From positions 96,001-160,000 of the forward strand of contig CAVXWP010000010.1 of assembly GCA_963765495.1 (NCBI GenBank): a stretch of 64,000 nucleotides of DNA, written 5' to 3'. The notes below the pieces were generated by a model, which made no database searches, was not told where the DNA came from, and worked only from the letters and a program-made list of their open reading frames with translations. Both the position numbers and the translations under genes were made by a program. Origin of the DNA: Blastocatellia bacterium. Its GTDB lineage: Bacteria; Acidobacteriota; Blastocatellia; UBA7656. Below, piece by piece: positions 1 through 64,000 of the stretch. Each line of letters opens with the position of its first letter. Position 1 is the first letter of the stretch.

Positions 1-2
1 AA

Positions 3-962
3 CATCAGAAGATAGCTATCTTCAGAGCCTTGAAACAGCCATTCAACGCCGTACTGGTTCTTGATACGTCCAACAGCGCGCAGGACAGGCTCACGGTGAT
101 ACAAAGCGTGGCCCTGAGTTTCGCCCGCGAGATCAATCCTGATGATCAAATGATGGTCGTATCCTTTGATCACGACATTCACCAGTTGACGGATTTCACA
201 TCCGATCAGGCGGAAATCTCTCAGGCCATAAAGAGTACCGAGCCGGGCTTCGGCAAATTGCTCTACGAAGCGGTGGCTCACTCGCTCGAAAAACTCAGAG
301 ACCTCGAAGGCCGCCGCGCTGTAATCCTCCTGAGCGATGGAGTGGATATGCGCAGTATCGAGCAGACCGCCGAAAGCACTATAAGGCTGGCCGAAGAGGT
401 GGGCGCGGTAATCTATGTAGTGCGATTCGACACTCGCTGGTGGATAGAAGAAGAGGCCCGCCGTCGGCAGCAGGAAGAGAACGAATCGAAGATACCCTTC
501 CAGATAGATGGGCGAATCCCTCTGCCGCCGGATTTTGGGGGCCCCGATGTGACTACACCATCGGAGATTCCCCACCCAAAATCCCCGCGAATAGAGATAG
601 GGCCGTCGAGCCGTCCGCCGATCACCTATGATGATCCTAATATGAATCGCACGATGGGACCTCCCCCACCGAGAGACCCCGTCAAAGAGGCGCTCGACAA
701 GTTGTACGGCGAGGCCGATCAATTTATGGAAGACCTTTCCACACGCACGGGCGGGCGACTGTTCCGCGCAGAAAACTTCGACGGTACGCGGGGGGCCTTC
801 AAGGCCATCGCCGAAGAGTTAAGAAATCAATATCTGCTGGGTTATTATCCGACAAACGAAAAATCCGACGGCAAATATCGAAAGATCAAGGTCGAGGTCA
901 AAGGCAAAGGGCTCAAGATTCGCGCCCGCCCCGGCTATAGACCCGAAGAGAGTAGGCAGTAG
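3..962 (+). CDS. VWA-domain protein, acidobacterial VWFA-related type (5'-partial)
   Basis: MIDAS motif DTSNS, LLSDG, C-terminal 'ELRNQYLLGYYP..DGKYRKIKVEV..RARPGY'; frame is open back to the window edge. Confidence 0.88.
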   Translation, partial: HQKIAIFRALKQPFNAVLVLDTSNSAQDRLTVIQSVALSFAREINPDDQMMVVSFDHDIHQLTDFTSDQAEISQAIKSTEPGFGKLLYEAVAHSLEKLRDLEGRRAVILLSDGVDMRSIEQTAESTIRLAEEVGAVIYVVRFDTRWWIEEEARRRQQEENESKIPFQIDGRIPLPPDFGGPDVTTPSEIPHPKSPRIEIGPSSRPPITYDDPNMNRTMGPPPPRDPVKEALDKLYGEADQFMEDLSTRTGGRLFRAENFDGTRGAFKAIAEELRNQYLLGYYPTNEKSDGKYRKIKVEVKGKGLKIRARPGYRPEESRQ

Positions 963-1107
963 GCAGTAGGCAGTTATTTTGAAGCCAAGAACTAATCCGC
1001 GTAAATCCGCCCGATCCGCGTCATCCGTGGCCTATTCCCAATGTTCTAATTTGGCATCTGGATAGAGAGCGATGTGTTCCCTTAAAAACTGCCTACTGCC
1101 TACTGCT
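951..1107. repeat. Heptamer tandem-repeat inverted-arm element: (AGTAGGC)x3 ... (ACTGCCT)x3
   Basis: Arms at 951-973 and 1088-1107 are reverse complements. Confidence 0.8.
995..1022 (+). repeat. 28-bp dispersed REP-like repeat, copy 1
   Basis: ATCCGCGTAAATCCGCCCGATCCGCGTC; exact reverse complement at 55643-55670. Confidence 0.85.
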
Positions 1108-1324
1108 TCTCCGTTATAGAGCAACAGCTACACTAATTGGTGTAACCTCCATTTTCACTCTCTCGCTGACTGCTCTGATTTATTTTGAATTTCTGCTTTG
1201 GAATGAATACCTTACCTGCCCGTAACCTCTGAATCAGCCAGATGCCCCTTTGCGGCATAATGGTTGCTCCAAAACTTTCCGGTTAAGATAACGATAAAAA
1301 GTTATTTGCATAAAGGATAAGAAT

Positions 1325-3502
1325 ATGAAACGCTCTCTCCCCACGATTCTCAGCCTGATTCTTCTATTCTCTGTTGCCTTGACACCGGTCACGATTCTGA
1401 GCCAGACAATAGATTCCACCTCACAAGATTCAGATGACAGCGAAGATGATCTTGGTGTCACGCAAGTAGCGCGGCTAAGCTTCATTGACGGCGATGTATC
1501 TTTTCTCCGCGCTGGCGTAAGCGAATGGGCCGATGCGGCTGAAAACCTGCCCCTGCTTGCGGGCGACCAGATTTATACGGGCGCAGGTGCTCGCGCAGAG
1601 ATTCAACTCGAGCGCGGCAATTACATAAGGCTTTCAGAGAAAACCGCTCTTACGATCTCGGAATTGTCGGACACCACGGCGCAGTTCGAGATCACAGAAG
1701 GCATAGCCATCATTCGCATCGAACGGTTCTCTTCCATATTTAAACGATTCGAAGTAGATACCCCCAATTCGGCTCTCATTCTTGAGCAGGACGGTCTTTA
1801 TCGCGTCAATGTTCAGGGCGAGGAATTATCGGAGGTGATCGTGCGGCGCGGCGCGACCGAGGTTTCTACCGAAGTCGGCAATTTCAAGGTGCGCGAAGGC
1901 AATCGCCTGATCGTAGACACGTCGCCTCAAGGAAGGCTCGAAATCGCCGCCGATACTTCGCTTGACGACTGGGATCAGTGGAGCTATGACCGCGACGCGG
2001 CGATTGATCGGATTACCGTCTCCTCATCGCCGGATTATGTAAACGATTACGAAACAAGCTACAACAGCTTTTACGGCGCAAGCGAGCTTTCAAGCTACGG
2101 CACGTGGACGAATGTTTCTTCATACGGGGATTGCTGGATTCCGAGGACGAGCGGCGACTGGGCACCCTACCGATACGGCCAATGGCTCTGGATACCGGCG
2201 ACGGGCTGGACCTGGCTTGCTAGCGAGCCGTGGGGTTGGGCACCTTATCATTACGGCAGGTGGGCCTACATAAGCAATCTGGGATGGGCCTGGATACCGG
2301 GCTTTCGCTCTCGGTCATACGGTTATGATCAGCGCTATTACAGATGGCGACCGGCGCTTGTCTCTTTCTTCAATTGCCCGACTCCTCGCGGTAACTATAT
2401 TGGATGGCGTCCGCTTCACCCGGGCGAGAGATGGCACAGGCCCGACCGTGACGGAAGAAACGGAAGAAAAGGCGACCATTCTCATCTGCAATATCCAACC
2501 GCTCGCGGCGGAGCGCGGCGGCCCGGAGATAATGGCGGAAAAAACCAGAGACCTGGAACTCGCGACGGAGTGACTGTTCTGCCGGTGGAAGGATTCACAA
2601 GACCGGGCAGGCTCTCTCCTCGGCCCGAAGCGCCCGGACGAGAATTGCATAAATGGGTGAGCGAAGATGCGCGACCCGGGTTGCCCGATCTGACTCCGAC
2701 TCAGGCGGCATCGGCTCCTATCTCAAAGCGAATCGACAGGCAGCAGGGGTTCCGCCCAGCAGTAAAACCGCCGATTGAGATCATCAAGCGCCCGGTAGTC
2801 ACACGCAATCGGACTATTGATACGCAGGCGGAAACGAGCGTTCCGCGCGTGCGCCGTCTGATCGTCCCGCGCAAACAGGCGGAATCGAATGATACGCCAC
2901 GGACAAGAGACAAGAAGTCAGGAGACAACCGCGCAGGTCTTCGCGACAAAGACCGCGCGAATGAATCCGGCGACGGGCAACAGCATTCATCTGATCTCGA
3001 TAAGCGCCCTGATCGAGCAAACAGGACTCCGCGATTTGAAAAGCCGGACCCTTCAAATGAGGTTGTTGTCACGACAAGGCCGAAGCGAGAATCGAAGAGG
3101 GGAGCCTCTGACGAGCAAGGAACTACCGATCAGGATAAGAACAGAGATAAGAACCCTGAAAAGGAGCGCGTGCGCCCACGCCTTGCGCCCGCGTCTGATC
3201 CGTCGGTCATCACTCAGCCAAAGGATAAGCCGCGCGAAAGCGAAGATCGTAATCGCGAAAAGAACTCTCCCGCGACCGAGCGCCCACGCCCTTCAAATGA
3301 TGAGCCTGCGCGTACACGGGAAAACAGACCTGAAAGGCCGCATGTAGACAGGGATTCAACTCCGCGAACCACGGAGCCGAAACGCGAGCGGCCCGATCCC
3401 CCTGCTGCCAAACAAGAGCAACCTCGCCAGGAACGCCGCCAGGAAAGACAGGAGCAGAAACAGGAGCGGCAGGAACAGCGCAAGCAGGGAAAAGACCATT
3501 GA
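1325..3502 (+). CDS. Secreted FecR-like / DUF6600-type protein with long disordered R/P/E-rich tail
   Basis: Signal peptide; 'VARLSFIDGDVS..N.PL..GD.I.TG...RAEIQ' FecR-like region; W/Y/G-rich 'WAPYRYGQW..GWTW..EPWGWAPYHYGRW' block. Confidence 0.8.
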   Translation: MKRSLPTILSLILLFSVALTPVTILSQTIDSTSQDSDDSEDDLGVTQVARLSFIDGDVSFLRAGVSEWADAAENLPLLAGDQIYTGAGARAEIQLERGNYIRLSEKTALTISELSDTTAQFEITEGIAIIRIERFSSIFKRFEVDTPNSALILEQDGLYRVNVQGEELSEVIVRRGATEVSTEVGNFKVREGNRLIVDTSPQGRLEIAADTSLDDWDQWSYDRDAAIDRITVSSSPDYVNDYETSYNSFYGASELSSYGTWTNVSSYGDCWIPRTSGDWAPYRYGQWLWIPATGWTWLASEPWGWAPYHYGRWAYISNLGWAWIPGFRSRSYGYDQRYYRWRPALVSFFNCPTPRGNYIGWRPLHPGERWHRPDRDGRNGRKGDHSHLQYPTARGGARRPGDNGGKNQRPGTRDGVTVLPVEGFTRPGRLSPRPEAPGRELHKWVSEDARPGLPDLTPTQAASAPISKRIDRQQGFRPAVKPPIEIIKRPVVTRNRTIDTQAETSVPRVRRLIVPRKQAESNDTPRTRDKKSGDNRAGLRDKDRANESGDGQQHSSDLDKRPDRANRTPRFEKPDPSNEVVVTTRPKRESKRGASDEQGTTDQDKNRDKNPEKERVRPRLAPASDPSVITQPKDKPRESEDRNREKNSPATERPRPSNDEPARTRENRPERPHVDRDSTPRTTEPKRERPDPPAAKQEQPRQERRQERQEQKQERQEQRKQGKDH

Positions 3503-3619
3503 ACCTTGAGAATTCTCTCGGTGGCACGGACTGGGCGGATGAGTTGCGAAAATTAGTTTAACACCCCATCTGCTTCATCCTCCTTCGTCTCTCCTCCGCC
3601 TGGTCGGTGCCATCGAGAG

Positions 3620-3710
3620 TGACGAGCGATACGTGATGTGTGATTGAAGCGATTGACCTGTGAAATGTGAGTTGGCTCAAAGTCACGCATCACGCATCCC
3701 CTATCACATA
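3620..3710. repeat. Heptamer inverted-arm element (GTGATnn ... TCACGCA)
   Basis: GATACGTGATGTGTGA arm and TCACGCATCACGCATC arm. Confidence 0.6.
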
Positions 3711-3740
3711 TAACACTTCCCGCTTCACCAGGAGATAGCC

Positions 3741-4814
3741 ATGAAAAGGTTTATGTTCATTCTGTTCTCACTCTCCTTTATTCTCATATGGCCTTCGCTT
3801 CCGGCGACTATCGCGCAATCGCCCGAAATCCCAAAATCACAGACTTCAGATTCACAGACCTCAGATTCACAGGATAAGAAAAGAGGTCCCGTCAAACTCG
3901 GAGTTGATCTGGTAGTGCTTGATGCGCAGGTCATGGACCAGAAGACCAGTCGCATAATAGGCAATCTTAAAAAGGAAGACTTCGTTCTCTCGGAAGACGG
4001 AGTCCGACAGACGATAACTCACTTCGGACAGGACAGCCTCCCGCTCTCTGTGATACTGCTTGTGGATAGAGGCGGATGTCTCGACCCCTTTGGCGAGCAG
4101 GTGCGGCAGGCTACGCTTGAGGCGCTCTCACGGCTCAAGCCCGAAGACGAGGTGGCGGTGATGGCTTTCCACGATACGGTTGAATTGATCCAGGGATTTC
4201 GCACCTATAAGAGGGCGGCCGTCGAGGCGCTCAACCGGATGCCGCCCCACGATGAAAATGCCGAGCATTGTTTCAATCGCGCATTCTATGAAGCCGCGAA
4301 CTATATGCAAAGGGCTGCAAATCCCGACGGTCGCCGCGTCATAATCATGATCACGGGACTCACGACGAGCTTTGATTGCTCGGGACCTTCCGCATCAGAG
4401 ACCCGCGAAGCGGTGCTCGAATCCGGTAGCGTTGTCTGTGGTCTCATCCCAAAAACGCCGGCCCAGAGGCTCGAAAACGGGGTGCTCGGAGGTATCACGG
4501 GCATAGCCGGTGTATTCAAGGCAAAGACTTCCAGCCTGAAAGATTTCGCCGAAGAGACGGGCGGCGAAGTCCTTGGCGCAAAACCCGAAGAGATTGACCA
4601 CGCTTTTAACGATCTAGTGAATCACCTGCGCACGCGCTACAGCCTCGGCTTTGTTTCCACGAATACGAAACGGGACGGAAGTTATCGCAGGATAAAAGTC
4701 GAACTGGCTCAAACCCCGGCTAAGGGCAAGACAAGACTGGTGGTCAAAACCAGACGCGGTTATATAGCATCAAAAGCGGGCACCGAAAAAACCGATTCCG
4801 GCAGTTCGCATTGA
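3741..4814 (+). CDS. Secreted VWA-domain protein (degenerate MIDAS)
   Basis: SD AGGAGA; signal peptide; 'LVVLDAQV..GNLKKEDF...EDGVRQ.I..F'; LLVDRGGC in place of DxSxS; C-terminal 'RYSLGF..DGSYRRIKV..RRGY'. Confidence 0.85.
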   Translation: MKRFMFILFSLSFILIWPSLPATIAQSPEIPKSQTSDSQTSDSQDKKRGPVKLGVDLVVLDAQVMDQKTSRIIGNLKKEDFVLSEDGVRQTITHFGQDSLPLSVILLVDRGGCLDPFGEQVRQATLEALSRLKPEDEVAVMAFHDTVELIQGFRTYKRAAVEALNRMPPHDENAEHCFNRAFYEAANYMQRAANPDGRRVIIMITGLTTSFDCSGPSASETREAVLESGSVVCGLIPKTPAQRLENGVLGGITGIAGVFKAKTSSLKDFAEETGGEVLGAKPEEIDHAFNDLVNHLRTRYSLGFVSTNTKRDGSYRRIKVELAQTPAKGKTRLVVKTRRGYIASKAGTEKTDSGSSH

Positions 4815-4826
4815 TCAAAAAACAGA

Positions 4827-4900
4827 CTTGCCATCGAATGCAAAAAGACACTGAGAAAAATTTAAAAGAATCTCAGTGTCTTTTTGCATTCGATGGCAAG
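4827..4900. repeat. Perfect 30-bp inverted repeat (hairpin; REP-like or terminator)
   Basis: CTTGCCATCGAATGCAAAAAGACACTGAGA (4827-4856) and its reverse complement (4871-4900), 14-nt loop. Confidence 0.9.
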
Positions 4901-4926
4901 CCAAATCCCTTCATTGAGAGCTATGC

Positions 4927-4955
4927 TTGACACGGCAAAGGGCCGGCTATACTCT
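4927..4955 (+). promoter_or_regulatory. Sigma70-type promoter, probably giving a leaderless or near-leaderless mRNA
   Basis: TTGACA (4927-4932), 17 nt, TACTCT (4950-4955); ATG at 4964 with no SD. Confidence 0.55.
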
Positions 4956-4963
4956 CACACCGT

Positions 4964-5992
4964 ATGAGCGACGCTATTGATGTCGCCAGAAAAATCCTCA
5001 TAAACGACGAAGGCGAATTGCGCTCCGGCTGGCGAGTAGCCGTGTTCTTTATCGCCTTTGCTCTCTTTTCGGTATTGCTTGGCAGCACGGTCGCCGTCTT
5101 AGGGATTCTATTCCCCGCTTTCAAAGCCCTGCTCGCCGCACAGGATAATCCAGCGGCGGCTGGTTCAGCCGGTCTGGTTCTTTTTGCGCTCAGCCAGATG
5201 ATCAGCCTGATAGCGGTCATCGCGGCGACTCTGCTTTGCGCGCTTGCGCTCGAACACAGGAGCTTTGCCTCCGTAGGTTTCAAGCTGCACAAAGGCTGGC
5301 TGAAGGATTTCGCGATGGGTTCCATTCTGGGCACGGCTTCGCTGGGGCTGGCAGTGGCTATAGCCTTTGCGGCCGGGGCCACGCGCTTTCAGGTGCAGAC
5401 GACCGGGGTTGCGGTATTATTTCGTGATTTTATCTTTCTGCTCTTTCTGTTTCTGATCGCCGGAGCATTCGAAGAGTTGTTCTTTCGGGGTTTTGCGTTT
5501 CAGGCTTTGACTCATAATCTGGGGCCCGGTGCAGCTATAGCGATCACAGCCGCGCTGTTTGGGATGGCCCATCTGGGAAACCCGGATGCCACGTTTTATT
5601 CGACCATCAACGTAGCGCTCGCGGGCATATGGCTTGGCACTGCCTACCTGATGACCAGAAGCCTCTGGCTTGCGTTCGGGCTGCATTACTCGTGGAATTT
5701 GGTTATGGTCTTTGTCTTTGGCCTTCCCGTGAGCGGGTTTAAAGTTTTCAGTCAGCAAGGCTGGCTCGAAGGCGGCGCGGGGCCTCCCGAATGGCTTTCA
5801 GGGGGAGGGTTCGGCCCGGAAGGAGGCGTGGCGGCAACTGTTGCCTTGATCCTGTCTACACTGATAGTGTGGAAGAGCGGGCTTTTCTCAGCTTCTGAAG
5901 AGATGCTTGCTGCGATAAAACATGGAAAGAAAAGGACCCGGTTTTTGAGCCTGTCACTTGAAGATCAAAAAAAAGATTCATCATCAGAATAA
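4964..5992 (+). CDS. CPBP/Abi family intramembrane glutamic endopeptidase
   Basis: EELFFRG, FGMAH and HYSWN motifs; multiple TM segments. Confidence 0.92.
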   Translation: MSDAIDVARKILINDEGELRSGWRVAVFFIAFALFSVLLGSTVAVLGILFPAFKALLAAQDNPAAAGSAGLVLFALSQMISLIAVIAATLLCALALEHRSFASVGFKLHKGWLKDFAMGSILGTASLGLAVAIAFAAGATRFQVQTTGVAVLFRDFIFLLFLFLIAGAFEELFFRGFAFQALTHNLGPGAAIAITAALFGMAHLGNPDATFYSTINVALAGIWLGTAYLMTRSLWLAFGLHYSWNLVMVFVFGLPVSGFKVFSQQGWLEGGAGPPEWLSGGGFGPEGGVAATVALILSTLIVWKSGLFSASEEMLAAIKHGKKRTRFLSLSLEDQKKDSSSE

Positions 5993-6333
5993 GTACACCA
6001 GGGTAAGTACATCAGGATAAATAGACCGGAAATTAATTCCCATCCTTCGCGCTTATCTGAGATTTGAAATCTCGGATACCGTTACGCAAATCGAAGTGCG
6101 CTGCCTGCCGAAAATCAATTGAGTTGCCTACCCGGATATTCAACAAATTGCTTTATCTTCAATATATCGCAATATTGCAACTATTTTGTCCTCTGCTCGC
6201 GCGAAATTCGATGTATAATTCTCTGGTCATTAGAATGTGATCGGGGCTTCACTTCGGGTCAATACTTCGGGTCAATGGTCCCGCGAAATCTAATGATCTA
6301 ATCTCCCTCATGATTATTAAAGGTGGTTTTTTC

Positions 6334-8583
6334 ATGAACAGAAGAATTTCTATCGTTGCCATACTGATTGTGTTTTCAATCATTGTTGCGCCGGGCTTTC
6401 CAGGACTGCTTCATGTCGCCAGCGCGCAGAGCGATGTGAACCCGGCAGACTCCACCGGACCATCCGCGCCCAATTTGTCGGGACCTGTGCGCGCTATCGT
6501 AGAGCTTGAAGGCGAGTCGGTGGCCGCTCGCGCAAGAAGATTTACACCGGCAACGATTCGTCGCGGCAAGATTGATTTTGAATCGGCCTCGGCCCGCGCC
6601 GTTGAATCCGAAATCGAAGTCGAGCAGAACACATTTGCTTCGAAGGCCGCTCTGGTCTCTCCGAGTCTTCACGTCGAAGCCAGACATCGCAAGCTCATAA
6701 ATGCAGTCACGATTGAAGCACAGAGCACAGAACTCGCCGCAATCGCCGCCCTGCCCGACGTTAAAAGCGTAGAGATGGAAAAGCAGTATCACGCAACGCT
6801 TGATTCAAGCGTGCCTCTGATCGGCACCCCGGCTCTGTGGGAGAAGCTGGGCGGGTCGGCGGTCGCGGGAGAAGGCATCAAGATCGCCATCCTTGATACC
6901 GGCATAGACCAGAATAATCCCCTCTTTTCAGGAGCGGGATTTGTCGCGCCCGAGGGTTTTCCGCGAGGCGACGCCGGATTCACAAATAATAAAGTCATCG
7001 TAGCAAAATCATTCCTGAACGGTTCCTCCAGCCCACTCGACGAAAACGGTCACGGCACAAACGTGGCCGGTATAGCGGCGGGCAACCTCAACACGATCAC
7101 CCCGCTCGGCCCAATTTCGGGCGTAGCGCCCCGCGCCTTTCTTGGCAACTACAGAGTATTGAACAGGAGCGGTTCGGGCGGCAGCAGCGGAATCATTTCT
7201 GCCCTTACGGAGGCGGTGACAGACGGTTTCGATGTCGCAAACCTGAGCCTCGGCTCGGACGCGGGAAAGACTCTCGATGCACTTGCCCGCGCCGTCGAAA
7301 CGGCCGTGGCCTCGGGGATGACCGTATGCATAGCGGCAGGCAACGAGGGCGCTCAGGGAGAAAAAACAATCGGATCGCCCGGCATAGCGCCTTCGGCGAT
7401 AACGGTAGGCGCAACTTTTCTTGTGGAGCCGTCTCTTGCTGTGACCGATCCCGCGCCCGTCTCTCCGTCGGTTGCCAATCTGGTAACTGCCCGAGGAACC
7501 GGGGGCATTTCAACATCGCTTTTGCTTGCCTCCATCGGGCCACTGGGATATGCAGACACAAGCTCGCTCAACGGCCAGAGCCGCGTCTGCGGCGCTTTGC
7601 CCGACGGATCGCTCACAGGAAAGGTGGCGCTGATCGAACGCGGGGACTGCACCTTTACCGACAAGGTTAACGCAGCACAGGCAGCCGGGGCCGTTGCCGC
7701 GATTATCTTCAATCAGCCTTCGAGCGAAAAAACCGACGGCAGCGGGGGCGATCAATTGTTAGAGATGAGCGTGCCGGGAACCGCTATCCCCTCTGTTTTT
7801 GTCTCTCGCACAAGCGGGCTTGCGCTTCGAGACTGGCTGAATTCGCACCCGACCGCAAAATTAAAGATCGATCCGTTTGGCTCGGATGTCGTAGCCGCGT
7901 TTAGTTCGCGCGGTCCCTCATCGCTTGAAACTCTCAAACCCGATTTGACAGCGCCGGGCTTTAACATCTATTCGGGCGCTATAACTACATCCAACTCCGA
8001 TGGAGTATCCGACCCGAGCGGTTTCCTCGCGGTGAGCGGGACCAGTCAGGCAACGCCGCACGTCGCAGGCGCAGCGGCGCTCATCAAGCAACTCCATCCT
8101 TCGTGGCAGCCCCAGCAAATCAAATCAGCCCTTATGAGTTCGGCCGGCAATACGACGTTCAACGATTTAACCGAGCTTCAACCGGCAGGCGTGCTCGACG
8201 CGGGCGCGGGGCCTATAAATCTTGCGCGGGCGGCAGGCGTGAGTGCCGCTTTCTCGCCAGCGAGCCTCAGTTTTGGAATCAATAAGCTAAAGAAAAAGGC
8301 TGTGACCCTGTCGTCGGATTTCAATATCACGAATATGTCGGGCGGGTCGGAGAGTTACAAGATTTCCATCCAGCAGATTGATCCGGGCGACGGGGTGGAG
8401 ATCACTTCATCTGAGGAAATGGTTTCGCTCAGCCCGGGCCAATCCAGTACCGTAACCATAACCATCGCGGCGGCAAAGACAGCCGTAAAGCGCGACTATA
8501 CGGGCTATATCCTGATCACAGACTCCCTGGACCAGACCTATCGCGTGCCGTATTGGGTGCGGTATGTGAAGAAAAAGAAGTAA
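6334..8583 (+). CDS. Secreted S8 subtilisin-like protease with I9 propeptide, PA domain and Fn3-like C-terminus (Vpr-like)
   Basis: Catalytic triad ILDTG / GHGT / GTSQATPHV; PA motif 'GKVALIERGDCTF.DK..AQAAGA'; start set at ATG 6334 after AAGGTGG. Confidence 0.92.
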   Translation: MNRRISIVAILIVFSIIVAPGFPGLLHVASAQSDVNPADSTGPSAPNLSGPVRAIVELEGESVAARARRFTPATIRRGKIDFESASARAVESEIEVEQNTFASKAALVSPSLHVEARHRKLINAVTIEAQSTELAAIAALPDVKSVEMEKQYHATLDSSVPLIGTPALWEKLGGSAVAGEGIKIAILDTGIDQNNPLFSGAGFVAPEGFPRGDAGFTNNKVIVAKSFLNGSSSPLDENGHGTNVAGIAAGNLNTITPLGPISGVAPRAFLGNYRVLNRSGSGGSSGIISALTEAVTDGFDVANLSLGSDAGKTLDALARAVETAVASGMTVCIAAGNEGAQGEKTIGSPGIAPSAITVGATFLVEPSLAVTDPAPVSPSVANLVTARGTGGISTSLLLASIGPLGYADTSSLNGQSRVCGALPDGSLTGKVALIERGDCTFTDKVNAAQAAGAVAAIIFNQPSSEKTDGSGGDQLLEMSVPGTAIPSVFVSRTSGLALRDWLNSHPTAKLKIDPFGSDVVAAFSSRGPSSLETLKPDLTAPGFNIYSGAITTSNSDGVSDPSGFLAVSGTSQATPHVAGAAALIKQLHPSWQPQQIKSALMSSAGNTTFNDLTELQPAGVLDAGAGPINLARAAGVSAAFSPASLSFGINKLKKKAVTLSSDFNITNMSGGSESYKISIQQIDPGDGVEITSSEEMVSLSPGQSSTVTITIAAAKTAVKRDYTGYILITDSLDQTYRVPYWVRYVKKKK

Positions 8584-8617
8584 TCTTTTCAAGTATGAAT
8601 AAAGATTAAGATAACTT

Positions 8618-8688
8618 TAGCCACAGAGGCACCGCAGACGCAGAGAATTTCTCAATCTTTCTCTGTGTCTGCGGTGCCTCTGTGGCTA
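8618..8688. terminator. 30-bp inverted repeat between convergent genes (bidirectional terminator / REP-like)
   Basis: TAGCCACAGAGGCACCGCAGACGCAGAGAA and reverse complement at 8659-8688 with one G-U pair. Confidence 0.75.
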
Positions 8689-8722
8689 TGATGCGGGCTC
8701 AGGTCACTCTATCTACGGCTGC

Positions 8723-9400
8723 CTATAAAAATAGAGATTTTGCTTCTTCCAAAGAAAACCCGGCGAGTGTCGTCAAGACGAGGTCGGCTTTTGAGAGTTG
8801 CGCCTTCGGGTAGGAATTTGTCACAGCCACGCAGCGCATTCCGGCGCGATGGGCGGCCTCAACTCCGTGGATGGAATCTTCTATCACCAGACATTCGGCA
8901 GGCTCTATCTGTTCCTCAAGACAATTTCCGATTCTTTCACAAGCTCTGAGAAACGGTTCAGGATGAGGCTTTCCGTGAGCCACATCTTCGGCGCTGATGA
9001 TCGCGCAAAAACACTCGCGCACGCCGCCGTGGCGCAAGACCAGTTCAACCTCGTGGCCGAGCGCACCCGACGCGACAGCCAGTGGAAAATATTCCGATGC
9101 CTGACGAATGAAATCGGCTACACCGGGAAAAAGGCTCAAATTAGCCCGCATCACGGGTTCGATGTAAAGGGCTTTGCGCCGGATCAAATCGCGGAGCCGA
9201 GCATTATCAAGCGATTTCCCGCGATCCGAAAAAACCTTACCGAAACAGCCGCGATCATCGAGCGCCAGATAGGATTGAAAATACTCTTCTCGGGTAAGAG
9301 TAATCTGCTCTTCATCGAGTACCTTTTGAAAGGCTGCCAGATGAAGAGGCTCCGTGTCGGCAATTACGCCGTCGCAATCAAATATTATGGCTTTAAGCAT
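8723..9400 (-). CDS. HAD-family phosphatase (beta-PGM/CbbY-like)
   Basis: FDCDGV motif I, KPHP, IEDS..GV..A..AGM; start at ATG 9400 because the upstream extension is repeat-derived. Confidence 0.9.
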   Translation of the reverse strand: MLKAIIFDCDGVIADTEPLHLAAFQKVLDEEQITLTREEYFQSYLALDDRGCFGKVFSDRGKSLDNARLRDLIRRKALYIEPVMRANLSLFPGVADFIRQASEYFPLAVASGALGHEVELVLRHGGVRECFCAIISAEDVAHGKPHPEPFLRACERIGNCLEEQIEPAECLVIEDSIHGVEAAHRAGMRCVAVTNSYPKAQLSKADLVLTTLAGFSLEEAKSLFL

Positions 9401-9402
9401 GT

Positions 9403-9553
9403 CAGTAGGCAGTATGCGGTAGGCAGTAGGCAGTAAGCTGACGATCAAGATCAAAGCAACCGGGACGGTAACGCTTAGCCAGAATATGAATGTGAATGGT
9501 TGGTACCCACCTCCGGTATACCGATGCCACTGCTTACTGCCTACTGTCTACTG
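9403..9553. repeat. Heptamer inverted-arm element (AGTAGGC)n ... (ACTGCCT)n
   Basis: Same family as 951-1107. Confidence 0.75.
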
Positions 9554-10225
9554 TTTTTTCTTTGATTTTTCCGCCAATTGCTTTAATGCCTGCTCGGCTT
9601 CGGCGCGATCAACGGAATTGTCGCCGTTAAGATCGAGCGCTTTGAAGGTTCGCTCGTTGCCCATCTCGTCGGCGGTCAGTTTGCCGTCCTTGTTCTTGTC
9701 GTATTTGCTGAACAGATTGGTGACTTCAACGCCCCCGGTAGCCTTTGCCTGAACCTCGCTCATGGCTTGAAAGAACTGGCCCATCTCTTCCTGCGAAAGC
9801 GAGCCGTCGTGATCCTTGTCGAGCGCATCGAAGAGGTCTTGCATACGGGCGAACTCTTCACGCGATACTTTGTTGTCTTTGTCGGCATCCAGAAACTGGC
9901 TGAGTCTTTCGCCTAATCGAGCGCCGCCGCCACCGCCTCCAAAACGTTCGCGCATATGGTTCCATTCGGTCTCGTCTATGCCTCCGTCCTTGTTTTCATC
10001 CAGACGGTCGAAAATCTGCGGCGGCATCTGGGGAGGCATTTCATCGCGGCTGATCTTCTTATCCTTGTTCTTGTCGAGGTCGGCAAAGCTCGGCATCTGA
10101 AAGTTGCCTCTTACTCGCGGGCCTCCACCCTCTCCGCCCGGAGGCGGTCCATCCTGAGCGGAGGCAATGCTTGACGCGCCTCCCATCACCATTGTCACTA
10201 TCAGCAACCCAAAAAACTTCTTCAT
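9548..10225 (-). CDS. Secreted multi-EF-hand protein
   Basis: Signal peptide; six loops DKNKDKKISRDE, DENKDGGIDETE, DADKDNKVSREE, DKDHDGSLSQEE, DKNKDGKLTADE, DLNGDNSVDRAE; SD GGAGG. Confidence 0.88.
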   Translation of the reverse strand: MKKFFGLLIVTMVMGGASSIASAQDGPPPGGEGGGPRVRGNFQMPSFADLDKNKDKKISRDEMPPQMPPQIFDRLDENKDGGIDETEWNHMRERFGGGGGGARLGERLSQFLDADKDNKVSREEFARMQDLFDALDKDHDGSLSQEEMGQFFQAMSEVQAKATGGVEVTNLFSKYDKNKDGKLTADEMGNERTFKALDLNGDNSVDRAEAEQALKQLAEKSKKKQ

Positions 10226-10289
10226 TGATCCCTCCGAGGACGAGTGGAGCCGTCCTGCTAAAATCTCAAATTGTCAAAATCTCAAATTG

Positions 10290-13160
10290 TCAAAACCTGA
10301 AACTCATCACAGCCTCTATGCTTCGCGCGCCCGAAGCGCGGTTGGCAGTCCCGAAGAAAGGAGACGTAAGCACGCCGTTATAGCCTCCAAGATTCGGGTG
10401 ATTGAGGATGTTATTCACATTGAGTCCGATTGAAAAGTTGTACTTGTGACGATCATCGCCGCCAAAGAAACCGCCGCCGCCGCCTCGACCGCCGCCAAAT
10501 CCACCCCGACCGCCGCCGCCGCGTCCGCCGCCACCAAAGCCGCCCTGCCCGCCGCTTGCCGGAACAGTGCCGAATCCGAATGTCTTTGCAAAATTCATGT
10601 TGACGCTTACCGTTGCCGGCCCGTTGCCGTAGTTGCGAGGAATGATCTGATCTCCCGGTCCGGGGTTCGGATTGAATACGCCAAAACGCGTGACAATGGC
10701 ATCGGGGTCACCCGGGCTGGCAAAGGCGGGTCGGTCGGTAAAGCTCGTGTCGCCGTTATTGTCGCGCCCCGTAGTGATGTTGAAAGGACGCCCGGATGCA
10801 AAGCGGCTGAATGAGCTTATGCGGATGCTCCAGGGCAGATTCACAGAGCCGCCTACAAAAAATTGATGACGCGCATCCAGACTCGAACGCCCGTACTCGT
10901 TCGCCAGATCGTAAGGGTTCGCAGGCACGCTGTAGGCGCTGTCGGTATCGCTGTGCGTCGAAGAAAGCGAGTAGTTGGTAAAGAGAGAAAACTTGCCCCT
11001 GACATTTGCCCGCAACATCACCCTGAGTTCTTGCCGGTTCGAAAGCCCTGTGGATTCGAACTGGTATATAGGACCTTCGCCGGGGAAAGGAAACACCCGT
11101 TCTCCGTCCGTCTCCAAAAACGGCGAGTTGATGTTTCGCGTGCGAAGCAGATGCACTCCGCGCTGCCGCGTATAGATGGCAGTCGCAAACATATTCTTTG
11201 GCAATTGCCGCTCGTAGCTCACGGTCGAGATGACCGAATAAGGCTGTTTTAGGTCTTCGGCTTCGGTGCGAATGGTGGGCCGAAGCGCGACCGCCCCGCT
11301 GAACGCGGACGGGATGTCAGGGAAAAACGCCGGTTGCTGAATGATGTACTGCAACTGGTGCTGCCCGTCGTATTTGATCGTGTCGAAAGTGATGCCGTCG
11401 TCTATGAAGTTATAAAAGACACCGGCACCGGCGCGGATTGTGTTCTTGCGCTTTTTGTCGAGCACCCAGGCGAGACCCGCGCGAGGCGCAAGATTCAACT
11501 TGTCTCCGAGGTGGGTTTGAAATTCCTGACGCACACCAAAAGAGAACGTCATTCGGTCGGAAATCTTCCAGTCGTCCTGCGCAAACAGGCCCGTCTCCCA
11601 CTGGTTGAAACCCACAAACGGGTCGCCCTGAACTATTGAAAATTGCGAGGGGCGGTAGCCGGGCTCTCCGAGAAGCGTACGGCGATAGTGTTCGAGCGCC
11701 GAGATGCCGATAGAATTGCCTCTGGAATCGAGAATGACCGCGCCCGTAGCATCTCGCTCAAAATCGGTTCCGAACGTAAAGGTGCCGCCGAAATTCGAGC
11801 GATCAAGATTCCTGCGCTGTAGCGACTCGGCGCGAATCCCGGCCTTGATCGTATGTTTCTTTGACGTGAAGGTCAGATTGTCGGTGAACTCAAGCTCATT
11901 GTTTCTGTTATTCAAAAACAGCGAGCCCTGATTGCCGCCCGAGTTAAATGCATCGAGCACGTTTATGGCGGTCTCATCGCTAAGGGCGAGGGTATCTATC
12001 GTGCCGCGGCTCAGTTGCAGGCGCGCTTCGTTGACCGCTCGCTCGCTTGCTATCGTAGTGAGCGAGAATCGCACGGTGTCTTCGCGTGACGACCGCGTGA
12101 GGCCCCGCGAAGGCAAATCGAATGCGCCCGGCAGGTTCTCTTGATCGCTTGTTGAAAACCTGTATTGCGCTCCGATGGTGTGCTTGCTCGACAGAAGATA
12201 ATCGGTGCGAAGAGAAAAATTGGTCCTGCGCGTGGGGCTCGGCACCGATGCTATAAACGGAGTAGGCTCAAGCGTCAGGGGGTCGAGTACAGTCGCATTG
12301 ACCACGTCGTTTTCATCCCACGCTCGCCGGTCGAAATCCATGAAGAATCCCATGCGTTTGCGTATGATCGGCCCGCTAAAATCAAAACTGTAAGTCCGTT
12401 TTTGCAGGGCGGCCTTTGAGGGCGCGAAAGCGTCTCTGGCATTCAGGGATTCATCATTGAAGTTGAATCGCAGGCTGCCGTGAAAATCATCCGTACCCGG
12501 CTTGGTGATGATCTCGATCCGGCGAAAGCCGACTTCGGAAAACTCGGCGGCAAACGGGTTTGCGTTTATGCGAATCATCTGGATCGCTTCTTTCGGCGGG
12601 ATGCGACCCCGCTCGCGGAACCCGCCTACGTATACGGCCGCGTCATCGCCGCCCCCGGCAGCGCCCGCCATCTGGCGAAGCGTGTCGAGCAACTCATCCG
12701 GGTCATCGGGCAAAGCCTCTATGTCGGCGGGCGTAAGCGTGATGGCCGAGAGGTTATTGTCGGGGTCGGCAGAGATGCCCGGCGAATCCGTCGTCACATC
12801 GGTCTGCTCTTCGATAAAGACTTTGAGTTGAGCATCGAGCGTGATTGATTGCTTCTTCGTGGCATCGACCTGCTCGCTGAAGGGGGCAAACCCTTCGACC
12901 TCTACAGTAAGGGTGTATAAACCGGGGACGACGCGAGTGAACCGATAACGTCCCTGTTCATCGGTCTGGCCCGCATAATGGTGCCCCTTGCCGTCATCCA
13001 TAACTATCGGCGCTGCGGGTATAAACGCCCCGGTTTCGTCGGTTACAAGACCTCGCACCTCGGCCGTTCCCTGACCGTAAGCCATAGAGGAGCCAGCCAG
13101 ACTGCCAAAATTAATCAGCATCAAAAATGCGCTGAGAGATACAGCTATCAGTTTTTTCAT
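10290..13160 (-). CDS. TonB-dependent receptor-like outer-membrane protein with N-terminal carboxypeptidase-regulatory-like domain (Oar-like)
   Basis: Signal peptide; 'VRGLVTDETGA.IP.A..TDEQGRYRF..V.PG.Y.L.V...GF'; 'FAQDDWK'; ends in aromatic residue (SFRF). Confidence 0.85.
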   Translation of the reverse strand: MKKLIAVSLSAFLMLINFGSLAGSSMAYGQGTAEVRGLVTDETGAFIPAAPIVMDDGKGHHYAGQTDEQGRYRFTRVVPGLYTLTVEVEGFAPFSEQVDATKKQSITLDAQLKVFIEEQTDVTTDSPGISADPDNNLSAITLTPADIEALPDDPDELLDTLRQMAGAAGGGDDAAVYVGGFRERGRIPPKEAIQMIRINANPFAAEFSEVGFRRIEIITKPGTDDFHGSLRFNFNDESLNARDAFAPSKAALQKRTYSFDFSGPIIRKRMGFFMDFDRRAWDENDVVNATVLDPLTLEPTPFIASVPSPTRRTNFSLRTDYLLSSKHTIGAQYRFSTSDQENLPGAFDLPSRGLTRSSREDTVRFSLTTIASERAVNEARLQLSRGTIDTLALSDETAINVLDAFNSGGNQGSLFLNNRNNELEFTDNLTFTSKKHTIKAGIRAESLQRRNLDRSNFGGTFTFGTDFERDATGAVILDSRGNSIGISALEHYRRTLLGEPGYRPSQFSIVQGDPFVGFNQWETGLFAQDDWKISDRMTFSFGVRQEFQTHLGDKLNLAPRAGLAWVLDKKRKNTIRAGAGVFYNFIDDGITFDTIKYDGQHQLQYIIQQPAFFPDIPSAFSGAVALRPTIRTEAEDLKQPYSVISTVSYERQLPKNMFATAIYTRQRGVHLLRTRNINSPFLETDGERVFPFPGEGPIYQFESTGLSNRQELRVMLRANVRGKFSLFTNYSLSSTHSDTDSAYSVPANPYDLANEYGRSSLDARHQFFVGGSVNLPWSIRISSFSRFASGRPFNITTGRDNNGDTSFTDRPAFASPGDPDAIVTRFGVFNPNPGPGDQIIPRNYGNGPATVSVNMNFAKTFGFGTVPASGGQGGFGGGGRGGGGRGGFGGGRGGGGGFFGGDDRHKYNFSIGLNVNNILNHPNLGGYNGVLTSPFFGTANRASGARSIEAVMSFRF

Positions 13161-13244
13161 TATATATACTTCCCGAGCTAAATTAAGAACCCCGTTCCAC
13201 TGGTTACTCGCAAGCGATGAACGGGTCAGCTTGCTTTAGACGCT

Positions 13245-13658
13245 TTACCTCTTATTTTTGTCGTTGAATTGTTCGCGCCTGCGGTCGCTTTCGCGGACAA
13301 GCTCTTCGAACTCAGGCAATTGTTCGGGGGAAAGTGCAGCACGCATGCGATCTCTGCCCTGCTGGCGCACTACGTCAATACGCGGTTCTATATCTTTTCG
13401 GATATCTGCGTACTTGTCGAAGGTTTCATCTAGTATGCCCTTGATCTGGTCTCGCTGATCGGGGGTGAGTTTGAGACGGGTAGTCATCTTTTCGATGATG
13501 TAATCCTGTGGCTTGTGGTTATGCTCTTCGCGCGACGGATCGGAAGTGGTTATGCCGGAATAGAGGTTCATGGCCAGCGCGCCGGCCAAAAAACCTATTG
13601 CGAATACTGCAAGCACGATCAAGCGCGCTTTGGTTTGACTTCTGGTATTACTTTCCAT
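13245..13658 (-). CDS. Membrane-anchored Spy/CpxP-like periplasmic helical protein
   Basis: N-terminal TM; LKLTPDQ and LSPEQ (LTxxQ) motifs; start overlaps the anti-sigma stop region. Confidence 0.7.
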   Translation of the reverse strand: MESNTRSQTKARLIVLAVFAIGFLAGALAMNLYSGITTSDPSREEHNHKPQDYIIEKMTTRLKLTPDQRDQIKGILDETFDKYADIRKDIEPRIDVVRQQGRDRMRAALSPEQLPEFEELVRESDRRREQFNDKNKR

Positions 13659-14217
13659 TCTCAGTTTCCTCCACCGCCACCAGTGTTTCCAGGACATCAT
13701 CGGGTGTCGGTCGGGATAAATCATAAACATCGTTGAATATCACACGCTCGCTCGGGCGAATAGCCATCTCGCCGTTTCGTGGGGTGGCGGCGCTCCAGAG
13801 CAATGACGCGCCTATTATCAAAAGAAGCAATACGGCCATAATTGGTATAAGCTGCCGCGCCGCCACCATCACCACAGACGCCCAGGGTTCGTCTGCGCCA
13901 CTGCTGATACCGAAGCGAGACGCCCACCCGGGTCCGCGATTGATTCTGGCCCGAAGCGCGATAAAGAAATCCTCGCCCGGCTCAACCGGGTGATCGGCTC
14001 CCGCGCGATCAAGCACCACCTGCGTAAAAGCAAATATTCGATACTCACGCGAGCATCTCTCGCACGATTGAACATGGCGCTCAAGAACGGAGGGCTCAAG
14101 AACGGGGCGCTCCGCGCTTGAGCGCCCTTCACCGGTCGCGTCTTCCGACAAGCGCGAGAACTGCTTGCGCGCTTGTCGGCAACTGATTGTCACCCCGCCA
14201 CGGGTTCGATTCTTCAT
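13648..14217 (-). CDS. Zinc-finger (zf-HC2) anti-sigma factor
   Basis: C..HVQSCERC (HxxxCxxC) plus single TM; ATGA overlap with the sigma gene. Confidence 0.8.
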   Translation of the reverse strand: MKNRTRGGVTISCRQARKQFSRLSEDATGEGRSSAERPVLEPSVLERHVQSCERCSREYRIFAFTQVVLDRAGADHPVEPGEDFFIALRARINRGPGWASRFGISSGADEPWASVVMVAARQLIPIMAVLLLLIIGASLLWSAATPRNGEMAIRPSERVIFNDVYDLSRPTPDDVLETLVAVEETENGK

Positions 14218-14957
14218 TTCATATTCCTCTGTTTGCGTTCGGCGCTCATAATCAGCCGCTTCATCGCCGCTCGCAAAGTCCTTCGTGCCCGAAAGGCCCT
14301 CACCTTGATTTTGGAATGACCCCACCCGGTCATCTCGGAAATTTCGCCTACAGAATACCCATCCCTGTCCATCAGCACAATCACCAGCCTGTCTTCGGGC
14401 TCAAGCTTTTCGAGCAATCTCTCGGCAATATCTGCCGATTCGCGCTGCCGTTCGGCGCTCGCGTGCCGATCAAAAGCCGCCTCTAGCATTTGAAGTTCGA
14501 GCCATTCGCCCTCGTTTTCTGCGCCCTCTGGCATGTGATACTCAGCCCGGCGGCGCTGCGCTCTCAATTGATCGTAGCACGCATTTACCGCGATCTTTGC
14601 AACCCAGGCTTCGAAAGAACGCCCAAGCGTAAAGGTCGCAAGCGAAAAATAGGCCCTGGCAAAAACCTCCTGCGCGATGTCTTCGATCATGTCGCGGCGG
14701 CGAAAAAAGCTGCCGATTATATTGAAGACTCGCGGGCTGTAACGGCGAACCAGAACCTCGTAACTGTACTGGTCTCCGGCCAGGCTCTGGCGGATCAAAT
14801 CATCTTCGCCCGCCTTGCCGGTTACTGCTCGCAGGTCCGATTCCTCTTCAATCGCCAGGGGCTCGGCATCGGCGCCAGCCGAAACTTCAGCCTGGGCGCG
14901 CGGAGCCGCACCTTGCGCGATGAGGTTATTTGACTGACTCTTACGGTCGCCTGGCAA
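14214..14957 (-). CDS. ECF RNA polymerase sigma factor
   Basis: Region 2 'EDIAQEVF..F.AW..KIAVN.CYD..R'; region 4 'GYSVGEISEMTGW..SKIKVRAFRAR'; SD AGGAGG before TTG. Confidence 0.92.
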   Translation of the reverse strand: MPGDRKSQSNNLIAQGAAPRAQAEVSAGADAEPLAIEEESDLRAVTGKAGEDDLIRQSLAGDQYSYEVLVRRYSPRVFNIIGSFFRRRDMIEDIAQEVFARAYFSLATFTLGRSFEAWVAKIAVNACYDQLRAQRRRAEYHMPEGAENEGEWLELQMLEAAFDRHASAERQRESADIAERLLEKLEPEDRLVIVLMDRDGYSVGEISEMTGWGHSKIKVRAFRARRTLRAAMKRLIMSAERKQRNMK

Positions 14958-15187
14958 AAGCCTCCTGATCTCCTAGCGCCTTCCCTCTACAGGCGCTAAC
15001 TCGGCTGATCTCGCTTTCATCCTAAAAAATCCACCCCTTGTAAGTTAACCTCTGACGGGCTTTTACATCAAACCGTATCAGTTAAGCGGCACGCGATTGT
15101 ATTGACAAAGAACCATTCCGGATCATCAACCCGGCCCGGATTCGCGGCTATAAGGCGCGGACCCGGCTTGGTGGCCACATTGCTAAA

Positions 15188-15213
15188 GACGATGGAAGGA
15201 GATCGACGGTTAC
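15188..15213 (-). promoter_or_regulatory. Putative ECF-type (autoregulatory) promoter
   Basis: Minus strand GTAACC-16 nt-CGTC upstream of the sigma gene, matching the general ECF AAC/CGT pattern. Confidence 0.5.
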
Positions 15214-15238
15214 GAAAATTCCTTGGGTGATTCGTAAA

Positions 15239-15322
15239 GAGTGATGCGTGATGCGTGATTTTCGAGCAAGCATTCCGTTTAAGCTGCCTTACAAGCCTGT
15301 TATATCACGAATCACGCATCAC
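15239..15322. repeat. Heptamer inverted-arm element (GTGATGC)n ... (ATCACGn)n
   Basis: GTGATGCGTGATGCGTGAT and ATCACGAATCACGCATCAC. Confidence 0.75.
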
Positions 15323-15490
15323 CCAAGAAACTCCGCCGCGATGCGATTACACTCAGCGGCAGCGGCGCTTTCATTGTGAGGGCTTGTGATTTGCGATCAA
15401 GAGCCGCTCGATTTTCCCACGCCGCCTATTCTCAGGAAAAGCTTCGCACGCATAAAGAGCTTACTGAGAATCAACTGGCCTCGGATTATT

Positions 15491-15544
15491 CTGAAAAAAA
15501 CTTCATCTCATTTTCATAAAGCTTTAAGTCTGAAAGTGTATCTT
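15491..15544 (+). promoter_or_regulatory. Putative OmpR/PhoB-type activator site plus -10 element upstream of actA1
   Basis: A-tract then TTCATCT/TTCATAA/TTAAGTC at 11-bp period (15502, 15513, 15524) and TATCTT at 15539; near-identical architecture at 36538-36590. Confidence 0.65.
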
Positions 15545-15722
15545 TACAGGCAGACCAGATTATCTGGCGGAGACGAAACGGGAGATGAATGGGCGCTCGG
15601 AATATTCCCGTTCCAGGCCAGAGGTTGCCCGCTCGATCTCAGCCCCCGATTATGAGGGCCGTTGACTGAGCCTCGCTGCCTGTTCATCGTTTCGCCGATC
15701 CGGGTCAGACAGAATCGCCACA

Positions 15723-16382
15723 ATGCATCGAACATCCCATCGTAGCACGAATACGATTGCCCGTGTGACTATCTATGGCGCGGTCTTTCTGCTCGCCTTT
15801 ATTGCCTGGGCGACCTACACCATAGGCATTTCGCCATACATTACCGAAGTGGGCGTGCCGCGGCCACAGCCTGTGCCTTTCAGCCACAAACACCACGCAG
15901 GGCAACTCGGCATTGATTGCCGCTATTGCCACGCGACGGTCGAGACATCCGCCTTTGCCGGGATGCCGCCTACCTCTACCTGCATGAATTGCCATTCGCA
16001 GATATGGACCGGCAGCCCCTTGCTCGAACCCGTGCGAGAGAGTTACCGCACCGGAAAACCGCTTATCTGGACCAGGGTCTACAACCTCCCACAGTTCGCC
16101 TATTTCGATCACAGCATTCATATCCACAAAGGCGTAGGCTGCGCGACCTGCCACGGGCGGATGGACCAGATGCCGCTGACTTGGCAGGCAAGCCCTATGT
16201 TGATGCAGTGGTGTCTGGAGTGTCACCGCGACCCGGCGCGATTCGTCAGGCCGCGCGAAGAAGTATTCAATATGGACTGGCAGGCTCCGAAAAACAGGTC
16301 CGACCTCGGACGGGAGCTTATCAAACTCTACAACATCAAGGACACACGCAGGCTGACCGATTGCTCTACGTGTCACAGATAG
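15723..16382 (+). CDS. actA: Alternative complex III pentaheme cytochrome c subunit (copy 1)
   Basis: N-terminal TM; five CxxCH (CRYCH, CMNCH, CATCH, CLECH, CSTCH); QPVPFSHKHH. Confidence 0.93.
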   Translation: MHRTSHRSTNTIARVTIYGAVFLLAFIAWATYTIGISPYITEVGVPRPQPVPFSHKHHAGQLGIDCRYCHATVETSAFAGMPPTSTCMNCHSQIWTGSPLLEPVRESYRTGKPLIWTRVYNLPQFAYFDHSIHIHKGVGCATCHGRMDQMPLTWQASPMLMQWCLECHRDPARFVRPREEVFNMDWQAPKNRSDLGRELIKLYNIKDTRRLTDCSTCHR

Positions 16383-16399
16383 AGAGAACGGATTGCAGG

Positions 16400-19300
16400 G
16401 TGAAGCAAGATCCACACACTACCTTGATCGAAGAGGGGCGCAGGCTCTGGCAGAGCCTTGAGGAACTCGCAGAAAGAGAGGAATCTGCCGGAACGCGCAG
16501 CCACAGGTCGGGTAACCAGACCGCGATGCTTGAGAACGCGCTCGACCGACGGGATTTCTTGAAATTGATGAGCGCGTCGCTTGCGCTTGCCGGATTAACG
16601 GGCTGCGCCGCGAGGCAGCCTATTGGAAAGATCGCGCCCTACGTGCGCCAGCCCGAAGAGATTATCCCCGGCAAGCCGCTCTTTTATGCGACCGCGATGA
16701 CGCTCGGCGGGTACGCTTCGGGGCTTGTCGTAGAGACTCACGAAGGGCGTCCTACCAAGATAGAAGGCAACCCCGACCATCCCGCGAGCCTCGGCGCTAC
16801 GGATGTCTTTGCGCAGGCTTCGGTGCTGTCGCTTTACGATCCTGACCGCTCGCAATCGGCAATGCACAACGGACAGATAACGACATGGGATGATTTCTTC
16901 CGCGAGATGCTGAAAGAGATTCCCAGCATCGCCGCGCGACAGGGCGAGGGTTTGCGATTCCTCACCGAGACCACAACATCGCCGACTCTCGCTCGTCTGA
17001 TACAGACAATTTCGGAGAGGCTCCCGAAAACAATCTGGCATCAATACGACGCGGCAGCGCGCGATAACGAGCGAGAGGGCGGGCGGCTGGCTCTAGGCCG
17101 ATACGTGCAGACCATCTACCACTTTGACAGGGCCGATGTGGTTCTCGCACTGGATGCCGACTTTTTTTCAATCGAAGGCGCAGGCACACGTTATGCGCGC
17201 GACTTTATCTCGAAGCGGCGAGTGCGCGTGGGTAAGACCGATATGAATCGACTCTACGCCGTGGAGTGCACGCCTACAAACACCGGAACGATGGCCGATC
17301 ATCGCCTGCCGATAAAGGCAGGCCGGATAGAAGCCTTCGCTCGCGCAGTTGCCTCCGCGATAGGAGCCGCGCCTGAACAGACGAGCCCGACGCCTTCCGA
17401 TATAGATCACGCGGAATGGATCAACGCGCTTGCGCGAGACCTGACCGCCCATCGCGGCTCGACGATAATCATAGCGGGCAACAGCCAGCCGCCCTCGGTT
17501 CACGCGATGGTTCACGCTATGAATCGGGCGCTCGGCAATGTGGGAAACACATTGAGCTATATCGATCCGGTCGAGGTCAATCCAACCAATCAACTCGAAT
17601 CGCTCCTCCGCCTTATTCAGGATATGGAAGCGGGCACAGTCGAAGAGCTTATTATCTCGGGCGGCAATCCTGCGCTGACGGCCCCGGCTGATTTCCCTTT
17701 TGCCGAGTGCTTGAAGAAGGTCAGATTGAGCGTTCACCACAACCTCTACTTTGACGAAACATCGGCGCTCTGCCAGTGGCACATTCCCGAGGCTCACTAC
17801 CTTGAATCGTGGGGCGACGCTCGCGCGTATGACGGCACGATCAGCATTATTCAGCCGATGATAACGCCTCTTTTTGGAGGCAAGACTACCGGCGAACTTC
17901 TGACCATTTTTACCGACAACCCGTATCGCTCAGGTTACGATCTCGTGCGTGAATACTGGAAGAAGACGGGACCCCAGGTACCAGCTATTCAAATGGAGCC
18001 GGCAGCCGCAACAGAGCAAAAAGAGAATAGACAGAAAGCCGCGCAATCGAATCCTCCACCCGATTCCCAAACAAATAAGGGTGCGACCTCCGAAGCGCAG
18101 ACCGCTCAGACACAGGCTCCATCGGCAGAGTTTGAAAAGTGGTGGCGCGAAACGTTGCGGCTCGGGATGATTTCCGGCACGGCGCATCAGACAGCGCCCG
18201 GCTCCACCGAAACAAACAATGCTCAATCAGTCTCCGCTCAATCAGTCAATGCTCGATCAAACAATAGCCCTTCCCAGTCAACATCATTAGATCAATCCTC
18301 GGCGGCAGACCGGCCTTCAGGGCTTGAGATAGTATTTCGGACCGATCCTTCGATATATGACGGGCGCTTTGCCAACAACGGATGGCTTCAAGAACTTCCC
18401 AAACCGCTGACCAGACTCGCATGGGACAACGCCGCACTCATAAGCCCTGCAACGGCCAAACGATTCGATCTCTCATCCGAGGTCAATGCTCACGGAGGGG
18501 CGCACGGAGGCTCGATCACCGATGTGATCGAGTTGCACTTTCAAGGCCGCAGCCTTCGCGCCCCCGTGTGGATCGTGCCGGGACACGCCGATGATTCGGT
18601 GACGGTTTATCTGGGCTATGGTCGAACGCAGGCGGGGAGCATCGGGACCGGACTGGGGTTCAACGCCTATTCGCTTCGCACTTCGGATGCGCAATGGTTT
18701 TCAGACGGGCTTGAAATCAGCAAGACGGGCGAGCGATACGAAATCGTCTGCGTTCAGGCTCATCATCAGATGGAAGGGCGCGAGCCTGTGCGCTCGATCA
18801 CCATCCGCGAGTATCTGGAACACCCCACGCAAGAGAAGGCAGAAGAAGAGTCGAAAAGATACCTCACGCTTTATCCCGAATGGAAATACGACGGCTATGC
18901 CTGGGGCATGTCGATAGACACGGGCTCGTGCATAGGCTGCAATGCGTGCGTCATCGCCTGTCAGGCCGAAAACAACATCCCCATAGTGGGCAAGTCGGAA
19001 GTCCTCCGGGCGCGCGAGATGCACTGGCTGCGAATTGATCGCTACTACAAGGGCGACCCTGCAAATCCCGAAGTGCTGAATCAGCCCGTGCTGTGCATGC
19101 ATTGTGAAAAGGCTCCGTGCGAACTGGTCTGCCCCGTTGAAGCGACTTCTCACAGCAGCGAAGGCTTAAACGAGATGACATACAATCGCTGCGTAGGCAC
19201 GCGGTACTGCTCAAACAACTGCCCGTACAAAGTGCGCCGCTTCAACTTCTTCGAATATGCCGCTTATGACACGCCGTTCGTGCAGCTTCAAATGAACCCG

Positions 19301-19609
19301 GATGTGACGGTCCGGTCTCGCGGCGTGATGGAAAAATGCACCTACTGCCTTCAGCGAATAAACACGGCGAAGATAGCGGCAGAAAGAGAAGACCGGACGG
19401 TGCGCGACGGCGAGATAGTTACCGCCTGTCAGGCGGCCTGTCCTGCCGAAGCCATCACGTTCGGGGATAAGAATGACCCGAACTCTCACGTGGCAAGGCT
19501 CAAGGCCGAGCCGACCGATTATGGCTTGCTCGCCGAATTGAACACGCAACCTAGAACAACCTATTTGATGACGGTGCGAAACCCTAACCCTGAAATCGAA
19601 ACGGAGTAA
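16400..19609 (+). CDS. actB: ACIII molybdopterin-oxidoreductase-like / Fe-S subunit (copy 1)
   Basis: GTG start at 16400; WQSLEEL; Tat motif DRRDFLK; GRPTKIEGNPDHP; Fe-S motifs CIGCNACVIAC, CMHC..APC..VCP, CVGTRYCSNNCPY, EKCTYC. Confidence 0.93.
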   Translation: MKQDPHTTLIEEGRRLWQSLEELAEREESAGTRSHRSGNQTAMLENALDRRDFLKLMSASLALAGLTGCAARQPIGKIAPYVRQPEEIIPGKPLFYATAMTLGGYASGLVVETHEGRPTKIEGNPDHPASLGATDVFAQASVLSLYDPDRSQSAMHNGQITTWDDFFREMLKEIPSIAARQGEGLRFLTETTTSPTLARLIQTISERLPKTIWHQYDAAARDNEREGGRLALGRYVQTIYHFDRADVVLALDADFFSIEGAGTRYARDFISKRRVRVGKTDMNRLYAVECTPTNTGTMADHRLPIKAGRIEAFARAVASAIGAAPEQTSPTPSDIDHAEWINALARDLTAHRGSTIIIAGNSQPPSVHAMVHAMNRALGNVGNTLSYIDPVEVNPTNQLESLLRLIQDMEAGTVEELIISGGNPALTAPADFPFAECLKKVRLSVHHNLYFDETSALCQWHIPEAHYLESWGDARAYDGTISIIQPMITPLFGGKTTGELLTIFTDNPYRSGYDLVREYWKKTGPQVPAIQMEPAAATEQKENRQKAAQSNPPPDSQTNKGATSEAQTAQTQAPSAEFEKWWRETLRLGMISGTAHQTAPGSTETNNAQSVSAQSVNARSNNSPSQSTSLDQSSAADRPSGLEIVFRTDPSIYDGRFANNGWLQELPKPLTRLAWDNAALISPATAKRFDLSSEVNAHGGAHGGSITDVIELHFQGRSLRAPVWIVPGHADDSVTVYLGYGRTQAGSIGTGLGFNAYSLRTSDAQWFSDGLEISKTGERYEIVCVQAHHQMEGREPVRSITIREYLEHPTQEKAEEESKRYLTLYPEWKYDGYAWGMSIDTGSCIGCNACVIACQAENNIPIVGKSEVLRAREMHWLRIDRYYKGDPANPEVLNQPVLCMHCEKAPCELVCPVEATSHSSEGLNEMTYNRCVGTRYCSNNCPYKVRRFNFFEYAAYDTPFVQLQMNPDVTVRSRGVMEKCTYCLQRINTAKIAAEREDRTVRDGEIVTACQAACPAEAITFGDKNDPNSHVARLKAEPTDYGLLAELNTQPRTTYLMTVRNPNPEIETE

Positions 19610-19613
19610 CCGA

Positions 19614-21014
19614 TTGGGATCGGAAGAGATCAAAGAAGAGACCAGAGAAAAAGAGCGTCAGGAGCTGGCTCGCCCGCCGGTCGTAAGGGGCAGCCATACA
19701 TTCCTGTCGGTCACCGATAAGATCAGTTCTATAGTCCTTGCGCGCAAGACCTCGATAGGCTGGTTTATCGGTTTCGGCGTCTCTTTTCTCTGGCTTATGG
19801 TCCTGCTCTACACAATCGCGCGGCTGATCTTTGTAGGCATAGGCATCTGGGGCGTGAACATTCCCGTGGCCTGGGGGTTTGCCATCACGAACTTCGTCTG
19901 GTGGATAGGGATAGGCCACGCCGGTACTCTCATATCGGCCATCCTTCTCCTGCTGCATCAGGAATGGAGGACTTCGATAAATCGCTTTGCGGAAGCGATG
20001 ACGCTGTTCGCCGTCGCCTGCGCCGGTCTGTTCCCGCTGCTTCACCTGGGGCGGCCCTGGTTCTTTTACTGGCTGCTACCCTACCCGAACACGATGTGGC
20101 TATGGCCGCAGTTTCGCAGCCCGCTTGTCTGGGATGTCTTCGCCGTATTCACTTACGCTACCGTTTCGCTGATCTTCTGGTATATAGGAATGATTCCCGA
20201 CCTCGCGACCTTGCGCGACCGGGCCGAGAGGCGCTGGACATGGAGAGTCTACGGCTTTCTGTCGATGGGCTGGCGCGGGGCGTCGAATCACTGGCACAAC
20301 TATGAAAAGGTCTATCTGTTGCTTGCGGGGCTTGCTACGCCGCTTGTAGTCTCCGTCCATACGGTTGTGAGCTTCGACTTTGCCGTAGCCGTTGTGCCGG
20401 GCTGGCACTCGACGATCTTCCCGCCGTACTTCGTAGCGGGCGCCATCTATTCCGGCTTCGCGATGGTGCTGACGCTTGCCATACCTCTTCGCTTCACCTT
20501 CAAGCTCGAAGATTTCGTCACGCATCGCCATCTGGAAAACATGGCCAAGATACTGCTGGCTACGGGAATGATAGTTCTCTATAGCTATCTCTCCGAATGG
20601 TTCTTTGCTTATTACAGCGGGAACATCTACGAGCGATACATCGAGATCAACAGAATGACGGGCGGGTATGCTGCGATGTACTGGGTCTTGCTTCTCTGCA
20701 ATCTGGGGACGCCGCAACTGCTCTGGTTCAAGCGCGCAAGGCAGAACGTGCTGTTGCTTTTTGCCGTCTCGATACTGATCAACATAGGGATGTGGATCGA
20801 GCGATACATCATCGTGGTAACAAGCCTGCATCACGATTTCCTGCCGTCATCGTGGGGGCGATACGCCGGAACATTCTGGGATTGGACGGCGCTGATCGGC
20901 TCTTTCGGGCTGTTTCTGTCGCTCTTCTTTCTCTTCATAAGATTCCTGCCGATGATCTCGATAGCCGAGATGCGCGAACTGCTGCCGCAGGCGAAGGTAA
21001 AGGAGGCGGAGTGA
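19614..21014 (+). CDS. actC: ACIII NrfD-type quinol-binding membrane subunit (copy 1)
   Basis: WWIGIGHAGTLISA, RFAEAMT, HLGRPW, SPLVWD, SVHTVVSFDF. Confidence 0.94.
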   Translation: MGSEEIKEETREKERQELARPPVVRGSHTFLSVTDKISSIVLARKTSIGWFIGFGVSFLWLMVLLYTIARLIFVGIGIWGVNIPVAWGFAITNFVWWIGIGHAGTLISAILLLLHQEWRTSINRFAEAMTLFAVACAGLFPLLHLGRPWFFYWLLPYPNTMWLWPQFRSPLVWDVFAVFTYATVSLIFWYIGMIPDLATLRDRAERRWTWRVYGFLSMGWRGASNHWHNYEKVYLLLAGLATPLVVSVHTVVSFDFAVAVVPGWHSTIFPPYFVAGAIYSGFAMVLTLAIPLRFTFKLEDFVTHRHLENMAKILLATGMIVLYSYLSEWFFAYYSGNIYERYIEINRMTGGYAAMYWVLLLCNLGTPQLLWFKRARQNVLLLFAVSILINIGMWIERYIIVVTSLHHDFLPSSWGRYAGTFWDWTALIGSFGLFLSLFFLFIRFLPMISIAEMRELLPQAKVKEAE

Positions 21015-21088
21015 TGCGCTCGACTTTCAAGCAGGTCACAGGTCAAAGACAATTTGCAAGCCTGCTTGAATCACACATCACGAATCAG
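21010..21088. repeat. Hairpin element in the actC1-actD1 spacer
   Basis: TTCAAGCAGG/CCTGCTTGAA stem with GTGAT/ATCAC arms; 16-bp core shared with 34900-34915. Confidence 0.6.
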
Positions 21089-21098
21089 AGGTTGAGAT

Positions 21099-21638
21099 AT
21101 GAAGAAATGGTCTTCCGTTTACGGGATACTCGCAGAATTTGAAGATCCACAGACGCTGTTCGATGCAACAAAGCGGGCGCATGAAGAGGGCTACAGACGG
21201 ATGGAAGCTTATACGCCGTTTTCAATTGAAGAGGTGTCGAAGTTGATAAGAGGCAAGCGGTCGTGGATACCGCTTATAGTTCTGATAGGCGGCATCATAG
21301 GCGGGCTTGGCGGATTCCTGATGCAATATTACGCGGCAACGATCAGCTATCCAATAAATATAGGAGGCCGCCCGCTCAATAGCTGGCCTTCGTTCATCCC
21401 CATCACGTTCGAATTGACCGTGCTTATCGGGTCGCTTTCGGGCGCGCTCGGGATGCTTGCTCTAAACGGATTGCCACAACCTTATCACCCGCTGTTCACC
21501 GTAGAACGTTTCTCGTGCGCGACGCAGGATCGTTTCTTTCTGTGCATACAGGCGGAAGACCCGAAGTTCGATCAGGTCGAAACGCGTGAGTTTCTTGAGA
21601 GCCTGAACCCGCGCGAGGTCATTGATGTTATTGATTAG
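21099..21638 (+). CDS. actD: ACIII subunit D (DUF3341) (copy 1)
   Basis: YGILAEF, AYTPF, YPINIGGRP..SWPSFIPITFE, DRFFLCI. Confidence 0.92.
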   Translation: MKKWSSVYGILAEFEDPQTLFDATKRAHEEGYRRMEAYTPFSIEEVSKLIRGKRSWIPLIVLIGGIIGGLGGFLMQYYAATISYPINIGGRPLNSWPSFIPITFELTVLIGSLSGALGMLALNGLPQPYHPLFTVERFSCATQDRFFLCIQAEDPKFDQVETREFLESLNPREVIDVID

Positions 21639-22245
21639 GAGAAAAAGAGTATCGCCTGTGATCCGCATCCTTTGCGCCGTCGTTAGTCTGGCGTTTCTAT
21701 CGGCCTGCGCCCAACAGATGGGAGCGCAGCCGAGTTACCGCCCCCTTGAATCAAGCTCTCTTTTTGAAGACGGAAAGGTGGCGCGACATCCTCCACACGG
21801 AACCGTTCCGCGCGCGTATGCGAGAGAGAACCCCTTTCTTCGCTCAGGCGATGCGCGAAGGTTTCAAGAACCTGTCGAAACGAAGACCTTTCCACTCGCC
21901 GTCACTATGGAGATGCTTGCGCGCGGGCGCGAACGATTCAACATCTATTGCTCGGTCTGCCACGGCGAGACGGGCTACGGCGACGGAATGATCGTGCAGA
22001 GAGGGTTCAGCCCGCCACCATCCTTGCACTCTGAAAGGTTGCGCTCGGCTCCACTCAAACATTTCTACGATGTGATCACAAACGGATTTGGCAGCATGCC
22101 GAGCTACGCAGTGCAGATCAACAGGGATGACAGATGGGCTGTCATCGCTTATATCCGCGCGCTGCAACTGAGCCAGAATGCCGGGATTGATGATGTGCCT
22201 GAAGACAAAAGGCAACAGCTTGAAGAGGGAGGAGGTCAACGGTGA
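21625..22245 (+). CDS. actE: ACIII monoheme cytochrome c lipoprotein (copy 1)
   Basis: Lipobox LSAC; CSVCH; ITNGFGSMPSY; DRWAVIAYIRALQ. Confidence 0.9.
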   Translation: MLLIRRKRVSPVIRILCAVVSLAFLSACAQQMGAQPSYRPLESSSLFEDGKVARHPPHGTVPRAYARENPFLRSGDARRFQEPVETKTFPLAVTMEMLARGRERFNIYCSVCHGETGYGDGMIVQRGFSPPPSLHSERLRSAPLKHFYDVITNGFGSMPSYAVQINRDDRWAVIAYIRALQLSQNAGIDDVPEDKRQQLEEGGGQR

Positions 22246-23420
22246 GCGAATATGCCGACAAGACGCCTCGCGACCTCGCCCGGTTTCAAATACCGTTGCT
22301 CGCGGTAGGCATATTCGGGTTGATACTCTGCCTCATCGGGGCGATCTTCAGCCCCGCGCAATTCTTCCGCTCTTATCTGCTCGGCTACATGTTCTGGGCG
22401 GGGCTTGCTCTTGGTTCTCTCGGCATCCTGATGATGCAACATCTGACGGGCGGTGCGTGGGGTCTCATCATCAGACGCGCTCTCGAATCCGCAACCACTA
22501 CGATTCCGCTGATGGTGATCTTGTTTGTGCCGCTTCTTTTCGGACTGCGCAGTCTTTACATATGGACACAGCCCGAGGTCATGGCATCTGACCCACTTCT
22601 CGAAAATAAGAGCGGGTATCTCAACATCCCTTTCTTTCTCGGACGGGCCGCCATCTATTTCGCGGTGTGGGTGGTCACGGCCTACCTGTTGAATCGCTGG
22701 TCGCTCGAACAGGACGAGACGGGCGAGCCGAGATTTGCGCTCTTGATGCAACGGCTGAGCGGGCCGGGGCTGTTCGTTCTTGCCGTGACCCTCTCGCTTG
22801 CCTTGATCGACTGGATAATGTCGCTTGAGCCTCGCTGGTATTCGACCATTTATGCCCTGATCTTTATCGCCGGAGAGGGGCTTGCGGCCTTCGCCTTTTC
22901 GATAGGCGTGGTGATTCTGCTCGCAGACCGTGAGCCGTTTGCGCGAGTTATCAAAGAGAAGCATTTGAACGATCTGGGCAATCTGATGCTGGCTTTCGTG
23001 ATGCTGTGGGCTTATTGCTCTTTCGCGCAGTTCCTCCTGATATGGACGGGCAACCTGCGCGAAGAAGTAGGCTGGTATCTGCCCCGCATAGGCGGCGGAT
23101 GGAAATATGTGGCAGCGGCGCTGATCCTGTTTCACTTCTTTCTGCCCTTTTACATGCTGTTGTCGCGCAAGATAAAACGCGATACGCGAAAGCTTGCGAT
23201 AGTCGTAGTGGTGATAATCCTGATGCGATTCGTTGACCTTGTATGGCTTATCGAGCCCGCATTTTATCCGCAAAACCTCAGCCTGCACTGGATGGATTTT
23301 ATAGCGACGATAGGAATCGGAGGCATCTGGCTTGCCGTCTTTCTGCGGCAACTGAATGGAAGACCCCTGTTGCCACTAAACGATCCCTACGCGGAGAAGG
23401 CATTCGAAGATGAGCAGTGA
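22242..23420 (+). CDS. actF: ACIII membrane subunit F (copy 1)
   Basis: HLTGGAWG, DWIMSLEPRWYST, DLGNLMLAFVMLWAY..QFLLIW.GNL.EE. Confidence 0.9.
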   Translation: MSEYADKTPRDLARFQIPLLAVGIFGLILCLIGAIFSPAQFFRSYLLGYMFWAGLALGSLGILMMQHLTGGAWGLIIRRALESATTTIPLMVILFVPLLFGLRSLYIWTQPEVMASDPLLENKSGYLNIPFFLGRAAIYFAVWVVTAYLLNRWSLEQDETGEPRFALLMQRLSGPGLFVLAVTLSLALIDWIMSLEPRWYSTIYALIFIAGEGLAAFAFSIGVVILLADREPFARVIKEKHLNDLGNLMLAFVMLWAYCSFAQFLLIWTGNLREEVGWYLPRIGGGWKYVAAALILFHFFLPFYMLLSRKIKRDTRKLAIVVVVIILMRFVDLVWLIEPAFYPQNLSLHWMDFIATIGIGGIWLAVFLRQLNGRPLLPLNDPYAEKAFEDEQ

Positions 23421-23901
23421 TGAAAATCCAGATCGCGAGGAAAAACATTTGCCGGAAGAACATCCGTCAGAAGAAGTCCTCGCCGTAAAGCACCTTGATG
23501 TCCGGTACGAAAAGAGCGATGTCAACACTCAGGTCATCGTGCGCACAGCCGCAGGAGCTATCATAGCGGCGGTCATCATCACCGTGGGAATCTGGGCACT
23601 CTATGAAACGTTCAGCAGGCACGAGAACCCTGCATACAATCCCCCGTTTTCAGAGCACAGAGGCGGGCCGTCACCGCTGCCCGTACCGCCCGCAGAGTTT
23701 CCCGAGCCCCGATTGCAGACCCGCCCCGTCGAAGACCTGCGGACTTTGCGCAGCCGTGACCGCCTCATACTCGACAACTACGGCTGGGTGGATCGCAACG
23801 CAGGGACCGTGAGGATTCCCATAGAACAGGCGATGAAGATCGTGGCTGAAAAAGGGCTATCGGATACGCCTGAATCAAAACCGGAGGTGAAGAAAAAATG
23901 A
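23410..23901 (+). CDS. actG: ACIII subunit G-like single-TM protein (copy 1)
   Basis: YEKSDVN, TM, PEPRLQ, YGWVD..G.VRIPIEQAM; position between actF and sco. Confidence 0.75.
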   Translation: MSSDENPDREEKHLPEEHPSEEVLAVKHLDVRYEKSDVNTQVIVRTAAGAIIAAVIITVGIWALYETFSRHENPAYNPPFSEHRGGPSPLPVPPAEFPEPRLQTRPVEDLRTLRSRDRLILDNYGWVDRNAGTVRIPIEQAMKIVAEKGLSDTPESKPEVKKK

Positions 23902-24725
23902 AGAGATTCTGTCTGACAGCGGCTCTCGTTGTCTTAATCATTTTTGCCCGATCGGCACGTGCCGAAGATTCGTCTTCGCAGTCCGCCGTGCCGGGAGACA
24001 TCCGCATCGAGCAACACTTGAACGAACAGGTTCCGCTCGATCTGGAGTTCGTTGACGAATCGGGGAACAGGGTCAGGCTTGGCCAGTACTTCAAGGGTCG
24101 CCCGGTCATACTGACGCTTGTCTATTATCAATGTCCTATGCTGTGCAATGTAGTCTTGACCGGGTTGACAAACAGCCTATCCGATCTTCGATTCGATATA
24201 GGGAAAGAGTTTGATGTCATTACGGTGAGTTTTGATTCACGCGAGACTCCGGCGATGGCGGCCGAAAAGAAAGCTACATTCGTGAGGCATTATGTGCGAG
24301 CGGGGGCACGCGAGGGCTGGCATTTTCTGACCGGCGAAGGGGCTTCTATAAAACGGCTCGCGGACGCAGTAGGGTTCAAGTATCGATACGATTCGGCTAC
24401 GGGTCAATTCGCGCACGCGGCAGGCATCATGATCCTGACTCCGCAGGGAAAGCTTTCCCGCTACTTTTACGGCATAGAGTACCCGGCAAGAGACCTGCGC
24501 CTCGGGCTGGTCGAGGCCTCGGCGAACAAGATCGGATCGCCCGTAGACCAGTTATTGCTGCTCTGCTTTCACTACGATCCGACGACGGGGAAATACACCG
24601 CGATTGCGGTGAACTCCATGCGGGCAGGCGGAGTGGTAACGCTCGCGGCTCTCGCGGCCTTTGTGCTTGTGATGCTGCGTAAAGATTGGAACCGGAAGCC
24701 AAAGAATCCTTTGAGAGTTGAATGA
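23898..24725 (+). CDS. SCO family copper chaperone (copy 1)
   Basis: CPMLC motif, GWHFLTG, QFAH, C-terminal TM. Confidence 0.9.
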   Translation: MKRFCLTAALVVLIIFARSARAEDSSSQSAVPGDIRIEQHLNEQVPLDLEFVDESGNRVRLGQYFKGRPVILTLVYYQCPMLCNVVLTGLTNSLSDLRFDIGKEFDVITVSFDSRETPAMAAEKKATFVRHYVRAGAREGWHFLTGEGASIKRLADAVGFKYRYDSATGQFAHAAGIMILTPQGKLSRYFYGIEYPARDLRLGLVEASANKIGSPVDQLLLLCFHYDPTTGKYTAIAVNSMRAGGVVTLAALAAFVLVMLRKDWNRKPKNPLRVE

Positions 24726-24768
24726 TGCTGGCAAAAGGGGACCGGCTCGAAGGGGTCAATTTGTAATT

Positions 24769-25791
24769 ATGTTGTTGCTCATCCCATTCTTTCCCGATGA
24801 GGCTTCCAGGGCGGCGGGGAATATCGACGCCCTGTTCTTCTTCCTGCTTGCGGTCTGCGGCACGGTGGCAATCGGGGTCATTCTTCTCATAATCTACTTC
24901 TGCATCAAATATCGCCGTCGCTCCGAAGATCAGCAGGCCCGCCAGATTCGCGGCAACAACCTTCTCGAAATCGTCTGGACGGTGATCCCTTTCCTCATCT
25001 TCACAGGGATATTCTTCTGGGGCGCGAAGCTCTATTTCGCGCTCGAACGCCCGCCCGCCAATGCACAGGAAGTCTACGTGATAGGCAAACAGTGGATGTG
25101 GAAATTCGAGCACCCCGGCGGCCAGCGGGAGATCAACCAACTTCACGTGCCTCTTGGTCGCCCCATCAAATTAATGATGGTGTCGCAGGATGTCATCCAC
25201 AGTTTCTTCGTACCCGACTTTCGGCTCCACAAAGACCTGCTGCCGGGCCGGTACACAATCACGTGGTTCGAGGCGACAAAGACCGGCAGATACAACCTCT
25301 TCTGCTCTCAGTATTGCGGCACAAACCATTCACAGATGGTGGGCGAAGTGATAGTGATGGAGCCGGGCGATTTTAAGAAATGGCTGAATGAAGGGCCGGA
25401 CGGATCGCTCGCCTCCGAGGGGCAAAAACTCTTTCGCAAGCTCGCCTGTGATACCTGTCACAGAGGCGATTCCGAATCTCGCGGCCCCGTGCTCGAAGGC
25501 CTCTTTGGCAGACAGGTCATAGTCCAAAATCAGGGAATGGTTCTCGCAGACGAGAATTACATACGCGAATCTATACTCGACCCGACCGCGAAAGTTGTGG
25601 CCGGGTTTCAGCCGATAATGCCCACGTTTAAGAATCAGGTTGATGAAGAACAACTATCTCTTCTGGTCGCCTACATCAAATCGCTTGCGAGCGGACGCGA
25701 GCAGATCCCGCCCGTCTCTTCACCCACGGGGCCGCAGCCCGCCCCCGTAGGTCCAGTCGTGAACCCGGAAGAAGGCAAGGAGCAACGATAA
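24769..25791 (+). CDS. coxB: Cytochrome c oxidase subunit II with fused cytochrome c (caa3) (copy 1)
   Basis: KQWMW, DVIHSF, CuA motif [12 protein letters not shown], heme CDTCH. Confidence 0.93.
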
Positions 25792-25802
25792 GGGAAAAGA
25801 TA

Positions 25803-27443
25803 ATGAGCACGGCAGTCGTCGAAAAAACCAGAAAGCATTATCTGAATGAAAGCTACGGCATAAGGTCGTGGCTCTTTACAACGGACCACAAGCGAATAGC
25901 TCTGCTCTACATGGTGTCGCTTACGCTGATGTTTTTCGTAGGAGGAGTCTTTGCGGTCCTTATGCGGTTGGAGTTGATGACGCCCGAAGGCGATCTGGTC
26001 ACATCCGGCACATACAATAAATTCTTCACCCTTCACGGTGTGATAATGGTCTGGTTTTTTCTGATTCCTTCGATACCGGCGGTGCTCGGAAATTTCCTCG
26101 TGCCGCTCATGATCGGAGCCAAAGACCTGGCCTTTCCGCGCATCAACCTGTTGAGCTGGTACATATACATTCTGGGAGCCGTCTTTACCTTCTGGGTAGT
26201 CCTGAGCGGTGGCATCGACACGGGATGGACCTTCTACACGCCCTTCAGCACCACATCATCAAACACGCACGTAGTCTCGACCACGCTCGGCATATTCATA
26301 GTAGGGTTCTCATCCATACTGACGGGGCTGAATTTCATAGTGACAATCCACCGCATGCGCGCCCCGGGGCTCACGTGGTTTCGCCTGCCGCTCTTTGTCT
26401 GGTCGATCTACGCGACAAGCATCATTTTGGTGCTTGCGACCCCCGTGCTCGGCGTCACGCTCTTGCTTGTGATGGTCGAGCGAATCTTTCACGTAGGCAT
26501 ATTCGATCCGGCGCTGGGAGGCGATTCGCTGCTTTATCAACACTTCTTCTGGTTCTATTCCCACCCGGCCGTATACATCATGATACTGCCGGGGATGGGC
26601 GTTGTGAGCGAGCTTATAACCTGTTTTTCGAGGAAGCGAATCTTCGGATACAAGTTCATAGCCTTTGCGACTCTGGGGATAGCCTTTCTTGGATTTCTGG
26701 TCTGGGGCCATCACATGTTCGTAGCAGGCATGTCCGTATATGCCGCGATGACCTTCTCTTTTCTGAGCTATCTGGTGGCGGTCCCTTCCGCAATCAAAGT
26801 CTTCAACTGGACCGCTACGCTCTACAAGGGCTCGATCTCTTTTCAAACTCCGATGCTTTACGCGCTCGGCTTTATAGGGCTGTTCACTATAGGCGGGCTC
26901 ACGGGATTATTTCTGGCGGCGCTCGGGCTCGACGTGCACGTGCACGACACCTACTTCATCATCGCGCATTTCCACTACATCATGGTAGGCGGGATGGTGA
27001 TGGCATATTTTGGCGGCCTGCATTACTGGTGGCCGAAGATAAGCGGCAAGCTCTACCCTGAATGGTGGGCAAAGCTTGCTGCTCTGATTGTCTTCGTAGG
27101 TTTCAATCTGACCTTCTTCCCGCAATTCATTCTGGGTTATCTGGGGATGCCCCGGCGTTATCACATATATCCACCCGAATTTCAGACGCTCAATGTGATG
27201 TCGTCGGCGGGCGCTTCGATTCTTGGGCTGGGTTATCTGTTGCCGCTCGTTTATCTCTTCTGGTCCATGAGGTACGGGCGCGACGCGGGGCCTAACCCGT
27301 GGGGAGCTACGGGGCTTGAATGGCAGACGCCGTCGCCGCCGCCGAAAGAGAATTTCGATGAGACGCCCGAAGTGACCGAGCCGCCTTACAACTATCCCGC
27401 TCAGCCATACAAGACCGGAATAGAGGAGGCCGAAGTTGCCTGA
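25803..27443 (+). CDS. coxA: Cytochrome c oxidase subunit I, A2 type (copy 1)
   Basis: [17 protein letters not shown] (YS motif), [24 protein letters not shown]. Confidence 0.96.
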
Positions 27444-28080
27444 GACCACTCAATCGCTTGTAGTGCAGTTCCGCGACATGGAGCAACAGCGGGAAGCCTC
27501 TACCATTGGGATGTGGGTCTTCCTGATGACGGAGTTGTTGCTGTTCGGCGTGCTCTTTACCGCCTACGCCGTTTATCGCCATCTCTACACGGCAGCATTC
27601 TTTGAGGGAAGCCATCACATGGAGGTAGGCGTAGGCACTCTCAACACGGCGATTCTGATTTCGAGCAGCTTCGCCGTTGCGATGGCGGTCTATGGCTCCG
27701 AGGTAGGCGGGCGCAAACGAGTGCTTGTGGGATTGAGTCTGACGATATTGCTCGGCGCGGTCTTTCTCGCGCTCAAGTTCCTGGAATACTATCATCACTA
27801 TGAAGACCATCTGGTTCCCGGGATAGATTTTCATTACGAAGGCGCGCTGGCCCCTTACGTTCAAATCTATTTCTTTCTCTATTTCACGATGACCGGGCTG
27901 CACGCGCTCCATATGACGGTAGGTCTCGGGCTTGTGACATACATTCTGATTCAGGCAAAGAGGCGCGTCTATTCGCCCGTCTATTACACGCCGGTCGAGG
28001 TAGTCGGCCTCTACTGGCATTTCGTAGACATAGTCTGGATATTTCTTTATCCATTGCTCTACCTGATAGACCCGCGCTGA
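27436..28080 (+). CDS. coxC: Cytochrome c oxidase subunit III (copy 1)
   Basis: [25 protein letters not shown]. Confidence 0.93.
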
Positions 28081-28099
28081 CGAAAGCGAGGCAGATCTT

Positions 28100-28381
28100 A
28101 TGGCGGAAAAAAAGATAGGGCAGAAAACATACGCTCTGGTTTATGTGGGGTTGCTCATTCTGACTCTGACCACGTGGGGAGTCGCTTATCTCAAAATGGG
28201 ACCGTTCAATCTTCTGGCAGCCGTAGCCATAGCAATTGCTAAAGCGTCGGTTGTAGTGCTCTACTTTATGCACGTGCGACACAGCATCCGCCTGACGCGC
28301 ATCATTATCGGGGCGGGGCTGTTCTGGCTCGGAATACTCTTCTGGCTCACAATGAGCGATTACCTGACGCGCAGTCTGTAA
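28100..28381 (+). CDS. coxD: Cytochrome c oxidase subunit IV (caa3 type) (copy 1)
   Basis: AKASVVVLYFMH; three TMs; SDY.TR. Confidence 0.88.
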   Translation: MAEKKIGQKTYALVYVGLLILTLTTWGVAYLKMGPFNLLAAVAIAIAKASVVVLYFMHVRHSIRLTRIIIGAGLFWLGILFWLTMSDYLTRSL

Positions 28382-28479
28382 ACTGTCCCAATATTGAATC
28401 GGCATGTCCCTTATTTGTAGCTGATACCCTTGATTTCTAATCTTTACGGCCCGGCATAAGGATTGCCCCGAATATTTTT

Positions 28480-28553
28480 GACAGGATTAACAGGATTTCA
28501 AAAGATTGAGAAAGAATCTTGTTGAATCTTTCAAAATCCTGTTAATTCTGTCT
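28480..28553. repeat. Inverted repeat with about 9-nt internal periodicity upstream of the FDH gene
   Basis: GACAGGATTAACAGGATTT / AAATCCTGTTAATTCTGTC. Confidence 0.7.
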
Positions 28554-28573
28554 ATCTAATCCTGGGGGATTCC

Positions 28574-31500
28574 ATGAAGAAGTTTTTCAAAAACAGAGGC
28601 AATAATCACACGTCCGTTCAAGGTAACGGCTCGAATCATCGCTCGATTGAGGATCAGCCTTTCAGTCCAAATTCGATAAGGAAGGGCTCGCGCATTCGAG
28701 GCGCGGTCGAAGTCGAAAGCATCTGCCCGTATTGCGCGGTCGGGTGCGCTCAGATGGTCTATGTCAAAGGCGGAAAGATAATCGACATCGAAGGCAACTA
28801 TGAAAGTCCGATCAACGAGGGCACGCTCTGCCCCAAAGGGGCGAGCACTTTTCAGCTTACGGTCAATCCGCATCGCATCAAAAAGGTGCTCTATCGCGCG
28901 CCTTATTCGAGCAGGTGGGAAGAACGCCCGCTCGATTGGGCGATGGACCGCATAGCCCGGAAATTAAAAGAGACGAGAGAGGCCGATTTCATCGAGCGAA
29001 AACAAGAGAAGGTCTTGAATCACCTGACGACGGTCGCCTGCCTCGGCGGCGCGACTATGGACAACGAAGAGAATTATCTTATCAAGAAGCTGTTTGGAGG
29101 CGGGCTGGGCGTAGTCTCTATCGAGAATCAGGCGCGTATATGACACAGCGCCTCGGTGCCCGGTCTGGGCATCTCATTCGGTCGCGGCGCGGCCACCACT
29201 TTTCAGCAGGACCTCGCAAACAGCGATTGCGTAATGATAATGGGCTCGAATATGGCGGAGGCGCATCCGGTAGGCTTTCGCTGGCCGATGAAGGCGCGCG
29301 AGCGCGGAGGCAAGCTCATACACGTCGATCCGCGATTTACCCGCACCTCCGCGATGTGCGATGTGCACGTCCCGATTCGAGCAGGAACCGACATCGCCTT
29401 CCTCGGTGGCCTCATAAACTACATCCTCGAAAATGATCTGTGGTTTAAGGAATACGTATTGGCTTACACCAACGCCACGACGCTCATCAACCGAGATTAC
29501 GCCGATGCAGACGACCTCGGCGGCCTCTTCAATGGATACGAACCTGAAAAGAAACATTACGAGCCCGAGTCAACCGACTGGAATTATCAGGGCGAGCCCG
29601 ACGATGCGCCACCTACTCGTACGCCGCCTGAGATAAAGAGCGAATCCTTGAGCGAGCGACTTGGCTTTATTCAGAACCCGCAACCGCCGAGCGACCCGAC
29701 CCTCAAAGACCCGCACTGCGTCCTGAATATTTTGAAACGCCACTATTCCCGCTATACGCCTGAGATGGTCGCCTCCATTTGCGGCTGCAAGAAGGAAGAC
29801 CTCATCCGAGTAGCCGAAACGCTATCGAAAAACTCTGGCCGCGACCGCACGAGCGCGATAGTCTACGCCGTAGGCTGGACCCAGCACACAACGGGCGTGC
29901 AGATGATACGCGCTGCCGGGATACTTCAGCTTCTGCTCGGCAATATGGGGCGGCCCGGCGGCGGCATAATGGCCATGCGAGGGCACGCAAGCATACAGGG
30001 GTCTACAGACATTCCGACGCTCTACAATTTGCTGCCGGGCTATATGCCGCAGCCTGCGGCGATACGAAATCACAACACGCTGAAGGATTATCTTGAGGAA
30101 GAGAAAGTGCCAAACGGCTACTGGTCGAACTTTCCGAAATTCATGGTGAGCCTGCTCAAAGCGTGGTACGGCGAGGCGGCGACAAAAGAGAATGACTGGG
30201 GTTTCGGATGGGTTCCGCGAATTGATGACAACTACTCACAACTGCCCACCTTTATCAAAATGGCCGAGGGCAAAGTCAAAGGGCTTTTCCTCTTTGGGCA
30301 GAACCCGGCCGGGGGTGCGCCAAACGCGGGGCTCAATCGCGCGGCGATGAGGAATCTCGACTGGCTCGTAGTGCGCGACTGGTTCGAAATCGAGAGCGCG
30401 TGTTACTGGTACAAAGGCCCCGAAGCGCCCGACCCGACTACGATCAAGACAGAGATTTTTTTCATGCCTGCCGCTGCCGCTGCCGAAAAAGACGGTTGCT
30501 TCACAAACACTCAACGGCTGATACAGTGGCACGACAAGGCCTTAGACCCGCCCGATGATTGTCGCTCGGACACCTGGTTTGTTTACGACCTTGGCAAGCG
30601 AATGAAGGCGCTTTACGAAGGCTCGACGGCGGACCGCGATCAGGGGCTTCTTAATCTGACGTGGGACTACGAGCGAGACAAAGAGGAAACGCTGCCCGAC
30701 GGCAGCGCGAGCCGAATACCTGACGAGCCTGACGTTGAGAAGATTTTGAAAGAGATAAACGGCTACACGGTCGCAGACCGCAAGCAGGTGAGCGGGTTTT
30801 CGGACCTGAAAGACGACGGCAGCACAGCCTGCGGGTGCTGGATATACAGCGGGGTCTTTCCCGAAGAAGGGCGCAACCGCGCCCGCTCGCGCAAGCGCGA
30901 CGCTGAAAATTACACTCACCCGGATTGGGGCTACGCCTGGCCGCATAACCGCCGGATACTCTACAACCGCGCATCGGCAGACCCCGAAGGCAAGCCCTGG
31001 TCCGAGCGCAAGAAATACATCTGGTGGGACTCGGAAAAGCAGAAATGGACAGGCGTTGACGAACCCGATTTTCAACCCGACAAGCCGCCTTCTTACAAAC
31101 CCAAAAAGGATTCGAAGGGTATGGATGCCATCTCGGGCGATTCTCCTTTTATCATGAAACCGGATGGAAAGGGGTGGCTTTTCGCTCCGGCAGGCACAAA
31201 AGACGGGCCGCTTCCGACTCACTACGAGCCGATAGAATCACCCGTTCGAAACCTGCTTTACGACCAGCAGGACAACCCCGTCTCCGAGCGTTGTGATGTG
31301 CCCATGAACGTGAAGGCCAAAGCGATGGATGAGAACTATCCAATCGTAGCCACGACCCACCGATTGACCGAGCAGTATTTGAGCGGGCCGATGAGCCGTT
31401 TCAATAGCTGGCTGAACGAACTACAACCCGAGATGTTTATCGAGATAAGCCCCGAGCTTGCACGCGAGCGCCGGATAGAGCACGGCGGCTGGATGGTGGT

Positions 31501-31834
31501 CTGGACCGCGAGAGGTGAGATCGAAGCGCGAGCGATGGTCACACGCCGAATCAAACCGCTCGAAGTCAACGGCCGATTGCTTCATCAAATCGGCATCCCT
31601 TTTCACTGGGGTTTTGCGGGCGAGACTATAGGCTCGGTGGCCAACGACCTCACATCAATAGTGCTGGACCCGAACGTGAGCATCCACGAAGCAAAGGCGT
31701 TCGCCTGTAACGTGCGGGCAGGGCGGCTGACTCGTAGCGTCGAAGAGAAGGCTTCGCCTGCGGCCCCGTGGCCTACCAGAGAGCCTGCGCCCGACACGCC
31801 GGATTCGGATCAGCCGGAGGGACAGGCGATATGA
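28574..31834 (+). CDS. fdnG: Selenocysteine-containing formate dehydrogenase alpha subunit (1086 aa with TGA 29141-29143 read as Sec)
   Basis: Two in-frame ORFs joined by TGA in ENQARI-U-HS; CPYCAVGC..C 4Fe-4S motif; GSNMAEAHP; RGHA; CGCWIY; SECIS hairpin follows. Confidence 0.93.
29144..29173 (+). promoter_or_regulatory. Bacterial SECIS element
   Basis: Stem GGTGCCC (29155-29161)/GGGCATC (29167-29173), loop GGTCT, starting 12 nt after UGA; GGTCTG at the same offset as in E. coli fdhF. Confidence 0.85.
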
Positions 31835-32643
31835 TTAAACAATTCCTTGAAGCCTTCGAGCGTCCCACACCTCCTGACGCAAAACAGGAAATGGGGTTCT
31901 TCACCGATACGACGGTGTGCATAGGATGCAAAGCGTGCGAGGTAGCCTGCAAGCAATGGAATCAACTCCCGGCAGACGGCTTTCACTGGACGGGCAACAG
32001 CTATGACAACACGGTGACTCTATCGGATACGACGTGGCGGCACGTTGCATTTGTAGAGCAGTTGGACGGCCAACGCGGAACAGACCGATGGCTTATGATG
32101 AGCGATGTCTGCAAGCATTGCGCGGCGGCCCCGTGCCAGGAAGCCTGTCCTACGGGCTCGATAATCTACAATGAATTCAGCAACGTCTATGTCCAGCAGG
32201 ACATCTGCAACGGGTGCGGCTATTGCGTGGCCGCCTGTCCATTTGGGGTGATTGCGCGCAACGAAGCCGACGGGCGGGCGCACAAATGCACGCTCTGTTA
32301 TGACCGGCAAAAAGACGGCCTTGAGCCTGCCTGCGCGAAGGCATGTCCCACCGATTCGATTCAATTCGGACCCGTAGTCGAGCTTAAACAGAAAGCCAGA
32401 AGGCGAGTCGAGCAACTGCACGAGCGCGGCCTAAGCGAAGCATATCTTTACGGCGACGAGGCTATGGGAGAGTACAGCGCGCTGAATTCTTTCTTTTTGC
32501 TGATGGACAGGCCATCGGTTTACAACCTGCCCGAAGCGCCGCGCAGACCGCGAGCGCACATGAAGACAAATTATCTGTTCAGCTTTGGCGCGGCGCTCGG
32601 ACTTGCTGCCGCGTCTGCTTTCCTGCTTGCGAAAGGGAAATGA
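31831..32643 (+). CDS. fdnH: Formate dehydrogenase beta (4x4Fe-4S) subunit with C-terminal TM
   Basis: CIGCKACEVACKQWN, CKHC..PC..ACP, CNGCGYC..ACPF, KCTLCYDR; ATGA overlap with alpha. Confidence 0.88.
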   Translation: MIKQFLEAFERPTPPDAKQEMGFFTDTTVCIGCKACEVACKQWNQLPADGFHWTGNSYDNTVTLSDTTWRHVAFVEQLDGQRGTDRWLMMSDVCKHCAAAPCQEACPTGSIIYNEFSNVYVQQDICNGCGYCVAACPFGVIARNEADGRAHKCTLCYDRQKDGLEPACAKACPTDSIQFGPVVELKQKARRRVEQLHERGLSEAYLYGDEAMGEYSALNSFFLLMDRPSVYNLPEAPRRPRAHMKTNYLFSFGAALGLAAASAFLLAKGK

Positions 32644-32644
32644 G

Positions 32645-33676
32645 ATGGCTGTAGAAATGAAAGCGCGAGAAATCACTGAATGGCTGCCCGAATTTTCGCC
32701 CGTGGTTGATCTCGTAAAACGCGCGACTCCAGAAAAAGCCGCCCGCGCAGAAGCGGAAGAAGGTTATTACGGGGTGCCGCTTCTAAAGCGCCCCTCGTGG
32801 CGTTGGGAGATAGCCCTCTATTTCTTCTTTGAAGGAATCTCTTCGGGGTCTTTTATTTTGAGCAGCCTGGCTGATATGTTCGGGCGGGAGCGTTACCGCG
32901 ATCTTGTTCAAGCAGGTTATTACACGTCGTTCCTCTCGCTTCTGCCCTGTCCGCCGCTGCTTATAGCCGACCTCGGTCGCCCCGAGCGATTCCATCACAT
33001 GTTGCGTATCTTCAAACCATCTTCGCCGATGAATCTGGGAGCGTGGGCGCTCACGGCCTTCAGCCTCCCCAATTCATTTCTCACTGTTCGCCAGTTGACG
33101 GGCGACGGCCCCTCTAAGAATGAGAGCAGACTCGCGCCCGCGCCATTGGCAGGCGCGATGGGTCTCCCTTTCGCAATCACGATGGCGAGCTACCCCGGCG
33201 TCCTGCTCTCAACGACAAGCACGCCCATCTGGTCGAAGAGTCGTTTCCTCGGCGCGCTGATGGCTTGCAGTTCGATCAGCACAGGCGCGGCGGCCGTCTC
33301 GCTCGCCCTCGCCATAAGCAGTGAGACTTCGAGCGACCCACTCGAAACGCTGGAGAAGATCGGGCAGGTTTCAAGGCTCTGCGAAGGGGCGGCGCTTGCG
33401 GCCTACTTAGTCACAACCGGAGACGCGGCGCGCCCTCTTGTGAAGGGAAAGTACAGCCCGCAATTCTGGCTCGGCGCAGTGGGCGCAGGTCTTGTGCTGC
33501 CGACAATTCTTGAGGGCAAATCCTCAAGCAAGCGAAAAAAGAGCCTGGCATCAACCATCCTGAGTTCGGCGCTGACGCTTGCCGGGGGACTTGCGCTCAA
33601 GTGGGCGGTGACATACGCCGGGCGAGAATCCGCCGAAGATATAGAAGCTACTCGAACATCCTTTAAGAGATTGTGA
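32645..33676 (+). CDS. NrfD/PsrC-family membrane anchor of FDH
   Basis: W.WEIALYFF, LIADLGRPERF.HM, SSPMNLGAW; multi-TM. Confidence 0.88.
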   Translation: MAVEMKAREITEWLPEFSPVVDLVKRATPEKAARAEAEEGYYGVPLLKRPSWRWEIALYFFFEGISSGSFILSSLADMFGRERYRDLVQAGYYTSFLSLLPCPPLLIADLGRPERFHHMLRIFKPSSPMNLGAWALTAFSLPNSFLTVRQLTGDGPSKNESRLAPAPLAGAMGLPFAITMASYPGVLLSTTSTPIWSKSRFLGALMACSSISTGAAAVSLALAISSETSSDPLETLEKIGQVSRLCEGAALAAYLVTTGDAARPLVKGKYSPQFWLGAVGAGLVLPTILEGKSSSKRKKSLASTILSSALTLAGGLALKWAVTYAGRESAEDIEATRTSFKRL

Positions 33677-33683
33677 GGGAATA

Positions 33684-34355
33684 ATGCGATTGCTTGTAGT
33701 AGAAGACGAACCGAAGGTTGCAAGCTTTATCAAGCGGGGGCTTGAAGAGGCCGGGCATGTAGTCGATGTAGCCTATACGGGCTGTGATGGCGAATATCTT
33801 GCTGCCATAAATTTCTATGATGTGATGTTGCTTGATTGCCTTCTGCCGGATAAGGATGGTCGGCAGGTCTGCCGCGATCTGCGCGCCCGGGGCAGGACCG
33901 TGCCTGCCTTGATGGTGACGGCGAAAGATACAACCGCCGACAAGATAATCGGCTTCGATAGCGGGGCCGATCAATATTTGACTAAGCCCTTCGATTTCGG
34001 CGAACTGTTGTCGCGCATACGCGCTCTGGGCCGTCACGCGCAATCGATGCCGGTTTGCCAGCTGGCCGTGGCTAATCTGACCCTGGACCCGCTTTCACGG
34101 CAGGCGCGTAGAGATCATAAGACGATTTCGCTCACAAACAAGGAGTACCTGCTGCTCGAATTGCTGGTGCGGCGCGCGGGACAGATCATCACCCGCACAG
34201 AGATCATCGAGCAGGTGTGGGACTTGCATCACGACCCAACTACCAACACCGTTGATGTGCTGGTGAAGAATCTTCGGGACAAGATAGATCGGGAATTCGA
34301 ACCTAAGCTCATCAAGACCGTTCGAGGCGTAGGCTATACGATAAGTCCCGATTAG
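33684..34355 (+). CDS. OmpR-family response regulator (CusR/CzcR-like)
   Basis: LLVVEDE, LLDCLLP, GADQYLTKPF, wHTH 'N.VDV.V..LR.KID..IKTVRGVGY'. Confidence 0.93.
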   Translation: MRLLVVEDEPKVASFIKRGLEEAGHVVDVAYTGCDGEYLAAINFYDVMLLDCLLPDKDGRQVCRDLRARGRTVPALMVTAKDTTADKIIGFDSGADQYLTKPFDFGELLSRIRALGRHAQSMPVCQLAVANLTLDPLSRQARRDHKTISLTNKEYLLLELLVRRAGQIITRTEIIEQVWDLHHDPTTNTVDVLVKNLRDKIDREFEPKLIKTVRGVGYTISPD

Positions 34356-34372
34356 CAAAGGAGCACATAGTT

Positions 34373-34858
34373 ATGAATTTACTGGATCGGCTCACGGATG
34401 ATCACAAAGAGGCGCTGGCGCTGATCGGCAGTCTTGAAGGCTCGGTCCTTCATGAACCGCCTCGCTCAAAGAGTGAGATTTTCTCTGAGCTAAAACAGAA
34501 GCTTGAGCATCACACAAAGATCGAGGAGCAATTCTTTTACCCGGTGCTCGAAAGATTCGAGGAGACTCGCGACGTTTTGTCGGAGGCTTACAAGGATCAT
34601 CAGAGAGTAGATGAACTGCTTTCTCAATTGAGCGATTATAAAAAGAATAGTCAGGGGCAAAGCTGGGAGGCGGCTCTTAATGATTTGAAGTCAAGCGTCA
34701 GCCGACACATTGAAAAAGAAGAGACGGAGCTTTTTCCAAAAGCCAGGAATTTGATAGGACTGGCCCAACTCGAAGAAGCTTATTACGAGATTGAAAGGCT
34801 AGAAAGCGGCCAATCCAAACGCGACAGCCTGATATTTCCGGCAAGCCGCCTCGGCTGA
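34373..34858 (+). CDS. Hemerythrin (HHE) domain protein
   Basis: DH..; HTKIEEQFFYP; DH; HIEKEETELFP. Confidence 0.88.
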   Translation: MNLLDRLTDDHKEALALIGSLEGSVLHEPPRSKSEIFSELKQKLEHHTKIEEQFFYPVLERFEETRDVLSEAYKDHQRVDELLSQLSDYKKNSQGQSWEAALNDLKSSVSRHIEKEETELFPKARNLIGLAQLEEAYYEIERLESGQSKRDSLIFPASRLG

Positions 34859-34864
34859 ATGGAG

Positions 34865-34997
34865 AGTGATACGTGAAGCGTGACACGTGATGCGTGACGC
34901 AAGCAGGCTTGCAAACTTTATTAACCTTGCGCTCTACCTGATAGCCACGAATCACGAATCACGCTTCATGTATCACGCTTCATGTATCACGCTTCAC
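34865..34997. repeat. Heptamer inverted-arm element (CGTGAnn)n ... (TCACGnn)n
   Basis: GTGATACGTGAAGCGTGACACGTGATGCGTGA and CACGAATCACGAATCACGCTTCATGTATCACGCTTC arms. Confidence 0.8.
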
Positions 34998-35038
34998 CGA
35001 CAGGCTCATTTGCCGCTCCCAAGATGACTTAATCTGTT

Positions 35039-36517
35039 ATGGCGCTGACGTTTCGCCTTCGACTCACGATATGGTATGTCGCCGTGATGGGATGTCTACT
35101 TACGCTCACGGCTGCGGGGCTGATTTACTCTCTCCATCGCATCGCGCAAAAGAGATTTGACACGCAACTCTGGATGTTGAGCAGGAAGGAGGCCGAAGCG
35201 ATCACGCCGCAGTTGCGCGAGCGCAAACCGAATCAGACAGATGTTTTTCTCCTCCTCGATGGGCCTCTCGGCAAACCGGCGGAATCTGCAAACAGGTATC
35301 CGCAAGAATATGTGACCGTCCTTGATGACAGGGGCCGGACAGCCGGGCTCTCTGCAATTCTCGCTAACCCTTTGCCCACAAACGAGACTCTTTTTGCGCG
35401 GAGTCTTCAAGGAGAGGTCGTTTATCAGACCGCAGAAGTAGAGGGCGCGGGTCCGCTTCGAATAGTTTACACACCGATTCGCCTGCCCGCCGTTCCGCGC
35501 CCGTTTGTCGTGATGCTTGGAATGCCGGAGTCATTTGTAGGCAGCGAAATCAGAGGGCTTGAAGTTGTGTTTGCCCTCGGGCTGATCTCCATACTGCTGC
35601 TCACGGCAGCAAGCGCCATGCTGCTTGCGGAGCGGGCCATAAAACCTATCGAAGAGATTATGTCCGCAGCCGAATCAATTACCGCATCGGAGTTGCGAAG
35701 GCGACTTCCGGCATCCCGCATAAATGATCCCATCGGGCGGCTGGCCGATGTGCTCAATCAGATGCTCGGACGACTCGATGCCTCATTTGAAGCGCAACGT
35801 AACTTCACGGCGCGCGCAGCCCACGAACTGCGCACGCCGCTGACTATACTAAAGGGTGAAGCCCAGGTAGCCCTTCGGCGCAAACGATCGGTTGAAGAAT
35901 ACGAGGCCCTGCTTTCGAGCAATCTCGAAGAAATAGAGAAGCTCGTAGTTATGATCGACGAATTGCTCTTGCTCGCCCGCTACGAAGGAGGGGAGATGGC
36001 CGCGCCGCGAGATCCGGTTCGACTCGATGAGATTGTGGCCGGGGTGGCAACGGGGCTTACTGCCGTAGCCGATGATTTTGGAATTGATCTGCAGGCTGTA
36101 ACCGATGAGTCATTGACCGTAGAAGGCGACTCGAAAGCCCTCGAAAGGCTGGCCGCCAATCTCGTGGGAAACGCCCTTCGCTACACACTCCAGGGCGGAC
36201 GGGTCACGGCTCGCGTCAAAGGCGAGGACCATCACGCCAACCTGATCGTGGAGGACACAGGCGTGGGCATTGCCGCAGAAGATATGCCCTACATCTTTCA
36301 ACAATTCTATAGAAGCCCAGCGGCGCGAAGGATGCGACCCGAAGGTACAGGACTCGGACTCGCCCTCTCGGCGGTAATCGCGCATCTGCACGGAGCCTCG
36401 ATCAACGTGACAAGCGATAAAGGAGCGGGCACGCGAGTAGTGGTAAGCTTTCCGCTCTATCAGTCAGACCTGCCCGCGCAACCGGCTACGGATTCGGTGC
36501 GAAAACCCAAAGACTGA
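35039..36517 (+). CDS. HAMP-domain sensor histidine kinase (CusS-like)
   Basis: Two TMs, HAMP, AHELRTPL, NLVGNALRY, DTGVGI, GTGLGL. Confidence 0.93.
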   Translation: MALTFRLRLTIWYVAVMGCLLTLTAAGLIYSLHRIAQKRFDTQLWMLSRKEAEAITPQLRERKPNQTDVFLLLDGPLGKPAESANRYPQEYVTVLDDRGRTAGLSAILANPLPTNETLFARSLQGEVVYQTAEVEGAGPLRIVYTPIRLPAVPRPFVVMLGMPESFVGSEIRGLEVVFALGLISILLLTAASAMLLAERAIKPIEEIMSAAESITASELRRRLPASRINDPIGRLADVLNQMLGRLDASFEAQRNFTARAAHELRTPLTILKGEAQVALRRKRSVEEYEALLSSNLEEIEKLVVMIDELLLLARYEGGEMAAPRDPVRLDEIVAGVATGLTAVADDFGIDLQAVTDESLTVEGDSKALERLAANLVGNALRYTLQGGRVTARVKGEDHHANLIVEDTGVGIAAEDMPYIFQQFYRSPAARRMRPEGTGLGLALSAVIAHLHGASINVTSDKGAGTRVVVSFPLYQSDLPAQPATDSVRKPKD

Positions 36518-36537
36518 TCGAGGTCATCCCGGCTTGC

Positions 36538-36590
36538 TGAAAAAAAATTCATCTTCTTTTCATAAGCTCTTAATTGAAAGAAGGTATATT
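36538..36590 (+). promoter_or_regulatory. Second copy of the 11-bp-periodic operator/promoter
   Basis: A-tract then TTCATCT/TTCATAA/TTAATTG (36548, 36559, 36570) and TATATT at 36585, same spacing as 15502-15544. Confidence 0.65.
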
Positions 36591-36673
36591 CGAAGTCCGG
36601 CCGCTCACTTGAGCGAGGTCGGCGCAACGACCCGGCATACGGGTCTGATTTCGAGTCGGCAACCTTCTGTACA

Positions 36674-36889
36674 TTGGGCGAGAGACAAAAGATAAATGCA
36701 AAAAACAGCCCGCCGGATCGTCTTTCGGCGAATGAAGAAATCTCAACCCCGGCCTACACGAGGCAGTATCAGAGCAAGAACCTGAACTGGCGCAAGACGT
36801 GGCTCTTTCTGCTTATACTCGCGCTCATAGCTCTCATCCTCACTATGATACTCGGCTATTTTGCGTTCCGACCAAACGATCATCTGTAA
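36674..36889 (+). CDS. Small single-TM protein (start uncertain)
   Basis: Clean hydrophobic helix WLFLLILALIALILTMILGYF preceded by basic residues; lies downstream of the second operator; no clear SD. Confidence 0.4.
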   Translation: MGERQKINAKNSPPDRLSANEEISTPAYTRQYQSKNLNWRKTWLFLLILALIALILTMILGYFAFRPNDHL

Positions 36890-37187
36890 GCGAACAGAGA
36901 ATAGGCCCCGGGCGCGAAAAGCGCGACGGATTCCCCCCAATCAAATCTTATAGCGGGTTGCGATCGTGTTTAGCTGTAGGGGCGATTGGCGCCTGATATG
37001 CTTTGCACGGCGCGGGCTTGTCCCCGCTCGGATTGGCCGAAGGCTAATGACAGTCATCGCCCGCCGTGTGCTTTGAAAATCGCTATAGATGAGTTTATCT
37101 ATGTGAATCCGTATGGCCCTGAAAAAACCGGAGCCATTCAGTTTTTTTGACGGCCGCTAGTTTTGTGCTAAGGTTCAACCATTACAT

Positions 37188-37928
37188 ATGACGACGAAGA
37201 AAAACGACATCGCCATGGTTGATTCAATCGCTTCCCTTCAGGATCGAATCATAGACTGCGCGCTCTGTCCGCGACTCGTAGAGTGGCGCGCTCGCGTGGC
37301 GCGAGAGAAAGTGCGGCGGTTTGAAACCGAGGAATACTGGGGCAGCCCCGTGCCCAGTTTCGGCGACCCTTGCGCGCGTTTGCTCATCATAGGTCTTGCC
37401 CCGGCGGCCCACGGGGCCAATCGCACAGGCCGAATGTTTACGGGCGACCGCAGCGGCCTCTGGCTCTATCGCGCCCTGCACCGAGCAGGCTTTGCCAATC
37501 AAACCGAGTCCTCGCATCGAGGTGACGGACTTGAATTGAGTGACTGTTTTATTACGGCAGTAATTCATTGCGCGCCGCCTGAAAACAGACCTCTGCCCGA
37601 AGAAAAACGAAATTGCCGCCCCTACCTGATTGAAGAGATTCGCCTGCTCGGCCGTCTCCGCGTAGTCGTAGCTCTCGGGCGCATAGCCTTTGACGCAGCA
37701 ATTGCCGCGTTCAAATCGGAGGCCGGTACCACCCGTTCAAATGTAGGGGCGACCGAAGGCAAACCCCGGTTTGCTCACGGCGCTGAATACGATCTGCGAG
37801 ATGATTTGACGCTCATCGCGTCGTTTCATCCAAGCCAGCAGAATACCTTCACAGGCCGGTTGACCGAACCCATGCTGGATCTGATTTTTTCCCGCGCCCG
37901 CGAGATCATAAATAAAAGTTCAAGATAA
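37188..37928 (+). CDS. udgB: Uracil-DNA glycosylase, family 5 (UdgB-like, Fe-S)
   Basis: CALCPRL, GLAPAAHGANRTGRMFTGD, HCAPP.N.P, C, HPSQQNT. Confidence 0.9.
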   Translation: MTTKKNDIAMVDSIASLQDRIIDCALCPRLVEWRARVAREKVRRFETEEYWGSPVPSFGDPCARLLIIGLAPAAHGANRTGRMFTGDRSGLWLYRALHRAGFANQTESSHRGDGLELSDCFITAVIHCAPPENRPLPEEKRNCRPYLIEEIRLLGRLRVVVALGRIAFDAAIAAFKSEAGTTRSNVGATEGKPRFAHGAEYDLRDDLTLIASFHPSQQNTFTGRLTEPMLDLIFSRAREIINKSSR

Positions 37929-37932
37929 CGAT

Positions 37933-37968
37933 TTTAAGAATTGATGCCGCTTTAAGAATTGACGCCGC
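37933..37968 (+). repeat. 18-bp tandem direct repeat (2 copies)
   Basis: TTTAAGAATTGATGCCGC / TTTAAGAATTGACGCCGC. Confidence 0.7.
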
Positions 37969-37976
37969 AAAACCCT

Positions 37977-38014
37977 GAGGGGCCGATGCCGGTTTTCGCC
38001 AGCATCGGCCCCTC
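37977..38014. terminator. GC-rich hairpin between convergent genes
   Basis: GAGGGGCCGATGC / GCATCGGCCCCTC. Confidence 0.7.
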
Positions 38015-38061
38015 CCCTGTACACTCATCCCCTTGCTCCCTGCCTTACCCTTCGCCTGAGA

Positions 38062-40251
38062 TCACTTGTTCTTGTTCTTCTTCTTCTTCAACTTCGCTTT
38101 TACTGCTTTGATTATGAAATTCTCGTCACACTCATCCTGCCCCGTGTAACGGGAATCTCCGTAAGCGATCACACGCACTCGTACCTTCTTGCTCGGTGAA
38201 TTCGGAACTACCCAGTTGTAACTCGTCGTCATGCCCGACAAGCCGTTTACAATGTCGGTCCACCTGCTGCCGCCGTCGACCGTGTATTGAATGTCCTGTC
38301 TGTAGAGCCCCGTGCCTGTTACGGTCCATTTTATCGTCAGCGTTTGCCCGCTCGATACCTTGATCCGAGTATTGGGTGAAAGGATGTGAACCACAGGCTC
38401 TACAGGCTCTCCCGCATCCACGGTGATCGTAGTCTGCGCGTTCGCGGTAGCGCCTCCGTTATCGGTCACCGTAAGACGCGCCAGATAAGTGCCCGGCGTC
38501 TGGTAATTGTGCTCGGGCGATGCGATGGCCGATGTCTGTCCGTCGCCAAAATCCCAACTGTATCCGACCACCTGCCCGTCCGGGTCGTTTGCAAAGACGG
38601 TGAAGCTCACCCGTAAGGGCGCGACCCCCGAAGTCCGCGACGCGGTGATCGTGACAACAGGCGACTGGTTCCCTGCTCCGGTCGCGGTTATCTGAACAGT
38701 GGCGCTTGCCATTGCGCCGCCGTTATCTGTTACCGTCAGTTTGGCAGTGAATGTGCCCGCGACCTGATAGACGTGTGAAGGCGATGCCTGAGACGAACTC
38801 TGCCCGTCGCCGAAATCCCAGTTGTATCCGACTACCTGCCCGTCGGGGTCGGAAGCATTCGAGGCAAAGGCGACCGCAAGTGGGGCCGCGCCCGATGTGG
38901 GCGTAGCCGATACGCTTACGGCGGGCGGCTGATTGCCGGGCGGATTTTCCGAGGGCATCTCTCGCGCCCCTATGTCGAAAGCGTTGCCCTGCGGGCGAGG
39001 AACCGACAGGTAATCGTTTAAGACCCCGGTGAGGCTTTCGCCGTGATCTATGACCGGGCTGTCGCTTGCGGGCAAGTACATCTCTTCGGCATCGAGCATC
39101 GGGTCGGTTGTCATCGAATTGTGATCCGCGCCCATGCCCAGCTGCCAGTCGTTGAAATTCTCCCAGTAATGGCCGGCGCTGGGTGTCTCCTGCCAGAACT
39201 TGTATGTGCCGCCAGTCGGTCTGAACCATACGTTTGAATCTGAGACGAGCGGGTCCAATAGGTTCATCACAAAAGCCATCGGGCGACTGCTCAACACGAC
39301 CACTATATTGTTTTTGAACCGGACCTGCTCGGCGGGAACTTCGCGGCCGTTCATAGTCACATAGAAACCGCCGTTGTAACTCTGCGCCACATCATAAAGC
39401 GTGTTGTTCTCGAAACTGATGTTCTTGCCCGAGTATGTGCCTAAGCCCGCGCCCTTCGTAGCGATAATAATGTTGTTGCGGGCTACCGAGTTCAGACATT
39501 CATAGGGAGTGCCGTTGCGCATGAACTCTTCGTCCGTATCCTGACCGAGCAGTATCCCTGAATGGCCCGTATGTTCTATTCGATTGCGCTCGATCACGCC
39601 GTTTGTGGCTCCGCCTTTGAGGTAAATCCCGGTCGTCGCGGTGTCGTGAATGTAGCAATCGCGTATCGTGATGCCTATCGAACCTATTGAGTCGATGCCT
39701 TCGGCATTTGACGAATCGCGGACTCCCGATGGTCCTATCTCGCACTTTTCGATCAAAAGATTGTCGCAGTTGAATGTCTTGACGCAATCGCGGCCCGAGT
39801 TGTAGATGCGGCAATTTGTTATAACGGCGTTGGTCGCCTCTTCGAGCTTCACCGCATAGTAGGAACCGCCTTGAATCTCAAGGTCTTTCAGCGTGATGTT
39901 ATGCGCATAGATAATAAACAGAGAAGCCAGGTTGGTTTCATCGGTCGTGGAACCTGTGATGACAGCCTTCTCATCGGTGTAGGAAGAAAAAGTGAGGTTA
40001 TCTTTATCAACCCAGAGGAAACGTGAAAATGTGTAAGTTCCTCCTCTGAGAATGATGTTATCGCCCGGCGAAGCGAGATCGAAAGCGTGTTTGACGGTCG
40101 CCACAGGCGAGTTGAGCGTGCCCGGATTTCCATCGTTACCGTTTGTAGAAACGTAAAGATTTGCAGCAGCAGCGTCTGTCGCGGCGGCGCTGAAAACAGA
40201 GACTGTAAGAATCAGACAAAAGAATACTATCAGTTTTTTTGTTTGTGCCAT
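38062..40251 (-). CDS. Secreted right-handed beta-helix protein with two PKD domains and a C-terminal Ig-like domain
   Basis: Signal peptide; YVSTNGNDGNPGT..P; beta-helix repeats; 'DIGARE'; two PKD repeats (WDFGDG..H.Y...GT..A.LTVTD); poly-Lys end. Confidence 0.85.
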   Translation of the reverse strand: MAQTKKLIVFFCLILTVSVFSAAATDAAAANLYVSTNGNDGNPGTLNSPVATVKHAFDLASPGDNIILRGGTYTFSRFLWVDKDNLTFSSYTDEKAVITGSTTDETNLASLFIIYAHNITLKDLEIQGGSYYAVKLEEATNAVITNCRIYNSGRDCVKTFNCDNLLIEKCEIGPSGVRDSSNAEGIDSIGSIGITIRDCYIHDTATTGIYLKGGATNGVIERNRIEHTGHSGILLGQDTDEEFMRNGTPYECLNSVARNNIIIATKGAGLGTYSGKNISFENNTLYDVAQSYNGGFYVTMNGREVPAEQVRFKNNIVVVLSSRPMAFVMNLLDPLVSDSNVWFRPTGGTYKFWQETPSAGHYWENFNDWQLGMGADHNSMTTDPMLDAEEMYLPASDSPVIDHGESLTGVLNDYLSVPRPQGNAFDIGAREMPSENPPGNQPPAVSVSATPTSGAAPLAVAFASNASDPDGQVVGYNWDFGDGQSSSQASPSHVYQVAGTFTAKLTVTDNGGAMASATVQITATGAGNQSPVVTITASRTSGVAPLRVSFTVFANDPDGQVVGYSWDFGDGQTSAIASPEHNYQTPGTYLARLTVTDNGGATANAQTTITVDAGEPVEPVVHILSPNTRIKVSSGQTLTIKWTVTGTGLYRQDIQYTVDGGSRWTDIVNGLSGMTTSYNWVVPNSPSKKVRVRVIAYGDSRYTGQDECDENFIIKAVKAKLKKKKNKNK

Positions 40252-40442
40252 CTCATACCCCATCAACAGCCGCCATGCTATGGGCTTGTTACGCAGTACT
40301 CTTTTGGCTTGCGTTTTTGATCAGCCGATATGCTGGCGACCTGTGGTCCCACACGGCTCGGAGGCGAGGTTCCGTTGTGGTGCGGAGCCAGGTCTTGGGG
40401 ACTTCCCGCTAGATTGGGAGTGAGATGGACCAACTCAGGTGG

Positions 40443-40650
40443 GGTCATCTCACTTCGGCAGCCAGACATCCTTCGGAGGGATGAGGGATGAAAAAGACTC
40501 TAAAGACACGAGCCAGTAAATGGGCTGAACCAATTACTGGAATGTTTCCCCAGAGTCCTATTCATCCCTCATCCCTCATCCCTCATCCCTCCGAAGGCCT
40601 TGGCTTTGCGACCCAGGATCACTCCTGGTGTGCCTTTATCGGTGAAATGT
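40443..40650 (-). ncRNA. Cyclic-di-GMP-I (GEMM) riboswitch with enlarged P3
   Basis: Minus strand: AAAGGCACACCAGGA-GUGA-UCCUGGGUCGCAAAGCC ... GGCUGCCG; P1 CAUUUCAC/GUGAGAUG; upstream of the beta-helix/PKD gene. Confidence 0.82.
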
Positions 40651-41142
40651 TGTCGCAGACGCGACTATGGAAAGTCGGCTGCCCGCGATATGGCCGGATT
40701 AGTAACAGAGTGTGAAAAGTTGTTCCGTCGCGCAAAACAGGGTCGCCGGTTCCCTTCCCAATCCCTCAAATCAATCCGGTCATTCAAATCACACGGCATC
40801 AGTCTTTTATTAACCCGGCATCAAAGGCGCGTCGGTTTCGCCCAATTATTCGCGCCTCAACCTGCCAGAATAGACTGCCCGCACCCTTTATACTGGCAAC
40901 TGGCGTTCCGTGGCGCGCTTCTAAATTAAACCGGTACTTAAGGGAAAACTTGAGGTGTCGAGTGTAGAGGTTTTCGTCTTTCGGTCAGAATGACCGGGGG
41001 AAAATTCTACGCCTGCCGGGGCTTGAATGACAGGTAGATGGCGGCGCAAGTTTTCACTCTGACGTGACGAGCAGGTTTGAAAGTGTATAATTAAGTTCTG
41101 TGGATTGATGAGCCGCAAACCCGTTTCCCATAAGGAGGCAAG

Positions 41143-41709
41143 ATGGCAAAAGCCGAGTCCAGCTCAAAAAAAGGCGCAAACAAAAAATCAGCAGCCAAGA
41201 AGAGCCCTGCTAAAATGAGCGCCGCCAAAAATGAGGCCAAGGTTCCTGCGGCGGAAGAGACCGCCACACTCGAAGGGTCGCATTTACCAGCCACTCACGG
41301 AAAAATAGGCGTATTCGGTGGCCCCAGAGATCGCGGCATCAAACCCGAAGACAAACTTGCTTTGCCTACGGGAAAACATTTCGTCTTCGAGCGCGTCCGC
41401 AGCCTGAATCCGAAAAGCTTTTACTGCGCGATGCGCTGGGATTATCACATTCAGGGCATGAGCCCCGAAGAAGGCAAGCGTTGGTGGGCCAACAAAAAGC
41501 TTGTCGTCACAAATCCTGAAAACGGCGTTTCGGTAATCGTGCGCGCCGTTGATTACGGGCCGCACGAAAATACTGGGCTCGACATAGGCGTGTCACCCGC
41601 CGCAGCCGAGGCTCTGGGAGTGGAAGTGGGCAATGAAGTCGATGTGGCTTTCGCGGATCAAAAAGCGCCCACCGGTCTCGTAACAAAGAAAGACGCCGAG
41701 GAAGAATAA
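41143..41709 (+). CDS. RlpA-like double-psi beta-barrel protein with K/A-rich N-terminus
   Basis: 'VVTNPENGVSVIVRAVDYGP..LDIGVSPAAAEALG'; SD AGGAGG; no signal peptide. Confidence 0.65.
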   Translation: MAKAESSSKKGANKKSAAKKSPAKMSAAKNEAKVPAAEETATLEGSHLPATHGKIGVFGGPRDRGIKPEDKLALPTGKHFVFERVRSLNPKSFYCAMRWDYHIQGMSPEEGKRWWANKKLVVTNPENGVSVIVRAVDYGPHENTGLDIGVSPAAAEALGVEVGNEVDVAFADQKAPTGLVTKKDAEEE

Positions 41710-41735
41710 TCAGATCAGATTTTTGGGTTCAATAA

Positions 41736-42932
41736 ATGATTCGTTATCCCGCATTCGATCCGCCGGAATATGTAGACTGGCAACCAGACCCCGATGTGGT
41801 CGGGGAATTTCGCCGGACAATCGAAAAGGACTCCGCAAGATGCGAAATCATCTCTTCGCTCAGAGCCAGTCAGTTGATAGTGCTCTATGAAGGAATGCTT
41901 CGCAACCGTCTGCACGACATAGCGCTCAAGCGATGGGTCAAGCAGGGCGTGATTTCGAAAGCCTGGCTTGGCACAGGAGAAGAAGCCGCCACGATAGGCG
42001 CGGTCCACGCGCTCAATCGCGACACCACGCCCGGCCACCTGCCGACGGATTTCGTAGCGCCGATGATCCGCAACGCCGGAGCCTGTCACGAGATGGGTAT
42101 GACGATTTCCGACATGCTGCGCGGCTATCTCGGAACCGAGGACTCGCCTACGAGGGGACGCGATCTTCACATAGGCGATTTCGAGCGAGGCGTGCTTGCG
42201 CCGATCTCTCACGTGGGCGATGTGATGGCCGTCACGGCAGGCGTGGCTCTGGCTTTCAAGATGAGACACGAGCCTCGCTTGGCGCTCACGTGGATAGGCG
42301 ACGGGTCTACGAAGGCGGGGGTCTTTCACGAAGCGATGAATCTGGCCGCCGTCCAGCGATTGCCTTTGATCGTCATCATCCAGAACAATCAGGTAGCTCT
42401 GGGCACCCGGCTCGACCAGCATCATCGCGCCTCGTTTCTGAAATGGCCCGACGCATACGGGGTCGAAGGCGGGGCGATGGATGGAAACAACGTGCTGGAT
42501 GTTTACGCGGCGGTGCGGATTGCGGCTGATCTCTGCCGCGAAGGCCGAGGCCCCTGCCTGCTCGTCGCAGAGACCTTCAGGATGGGCGGGCACGCCACGC
42601 ACGATGAGCGCGAGGCGCGGGAGACTTTCTCAAATGAGTTGTTTGCCCGGTGGGGAAAGCGCGATCCCGTAGGCATGTTTGAAACCTATTTGATCGAAGG
42701 CGCGCTCGACCTTGAAACCGGCCATCGCTCAGAGACAACCGATGACCTACGCAAACGCAACAAAGAAGCATTGAAATTGATAGAAGAGCGCGTGATAGCC
42801 GAAGTAGACCGCGCCACCGAAGAAGCGCTCGTAAGTTTACGGACCCGAATGCCCAAACCGGCTTCAGCCGCCGAAGGCGTTTATTCCGAAAACCCGGACG
42901 CCAGATTACTGGCAGAAATTTCGAAATTATGA
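41736..42932 (+). CDS. TPP-dependent 2-oxoacid dehydrogenase E1 alpha subunit
   Basis: GDG...HEAMN.A....LP.I...QNN; DGNNVLDV; R.GGHATHD; DP. Confidence 0.88.
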   Translation: MIRYPAFDPPEYVDWQPDPDVVGEFRRTIEKDSARCEIISSLRASQLIVLYEGMLRNRLHDIALKRWVKQGVISKAWLGTGEEAATIGAVHALNRDTTPGHLPTDFVAPMIRNAGACHEMGMTISDMLRGYLGTEDSPTRGRDLHIGDFERGVLAPISHVGDVMAVTAGVALAFKMRHEPRLALTWIGDGSTKAGVFHEAMNLAAVQRLPLIVIIQNNQVALGTRLDQHHRASFLKWPDAYGVEGGAMDGNNVLDVYAAVRIAADLCREGRGPCLLVAETFRMGGHATHDEREARETFSNELFARWGKRDPVGMFETYLIEGALDLETGHRSETTDDLRKRNKEALKLIEERVIAEVDRATEEALVSLRTRMPKPASAAEGVYSENPDARLLAEISKL

Positions 42933-43696
42933 AACTGATAGTAGTAAGTCTGATCCTGTCGCTGTGCCTGGCTTCGACCGGCGCGGCGCAAAAGAGCAAG
43001 AAAAAACGCCGGACCACTCGCCCGCGCCCTGCGCCTGAAAAGAAGGTCCAGCCCCCGATAATCGGCTCGCAGATTATGATCATCACCAAAAATGGAGATC
43101 AAATCAAAGGCGAGCTTCTGGACCTTACGGCCTACAGCGTGCGAATTCGCGCGAACAATCTTGAATCCACGCACGCGCTCGACACAATCGCGGCCCTTTC
43201 GTTCGATTCAGCATCGGTTCCTAATGCCAAGTCCGGCCAGAGCGACTCTCGGATGCATCCCGATTTTGGCCGGGACCTTCAAGAATCGCTCAAGGCATTT
43301 CAATCAACCGTGGACCAGTTGAAAACAGGAACGGATTACGCGGCTTATGGAAGATTGCTCACGGATTTTCGCCGTTCGGGCGAGCGGTTTATAGACAAAT
43401 ACAGCGCATCCGAAAACTCGACCGAGGCGCGGGCCGTGGCGCTTTTTTCGGGCGCGCTCACGGATTATTCCTGGGCGCGAACCGTCTGGACGCTCAAGTT
43501 CGGACGCAAAAGCGACGGTACGGTCAGCGAGGCCGATTCGCCCGCCGTCTCTGACGCGCTTGCGGTTTATCCCGATCTGCGCGCGCAAGCCGCAAGCGGC
43601 AGCAGGTTTTCAGGCGATAAGATAATCTCCAGTCTCTGGGCCAGAGCAGCCGACAAAGCCGCGAGCATCCGCGAATTGATGGATGGGCAAAGGTGA
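42929..43696 (+). CDS. Secreted hypothetical protein
   Basis: Signal peptide; ATGA overlap with E1 alpha. Confidence 0.7.
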   Translation: MKLIVVSLILSLCLASTGAAQKSKKKRRTTRPRPAPEKKVQPPIIGSQIMIITKNGDQIKGELLDLTAYSVRIRANNLESTHALDTIAALSFDSASVPNAKSGQSDSRMHPDFGRDLQESLKAFQSTVDQLKTGTDYAAYGRLLTDFRRSGERFIDKYSASENSTEARAVALFSGALTDYSWARTVWTLKFGRKSDGTVSEADSPAVSDALAVYPDLRAQAASGSRFSGDKIISSLWARAADKAASIRELMDGQR

Positions 43697-43723
43697 GTAA
43701 AAAAAGAGCAGAGGTGGGTTAAG

Positions 43724-44905
43724 ATGAGAGACGTATTTCTGGTTTCATCTGTGAGAACACCTATCGGCAGGTTTGGCGGCACATTGAAGGATTTGAGCGC
43801 GGCCGATCTTGCCGTCCCCGTAGTTGAAGAGAGCCTCAAGCGCGCGGGGCTCAGTCCCGAAATCATCGACGAAGTGATCATAGGCAATGCGCGACAGGCT
43901 GGTGGAGGCCCGAACGTAGCGCGCCAGATAAGCTATCGCGCCCGCATCCCAGAGATCGTCCCCGCCTACACGGTGAACAAAGCCTGCGGGTCGGGGTTAA
44001 AGGCTATCCTGCTTGCGGCTCAAGAGATAATGCTCAACCGGGCCGAGGCGATAGTCGCGGGCGGAACCGAATCAATGAGCCGCGTGCCGTATCTGGCCGA
44101 GGGCGCGCGATGGGGCTTGAGGATGGGCAATGTCGATCTGGTTGACGGGATGTACAGGGACGGCTTTTTTGACCCGCTTTCAGGGCAGGTGATGGGAGAA
44201 ACCGCCGAAACTCTCGCCCGTGAGTATGAAATCTCTCGCCAGGAACAGGATCAGTACGCCCTGCGTTCGCAGCATCGCGCAGAGGCTGCCACCCGCCAGG
44301 GAAGGCTTCGCGCCGAAGTGTTTCCGCTCACGATCAAGGACCGTAAAGGCAACGACGTAGAGTTCTCAACCGACGAGCACATCCGCAACAACTCGACGCT
44401 CGAATCTATGCAAAAACTGCCTCCCGTCTTTGCTTCGGACGGGACGGTCACGGCTGGCAATTCGTCTGGAATCACAGACGGCGCAGCGGCGATGCTTGTG
44501 GTATCGGAAGATTTCGTCAAGGCGCACGGCGTACAACCACAGGCCCGGCTGGTCGATTACGAGATTGCGGGCGTTGATCCTCGCGTGATGGGGATCGGGC
44601 CCGTACCGGCAATTCGGCGGCTTCTCGAACGCCGCAAATTGTCGCTTTCAGAGATTGATCTTATAGAGCTTAACGAAGCCTTTGCGGCACAGGTGCTGGC
44701 CTGCGACCGCGAACTTCATTTCGATCACGACCGGCTGAATGTAAACGGCGGGGCAATAGCCCTGGGCCATCCGATAGGCTGCACCGGAGCGCGCATAACC
44801 ACGACTTTGCTGCACGAGCTTGAGCGCAGCAAGGCGAGGCTCGGACTTGCTACGCTCTGCATATCGGGAGGGATGGGAATAGCCGCGCTTGTCGAGCGCG
44901 TGTGA
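43724..44905 (+). CDS. Acetyl-CoA C-acyltransferase (thiolase)
   Basis: [36 protein letters not shown]. Confidence 0.95.
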
Positions 44906-45206
44906 ACGATCCGATAAACAGACAAGTGAGTCAGGGCCATTCGAATATTTATCCGCTCAATTCTTTTCTTGTGCTGCTTGCCTTTTTTTATACTTTAAGC
45001 TACATTCTCGCCAAATCCCGCGCTGGCTTCAAAAACGAGCGCGGGCTCTTAAGGTCAGCCATTTAGAGACGAACCCGGGCGAGCAATATTTTGGCGAGTA
45101 ACTTTTTAGCCTGGAAGTATATTCGCAAAACTATTGCCAGCCCGCCCGGTTTCTCTCTCACCAGTTCAAGGCCCGCGACTTAATAGAGTTGAGAGGTGGT
45201 GCCGCC

Positions 45207-46544
45207 ATGAGCAGCTACGTTGGGAAGAATTACTGGGTATTTCTTAGTTATGCCAGACGAGACGCCAAGGGGCTTGAGGGCAAAGAGAATCCGTTTTTCG
45301 AGCGGTTTTACAAAGACCTGGCGTCTGAGATCGGCAAGGTTGCCGCAATACCGGCTTCTATTCCCGAGAAGGATATTCAGTTTTATGACCGCGAAGATAT
45401 AGAAATTGGTGCCGACTGGAGCAAGACTCTTTATGATGCGCTACAATCGAGCAAGGTGTTTGTATGTCTCTTTTCGCCGAGTTACTTCAAGAGCGAATAT
45501 TGCGGCAAAGAGTTTCAGGTCTTTAATGAGCGCGTGAAGAAATATAAAGCCGCCCTGTCTCAAAACGTCAGGGAACCCGAGTTGATTATTCCTGTCTTGT
45601 GGGAGAATCCAAACAGGTTTCTTGAACCATTGCCCGAGGCCGTATCCGGCATTCAATACGCGGATAAGAATCTCGGTCTGGGTTACTCCAATATAGGTGT
45701 TTCCCAGATGCTCAGGCTCCAAAAAGAGGTGGATTATCAAGAATTCCTGATAAATCTGGCGGATAAAATCTACAAAGAGGCCCAGTTTCATCCGATGCCG
45801 CCGGAGCCTTCCATCAAGCCTTTGAAAGATGTAAAGAGCGCGTTCCACGTCCCTCCGACCCCGGCCGTTGTGGCGGGAGCGGTTCCCGGTGCTAAAGGGC
45901 CGAGCATAGCGTGGTTTATCTATGCCGCGGGAGGCAAAGCGGATTACAACAACATAAGGCAACAGCAATCGCAGATTTTCTACGGCAATTCCGGGCTGGA
46001 GTGGCAGCCCTACTATCCAACCGATCCGAACATCATCCATTACATTGCCGCTACTGTCGCAACGACGAAAGGGCTTGCGCCGATACCCCTGGCCGTAAGC
46101 AACAGCCTGATAGATCAACTTGAAGAGGCCGAAGACAACAACACGATTGCCGTCATAATAATCGATCCGTGGAGCATAAAATTGCCCGCGTTTGAACAGC
46201 CGCTGAAACAATTTGACAGGACTCGTCTGTCCAATTGTGGAGTTATCATAGTCTGGAACGAGAACGATCAGGAAACCAAGACCGCGCGCACCGCCCTTGA
46301 AACGCTTTTGCAAAAGACGTTTTCTCGCAACTACATCTCGAAAGATATCTTATTTCAACCCTCAATCAGTTCCGAAACAGAGTTGCGCACCAAACTCGGC
46401 GAGGCGATTGAGGAAGTCAGAAAGAAGATAGAAGAACGAGGCAAATATCTGCGCGGGGAGTCCGGCGCAGCAAATGACCCCTTTCCGAAACTCCCGACAG
46501 CAAACTCCACTCCCTCCCCAACCACCCCGACCGGAGGCGTATAA
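45207..46544 (+). CDS. TIR-like FxsC-family protein
   Basis: TIR box FLSYAR..FY.DL..FYDREDI.IGADW..AL..S..FV.L.SPSYF.SEYCGKE; C-terminal WQPYYP / IIIDPWS block resembling the FxsC C-terminal domain. Confidence 0.8.
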   Translation: MSSYVGKNYWVFLSYARRDAKGLEGKENPFFERFYKDLASEIGKVAAIPASIPEKDIQFYDREDIEIGADWSKTLYDALQSSKVFVCLFSPSYFKSEYCGKEFQVFNERVKKYKAALSQNVREPELIIPVLWENPNRFLEPLPEAVSGIQYADKNLGLGYSNIGVSQMLRLQKEVDYQEFLINLADKIYKEAQFHPMPPEPSIKPLKDVKSAFHVPPTPAVVAGAVPGAKGPSIAWFIYAAGGKADYNNIRQQQSQIFYGNSGLEWQPYYPTDPNIIHYIAATVATTKGLAPIPLAVSNSLIDQLEEAEDNNTIAVIIIDPWSIKLPAFEQPLKQFDRTRLSNCGVIIVWNENDQETKTARTALETLLQKTFSRNYISKDILFQPSISSETELRTKLGEAIEEVRKKIEERGKYLRGESGAANDPFPKLPTANSTPSPTTPTGGV

Positions 46545-49500
46545 TGGACGCAAATGAATTCTCAGACACCGCGCAAGAGGAGAACAGGAACGGAAAGATA
46601 ATCACCTTCTACTCATATAAAGGCGGCACGGGGCGCTCGATGATCCTGGCAAACGTGGCCTGGGTGATGGCGAGCAGCGGAAAGAGAGTGCTCACCATAG
46701 ATTGGGATTTGGAAGCGCCGGGGCTCCATCGTTACTTCTACCCGTTTCTTCTCGATAAGGATTTGAACTCCTCGGAAGGGGTCATAAATTTCTTCCACAT
46801 CTATAAGATGAGAGCATTGACCCCACCCGCATCAGGTGCGGCAACGGGTGAAAACTGGCATCAGGAATATGCCGATATCAGACAGTATGCCGTATCGCTC
46901 GATTGGAAATTCCCTCAAGGAGGCCGTCTCGATTTCGTGCCTGCGGGCAAACAGGATGAAACATACTCGAATCTCGTAAACTCGTTCAACTGGGAAGATT
47001 TTTACACGCGCCTCGGTGGGAACAAATATCTGGAAGCGGTCGCGGCGCAGATGAGCAAGAATTACGACTATATACTTATTGACAGCCGAACAGGCGTAAG
47101 CGACACGTCGGGCATCTGTACGGTCAAGCTGCCTGATGCGCTGGTCGTCTGTTTTACGCTGAATTATCAGAGCATCAACGGAGCTTCGTCGGTGGCCGAT
47201 TATGTTTACAAAGCGCGAGGCCCCGCCGCCCTTGAACAGACGCAAACTCCTACCGAGACCAGGAGCAATAGAGTAGAAAACGGCAAACCTTTATTCAACA
47301 TATTTCCGCTGCCGATGCGTCTGGAAGATGCTCAAAAGCGAAAGATGGAACGGCGGCGCGATTATGCGCGGCTCAAGAGATTCGCGCCCTATCCCATATA
47401 TATTCACGAAGGAACGCGAGAAGACTACTGGGCAAGAGTGCCGGTTCAATACGACTCTTACTATGCGTACGAAGAAGTGCTGGCGGCATTCGGGGAAAAG
47501 GAACGAGACATAACCTCTCTTCTCGCTTCGGTCGAACGTATCACAGCGTACCTGACCAATGGTGAGGTTACTTCTCTGTCTGTTCTCCCCCAGCCGAAAC
47601 GCGAGGAGATACTCAAGGAATTCGAAGGCGACACATACGAACCGCCTGCCACGGAACCGACAACCAGCAAGGCCGCCGAAAACGCGTTTGCCAGCCTCGG
47701 ACCGGAAGATCAGGATATGGCCCGTAAGGTCATACTACGACTCGTGAGAGTAGCGGGGCCAAACGAGAGCGAACACGTTCGACAGGTTGTGAACCTCAAT
47801 GAATTCGACAGGTCGGAAAAGCCGCTTATAAGGACTTTAGGCAATTTTCAATTGCTCAATAGCTATACAGATAAAAACGCGGGTGAAGAGGTTGTTCAGA
47901 TCGCTCAGGATGTCTCTTTGCAGGATTGGAAAGAGTTACAGACGTGGATTGACCACGACCGGGAATTCCTGCTCTGGCTGCAAAGGTTGCGCTCTCAGGC
48001 AACCGAATGGAAGCAGCGCCAAAGAGACGAAAGCCTGCTTCTCGGCGGCGCCCCCCTTCAGGTTGCCAGAGACCGCCTCGCAGACCGAAGCAAAGATTTG
48101 TCGAGCCTCGAAAAAGAGTATATCAATGCCAGCATAGCCTTCGATGAGCGGTTGATGATTGAGAGAGAGAAAGAGAGGCAAGAGCAGCAGAGGAAGTTGG
48201 AGGCGGAACAGATTGCCGCCGCAAACGAGAAACGCAAGAGGTATGAGCAGGAGCAGCAAAGCGGCTGGCTGAAGAATCTGCTCGAGCGGTTTAATTTTTC
48301 GACGCCGCCCGCACCCGAAGAACCGGGTGAGAGCCTTAATATAGTAACGGCCCGACAGGTCCTTCGCGGGACCCGCCTCGGTCCGGGCGAGATGCTGGCG
48401 CTCGCAAAGAGGCTGAAGGAAGAAAAGGCATTCAGTTACGCAAGGCGTGTGCTTGCGAGCGCGCGAGCGAGGGGAGGACTCGATCAGGACAAGGATCTGA
48501 AACTGAAGATATATCAGCAATCGGCCCTCTGCACATACAAGGACACCGATCTCCCCGCCGATAAACGGCTCGATCTCGCGTTGAAGATATTGCGCGAGGT
48601 TGAAGACATTTCCACAACCCGAGATCAGGAAACCCTCGGTCTGGTAGGAGCAATCTATAAGCGCAAATGGGAGGTTGACAATCAGAAGCAGCAACTTGAA
48701 AGCTCGCTCATGTATTATCAGCGAGGGTATCAGGAAGGCCCCGAAAAAGATCAGGGTTATACCGGCATAAACGCCGCATTCATACTCGACCTGCTTGCTT
48801 ATCAGGAGGAAGAAGAGTCCAGGCGAGCCAACAAAGACTCAGACACCGCTCGCTCGCGCCGCGCCGAGGCTCGTCGCATCCGCGAGAGCATTGTCCAGAG
48901 GGTTGCGCCACTGGCCGGGCAGTCGGGCACCGAGTGGCTGGCTGAAATGTGGTGGTATTACAGCACGGTAGCCGAAGCATTTTTCGGGCTCAGACGATAT
49001 GGAGAGGCGGTCCAGTGGTTGAATCGCGGACGCAATGCTATTGGCAACATCCCCGAATGGGAATACGAAGCGACAATCCGCCAGCTTGTTCATCTCGCTC
49101 GCCTGCAAAGCGATACGGATTATTCGAGCAAGGAATTTGAGAACACCGAAGCGTGGCGCGCGCTCCGAGAATTTTTCGGTGATGATGTCGCACCCCTGCG
49201 CAGCGCATTCCTGGGCAAGATAGGTCTGGCCCTGTCGGGCGGGGGCTTTCGCGCTTCGCTTTTTCACATCGGCGTACTTGCGCGACTTGCCGACCTCGAC
49301 CTCTTGCGCCACGTCGAGGTCTTATCCTGCGTATCGGGCGGGGCGATCATCGGAGCGCACTACTATCTTGAAGTGCGGAAACTTCTGCAATCAAAACCCG
49401 ACCGCGAGATCACCCGTGAGGATTACATCGAGATGATCGCGCGCATCAAGGACAGCTTCTTAAGAGGCGTGCAGCGAAACATCCGCACGCGCATCGCAGC

Positions 49501-50938
49501 CGAATTTCTGACCAATCTGTGGATGATCGTTCTACCCGATTACTCGCGCACCAGCAGAGCAGGCGAGTTGTACGAACGGGAAATCTTCTCCCGGATAGAC
49601 GATGGAGAAGGCAACAAGCCGCGATGGCTAAACCAGTTGAGTATAGCCCCGCTCGGCGAGACCGAAAATTTCTCTCCCAAATCGCATAACTGGAAACGCG
49701 CTGCGAAGGTGCCGATCCTGATTCTCAATGCCACAACGCTCAACACAGGGCATAACTGGCAGTTTACAACTACGTGGATGGGCGAACCGCCCGCCTATAT
49801 CGACAGCGAAATAGATGGGAACGACTATCTGCGGCGTATGTATTACTGGGAGGCCCCAAAACGCCACAGGCAAATCCGCCTCGGCCAGGCGGTTGCCGCC
49901 TCGGCCTGCGTGCCGGGCATCTTCGAACCGCTTGTGCTCAAAGACCTCTACCCGGACAGGGTCGTGCGGCTGGTTGACGGCGGCGTGTGCGACAATCAGG
50001 GAGCATTCGGATTGCTTGAGCAGGATTGCACGGTCATGATGATCAGCGATGCGAGCGGGCAGATGTCATCACAGGAAGACCCGGCAAGCGGGGTCATAGG
50101 TCCGCTAAAAAGGTCGAACACGATCTTGCAGTCACGAGTGCGCGAGGCGCAGCACGGCGAACTGCTTGCCCGATGGCGGTCATCGCTGCTTCGCGGGTTT
50201 ATGTTCGTGCATCTGAAGGAAGACCTGAGCGTTGATCCCGTCGATTGGGTCGATTGTCGCGACCCTCATAATGCCCTTGAGGATGACGCATTTCCGGCTG
50301 CTCGAAAAGGGATATTGACCAGGTACGGGATTGCAAAGGAACTGCAAGAGAGCCTTGCCAAAGTCAGGACCGATCTCGACTCGTTCTCAGATGTTGAGTC
50401 TTACTCTTTGATGACGAGCGCATATCGCATGACAGATTACGCGTTCAAGCAATCAGAGAGTCTCAAGAATTTCCCTGGTCAAGCAGGCAATGAAATGTGG
50501 GATTTTCTAAAGATCGAACGGTCGATGGTTGGCATCGGAGCGGGTTACAGTAGAGTGAAAAAACTCCTCGGGTTGAGCAGCAGTCTGGCTTTCAAGGTCT
50601 GGAAAGGCTCTCCTATCGTGACGGCTGTCGCTATAGTTTTCCTGCTTTCGATGATCGCTTTTGCCCTGTGGGGCTATATGAACATAAGCCTTGTCCGGTC
50701 AATCATCAATTGGAGTGGTGTAGTGCTGGCAATCACGGCCCTGCTCACGACCATCTTTACCATAGTCAGCAAAGTAATAGTGGGCGGAATGCGCTGGCGG
50801 GCAATCCTATCGCCAATTGTTTTGGGCACTCTGATGATTTCGATAGGGTGGATTCTTATGCGTCTTCATCTGTTGATCTTCGACAAAATATTTCTGAGGC
50901 GCGGGAGCATGCAGAAGATCGAGCGCCAGACCGATTGA
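46544..50938 (+). CDS. Multidomain ParA/MinD-like ATPase + nSTAND-type helical module + TPR-S-like repeats + patatin-like phospholipase + C-terminal TMs
   Basis: FYSYKGGTGRS, DWDLEAPGL, YDYILIDSRTG; 'WI..DREFLLW.QRL...A.EW....RDESLLL.G'; 'ETLGLVGAIYKRKW..GYTGINAA'; LALSGGGFRA, SCVSGG, AASACVPG, DGG; about three hydrophobic helices at the C-terminus. Confidence 0.82.
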   Translation: MDANEFSDTAQEENRNGKIITFYSYKGGTGRSMILANVAWVMASSGKRVLTIDWDLEAPGLHRYFYPFLLDKDLNSSEGVINFFHIYKMRALTPPASGAATGENWHQEYADIRQYAVSLDWKFPQGGRLDFVPAGKQDETYSNLVNSFNWEDFYTRLGGNKYLEAVAAQMSKNYDYILIDSRTGVSDTSGICTVKLPDALVVCFTLNYQSINGASSVADYVYKARGPAALEQTQTPTETRSNRVENGKPLFNIFPLPMRLEDAQKRKMERRRDYARLKRFAPYPIYIHEGTREDYWARVPVQYDSYYAYEEVLAAFGEKERDITSLLASVERITAYLTNGEVTSLSVLPQPKREEILKEFEGDTYEPPATEPTTSKAAENAFASLGPEDQDMARKVILRLVRVAGPNESEHVRQVVNLNEFDRSEKPLIRTLGNFQLLNSYTDKNAGEEVVQIAQDVSLQDWKELQTWIDHDREFLLWLQRLRSQATEWKQRQRDESLLLGGAPLQVARDRLADRSKDLSSLEKEYINASIAFDERLMIEREKERQEQQRKLEAEQIAAANEKRKRYEQEQQSGWLKNLLERFNFSTPPAPEEPGESLNIVTARQVLRGTRLGPGEMLALAKRLKEEKAFSYARRVLASARARGGLDQDKDLKLKIYQQSALCTYKDTDLPADKRLDLALKILREVEDISTTRDQETLGLVGAIYKRKWEVDNQKQQLESSLMYYQRGYQEGPEKDQGYTGINAAFILDLLAYQEEEESRRANKDSDTARSRRAEARRIRESIVQRVAPLAGQSGTEWLAEMWWYYSTVAEAFFGLRRYGEAVQWLNRGRNAIGNIPEWEYEATIRQLVHLARLQSDTDYSSKEFENTEAWRALREFFGDDVAPLRSAFLGKIGLALSGGGFRASLFHIGVLARLADLDLLRHVEVLSCVSGGAIIGAHYYLEVRKLLQSKPDREITREDYIEMIARIKDSFLRGVQRNIRTRIAAEFLTNLWMIVLPDYSRTSRAGELYEREIFSRIDDGEGNKPRWLNQLSIAPLGETENFSPKSHNWKRAAKVPILILNATTLNTGHNWQFTTTWMGEPPAYIDSEIDGNDYLRRMYYWEAPKRHRQIRLGQAVAASACVPGIFEPLVLKDLYPDRVVRLVDGGVCDNQGAFGLLEQDCTVMMISDASGQMSSQEDPASGVIGPLKRSNTILQSRVREAQHGELLARWRSSLLRGFMFVHLKEDLSVDPVDWVDCRDPHNALEDDAFPAARKGILTRYGIAKELQESLAKVRTDLDSFSDVESYSLMTSAYRMTDYAFKQSESLKNFPGQAGNEMWDFLKIERSMVGIGAGYSRVKKLLGLSSSLAFKVWKGSPIVTAVAIVFLLSMIAFALWGYMNISLVRSIINWSGVVLAITALLTTIFTIVSKVIVGGMRWRAILSPIVLGTLMISIGWILMRLHLLIFDKIFLRRGSMQKIERQTD

Positions 50939-50943
50939 ACCAT

Positions 50944-51240
50944 TTATTGATAAGGGTGGAACCATCCTCGTGTGAAGTAATCGCTCAGGGTCAGGGTGAT
51001 CATAATCGCCAGCCAGAAGATACCTGCCGCGACTATTACTTTCGTAAGCCGCGAACTGTATCGCACGTGCATGAAATAGAGAACCACAAGCAGCGCCTTG
51101 ACGACCGCGATAGTCAGGGCAAGGACGACATTCATACGTCCGAGATCCATAAATGCCACGGCTACGGTCAGCCCCGTAAAAAACATCAACGAGATGAATA
51201 CTGCAAAATAAACTTTAAGGGAAACAATATGCTCTGACAT
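50944..51240 (-). CDS. coxD: Cytochrome c oxidase subunit IV (copy 2)
   Basis: KALLVVLYFMH, SDYFTR. Confidence 0.88.
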   Translation of the reverse strand: MSEHIVSLKVYFAVFISLMFFTGLTVAVAFMDLGRMNVVLALTIAVVKALLVVLYFMHVRYSSRLTKVIVAAGIFWLAIMITLTLSDYFTRGWFHPYQ

Positions 51241-51251
51241 GATTCTTTCCT

Positions 51252-51989
51252 TCAATGCAAGGTATGCCGACCCAACAGGTACAGGAGTGGAAACAGAAAA
51301 ATCCACACGATGTCAACAAAGTGCCAGTAAAGCCCCGAAAGCTCAACGGGCGAGTGATATTCGGGAGTGAAGCGCCCTTTACTTGCCATGTAAAGCAGCA
51401 CAGACATCACGCCCAGACCGATGATCATATGCAGCGCGTGGAGCCCCGTCATCGCAAAGTAAATCCAGAAGAACATCTGCACCTTGTTTGTATCGAGCGG
51501 TGCCGTTTTCGCTCCTTCGGCGGCGGCGGCACCTTCGTGCCCGCCTTTCGTCTCTTCTTCAAAGTGGAAGCTCTGGCCGGGGAAATGGTGATGATCAAAC
51601 TTTTCCTTGTATTCGACCGCCTTTATTCCCAGAAAGACGAGGCCGAAAAACATGGTCGCGACCAGAAATCCCATCAGCATCCGGCGATTGCCCGTTTGAG
51701 AGCCATAGACCGCCAGCGCCATAGTCAGGCTGCTACAGATGAGCACCCCCGTGTTGATCGCGCCAAGCGTCACATCGAGCGAGTTACTTGCCACCGAGAA
51801 CTCTTTGGCATAGAGCGAGCGATAGAGCGTATAGGCCAGAAACATACCGCCAAAGAACATTATTTCGGTGATAAGGAATACCCACATTCCAAGGGTTCCG
51901 GCCTCGCGCTGCTGCTCCATATTATCGAAATGGTGGGCCAGCCCCGCGCTATGCGCCTCTTCATGAGTTACTGTGTGAGTGTCAGCCAA
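51252..51989 (-). CDS. coxC: Cytochrome c oxidase subunit III (copy 2)
   Basis: [24 protein letters not shown]. Confidence 0.93.
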
Positions 51990-52010
51990 AGCAGCTCTCC
52001 TCTCATCAGA

Positions 52011-53651
52011 CTAAAACTCTCCAACGATCTCTGCCTGTTCGCGCGGACGGAATTCATATGCGTTCCACGTCACGACAGGCGTAACTTCAAAGTTATGCGT
52101 GGGCGGCGGCGAAGAGGTTCGCCACTCAAGCCCGGTTGACGGCCAGGGGTTGGCGCTCGCGATGGGGCCGTATCTCATCGACCATACGAAATAGACCATT
52201 GGCAACAGATAGCCCACCGCCAGTATCGAAGCCCCGGCCGATGACATCACGTTCAGGACTTGAAATTCGGGCGGATAGGCGTGATAGCGGCGCGGCATCC
52301 CCATATAGCCCAGCAGGAACTGCGGGAAGAAGGTCAGATTGAAACCGAGGAATATGATCAGGGCTCCGAGCTTGGCCCATCCTTCGGGGTACATCCGCCC
52401 GCTTATCTTCGGCCACCAGTAATGCATTCCGCCGAGATAGCCCATTATCGCGCCGCCCACCATAATGTAATGGAAATGCGCGACCACGAAATATGTGTCC
52501 GTCACGTGGACATCCATCCCGAGGGCCGCCAGAAACAATCCCGTCAGCCCGCCTATCGTAAACAGACCGATAAAGCCAAATGCATAAAGCATCGGAGTCT
52601 GGTAGGAAAGCGAGCTTCGATAGAGCGTGGCCGTCCAGTTAAAGACCTTGACCGCAGACGGGATAGCCACCGCAAAGCTCAGGAAAGAGAATATCATCCC
52701 GGCGTAAATTGACTGGCTGCTGACAAACATGTGATGTCCCCAGACCAGAAATCCGAATACCGCGATGGCTATGCTCGAAAAGGCTATGAACCTGTAGCCG
52801 AAGATATTCTTCCGGCTGAAGGTGGCTACAAGCTCGCTGACCACACCCATAGAAGGCAGGATCATGATGTATACGGCCGGGTGGGAATAGAACCAGAACA
52901 TGTGCTGAAAAAGGACCGGGTCTCCGCCCAAGGCCGGGTCGAATATGCCTACGTGGACAAGACGCTCAAATGCCAGAAGCAGTATGGTGATCGCAATCAC
53001 GGGGGTTCCGAGCACCTGAATCAAACTCGTCGCGTAATGCGCCCAGACGAAAAGCGGCAACCTCATCCAGCCAAGTCCAGGCGCTCGCATGGTGTGGATC
53101 GTGACTATGAAATTCAATCCCGTAAGTATCGACGAAAACCCCGTTATGAAGATGCCCACGGCGGTCGCCATAACATAGGTATTTGTGTAGTTGGTACTGA
53201 GCGGCGCATAGAAGGTCCAGCCCGTGTCAACGCCTCCGCTGATGATCGCGTAGAGAGATATGGTCGCGCCGACGATGTACACGTACCAGCTCAACAGATT
53301 CAACCTGGGAAAGGCTACGTCTTTGGCTCCGATCATCAGAGGGATCAGAAAATTTCCGAGCACGGCCGGTATCGAGGGGATCAGAAAGAAGAAGATCATC
53401 ACAACGCCGTGCATGGTAAAGAGCTTGTTGTAAGTCTCTGAGGAAACCAGATCGCCCTGCGGAGTGGCAAGCTCTAATCTTATGACGGTGGCGAATGCGC
53501 CGCCGAGAAAGAAGAAGAGGGTAATTGATATGAGGTAGAGCAGCCCGATACGCTTGTGGTCGGTCGTCAACAACCACGATTTCACGCCGTAGGCGGCATT
53601 CAGATAATGCGTTCGAGGTGCTACTGGAATTGCGGGCGCTGTCTCAATCAT
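52011..53651 (-). CDS. coxA: Cytochrome c oxidase subunit I, A2 type (copy 2)
   Basis: TTDHKRI, YSHPAVY, WGHHM, AHFHY, GMPRRY. Confidence 0.96.
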
Positions 53652-53663
53652 GGTTATTATTCC

Positions 53664-54704
53664 TTATTGCTGAGTGTTTCGATTCGCCCCCGAAGGCGTG
53701 ACAACCGGATTCGATCCCGGCGGATTCTGCGGATTTGTCATAGAGGGAGCCGCCTCTGTCCCGGCAGGCTTCTCGCCCAGAGATTTGATATAGGCGATCA
53801 ACTGTAACAACTGATCTTCGCTCACCTGTCCCTGGAAGGTAGGCATAATCGAAGGCTGCGCGAAACCGGCCACGATCTTCGCCTGCGAGTTTAGTATCGA
53901 TTCACGCAGGTAATTTTCGTCGGCGATAACGGTCTGTCCATTCGAGAGCGCCGTGGGCTTTCCGAAAAGATTTGTCAGCACAGGCCCGCGCCCCAGCCCG
54001 TCCGCCCGATGGCAGGTAACACAGGCCAGGTCCTGAAACAGCTTCTCACCCGAAGATGCGAGCGACCCGCCGACCGTCCCGCCCGAAAGCCAGGTCTCGT
54101 AATCGGCGGGCTCCATCACATAAATCCAGCCGATCATAGCCGAGTGGTTGGTTCCACAGTACTCCGCGCAGAACAGATGATACTTGCCCGCTTTCGTAGG
54201 CTCGAACCACAGCGAAGTGTACCGGCCTGGCACGACATCGGCCTTGACTCGAAACGCGGGGACGAAGAACGAATGAATAACGTCTTCGGTCGTCATAACG
54301 AGTTTGATCTTCTGACCTACGGGCACGTGAAGCTCGTTTATCTCCATCTGCCCGCCCATGTGCTGTAGTTTCCACATCCACTGCTTGCCGATCACATAAA
54401 CTTCGGTCGCATTTGTGGGCATGCGGTACATGCTGTAATAGATTTTCGCGCCCCAGCCAAATATGACCATAGAGATGATAAAAGGGATGACGATCCACAC
54501 GGCCTCAAGCCTCATCGCGCCGCGAACCGGGCGCGGGATCTCGTCGGGCGACTTGCGGCGATACTTGATTGCGAAGACGATTTCAAGTCCGGCGATCACT
54601 ACTACAAAAAAGATGGTTATCCCGACCAGGAAGAAATAGAGATCGTCTACTTGCCCCGCAAGCGTGGAAGCCTTTTCTGGCAAAAACGGTATCCAGTTTT
54701 CCAT
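53664..54704 (-). CDS. coxB: Cytochrome c oxidase subunit II with fused cytochrome c (copy 2)
   Basis: CuA motif [12 protein letters not shown]; heme CVTCH. Confidence 0.94.
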
Positions 54705-54707
54705 AAC

Positions 54708-55583
54708 CTAAGCGGTCCCTCCTATATCGGCCTGCTCGCCGCCGGTAACGCGCCGCTTGAGCAGCAAGATCATACCCGCAATTATGATGAGAGTGATTAC
54801 GCCGCCCACTCGAAGCATATTCATTACCACCGCTCCGTATTTGCCCGTCGCCGGGTCGTAGTGATAGCAGTAAAGCAACAACGCGTCTACGGGCGAGCCT
54901 ATGCGGCTTTCCGAAGCTTCGACCAGACCGAGCCGCACATCCTTTGGCGCGTAATCAATCCCGTAAAAGTAGCGCGCAAGCTTTCCTTCGGGCGTGGCGA
55001 TCATGATGCCGCTCGCGTGGGCAAACTGATTTATCTGCGGATCGAATTCATAGTGAAAGCCTATCGCTTTTGTGAAGGCGTCAATCGCCGCCTGATCTCC
55101 GGTTAGAAAATGCCAGCCCTGTCCGCCGCCGTCGTGTTTGTAGCGCGCAAGAATCTCTTGCTTCTTGGCCGCCGCGTCTTCGGGCAATTCTCGCGGATCG
55201 AAGCTGACCGCCAGAACATCGAAATCCTTGCCCGCGTCGAACGAGAGTATGTTGAGGCTGCTTGAAAGCCCGTTCAACACCTGATTACAAAGCATAGGGC
55301 ATTTGTAATAGACCGGCGCAAGTATAACGGGCTTTTCGCCGAAATACTTTCTGAGAGTCACGTTCTCGCCGTTCTCATCGCGAAAGACGAGGTCGAGCGG
55401 CAATTGCCCGTCGAGGTTCTGATCAATGCCTACGCTCCGCAATTTCTGAGGCAACCCCTGTTGCAATTGAACATCCGTGGGCGGGCGCTGGCCGTAGGCC
55501 GTCACCGCCGACAAAAGAGTGAAAGCTATAAATCCAATTATGAGTCTTGATGACTTCTGCCTGACTGATTTTTTACTGCTCAC
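54708..55583 (-). CDS. SCO family copper chaperone (copy 2)
   Basis: CPMLC, GWHFLTG, QFAH. Confidence 0.9.
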   Translation of the reverse strand: MSSKKSVRQKSSRLIIGFIAFTLLSAVTAYGQRPPTDVQLQQGLPQKLRSVGIDQNLDGQLPLDLVFRDENGENVTLRKYFGEKPVILAPVYYKCPMLCNQVLNGLSSSLNILSFDAGKDFDVLAVSFDPRELPEDAAAKKQEILARYKHDGGGQGWHFLTGDQAAIDAFTKAIGFHYEFDPQINQFAHASGIMIATPEGKLARYFYGIDYAPKDVRLGLVEASESRIGSPVDALLLYCYHYDPATGKYGAVVMNMLRVGGVITLIIIAGMILLLKRRVTGGEQADIGGTA

Positions 55584-55642
55584 TGCTGATTCCCTTCTTT
55601 CAAGCCCATTCCAAATCTGTGCAGGTGAAACAGGCCAGGACG

Positions 55643-55670
55643 GACGCGGATCGGGCGGATTTACGCGGAT
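55643..55670 (-). repeat. 28-bp dispersed REP-like repeat, copy 2
   Basis: Exact reverse complement of 995-1022. Confidence 0.85.
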
Positions 55671-55714
55671 CTGATCATAGAAGCCTCCGTTCTCGTTAAT
55701 CCGCCGTGTTGATT

Positions 55715-56245
55715 CTATTGCTGATGCCCCGCGCCAGCCTCCTTTGTCATTTGCGGTTTCTCCGCCTGATTGTTTTCCGGTTCGGTTTTGGCCGCCTGCT
55801 GTCTGAATGGCAGTCCCTTCTCCAATAATTTTTCTTTGGCCGTCTCTATGGGCATTCTAACGACGCCCGCGCTTTGATCAACCCAGCCCCAGTTTTCAAG
55901 CTGGGCATCTTCGTCGCGCTTGAACTGCTGATACTCAAGCGCCGGATTTTTCAACGCAGCCTTGCTGCCGGGAGCACCCTGCAAAATAGGCCCCGGCGGG
56001 CCTTTCGGCTGATCGGATGTAACGAGCGTGGCGGGTGGCTCCTGACTCTCTTTCTCGGCTACCTGGTGCTCGAGGAATCTGTAGAGCCCCCACATCAACG
56101 CGCAAACAAGAGCCGTGGCGACGGCGAGCGTAACGGCGAAGGTCACCACCCCTCGAAGATTTACGTCGCTCTTTTCGTGCATGACCTCCGGGTTCTCTAT
56201 GTGAGAAGTGTCCGGCGTCGAGTTTTCTTTATGCGTCTCGTTCAT
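55715..56245 (-). CDS. actG: ACIII subunit G-like protein (copy 2)
   Basis: HEKSDVN, TM, WGWVD..GVVRMPIE. Confidence 0.75.
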   Translation of the reverse strand: MNETHKENSTPDTSHIENPEVMHEKSDVNLRGVVTFAVTLAVATALVCALMWGLYRFLEHQVAEKESQEPPATLVTSDQPKGPPGPILQGAPGSKAALKNPALEYQQFKRDEDAQLENWGWVDQSAGVVRMPIETAKEKLLEKGLPFRQQAAKTEPENNQAEKPQMTKEAGAGHQQ

Positions 56246-56268
56246 AATCGAAAGCTTCCTCGATCATT

Positions 56269-57453
56269 TCATTCCGTGGCGGCAGTCTCCCAGTTCGGAT
56301 CGTGCAACGGGAGTATGGGCATGCTCTTGAGTTGTCTGAGGTAAAACCAGAGCCAGATGCCGCCCATTCCAGCAAGGACCAGCACATCCATCAGGAATCC
56401 GAGGCCCGGAACCAGTTGATCCGTGTGATGAAATTCGGGCGCGATCATCCAGACCACGTCTATAAATCGCATCACGATCACAAGCGCCGCCACCCAGATC
56501 AGCGAGCGGGCGTGGCGTTTCAAATCTCTCGACAGCAACATCAAAAACGGCAGGGCGAAATGCAGGAGCACAAGCATCAATCCCACCCATTTCCAGCCGC
56601 CTTCCAACCGCTTCACATACCACGGGATCTCTTCCGGCAGATTGCCCGCCCAGATTATCAGAAACTGCGAGAACGCGAAGTAGGCCCACAGCATCACAAA
56701 TGCAAGCATCAGTTTGCCGAGGTCGTGCAGAGCCCCGGGCTTCAAGTGACTTCGAATAGGCTCATAATCTGAAAGCAACACCAGGACGGCGATGACAAAA
56801 GAGAGAGCGCTCAGTCCCTGCCCGCCCATTGTCAATATGCCAAAGATGGTCGAGAACCACTCCGGGTCGAGCGACATCACCCAGTCTATCGAGGCGAAGG
56901 TGACGGTCAATCCGTAAAGTACAAGACCCGGCCCGCTCAGTATCTGAAGCCGCCTCTGTATGCGGGGGTCGCCCGTTTCGTCCTGCAAACGCGACCATTT
57001 GTTAAAGATGTAGGTCAGCGTGAGCCAGACGGCGAAGTAAAAGACCGTGCGCCCTATAAAGAACGGGATGTTCAAATACGGGTGCTTGTATTGCAGGATG
57101 GCATTTACTGCGACCGCATCGGGCCGCGCCCATTCATAGAGAAAACGCGCGCCCACGATCACGGGCAGAAAGAGCACGGCAAGCAGCGGAAGCGTTCGCG
57201 TGGCAGATTCCAGAAGACGGCGTATGACGACTCCCCAGTTGCCGCCCGACATCTGATGCAGCATCGCTATGGCGAGGCTGCCTACCGAGATGCCGGTCAG
57301 AAAGAAGAACGACACCAGATATGAAAAGAAGAAGCGCCCCGGATTGAAGACGGCCAGGACTACACTTATGACCAGAGAGATTATGCCTATCATAAGAGCG
57401 CGCTGCTGAATGCGATCTACTTCGGGAGGAGCCGTGTAAGAGACATCCATCAT
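56269..57453 (-). CDS. actF: ACIII membrane subunit F (copy 2)
   Basis: DWVMSLDPEWFST, DLGKLMLAFVMLWAY. Confidence 0.9.
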   Translation of the reverse strand: MMDVSYTAPPEVDRIQQRALMIGIISLVISVVLAVFNPGRFFFSYLVSFFFLTGISVGSLAIAMLHQMSGGNWGVVIRRLLESATRTLPLLAVLFLPVIVGARFLYEWARPDAVAVNAILQYKHPYLNIPFFIGRTVFYFAVWLTLTYIFNKWSRLQDETGDPRIQRRLQILSGPGLVLYGLTVTFASIDWVMSLDPEWFSTIFGILTMGGQGLSALSFVIAVLVLLSDYEPIRSHLKPGALHDLGKLMLAFVMLWAYFAFSQFLIIWAGNLPEEIPWYVKRLEGGWKWVGLMLVLLHFALPFLMLLSRDLKRHARSLIWVAALVIVMRFIDVVWMIAPEFHHTDQLVPGLGFLMDVLVLAGMGGIWLWFYLRQLKSMPILPLHDPNWETAATE

Positions 57454-58232
57454 TTTTGTTGTCCTCCTTCGCCGAGGTTATTGCGCTCATCGGGCGGCAC
57501 ATCCGCGACCGTGGCGTTCTGACTGAGTTGCAGCGCGCGAATATAGGCGATGATCCGCCATCGGTCTTCGGGCGTTATCTGGGCCGAATAATCGGGCATC
57601 GCTCCAAATCCGTTTGTTATCACATCGAAGAAGTATGAGACCTTAGCCTCGCGCAGTCTCTGGATGTGATAAGAAGGCGGGCGGCGAAATCCGCGTTGAA
57701 CTATCATGCCGTTTCCGGTTCCCAGCCGGTCGTGGCAGACCGAGCAAAATACATTGAATTGCTGCTCACCACGGTCGAGGTCTTCTTTCTTTATCTGAAA
57801 AGGAAAGATGTCACTCTGCCCTTGTTGAGCCTGAGATTGTTGAGCCTGACATTGTTGAGTCTGCCCTCCACCCGCTTGCGCCTGCCCGGCAGACCCGGCG
57901 GGGGGCACAGGTTGCGGTGGCGTGGGCAGTTGCAACAGACCGGAACTCTGCGCCCTCTGGCCCGCCGCCTTGCCCGTATAAAGCAGCGAATCCTCTTTCA
58001 AGAGGCCGCGCGGCACGGTCCCGGCAACAAGCGGACGGGCCGATCTGCCGTCTTCGAAGAATGTGCTCGTCGCAAGCGGTCTGTATTTAGGCTGGTCGTG
58101 CATGTCCTGGCGGCAACCCGCGCTCAAAAAAGCGAGGGGCATAAGCAGACAGCCAAAGATCAGAAGCGATAAAGAGCGCCTCGCGGATTTGATCTTTGAA
58201 GCTACGGCCTTCACTCGATCAGAATTCGACAT
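57450..58232 (-). CDS. actE: ACIII monoheme cytochrome c lipoprotein (copy 2)
   Basis: SAGC-RQDMHDQP; CSVCH; ITNGFGAMP; Q-rich insertion. Confidence 0.9.
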   Translation of the reverse strand: MSNSDRVKAVASKIKSARRSLSLLIFGCLLMPLAFLSAGCRQDMHDQPKYRPLATSTFFEDGRSARPLVAGTVPRGLLKEDSLLYTGKAAGQRAQSSGLLQLPTPPQPVPPAGSAGQAQAGGGQTQQCQAQQSQAQQGQSDIFPFQIKKEDLDRGEQQFNVFCSVCHDRLGTGNGMIVQRGFRRPPSYHIQRLREAKVSYFFDVITNGFGAMPDYSAQITPEDRWRIIAYIRALQLSQNATVADVPPDERNNLGEGGQQK

Positions 58233-58755
58233 CGCTCACCTTCCCTCCCAGGCCCTCAAGGAACCTGCCCGTCTCTTTCACATCGAATTTCGGGTCTTTG
58301 GATTCGATACACAGAAAGAAGCGGTCGCGGCTGGCCAGCCTGAAATTCTTAGAGTTAAAGACCGGGTGATAAGGCTGCGGCAGCCCGTTGAGCGCCAGCA
58401 TCCCAAAGACGGCCGAGAGCGCGGCTATGAGTATGGTCATCTCGAAAGTGATCGGGATAAAAGAGGGCCAGCTATGAAAAGGGCGACCGCCGACGTTGAG
58501 CGGATACTCGATTACCGCAACCCAGTATTGCAGGAAGTAACCGCTCAAACCTCCGACTATACCGCCTATCAGCACGATGAGCGGAAGCCGCGTATGATGA
58601 AAACCTATCGCCTCGCTCAGCTCCTCAATCGGAAACGGCGTAAAGGCATCCATATTGCGATACCCGGCTTCATAGGCCTTGTGCGCCGCCGCGACTATCG
58701 TTCCCGGACTCTCAAATTCGGCTATCAGGCCGTAAACCGAAGGCCGTTGTTTCAT
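58219..58755 (-). CDS. actD: ACIII subunit D (copy 2)
   Basis: YGLIAEF, SWPSFIPITFE; start at ATG 58755 after GAGG. Confidence 0.92.
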   Translation of the reverse strand: MKQRPSVYGLIAEFESPGTIVAAAHKAYEAGYRNMDAFTPFPIEELSEAIGFHHTRLPLIVLIGGIVGGLSGYFLQYWVAVIEYPLNVGGRPFHSWPSFIPITFEMTILIAALSAVFGMLALNGLPQPYHPVFNSKNFRLASRDRFFLCIESKDPKFDVKETGRFLEGLGGKVSDVEF

Positions 58756-58765
58756 AACTCTACCT

Positions 58766-58860
58766 CGATGCGTGATGCGTGATCCGTGATCCGTGAGATT
58801 TGCAATTGACCGGCAAAAGCCATTCGCCTGAAAGTCACGCATCACTCTTCACGCATCACT
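58766..58860. repeat. Heptamer inverted-arm element in the actC2-actD2 spacer
   Basis: GATGCGTGATGCGTGATCCGTGATCCGTGA and TCACGCATCAC..TCACGCATCAC. Confidence 0.78.
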
Positions 58861-58862
58861 TT

Positions 58863-60302
58863 TCACTCAACCTCTTTGACTTCGGCTTCCGGCAACAGCG
58901 TTCTCATCTCGAAAATCGAGATCATCGGCAGGAAGCGAAGGAACAGAAACAGCAAAGCCACAAACATTCCGAGCGTCCCAATGTAGGTAGCCCAGTCCCA
59001 GACCGTGCCCCGATACATCCCCCAGGACGACGGCAGAAAGTCGCGGTGCAGGCTCGTGACCACGATGATGAATCGTTCAAGCCACATGCCCACGCTCACG
59101 ATGACCGCCACTATAAACAGGACCGGCACGCTGTTTCGCATGCGGCGCGACCACAGAATCTGCGGAGCCAGAATGTTACAGAAGATCAGCATCCAGTACT
59201 GGACCGCGTAAGGCCCGGTCATCCGGTTCCTGATCATGAAGCGCTCAAATTCATTTGCGCTGTACCAGCCAAAGAAGGCTTCCATCATGTAGCCGTAGCC
59301 GACTATCATTCCGGTCGCAAGCATTATCTTGGCCATGTTTCTCAGGTGCCGCATCGTGATGAAATCTTCCAGCCCGTAGAGCTTGCGAATCGGTATGGCC
59401 AGAAGTATCACCATCGCAAATCCGGCATATATCGCGCCCGCCACAAAGTAAGGCGGGAAGATAGTCGCGTGCCACCCCGGCACTATGCCTATTGTGAAGT
59501 CGAAGCTTATGACCGTGTGAACCGAAAGGACGAGCGGCGTGGCAAGCCCCGCAAGCAGCAGGTAGGCCGTTTCATACCGCGCCCAGTGCCGCGCCGACCC
59601 TCGCCAGCCCATCGCAAGCATGCCGTAGACGACCTGCCCTCCACGGCTGCGCGCCCTGTCGCGCAAGGTAGCAAAGTCCGGTATCAATCCTATGAACCAG
59701 AACAGCGCCGACACGGTCGCGTATGTCGAGATGGCGAAGACGTCCCACATCAAGGGGCTGCGGAATTGCGGCCAGACCTTCATCGTGTTCGGATAGGGAA
59801 AGAGCCAGTAGGCAAGCCACGGGCGGCCCGTGTGGAACACGGGGAAAATCCCCGCGCAGGCGACGGCAAACAGCGTCATCGCTTCGGCGAAGCGGTTGAT
59901 CGAAGTTCGCCAATCCTGACGCAACAACAAGAGTATGGCCGAGATCAACGTGCCCGCGTGCCCTATGCCTATCCACCAGACCAGATTGATGATGGCAAAA
60001 CCCCAGCCTACCGGGATGTTGATTCCCCAGATGCCGACGCCTACCAGGACAAGTTCCGTAAGCGCGTAAAACAGCATCATGGTCAACAGAAAGGCGATGC
60101 CGAATCCGACGAACCACCAGCGCGGCGTCTTGCGCGTCAAGGCGATTGCGCTGATCTTTTCCGTGACCGATATAAACGTATGACCCGGCCCGATTACAGG
60201 AGCAATCGTCGGCTCATCGCGCAAATGTTCGGGCACATACTCTTCTTCATCATCGAGCAGGCGCACGGGCGTACGCTCATCGTTTTGATCGTCTATGCTC
60301 AT
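58863..60302 (-). CDS. actC: ACIII NrfD-type subunit C (copy 2)
   Basis: WWIGIGHAGTLISA, RFAEAMT, HTGRPW. Confidence 0.94.
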   Translation of the reverse strand: MSIDDQNDERTPVRLLDDEEEYVPEHLRDEPTIAPVIGPGHTFISVTEKISAIALTRKTPRWWFVGFGIAFLLTMMLFYALTELVLVGVGIWGINIPVGWGFAIINLVWWIGIGHAGTLISAILLLLRQDWRTSINRFAEAMTLFAVACAGIFPVFHTGRPWLAYWLFPYPNTMKVWPQFRSPLMWDVFAISTYATVSALFWFIGLIPDFATLRDRARSRGGQVVYGMLAMGWRGSARHWARYETAYLLLAGLATPLVLSVHTVISFDFTIGIVPGWHATIFPPYFVAGAIYAGFAMVILLAIPIRKLYGLEDFITMRHLRNMAKIMLATGMIVGYGYMMEAFFGWYSANEFERFMIRNRMTGPYAVQYWMLIFCNILAPQILWSRRMRNSVPVLFIVAVIVSVGMWLERFIIVVTSLHRDFLPSSWGMYRGTVWDWATYIGTLGMFVALLFLFLRFLPMISIFEMRTLLPEAEVKEVE

Positions 60303-60303
60303 T

Positions 60304-63300
60304 TTATCCCTCGTGCGTAGACTCTCCCTCCACGGGGTGTTGATCCCTTATATCCTGATTCGAGTTGCGAACCGACGACAGATAAGTAGTCCGTGGTTTC
60401 GTGTTCAACTCCGCCAGCAGCCCATAGTTGCGCGGCTCCTGCTTCAATCTGGCGACTCGGCTGTTGGGATCGTTTATGTCGCCGAAAGTAATGGCTTCGG
60501 TTGGGCAGACCGCCTGGCACGCGGTCTTGATTTCGCCGTCGCGGACCTGGCGGTTTTCAATCTCCGAATTGATCTGAGCGTGCCTTATGCGCTGCACGCA
60601 ATATGTGCATTTCTCCATCACGCCCCGGCTGCGAACCGTCACATCCGGGTTTCTCAGCAATTTCAGAGACGGCGTATCCCAATCCTGAAAGAGGAGGAAA
60701 TTGAACCGGCGAACCTTATACGGGCAGTTGTTGGAGCAGTAGCGCGTTCCCACGCATCGGTTATAGACCATGTCGTTCAGCCCTTCGGCGCTGTGGACCG
60801 TGGCCGCGACCGGGCAGACCAGTTCGCAGGGCGCGTTTTCGCAGTGCTGACACGGAACGGGCATGAAGTATGTATCAGGGTTTTCAACCGGCCCGCTGTA
60901 ATAACTGTCGACTCTGAGCCAGTGCATCTCGCGGCTGCGCAGGACCTGCTCTTTGCCTACAACGGGGATATTGTTTTCAGACTGACAGGCCACTACGCAC
61001 GCGCTGCAACCTACGCACGAGTTCAGGTCAATCGCCATGCCCCAGGCATAACCTTTGTACTCGTAATCGGGATAAAGCGACGGCTGCTTCTCTTCGTGCT
61101 CGCCGCCCTCGCCGTGTTCGAGATACTGTGTGAGCGGTTGGGAACGGACTATGTCACGGCCTTCCATCATGTGATGAAGCTGGGTGACGGCCAGCGGATA
61201 GGTGTCTCCGGTCTTTGTAAGACTCACCCCGCTGCTCGACCATAGCGCATCCGATGTTCGAATTTTGTATGCGTTAAAGCCTGTCCCCGACCCGACGCGA
61301 CCCACATTCGTTCGGCCGTAACCCAGATGCACGGTGACGGAGTCATCCGGGTGCGCGGGCATCACGTAAACGGGAGCGATGATTGATCGCCCCTTGTACT
61401 GCACTTCGACCGTGTCGGCTATGATCTCTCCGCCGGTCGGCCCGGCTTCGTTATTAAGACCGAGTCGCGAGGCCGTCGCGGGGCTTATCATCACGGCGTT
61501 ATCCCAGGTCAGCTTTGTTATGGGCTTTGGCAATTCCTGAAGCCAGGCGTTGTTTGCAAAGCGACCGTCGTAAATAGTAGGGTCGGGCCGGAATAAGATT
61601 TCCAGTTCCCCGCCCGCGCCGCCCGTCTGAGCAGGCGCAGCCTGATTTAACGAATCGGCCTTTGCCGATACGGTCATTGGCGCTGCCTGTGTGTTTGGGA
61701 TGATCCCATCGTGAAGCGCCTTGCGCCAGAACGCTTCGAAATCCCCGGAAACCGCTACAGGAACAGGCGCGGTTTGCGGATGTGAAGCCGCTTGCCCTTG
61801 ATTTGCCGCTTGCCCTTGATTTGCCGCTTGCCCCTGAGCAGCCGTCTGCCCCTGAACAGGTTGAGCGGACGGGCGCGGCGCGCCTCCACCTCTGTGAGCC
61901 TGCCAGTATTCCCGGACAGTATCGTAGCCCGATTGCTCGGGCTTATCGGTAAAGATCGCGAGCAACTCGTGCGGCGACTTGCCGTTGTAAAGCGGTGCGA
62001 TCAGGGGTTGAACTATTGAAACGGTTCCGTCAAAAGCGCGCGTGTCGCTCCAGGTTTCGAGGTAGTGAGCCTGAGGAATGTGCCAGTGGCAGAGCAAGGC
62101 GGTCTCGTCTCTGTAAAGGCCCATGTGGACGCGAAGCGGAACCTTTGCCATCTGCGTGGCTATATCAAAATCAGATGGAGCGGTATAGGCCGGGTTGCTC
62201 CCGATGATTACGAGCACGTCAACCTTGCCCGAGGCCATATCCCGAACCAGTTCGCCAAGCGAAGCCAGTTTGATTTGTCGGGTTCGCCTCAACGGGTTCG
62301 ATGTAATTGACGGTCGCGCCTACGTTTCCGAGAGCCTGATTCATGGCGTGCGCTAGAGCGTGGACCGCAGGCGACTGGTAATCGCCCGCTATCACAAGGC
62401 TTGCGCCCCGATTTGCCGAAAGGTCGCGAGCCAGCGCGTCAATCCACTCTGAGTGACGGGAGGTGTCGGGGCTTTCGGCGGACGCGCCGGTTTGAACGCC
62501 TACTTTCGCGGCCACGGCGCGAGCTACGGCTTCGATCTCGCCGGGTCTCAGCGCAAGGCGATGATCCGCCTTGGCTCCGGTGTTGCCGGGAGTCGTTTCG
62601 ACGGCATAAAGGCGGCTCATCTCTTTTTTCTCGCCTTCGAGGCGGCGGGCGGCGGCAAACTCTCTGGCATAACGCAGGCTTGCCGGGCCGCAGGCCAGAA
62701 AGTCGGAGTCTATCGAGAAGACGACCCTGGCCTTATCAAAACTATAGAGAGTGTCTGCGTACTGGCCAAAGGCGAGACGCGAGCCTTCGCGGGCATTGTC
62801 GCGTCCGCCCGGGTCCCACTGATGCCATTTGGCCGAAGGGAAAGCCGCGAGCAGGTTCTTCATCTGATTGCCGAGAGTCGGAGAACAGACGGTCTCGGTC
62901 AGTATACGCAGACCCGTTCCGCCGATTGACGCCTGAGCCTGGACGGCCGGGCGTATGGCTCCGAGGAAATTGGAGTACGCCCTTATGTCTCCGAGATAAG
63001 TAACGGTCTGAGAGCGATCCGGGTCATAGAGGCCGAGCACGGATGCCTGTGACCAGAGATCGGTCGCGCCGAGGCTTGCCGGGTGGTCCGGGTTGCCTTC
63101 AATCTTGGTGGGCCGCCCCAGATGCGATTCTACGAGAAGGCCCGTCGCCACGCCGCTCATCTCCATAGCGGTTGCGAAAAAGAGCGGGCGTCCGGGGATA
63201 ACATCTTCGGGCTGGCGCACATAAGGCGCGATGTATTCGGGCGGCTGGCGAGTGCAGGCCGTAACGCCCGCAAGGGCAAGAGAAGCGCCCATCAATTTCA

Positions 63301-63547
63301 GGAATTTCCGGCGGCCTACGGGGTCGTGCCACTCCGAAGCCTGCGAGGGAAACTCGCGATGCAGCAACTGCTGAAAGGCTTCCGTATCGGCCAGTTCTTC
63401 CAGGCTCCGCCAGTACTGTTTGCCCTCGGACGCGCTTAATCGTGAGCGAATCGCTTCAAGGTCAGGGTCTGTGTGTGGGGCGGTCTCTTCTATTGACGTC
63501 TCTTTGCCTCGTCGAATTCCACTCTCAAGCTGCACTAAATCACTCAT
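60304..63547 (-). pseudogene. actB: actB copy 2 with a +1 frameshift at 62269-62271 (pseudogene or sequencing error)
   Basis: Tat motif GRRKFLK in ORF 62219-63547, Fe-S motifs in ORF 60304-62292; removing one A from AAT CAA A CTG restores NPTNQ-LASL, matching copy 1 NPTNQ-LESL. Confidence 0.85.
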
Positions 63548-63593
63548 CGTTTGATCCTCATCTAAGCTTGCCTTCGGGTCGAGCGTCTGGGTG

Positions 63594-64000
63594 TTACCTG
63601 TGACAGATACTGCAACTGGTCAGGGCGTAGGGACTTTGAATCTTGTACTCTGCGGCCAGACGCCGTCCCTCTTCTTCCTGATTGGCGGGCGGTTCCCACG
63701 TCATATCAAAAATCTTATCGCGCGGGCGCAGATTCTTTTCCGGCGCGCGATGACAGGCCAGACACCACTCCATCTGAAGCGAGGCGACCTGATAAGTGAG
63801 CGCCATCTGGTCTACGCGCCCGTGGCAGGTCGAGCAACCCACGCCCTTGTTGACGTGGATGCTGTGATTGAAATAGACAAACTCGGGCAGATCGTGCACC
63901 CTGCGCCAGATGATGGGCTTGCCGGTACGCCAGCTCTCGCGGACAGGTTCCAGATAAGGGCTGTTGGACCATATCTGGGAATGGCAGTTCATGCAGGTCT
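63594..64000 (-). CDS. actA: ACIII pentaheme cytochrome (copy 2), 5'-partial
   Basis: CMNCH, CSTCH, CLACH, CSICH; runs off the window edge. Confidence 0.9.
   Translation of the reverse strand, partial: TCMNCHSQIWSNSPYLEPVRESWRTGKPIIWRRVHDLPEFVYFNHSIHVNKGVGCSTCHGRVDQMALTYQVASLQMEWCLACHRAPEKNLRPRDKIFDMTWEPPANQEEEGRRLAAEYKIQSPYALTSCSICHR

What the first reader, a model, noticed from the sequence alone, without database searches (positions are those of the whole stretch)
45207..50938. Candidate undescribed two-gene immune/conflict system: TIR-like FxsC plus ParA-ATPase/TPR-S/patatin membrane effector
Seen: two translationally coupled genes (stop and start share base 46544) between a thiolase and the convergent coxD2, unrelated to either neighbour. 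Gene 1 has a TIR fold keeping the Glu at the catalytic position of TIR NADases (YCGKE) plus an FxsC-like C-terminal domain. Gene 2 joins a ParA/MinD-type ATPase (YSYKGGTGRS, DWDLEAPG, DSRTG), a helical/coiled region, TPR-S-like repeats, a patatin domain with intact-looking motifs (GGGFRA, CVSGG serine, DGG) and about three C-terminal TM helices. Established: FxsC-type TIR proteins and this ATPase module occur in FxSxx-COOH gene clusters, where the large protein continues into NB-ARC/TPR; TIR domains produce NAD-derived signals in Thoeris; patatins are membrane-destroying effectors in CBASS (CapV); TPR-S domains recur in predicted nucleotide-based conflict systems. Inference: the FxsC/ATPase pair has been rewired to a membrane-anchored phospholipase, giving a sensor/signal-to-suicide system. 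I do not recognise this architecture as a described system.
Basis: partly seen in the sequence, partly recalled or inferred. Interest (0 to 1): 0.88.

Follow-up and report, generated by a model that had tools for sequence, protein, structure and literature searches.

The report
TIR–ParA immune pair with phospholipase arm
Two coupled genes in a soil acidobacterium encode a TIR enzyme and a ParA-type switch protein that carries a membrane-anchored phospholipase, a rare, untested variant of a class of predicted bacterial cell-suicide immune systems that was first outlined in a 2026 preprint.

Summary
Gene 1 (45207-46544) is an FxsC-type protein: a TIR domain with an invariant catalytic-position Glu, plus an FxsC-C domain. 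Gene 2 (46544-50938, TAATG overlap) runs ParA (KGGTGRS), nSTAND1 C-terminal arm, TPR-S, patatin with an intact Ser/Asp dyad, and three C-terminal hydrophobic helices.

"Undescribed" is only partly right. The TIR(FxsC)+ParA dyad is the "TIR-ParA apoptosis system" defined computationally in a bioRxiv preprint of 22 Oct 2026. Its main text never mentions patatin, phospholipase or TPR-S, and I could not read its supplements.

The fusion is a real family: 43 near-full-length homologues, and a TIR gene lies upstream in 7 of 7 loci examined. It is rare: 1 of 401 sampled genomes of the phylum. It sits at a synteny break.

The TPR-S-patatin-TM module is otherwise a common stand-alone gene. It also occurs behind a complete nSTAND1 NTPase, and it has been exchanged repeatedly between fused and stand-alone forms. 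A complex prediction supports FxsC binding the ParA domain (0.81 against 0.52 for the best control).

Most likely function: an abortive-infection device in which ParA gates a TIR NADase and a membrane phospholipase. No activity has been tested. It is a new variant of a known, only predicted, kind.

The parts
45207..46544 (+). Gene 1: FxsC-type protein (445 aa from ATG 45207; alternative TTG start at 45189)
   Evidence: P0122 is the record form, 445 aa
45240..45785 (+). TIR domain (TIR-FC type); catalytic-position Glu codon at 45510-45512 (E102 of the 445-aa form, E108 of the TTG form)
   Evidence: NCBIfam FxsC_Nterm 133.8 bits against cut-off 130, Pfam TIR_2 1.5e-14. Glu invariant in 37 of 37. 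AF2 model pLDDT 88.2; best Foldseek hits are TIR domains, all with E above 1e-3
45951..46460 (+). FxsC-C domain (second alpha/beta domain; the preprint calls it an inactive TIR)
   Evidence: TIGR04276 79.4 bits against cut-off 55; second alpha/beta domain in the model; the statement about inactivity comes from the preprint, section 25
46428..46502 (+). Conserved C-terminal tail of FxsC, predicted to lie on the ParA domain
   Evidence: Interface residues 408-432 of the 445-aa form in the complex model; P427 nearly invariant
46544..50938 (+). Gene 2: ParA / nSTAND1-arm / TPR-S / patatin / TM protein, 1464 aa, start overlapping the stop of gene 1
46595..47200 (+). ParA-type NTPase of the KGGxGR (ConB2) kind. 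Walker A KGGTGRS at 46619-46639, then DWDLEAPG and DSRTG
   Evidence: NF047398 145 bits against cut-off 90; motif conservation; aligned to MinD KGGTGKT / DGD / DCPAG; the ConB2 signature as stated in the preprint
47666..48031 (+). C-terminal arm of an nSTAND1 NTPase module, without its P-loop core
   Evidence: Pfam PF20703 1.8e-17, profile positions 261-378 of 379 only. Full nSTAND1 (1-374) + TPR-S + patatin relatives exist
48131..48313 (+). Charged, Glu/Lys/Gln-rich linker, coiled-coil-like by eye
   Evidence: Sequence read directly; no coiled-coil program was run
48335..49213 (+). All-helical TPR-S domain (Pfam core at 48440-48784)
   Evidence: PF20308 2.6e-17; helices 9-301 of the AF2 fragment model
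49226..50218 (+). Patatin-like phospholipase domain. GGGFR oxyanion motif; Ser931 codon at 49334-49336 (CVSGG); Asp1145 codon at 49976-49978 (DGG)
   Evidence: PF01734 3.9e-15; invariant motifs; aligned to PlpD GGAAR / GTSMG / VDGGM; Foldseek hits to cPLA2 and VipD
50366..50386 (+). Invariant RTDLDSF motif in the conserved region between the patatin core and the TM helices; role unknown
50612..50893 (+). Three hydrophobic helices (about residues 1357-1379, 1392-1412, 1421-1450), followed by a basic tail
   Evidence: Hydropathy; long helices in the AF2 model

Best explanation
The pair belongs to the TIR-ParA class of predicted abortive-infection ('apoptosis-like') systems: an FxsC-type TIR protein upstream of a ConB2-type ParA protein. 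This copy is a variant. The ParA protein continues through the C-terminal arm of an nSTAND1 module into a TPR-S / patatin / three-helix membrane module, which elsewhere is a gene of its own.

Shown here:
- the domain architecture;
- intact catalytic motifs of the TIR (Glu), the ParA (KGGTGRS, DWD, DSRTG) and the patatin (GGGxR, Ser, Asp);
- translational coupling of the two genes;
- conserved TIR-then-ParA gene order;
- patchy distribution;
- repeated exchange of the phospholipase module.

Supported by a model only: FxsC binds the ParA domain, partly through its conserved C-terminal tail.

Inferred mechanism. In the resting state FxsC is held on the ParA domain and the membrane-tethered patatin is closed. 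A trigger not identified here, presumably linked to infection, flips the nucleotide-dependent ParA switch, probably by dimerisation or oligomerisation. That frees or activates the TIR NADase. The patatin is then activated, either through the same conformational change or because TPR-S binds a TIR-made NAD-derived nucleotide. NAD+ loss plus phospholipid hydrolysis at the inner membrane stops or kills the cell before the invader spreads.
For: Domains and thresholds:
- FxsC_Nterm, FxsC_Cterm and AAA_KGGVGR all score above their NCBIfam cut-offs; TIR_2, nSTAND1, TPR-S and Patatin score above their Pfam cut-offs.
- The ParA shows both ConB2 signatures named in the preprint: Arg in place of the Walker A Lys, and PG after sensor-1 (sequence; alignment to MinD).
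- The TIR Glu is invariant in 37 of 37. The patatin Ser/Asp and oxyanion motifs are invariant in 44 of 44 and align to PlpD.

Coupling of the two genes:
- TAATG overlap with a GGAGG upstream.
- A TIR gene lies directly upstream in 7 of 7 genome loci with a ParA-...-TPR-S-patatin gene.
- Seven FxsC homologues share their longest-contig length with a ParA-patatin homologue.
- Complex model: ipSAE 0.81, 0.81 and 0.79 against a best control of 0.52. That mark was reached by 58 of 80 solved complexes and 2 of 110 mismatched pairs. The runs agree in at least 76% of contacts, and the partner pLDDT is at least 81. My own alignments were used, so the counts hold only roughly.

Accessory character:
- Only G000 of 401 sampled genomes of the phylum has the full-length fusion.
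- There is one copy in the genome.
- The locus lies where synteny breaks: cox3 + orf120 are conserved in 13 of 13 relatives, and the pair follows them in none.

Links between TIR-type enzymes and the TPR-S-patatin module elsewhere:
- direct TIR + TPR-S + patatin fusions (P0114; L085);
- a four-gene split form in L071: TIR, ParA, DUF4071-TPR-S, TPR-S-patatin;
- DUF4071-like genes next to the stand-alone module in 9 of 77 loci.

Weak support from a defence library: the ParA part hits the PADLOC candidate PDC-M28B at 1.4e-22.
Against: No TIR-ParA system has been tested experimentally. The class rests on one comparative-genomics preprint, so 'immune' is itself an inference.

The neighbours here are housekeeping genes (thiolase, E1 dehydrogenase, cytochrome oxidase). 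This is not a defence island.

PADLOC gives no full-system hit; gene 1 gets only a weak PDC-S66 match at 0.0014.

The stand-alone TPR-S-patatin-TM gene sits in conserved synteny (GspE-like ATPase on one side, SLT-LysM protein on the other) in several genera of the family. That would also fit a physiological role for the module.

The patatin nucleophile motif is CVSGG rather than GxSxG, and the P-loop Lys is Arg, so the activities cannot be assumed.

Foldseek matches of the FxsC model to TIR structures are weak (best E 1.7e-3, none at or below 1e-3).

The sensor and the trigger are unknown.

[quoted passage not shown] I have no evidence of such a habit for this organism.
Confidence: 0.6

Rival explanations
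1. The preprint's generic model applies unchanged. The TIR is the only killing effector, through NAD+ depletion. The C-terminal TPR-S-patatin-TM part is the sensor or anchor: it reports a membrane or lipid disturbance, or a ligand, to the ParA switch, and its lipase activity is secondary or regulatory.
For: In the preprint's scheme the position C-terminal to ParA is filled by sensor modules (STAND repeats, ligand-binding domains, receptor-like TM proteins) and the TIR is the effector (sections 25-26). In STAND-type relatives, TPR-S-patatin sits where the sensor repeats normally sit, after NB-ARC or nSTAND1. The domain's Pfam name is 'Sensor'.
Against: The patatin dyad and oxyanion motif are invariant in 44 of 44 fused proteins and in the stand-alone forms, which argues for a working enzyme. 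Patatins are death effectors in CBASS (general knowledge; also stated in PMC13069673, passage seen). The module exists widely with no TIR-ParA partner, so it is not merely a sensor accessory of that dyad.
Confidence: 0.2
2. It is not an immune system. The pair regulates membrane lipid remodelling, or a developmental or stress-induced cell-death or dormancy programme of the bacterium itself, with NAD-derived signalling used for physiology.
For: The neighbours are housekeeping genes. The stand-alone module is widespread in Pyrinomonadaceae-type genomes and is syntenic next to a GspE-like ATPase in several genera. No experiment ties any member to phage.
Against: The fusion is found in 1 of 401 sampled genomes. 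Fusion and exchange have been repeated. The N-terminal partners vary (ParA, nSTAND1, NB-ARC, TIR, DUF4062). The stand-alone copy is pseudogenised in G003. Relatives of the locus neighbour further TIR, patatin and DUF4071 genes (L031, L042). These are the usual marks of conflict systems, not of core physiology.
Confidence: 0.12
3. It is a decaying or inert remnant: a chance fusion that is no longer functional.
For: One copy only, in an isolated position. No RNA data could be found (see Tried and rejected).
Against: Both frames are open over 445 and 1464 codons. All catalytic motifs are intact. There are 43 near-full-length homologues at 42-62% identity with the same architecture, which shows purifying selection on the fusion.
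Confidence: 0.03

Closest known systems
TIR-ParA 'apoptosis' systems (Li, Burroughs & Aravind, bioRxiv 10.64898/2026.10.19.760177, 22 Oct 2026; computational only)
   Same: An upstream TIR protein of FxsC type (TIR-FC plus FxsC-C). A downstream ConB2 ParA with Arg in place of the Walker A Lys and PG after sensor-1. Conserved gene order. A ParA fused to variable C-terminal modules, including nSTAND1-type ones.
   Different: Here the C-terminal module is TPR-S + patatin + three TM helices, and only the C-terminal arm of nSTAND1 is present. The main text lists STAND, ligand-binding and receptor-like subtypes plus some rarer variants, but has no patatin, phospholipase or TPR-S. This variant therefore carries a second candidate death enzyme. 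Supplementary Fig. S9 and the tables could not be read and may show it.
FxSxx-COOH gene clusters (FxsA/FxsB/FxsC/FxsT; NCBIfam models)
   Same: Gene 1 passes both FxsC domain models. The gene 2 ATPase is the KGGVGR type found in FxsT.
   Different: No FxsB radical SAM protein scores above its cut-off anywhere in the genome (best 23.3 bits against 370), and there is no peptide-processing neighbourhood. Gene 2 lacks the TIR-NB-ARC-TPR body of FxsT; a relative, G035, has it.
Thoeris (ThsB TIR signal producer plus ThsA-type effector)
   Same: A TIR protein encoded next to a candidate effector that carries a putative nucleotide-sensor domain.
   Different: No ThsA, SLOG or Macro effector. The NCBIfam Thoeris ThcB4 model scores 25 bits against a cut-off of 220. 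A ParA NTPase stands between the TIR and the effector. Signal production has not been shown.
CBASS with patatin effector (CapV)
   Same: A patatin-type phospholipase as a likely membrane-destroying effector of an abortive-infection system.
   Different: No CD-NTase. PADLOC reports no CBASS or CapV model for gene 2 at E up to 0.1. Here the patatin is membrane-anchored and preceded by TPR-S.
nSTAND1 / NB-ARC (STAND NTPase) + TPR-S + patatin proteins found here (P0059, P0070, P0071; L054, L064, L090)
   Same: Same TPR-S-patatin-TM module (47-61% identity), similar total length, and the same nSTAND1 C-terminal arm.
   Different: In the window the STAND P-loop core (profile positions 1 to about 260) is replaced by a ParA domain, and a separate FxsC gene is added.
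BcTir/BcTpr two-gene anti-phage system (bioRxiv 10.1101/2023.05.26.542521; abstract and one section passage seen)
   Same: A TIR gene paired with a TPR-bearing protein. Its authors report anti-phage activity and NAD+-derived cADPR-isomer production, and list 'Patatin-Tpr assemblies' among relatives.
   Different: No ParA. The NADase there is the N-terminal domain of BcTpr, not the TIR. I did not test whether BcTpr's TPR is the Pfam TPR-S family.

Membership tests
TIR-ParA apoptosis system (preprint definition) | Upstream gene encodes a conventional TIR with the NAD+-degrading active-site Glu (TIR-FC) | tested here: met
   TIR_2 1.5e-14; FxsC_Nterm 133.8 bits against 130. The Glu in S..Y..S.YCGKE is invariant in 37 of 37. 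Catalysis itself was not tested.
TIR-ParA apoptosis system (preprint definition) | ParA of the ConB2 assemblage: Arg in place of the second Walker A Lys, and a PG motif after sensor-1 | tested here: met
   KGGTGRS and DWDLEAPG, conserved in 44 homologues and aligned to MinD KGGTGKT. The signature is as stated in the preprint. No tree against the preprint's own ParA clades was made.
TIR-ParA apoptosis system (preprint definition) | Conserved gene order, TIR gene directly upstream of the ParA gene | tested here: met
   1-base overlap in the window. 7 of 7 related fused loci, plus G032 and G035, have the TIR gene upstream.
TIR-ParA apoptosis system (preprint definition) | ParA fused to a variable C-terminal module of one of the listed subtypes (STAND, ligand-binding, receptor-like) | tested here: inconclusive
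   An nSTAND1 arm is present without its NTPase core. The TPR-S-patatin-TM module is not among the subtypes named in the main text. The supplements were not readable.
FxSxx-COOH system | FxsB radical SAM/SPASM maturase (TIGR04269) and an FxsA peptide in the cluster | tested here: not met
   Best FxsB match in the own genome is 23.3 bits against a cut-off of 370, on another contig. Neighbours are thiolase and cox genes. FxsA was not searched.
FxSxx-COOH system | FxsC protein (both domain models) | tested here: met
   NF040588 133.8 against 130; TIGR04276 79.4 against 55.
Thoeris | ThsB-type TIR together with a ThsA-type (SIR2/TM/Macro-SLOG) effector | tested here: not met
   Only a sub-threshold ThcB4 hit (25 against 220). 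PADLOC lists no Thoeris model for either protein at E up to 0.1.
CBASS | CD-NTase cyclase with a CapV-type patatin effector | tested here: not met
   PADLOC lists no CBASS model at E up to 0.1. No cyclase among the neighbours.
PADLOC candidate PDC-M28 | Both genes (A and B) of the candidate system present | tested here: not met
   Only PDC-M28B matches, and only the ParA part (1.4e-22). Gene 1 has no M28A hit.
Patatin-like phospholipase (PF01734) | Oxyanion GGGxR/K, nucleophile Ser in GxSxG, catalytic Asp in DG[AG] | tested here: met
   GGGFR, CVSGG (Cys in place of the first Gly) and VDGGV; invariant; aligned to PlpD; cPLA2 and VipD fold matches. Activity was not tested.

The most novel reading that the evidence does not exclude
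A Thoeris-like relay built into a ParA machine. The ParA NTPase, which here has taken the place of a STAND NTPase core, detects the invader and releases FxsC. The FxsC tail works on ParA much as MinE or ParB peptides do. The freed TIR makes an NAD-derived nucleotide. That nucleotide is read in cis by TPR-S and opens a membrane-anchored patatin. One two-gene unit would then combine NAD+ depletion, second-messenger signalling and membrane lysis. The interchangeable TPR-S-patatin-TM cassette would be a general nucleotide-gated death module, shared among the TIR-ParA, STAND and DUF4071 systems.
Probability: 0.25. Interest if true: 0.8.

Novelty: new variant of a known kind. Interest (0 to 1): 0.6.

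Why it matters
TIR-ParA systems are so far a purely computational class. This variant makes them testable. It offers two separable enzymatic read-outs, NAD+ turnover and phospholipid hydrolysis, and clear point mutants.

It also shows that the same phospholipase cassette can be driven by a ParA or by a STAND NTPase. That bears on how bacterial immune switches are interchanged.

If TPR-S proves to be the receptor for a TIR product, it would define a new effector family for NAD-derived immune signals. It would also explain thousands of orphan TPR-S-patatin genes in soil bacteria.

Tried and rejected
Rejected readings:
- FxSxx-COOH peptide cluster: no FxsB above its cut-off.
- Thoeris or CBASS membership.
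- Defence-island context: the neighbours are metabolic and respiratory genes.
- Simple insertion between thiolase and cox: relatives keep cox3 + orf120, but none has the thiolase within the stretch fetched (L127 is only 1.1 kb long). I can say 'synteny break', not 'clean insertion'.

Steps that gave little:
- The promoter and terminator scans were no better than shuffles (3 promoter-like sites against a mean of 5.0; 8 terminator-like sites against a mean of 7.5).
- phmmer of gene 1 against PDB sequences gave only E about 0.7 hits.
- Foldseek on the whole two-domain FxsC model gave TIR folds on top but none at E 1e-3 or below. I did not split the model.

Literature:
- Searches for 'TPR-S' + patatin + TIR found 0 papers. 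nSTAND + patatin + TPR found only fungal NLR papers.
- eLife 2020 (PMC7159879) has no TPR-S, patatin or nSTAND1 in its text.
- Three look-ups failed because the papers are not held: PMC4678834, 10.1128/JB.00365-20 and PMC7685563, the last being an id I guessed. What I say about the origin of the TPR-S definition is therefore recalled, not seen.
- Supplements of the ParA preprint are closed. Figs S8 and S9 may already show this architecture.

Expression: no RNA holder is listed for this stretch.

Caveats on my own analyses:
- The trees are FastTree only. I used 55 stand-alone rows, chosen from the top plus nine loci, not all 2652 hits.
- Some 'stand-alone' database proteins come from short contigs and could be truncated gene calls. 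The locus-level stand-alone genes are not.
- The DUF4071 neighbour count (9 of 77) used an N-terminal motif read by eye. Pfam confirmed only L059, L071 and L015. Three of the 80 loci (L037, L049, L073) had no ORF meeting my patatin motif rule and were dropped.
- The taxon (Blastocatellia, probably Pyrinomonadaceae) is inferred from the named relatives and from the identity of L017 and L101, not from a marker gene.

Full report
WHAT IS THERE. Two open frames lie head to tail on the + strand: 45189/45207..46544 and 46544..50938. The stop of the first (TAA, 46542-46544) and the ATG of the second share base 46544, and a GGAGG lies about 7 nt upstream. The public record of gene 1 starts at the ATG at 45207 and has 445 aa (P0122). 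Upstream is a thiolase (43724-44905). Downstream, converging, is a cytochrome oxidase operon, whose last small ORF (50944-51306) ends 6 bp from gene 2. GC content dips to about 0.50 over 45000-47000, against 0.57-0.59 just upstream.

GENE 1. Pfam finds TIR_2 (1.5e-14). NCBIfam finds FxsC_Nterm (133.8 bits; cut-off 130, a narrow pass) and FxsC_Cterm (79.4; cut-off 55). I aligned 37 FxsC-type proteins: 29 database proteins, counting the window's own record, and 8 from loci. The Glu of the classical TIR motif (S..Y..S.YCGKE; E102 of the 445-aa form) is invariant. AlphaFold2 on that alignment gives two alpha/beta domains joined by a disordered linker (pLDDT 88.2, pTM 0.53). Foldseek against the PDB puts TIR domains on top: MAL 5uzb_A at E 1.7e-3 and TMt 0.70, Hydra TRR-2, TLR1, TRAM, and AbTir 7uxu_A. 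None reaches E 1e-3.

GENE 2. From N to C:
- a ParA/MinD-type NTPase of the NCBIfam 'KGGVGR variant' (145 bits; cut-off 90; residues 18-219);
- only the last third of the Pfam nSTAND1 model (profile positions 261-378 of 379; residues 375-496), with no second P-loop visible;
- a charged linker;
- TPR-S (633-747);
- a patatin domain (from 895);
- three hydrophobic segments, confined to residues about 1357-1450.

In 44 full-length homologues the following are invariant or nearly so: KGGTGRS, DWD(LEAPG), DSR(TG), GGGxR, the Ser of CVSGG, and DGG. A profile of that alignment aligns them to MinD (KGGTGKT, DGD, DCPAG) and to the patatin PlpD (GGAAR, GTSMG, VDGGM).

AlphaFold2 of residues 590-1464, using 55 stand-alone relatives, gives one compact unit (pLDDT 80.9, pTM 0.84). 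Its best fold matches are cytosolic phospholipase A2, VipD and TPR proteins.

IS IT KNOWN? A full-text search for FxsC, FxSxx-COOH or KGGVGR brought up a bioRxiv preprint of 22 Oct 2026 by Li, Burroughs and Aravind (10.64898/2026.10.19.760177). I read its outline, sections 25 and 26, and passages.
- It defines 'TIR-ParA apoptosis systems': an upstream conventional TIR (TIR-FC, as in FxsC, often followed by FxsC-C, which the authors call an inactive TIR), then a ParA of their ConB2 clade fused to varied C-terminal modules (STAND NTPases including nSTAND1, ligand-binding domains, receptor-like TM proteins).
[quoted passage not shown] That is exactly KGGTGRS and DWDLEAPG.
- Their model: the sensor module signals to the ParA switch, which triggers the TIR to destroy NAD+.
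- The class is computational; no experiment is reported in what I read.
- The words patatin, TPR-S, phospholipase and lipase occur 0 times in the main text. I could not open the supplements (Figs S8, S9).
- Searches for TIR-ParA, FxsT, PDC-M28 and 'Tetratricopeptide Repeats-Sensor' found no other relevant paper.

The dyad is therefore described. The phospholipase arm is not, as far as I could see.

HOW COMMON, AND IS THE PAIR REAL? The genome (7.3 Mb, 17 contigs) has one copy of each gene.
- Among 40 relatives, none has the fusion. Among 401 genomes sampled across the phylum, 10 match at E up to 1e-30, and only the window's genome spans residues 1-1464.
- In the 5.8-billion-protein collection there are 43 homologues covering at least 93% of the protein, at 42-62% identity and with the same Pfam set. 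They are mostly from metagenomes. The named ones are Pyrinomonadaceae.
- The closest FxsC homologues (32 at E up to 1e-8, many labelled 'FxsC-like') share their longest-contig length with ParA-patatin homologues in seven cases.
Seven loci carry a ParA-...-TPR-S-patatin gene, and all seven have a TIR-type gene directly upstream. That gene is a full-length FxsC in L028, L031, L040 and L080, and a TIR-start ORF in L054, L090 and L064.
- A complex prediction of FxsC with ParA residues 1-345 scored 0.81, 0.81 and 0.79, against a best control of 0.52. That mark was reached by 58 of 80 solved complexes and 2 of 110 mismatched pairs. The runs agree in at least 76% of contacts, and the partner pLDDT is at least 81. 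My own alignments were used, so the counts hold only roughly.
- The interface joins the FxsC tail (residues 408-432), and parts of both FxsC domains, to ParA residues 70-120, 130-161 and 184-224. The preprint notes that in ParA proteins the insert between beta2 and beta3, together with helix 4, forms the partner-binding surface. That the FxsC tail acts like a MinE or ParB peptide is my inference.

THE PHOSPHOLIPASE MODULE IS A MOVABLE CASSETTE. Residues about 590-1464 occur as a gene of their own (about 870-960 aa, 49-57% identity) in six related genomes, and as a broken gene in G003.
- In G012, G007 and G005 the stand-alone gene sits between a GspE-like ATPase and an SLT-LysM protein.
- It is found across phyla: Acidobacteriota, Desulfobacterales, Gammaproteobacteria, Nitrospirota, Gemmatimonadota, Planctomycetota, Verrucomicrobiota, and Variovorax defluvii.
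- The same module follows a complete nSTAND1 NTPase (profile positions 1-374; P0059, P0070, P0071), ParA-TIR-NB-ARC (L064), ParA-NB-ARC (L054, L090) or a TIR (P0114), and it precedes a TIR in L085.
- The window protein therefore looks like an nSTAND1-TPR-S-patatin protein whose STAND P-loop core has been replaced by ParA.
- Conversely, the FxsC-ParA cassette carries plain TPRs in G032 and TIR-NB-ARC-TPR, the FxsT-like form, in G035.
- In L071 the parts are four separate genes in a row: TIR, ParA-nSTAND1 arm-TPR, DUF4071-TPR-S, and TPR-S-patatin.
- On a FastTree of the module (103 rows) the fused and stand-alone forms interleave: 13-15 changes by parsimony, and at least 9 forced by well-supported branches. 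For example, fused P0005 is sister to stand-alone P0049 at branch lengths of 0.07 and 0.055.
- In contrast, the N-terminal halves of those 21 fused proteins form one clade (support 97).
- Either the cassette has fused and separated repeatedly, or the fused copies have exchanged their C-terminal halves with resident stand-alone genes. I could not tell which.

CONTEXT. In 13 relatives the cox3 + orf120 pair is conserved (13 of 13). In none does the thiolase, FxsC or the ParA protein follow within the stretch fetched, which was about 8.5-9.7 kb in 12 loci and 1.1 kb in L127. The pair is thus not a conserved core locus, but it is not in a recognisable defence island either. PADLOC gives only a partial candidate hit (PDC-M28B, on the ParA part, 1.4e-22) and no known system. 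No FxsB is present.

HOW IT MOST LIKELY WORKS.
- Shown: the architecture, the intact motifs, the coupling, and the patchy, modular evolution.
- Model-supported: contact between FxsC and ParA.
- Inferred: a nucleotide-dependent ParA switch holds FxsC and the tethered patatin in check. An unidentified infection-linked trigger flips it. The TIR then consumes NAD+, and perhaps makes a signal. The patatin attacks the inner membrane, and the cell dies or arrests.

That is open. The recurrent pairing of TPR-S-patatin with TIR or DUF4071 enzymes argues for a functional link between NAD-processing enzymes and this module. So does a preprint reporting that a TPR protein paired with a TIR gene (BcTpr) makes a cADPR isomer and protects against phage (abstract and one passage seen). 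It is not proof of a relay. Overall I give 0.6 to the conflict-system reading with the patatin as an effector, 0.2 to the preprint's TIR-only model, 0.12 to a physiological role, and 0.03 to an inert remnant.

VERDICT. This is a new variant of a known, purely predicted, kind. I score interest at 0.6: the class is untested, and this variant offers two assayable enzymes, a predicted complex, and a clear case of one NTPase switch being swapped for another. The core idea, however, is already in print as a preprint, and the domains are all catalogued.

Noticed in passing
L108 (G000 contig C2:469627-473688), ORFs 1261-2619 (+) and 2674-3846 (-): The same genome holds a second candidate pair right after a GspE-like ATPase: a DUF4071 (MAP3K_TRAF_bd) + TPR-S protein of 452 aa, convergent with a small soluble patatin of 390 aa. 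Relatives carry the stand-alone TPR-S-patatin-TM gene at that locus (compare).
   Followed up: partly
L071 (Chitinophagales MAG contig), 326-7638: Four consecutive genes: TIR (215 aa), ParA-nSTAND1 arm-TPR (932 aa), DUF4071-TPR-S (442 aa), and TPR-S-patatin (cut by the contig end). This is a split form of the window's system with one extra TIR-like component.
   Followed up: partly
window 50944-51306 (-): A 120-aa ORF directly after cox3 is conserved next to cox3 in 13 of 13 relatives (52-71% identity). It is probably the small fourth subunit of the oxidase. Its stop lies 6 bp from the stop of gene 2.
   Followed up: partly
window about 27454-28071 (+) (G000:C10:123454-124071): A second cox3-like gene, 52% identical to the one at 51252-51989, lies in the same window. 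The organism has two oxidase gene sets within 25 kb.
   Followed up: no
G003:C45:332158-334796 (L010, L021): The stand-alone TPR-S-patatin-TM gene of this relative is broken into at least four frames, with one in-frame TGA: a pseudogene.
   Followed up: no
L031 (Acidobacteriota MAG) 274-1791, 12361-13554, 14045-16051; L042 4685-10377: Around related copies lie further TIR-start proteins, a small patatin, and TPR-S proteins with a DUF4071-like N-terminus. These contexts look like islands, unlike the window's.
   Followed up: partly
window 38062-40266 (-): A 734-aa protein with a right-handed beta-helix (NosD-like) and two PKD domains, probably secreted or surface-located; unrelated to the finding.
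   Followed up: no
window 50366-50386 (gene 2 residues 1275-1281): An invariant RTDLDSF motif lies in a conserved region between the patatin core and the TM helices, and an invariant H/F/D/L pattern lies in the last helix (H1442, F1446, D1447, L1451). No function is known to me.
   Followed up: no
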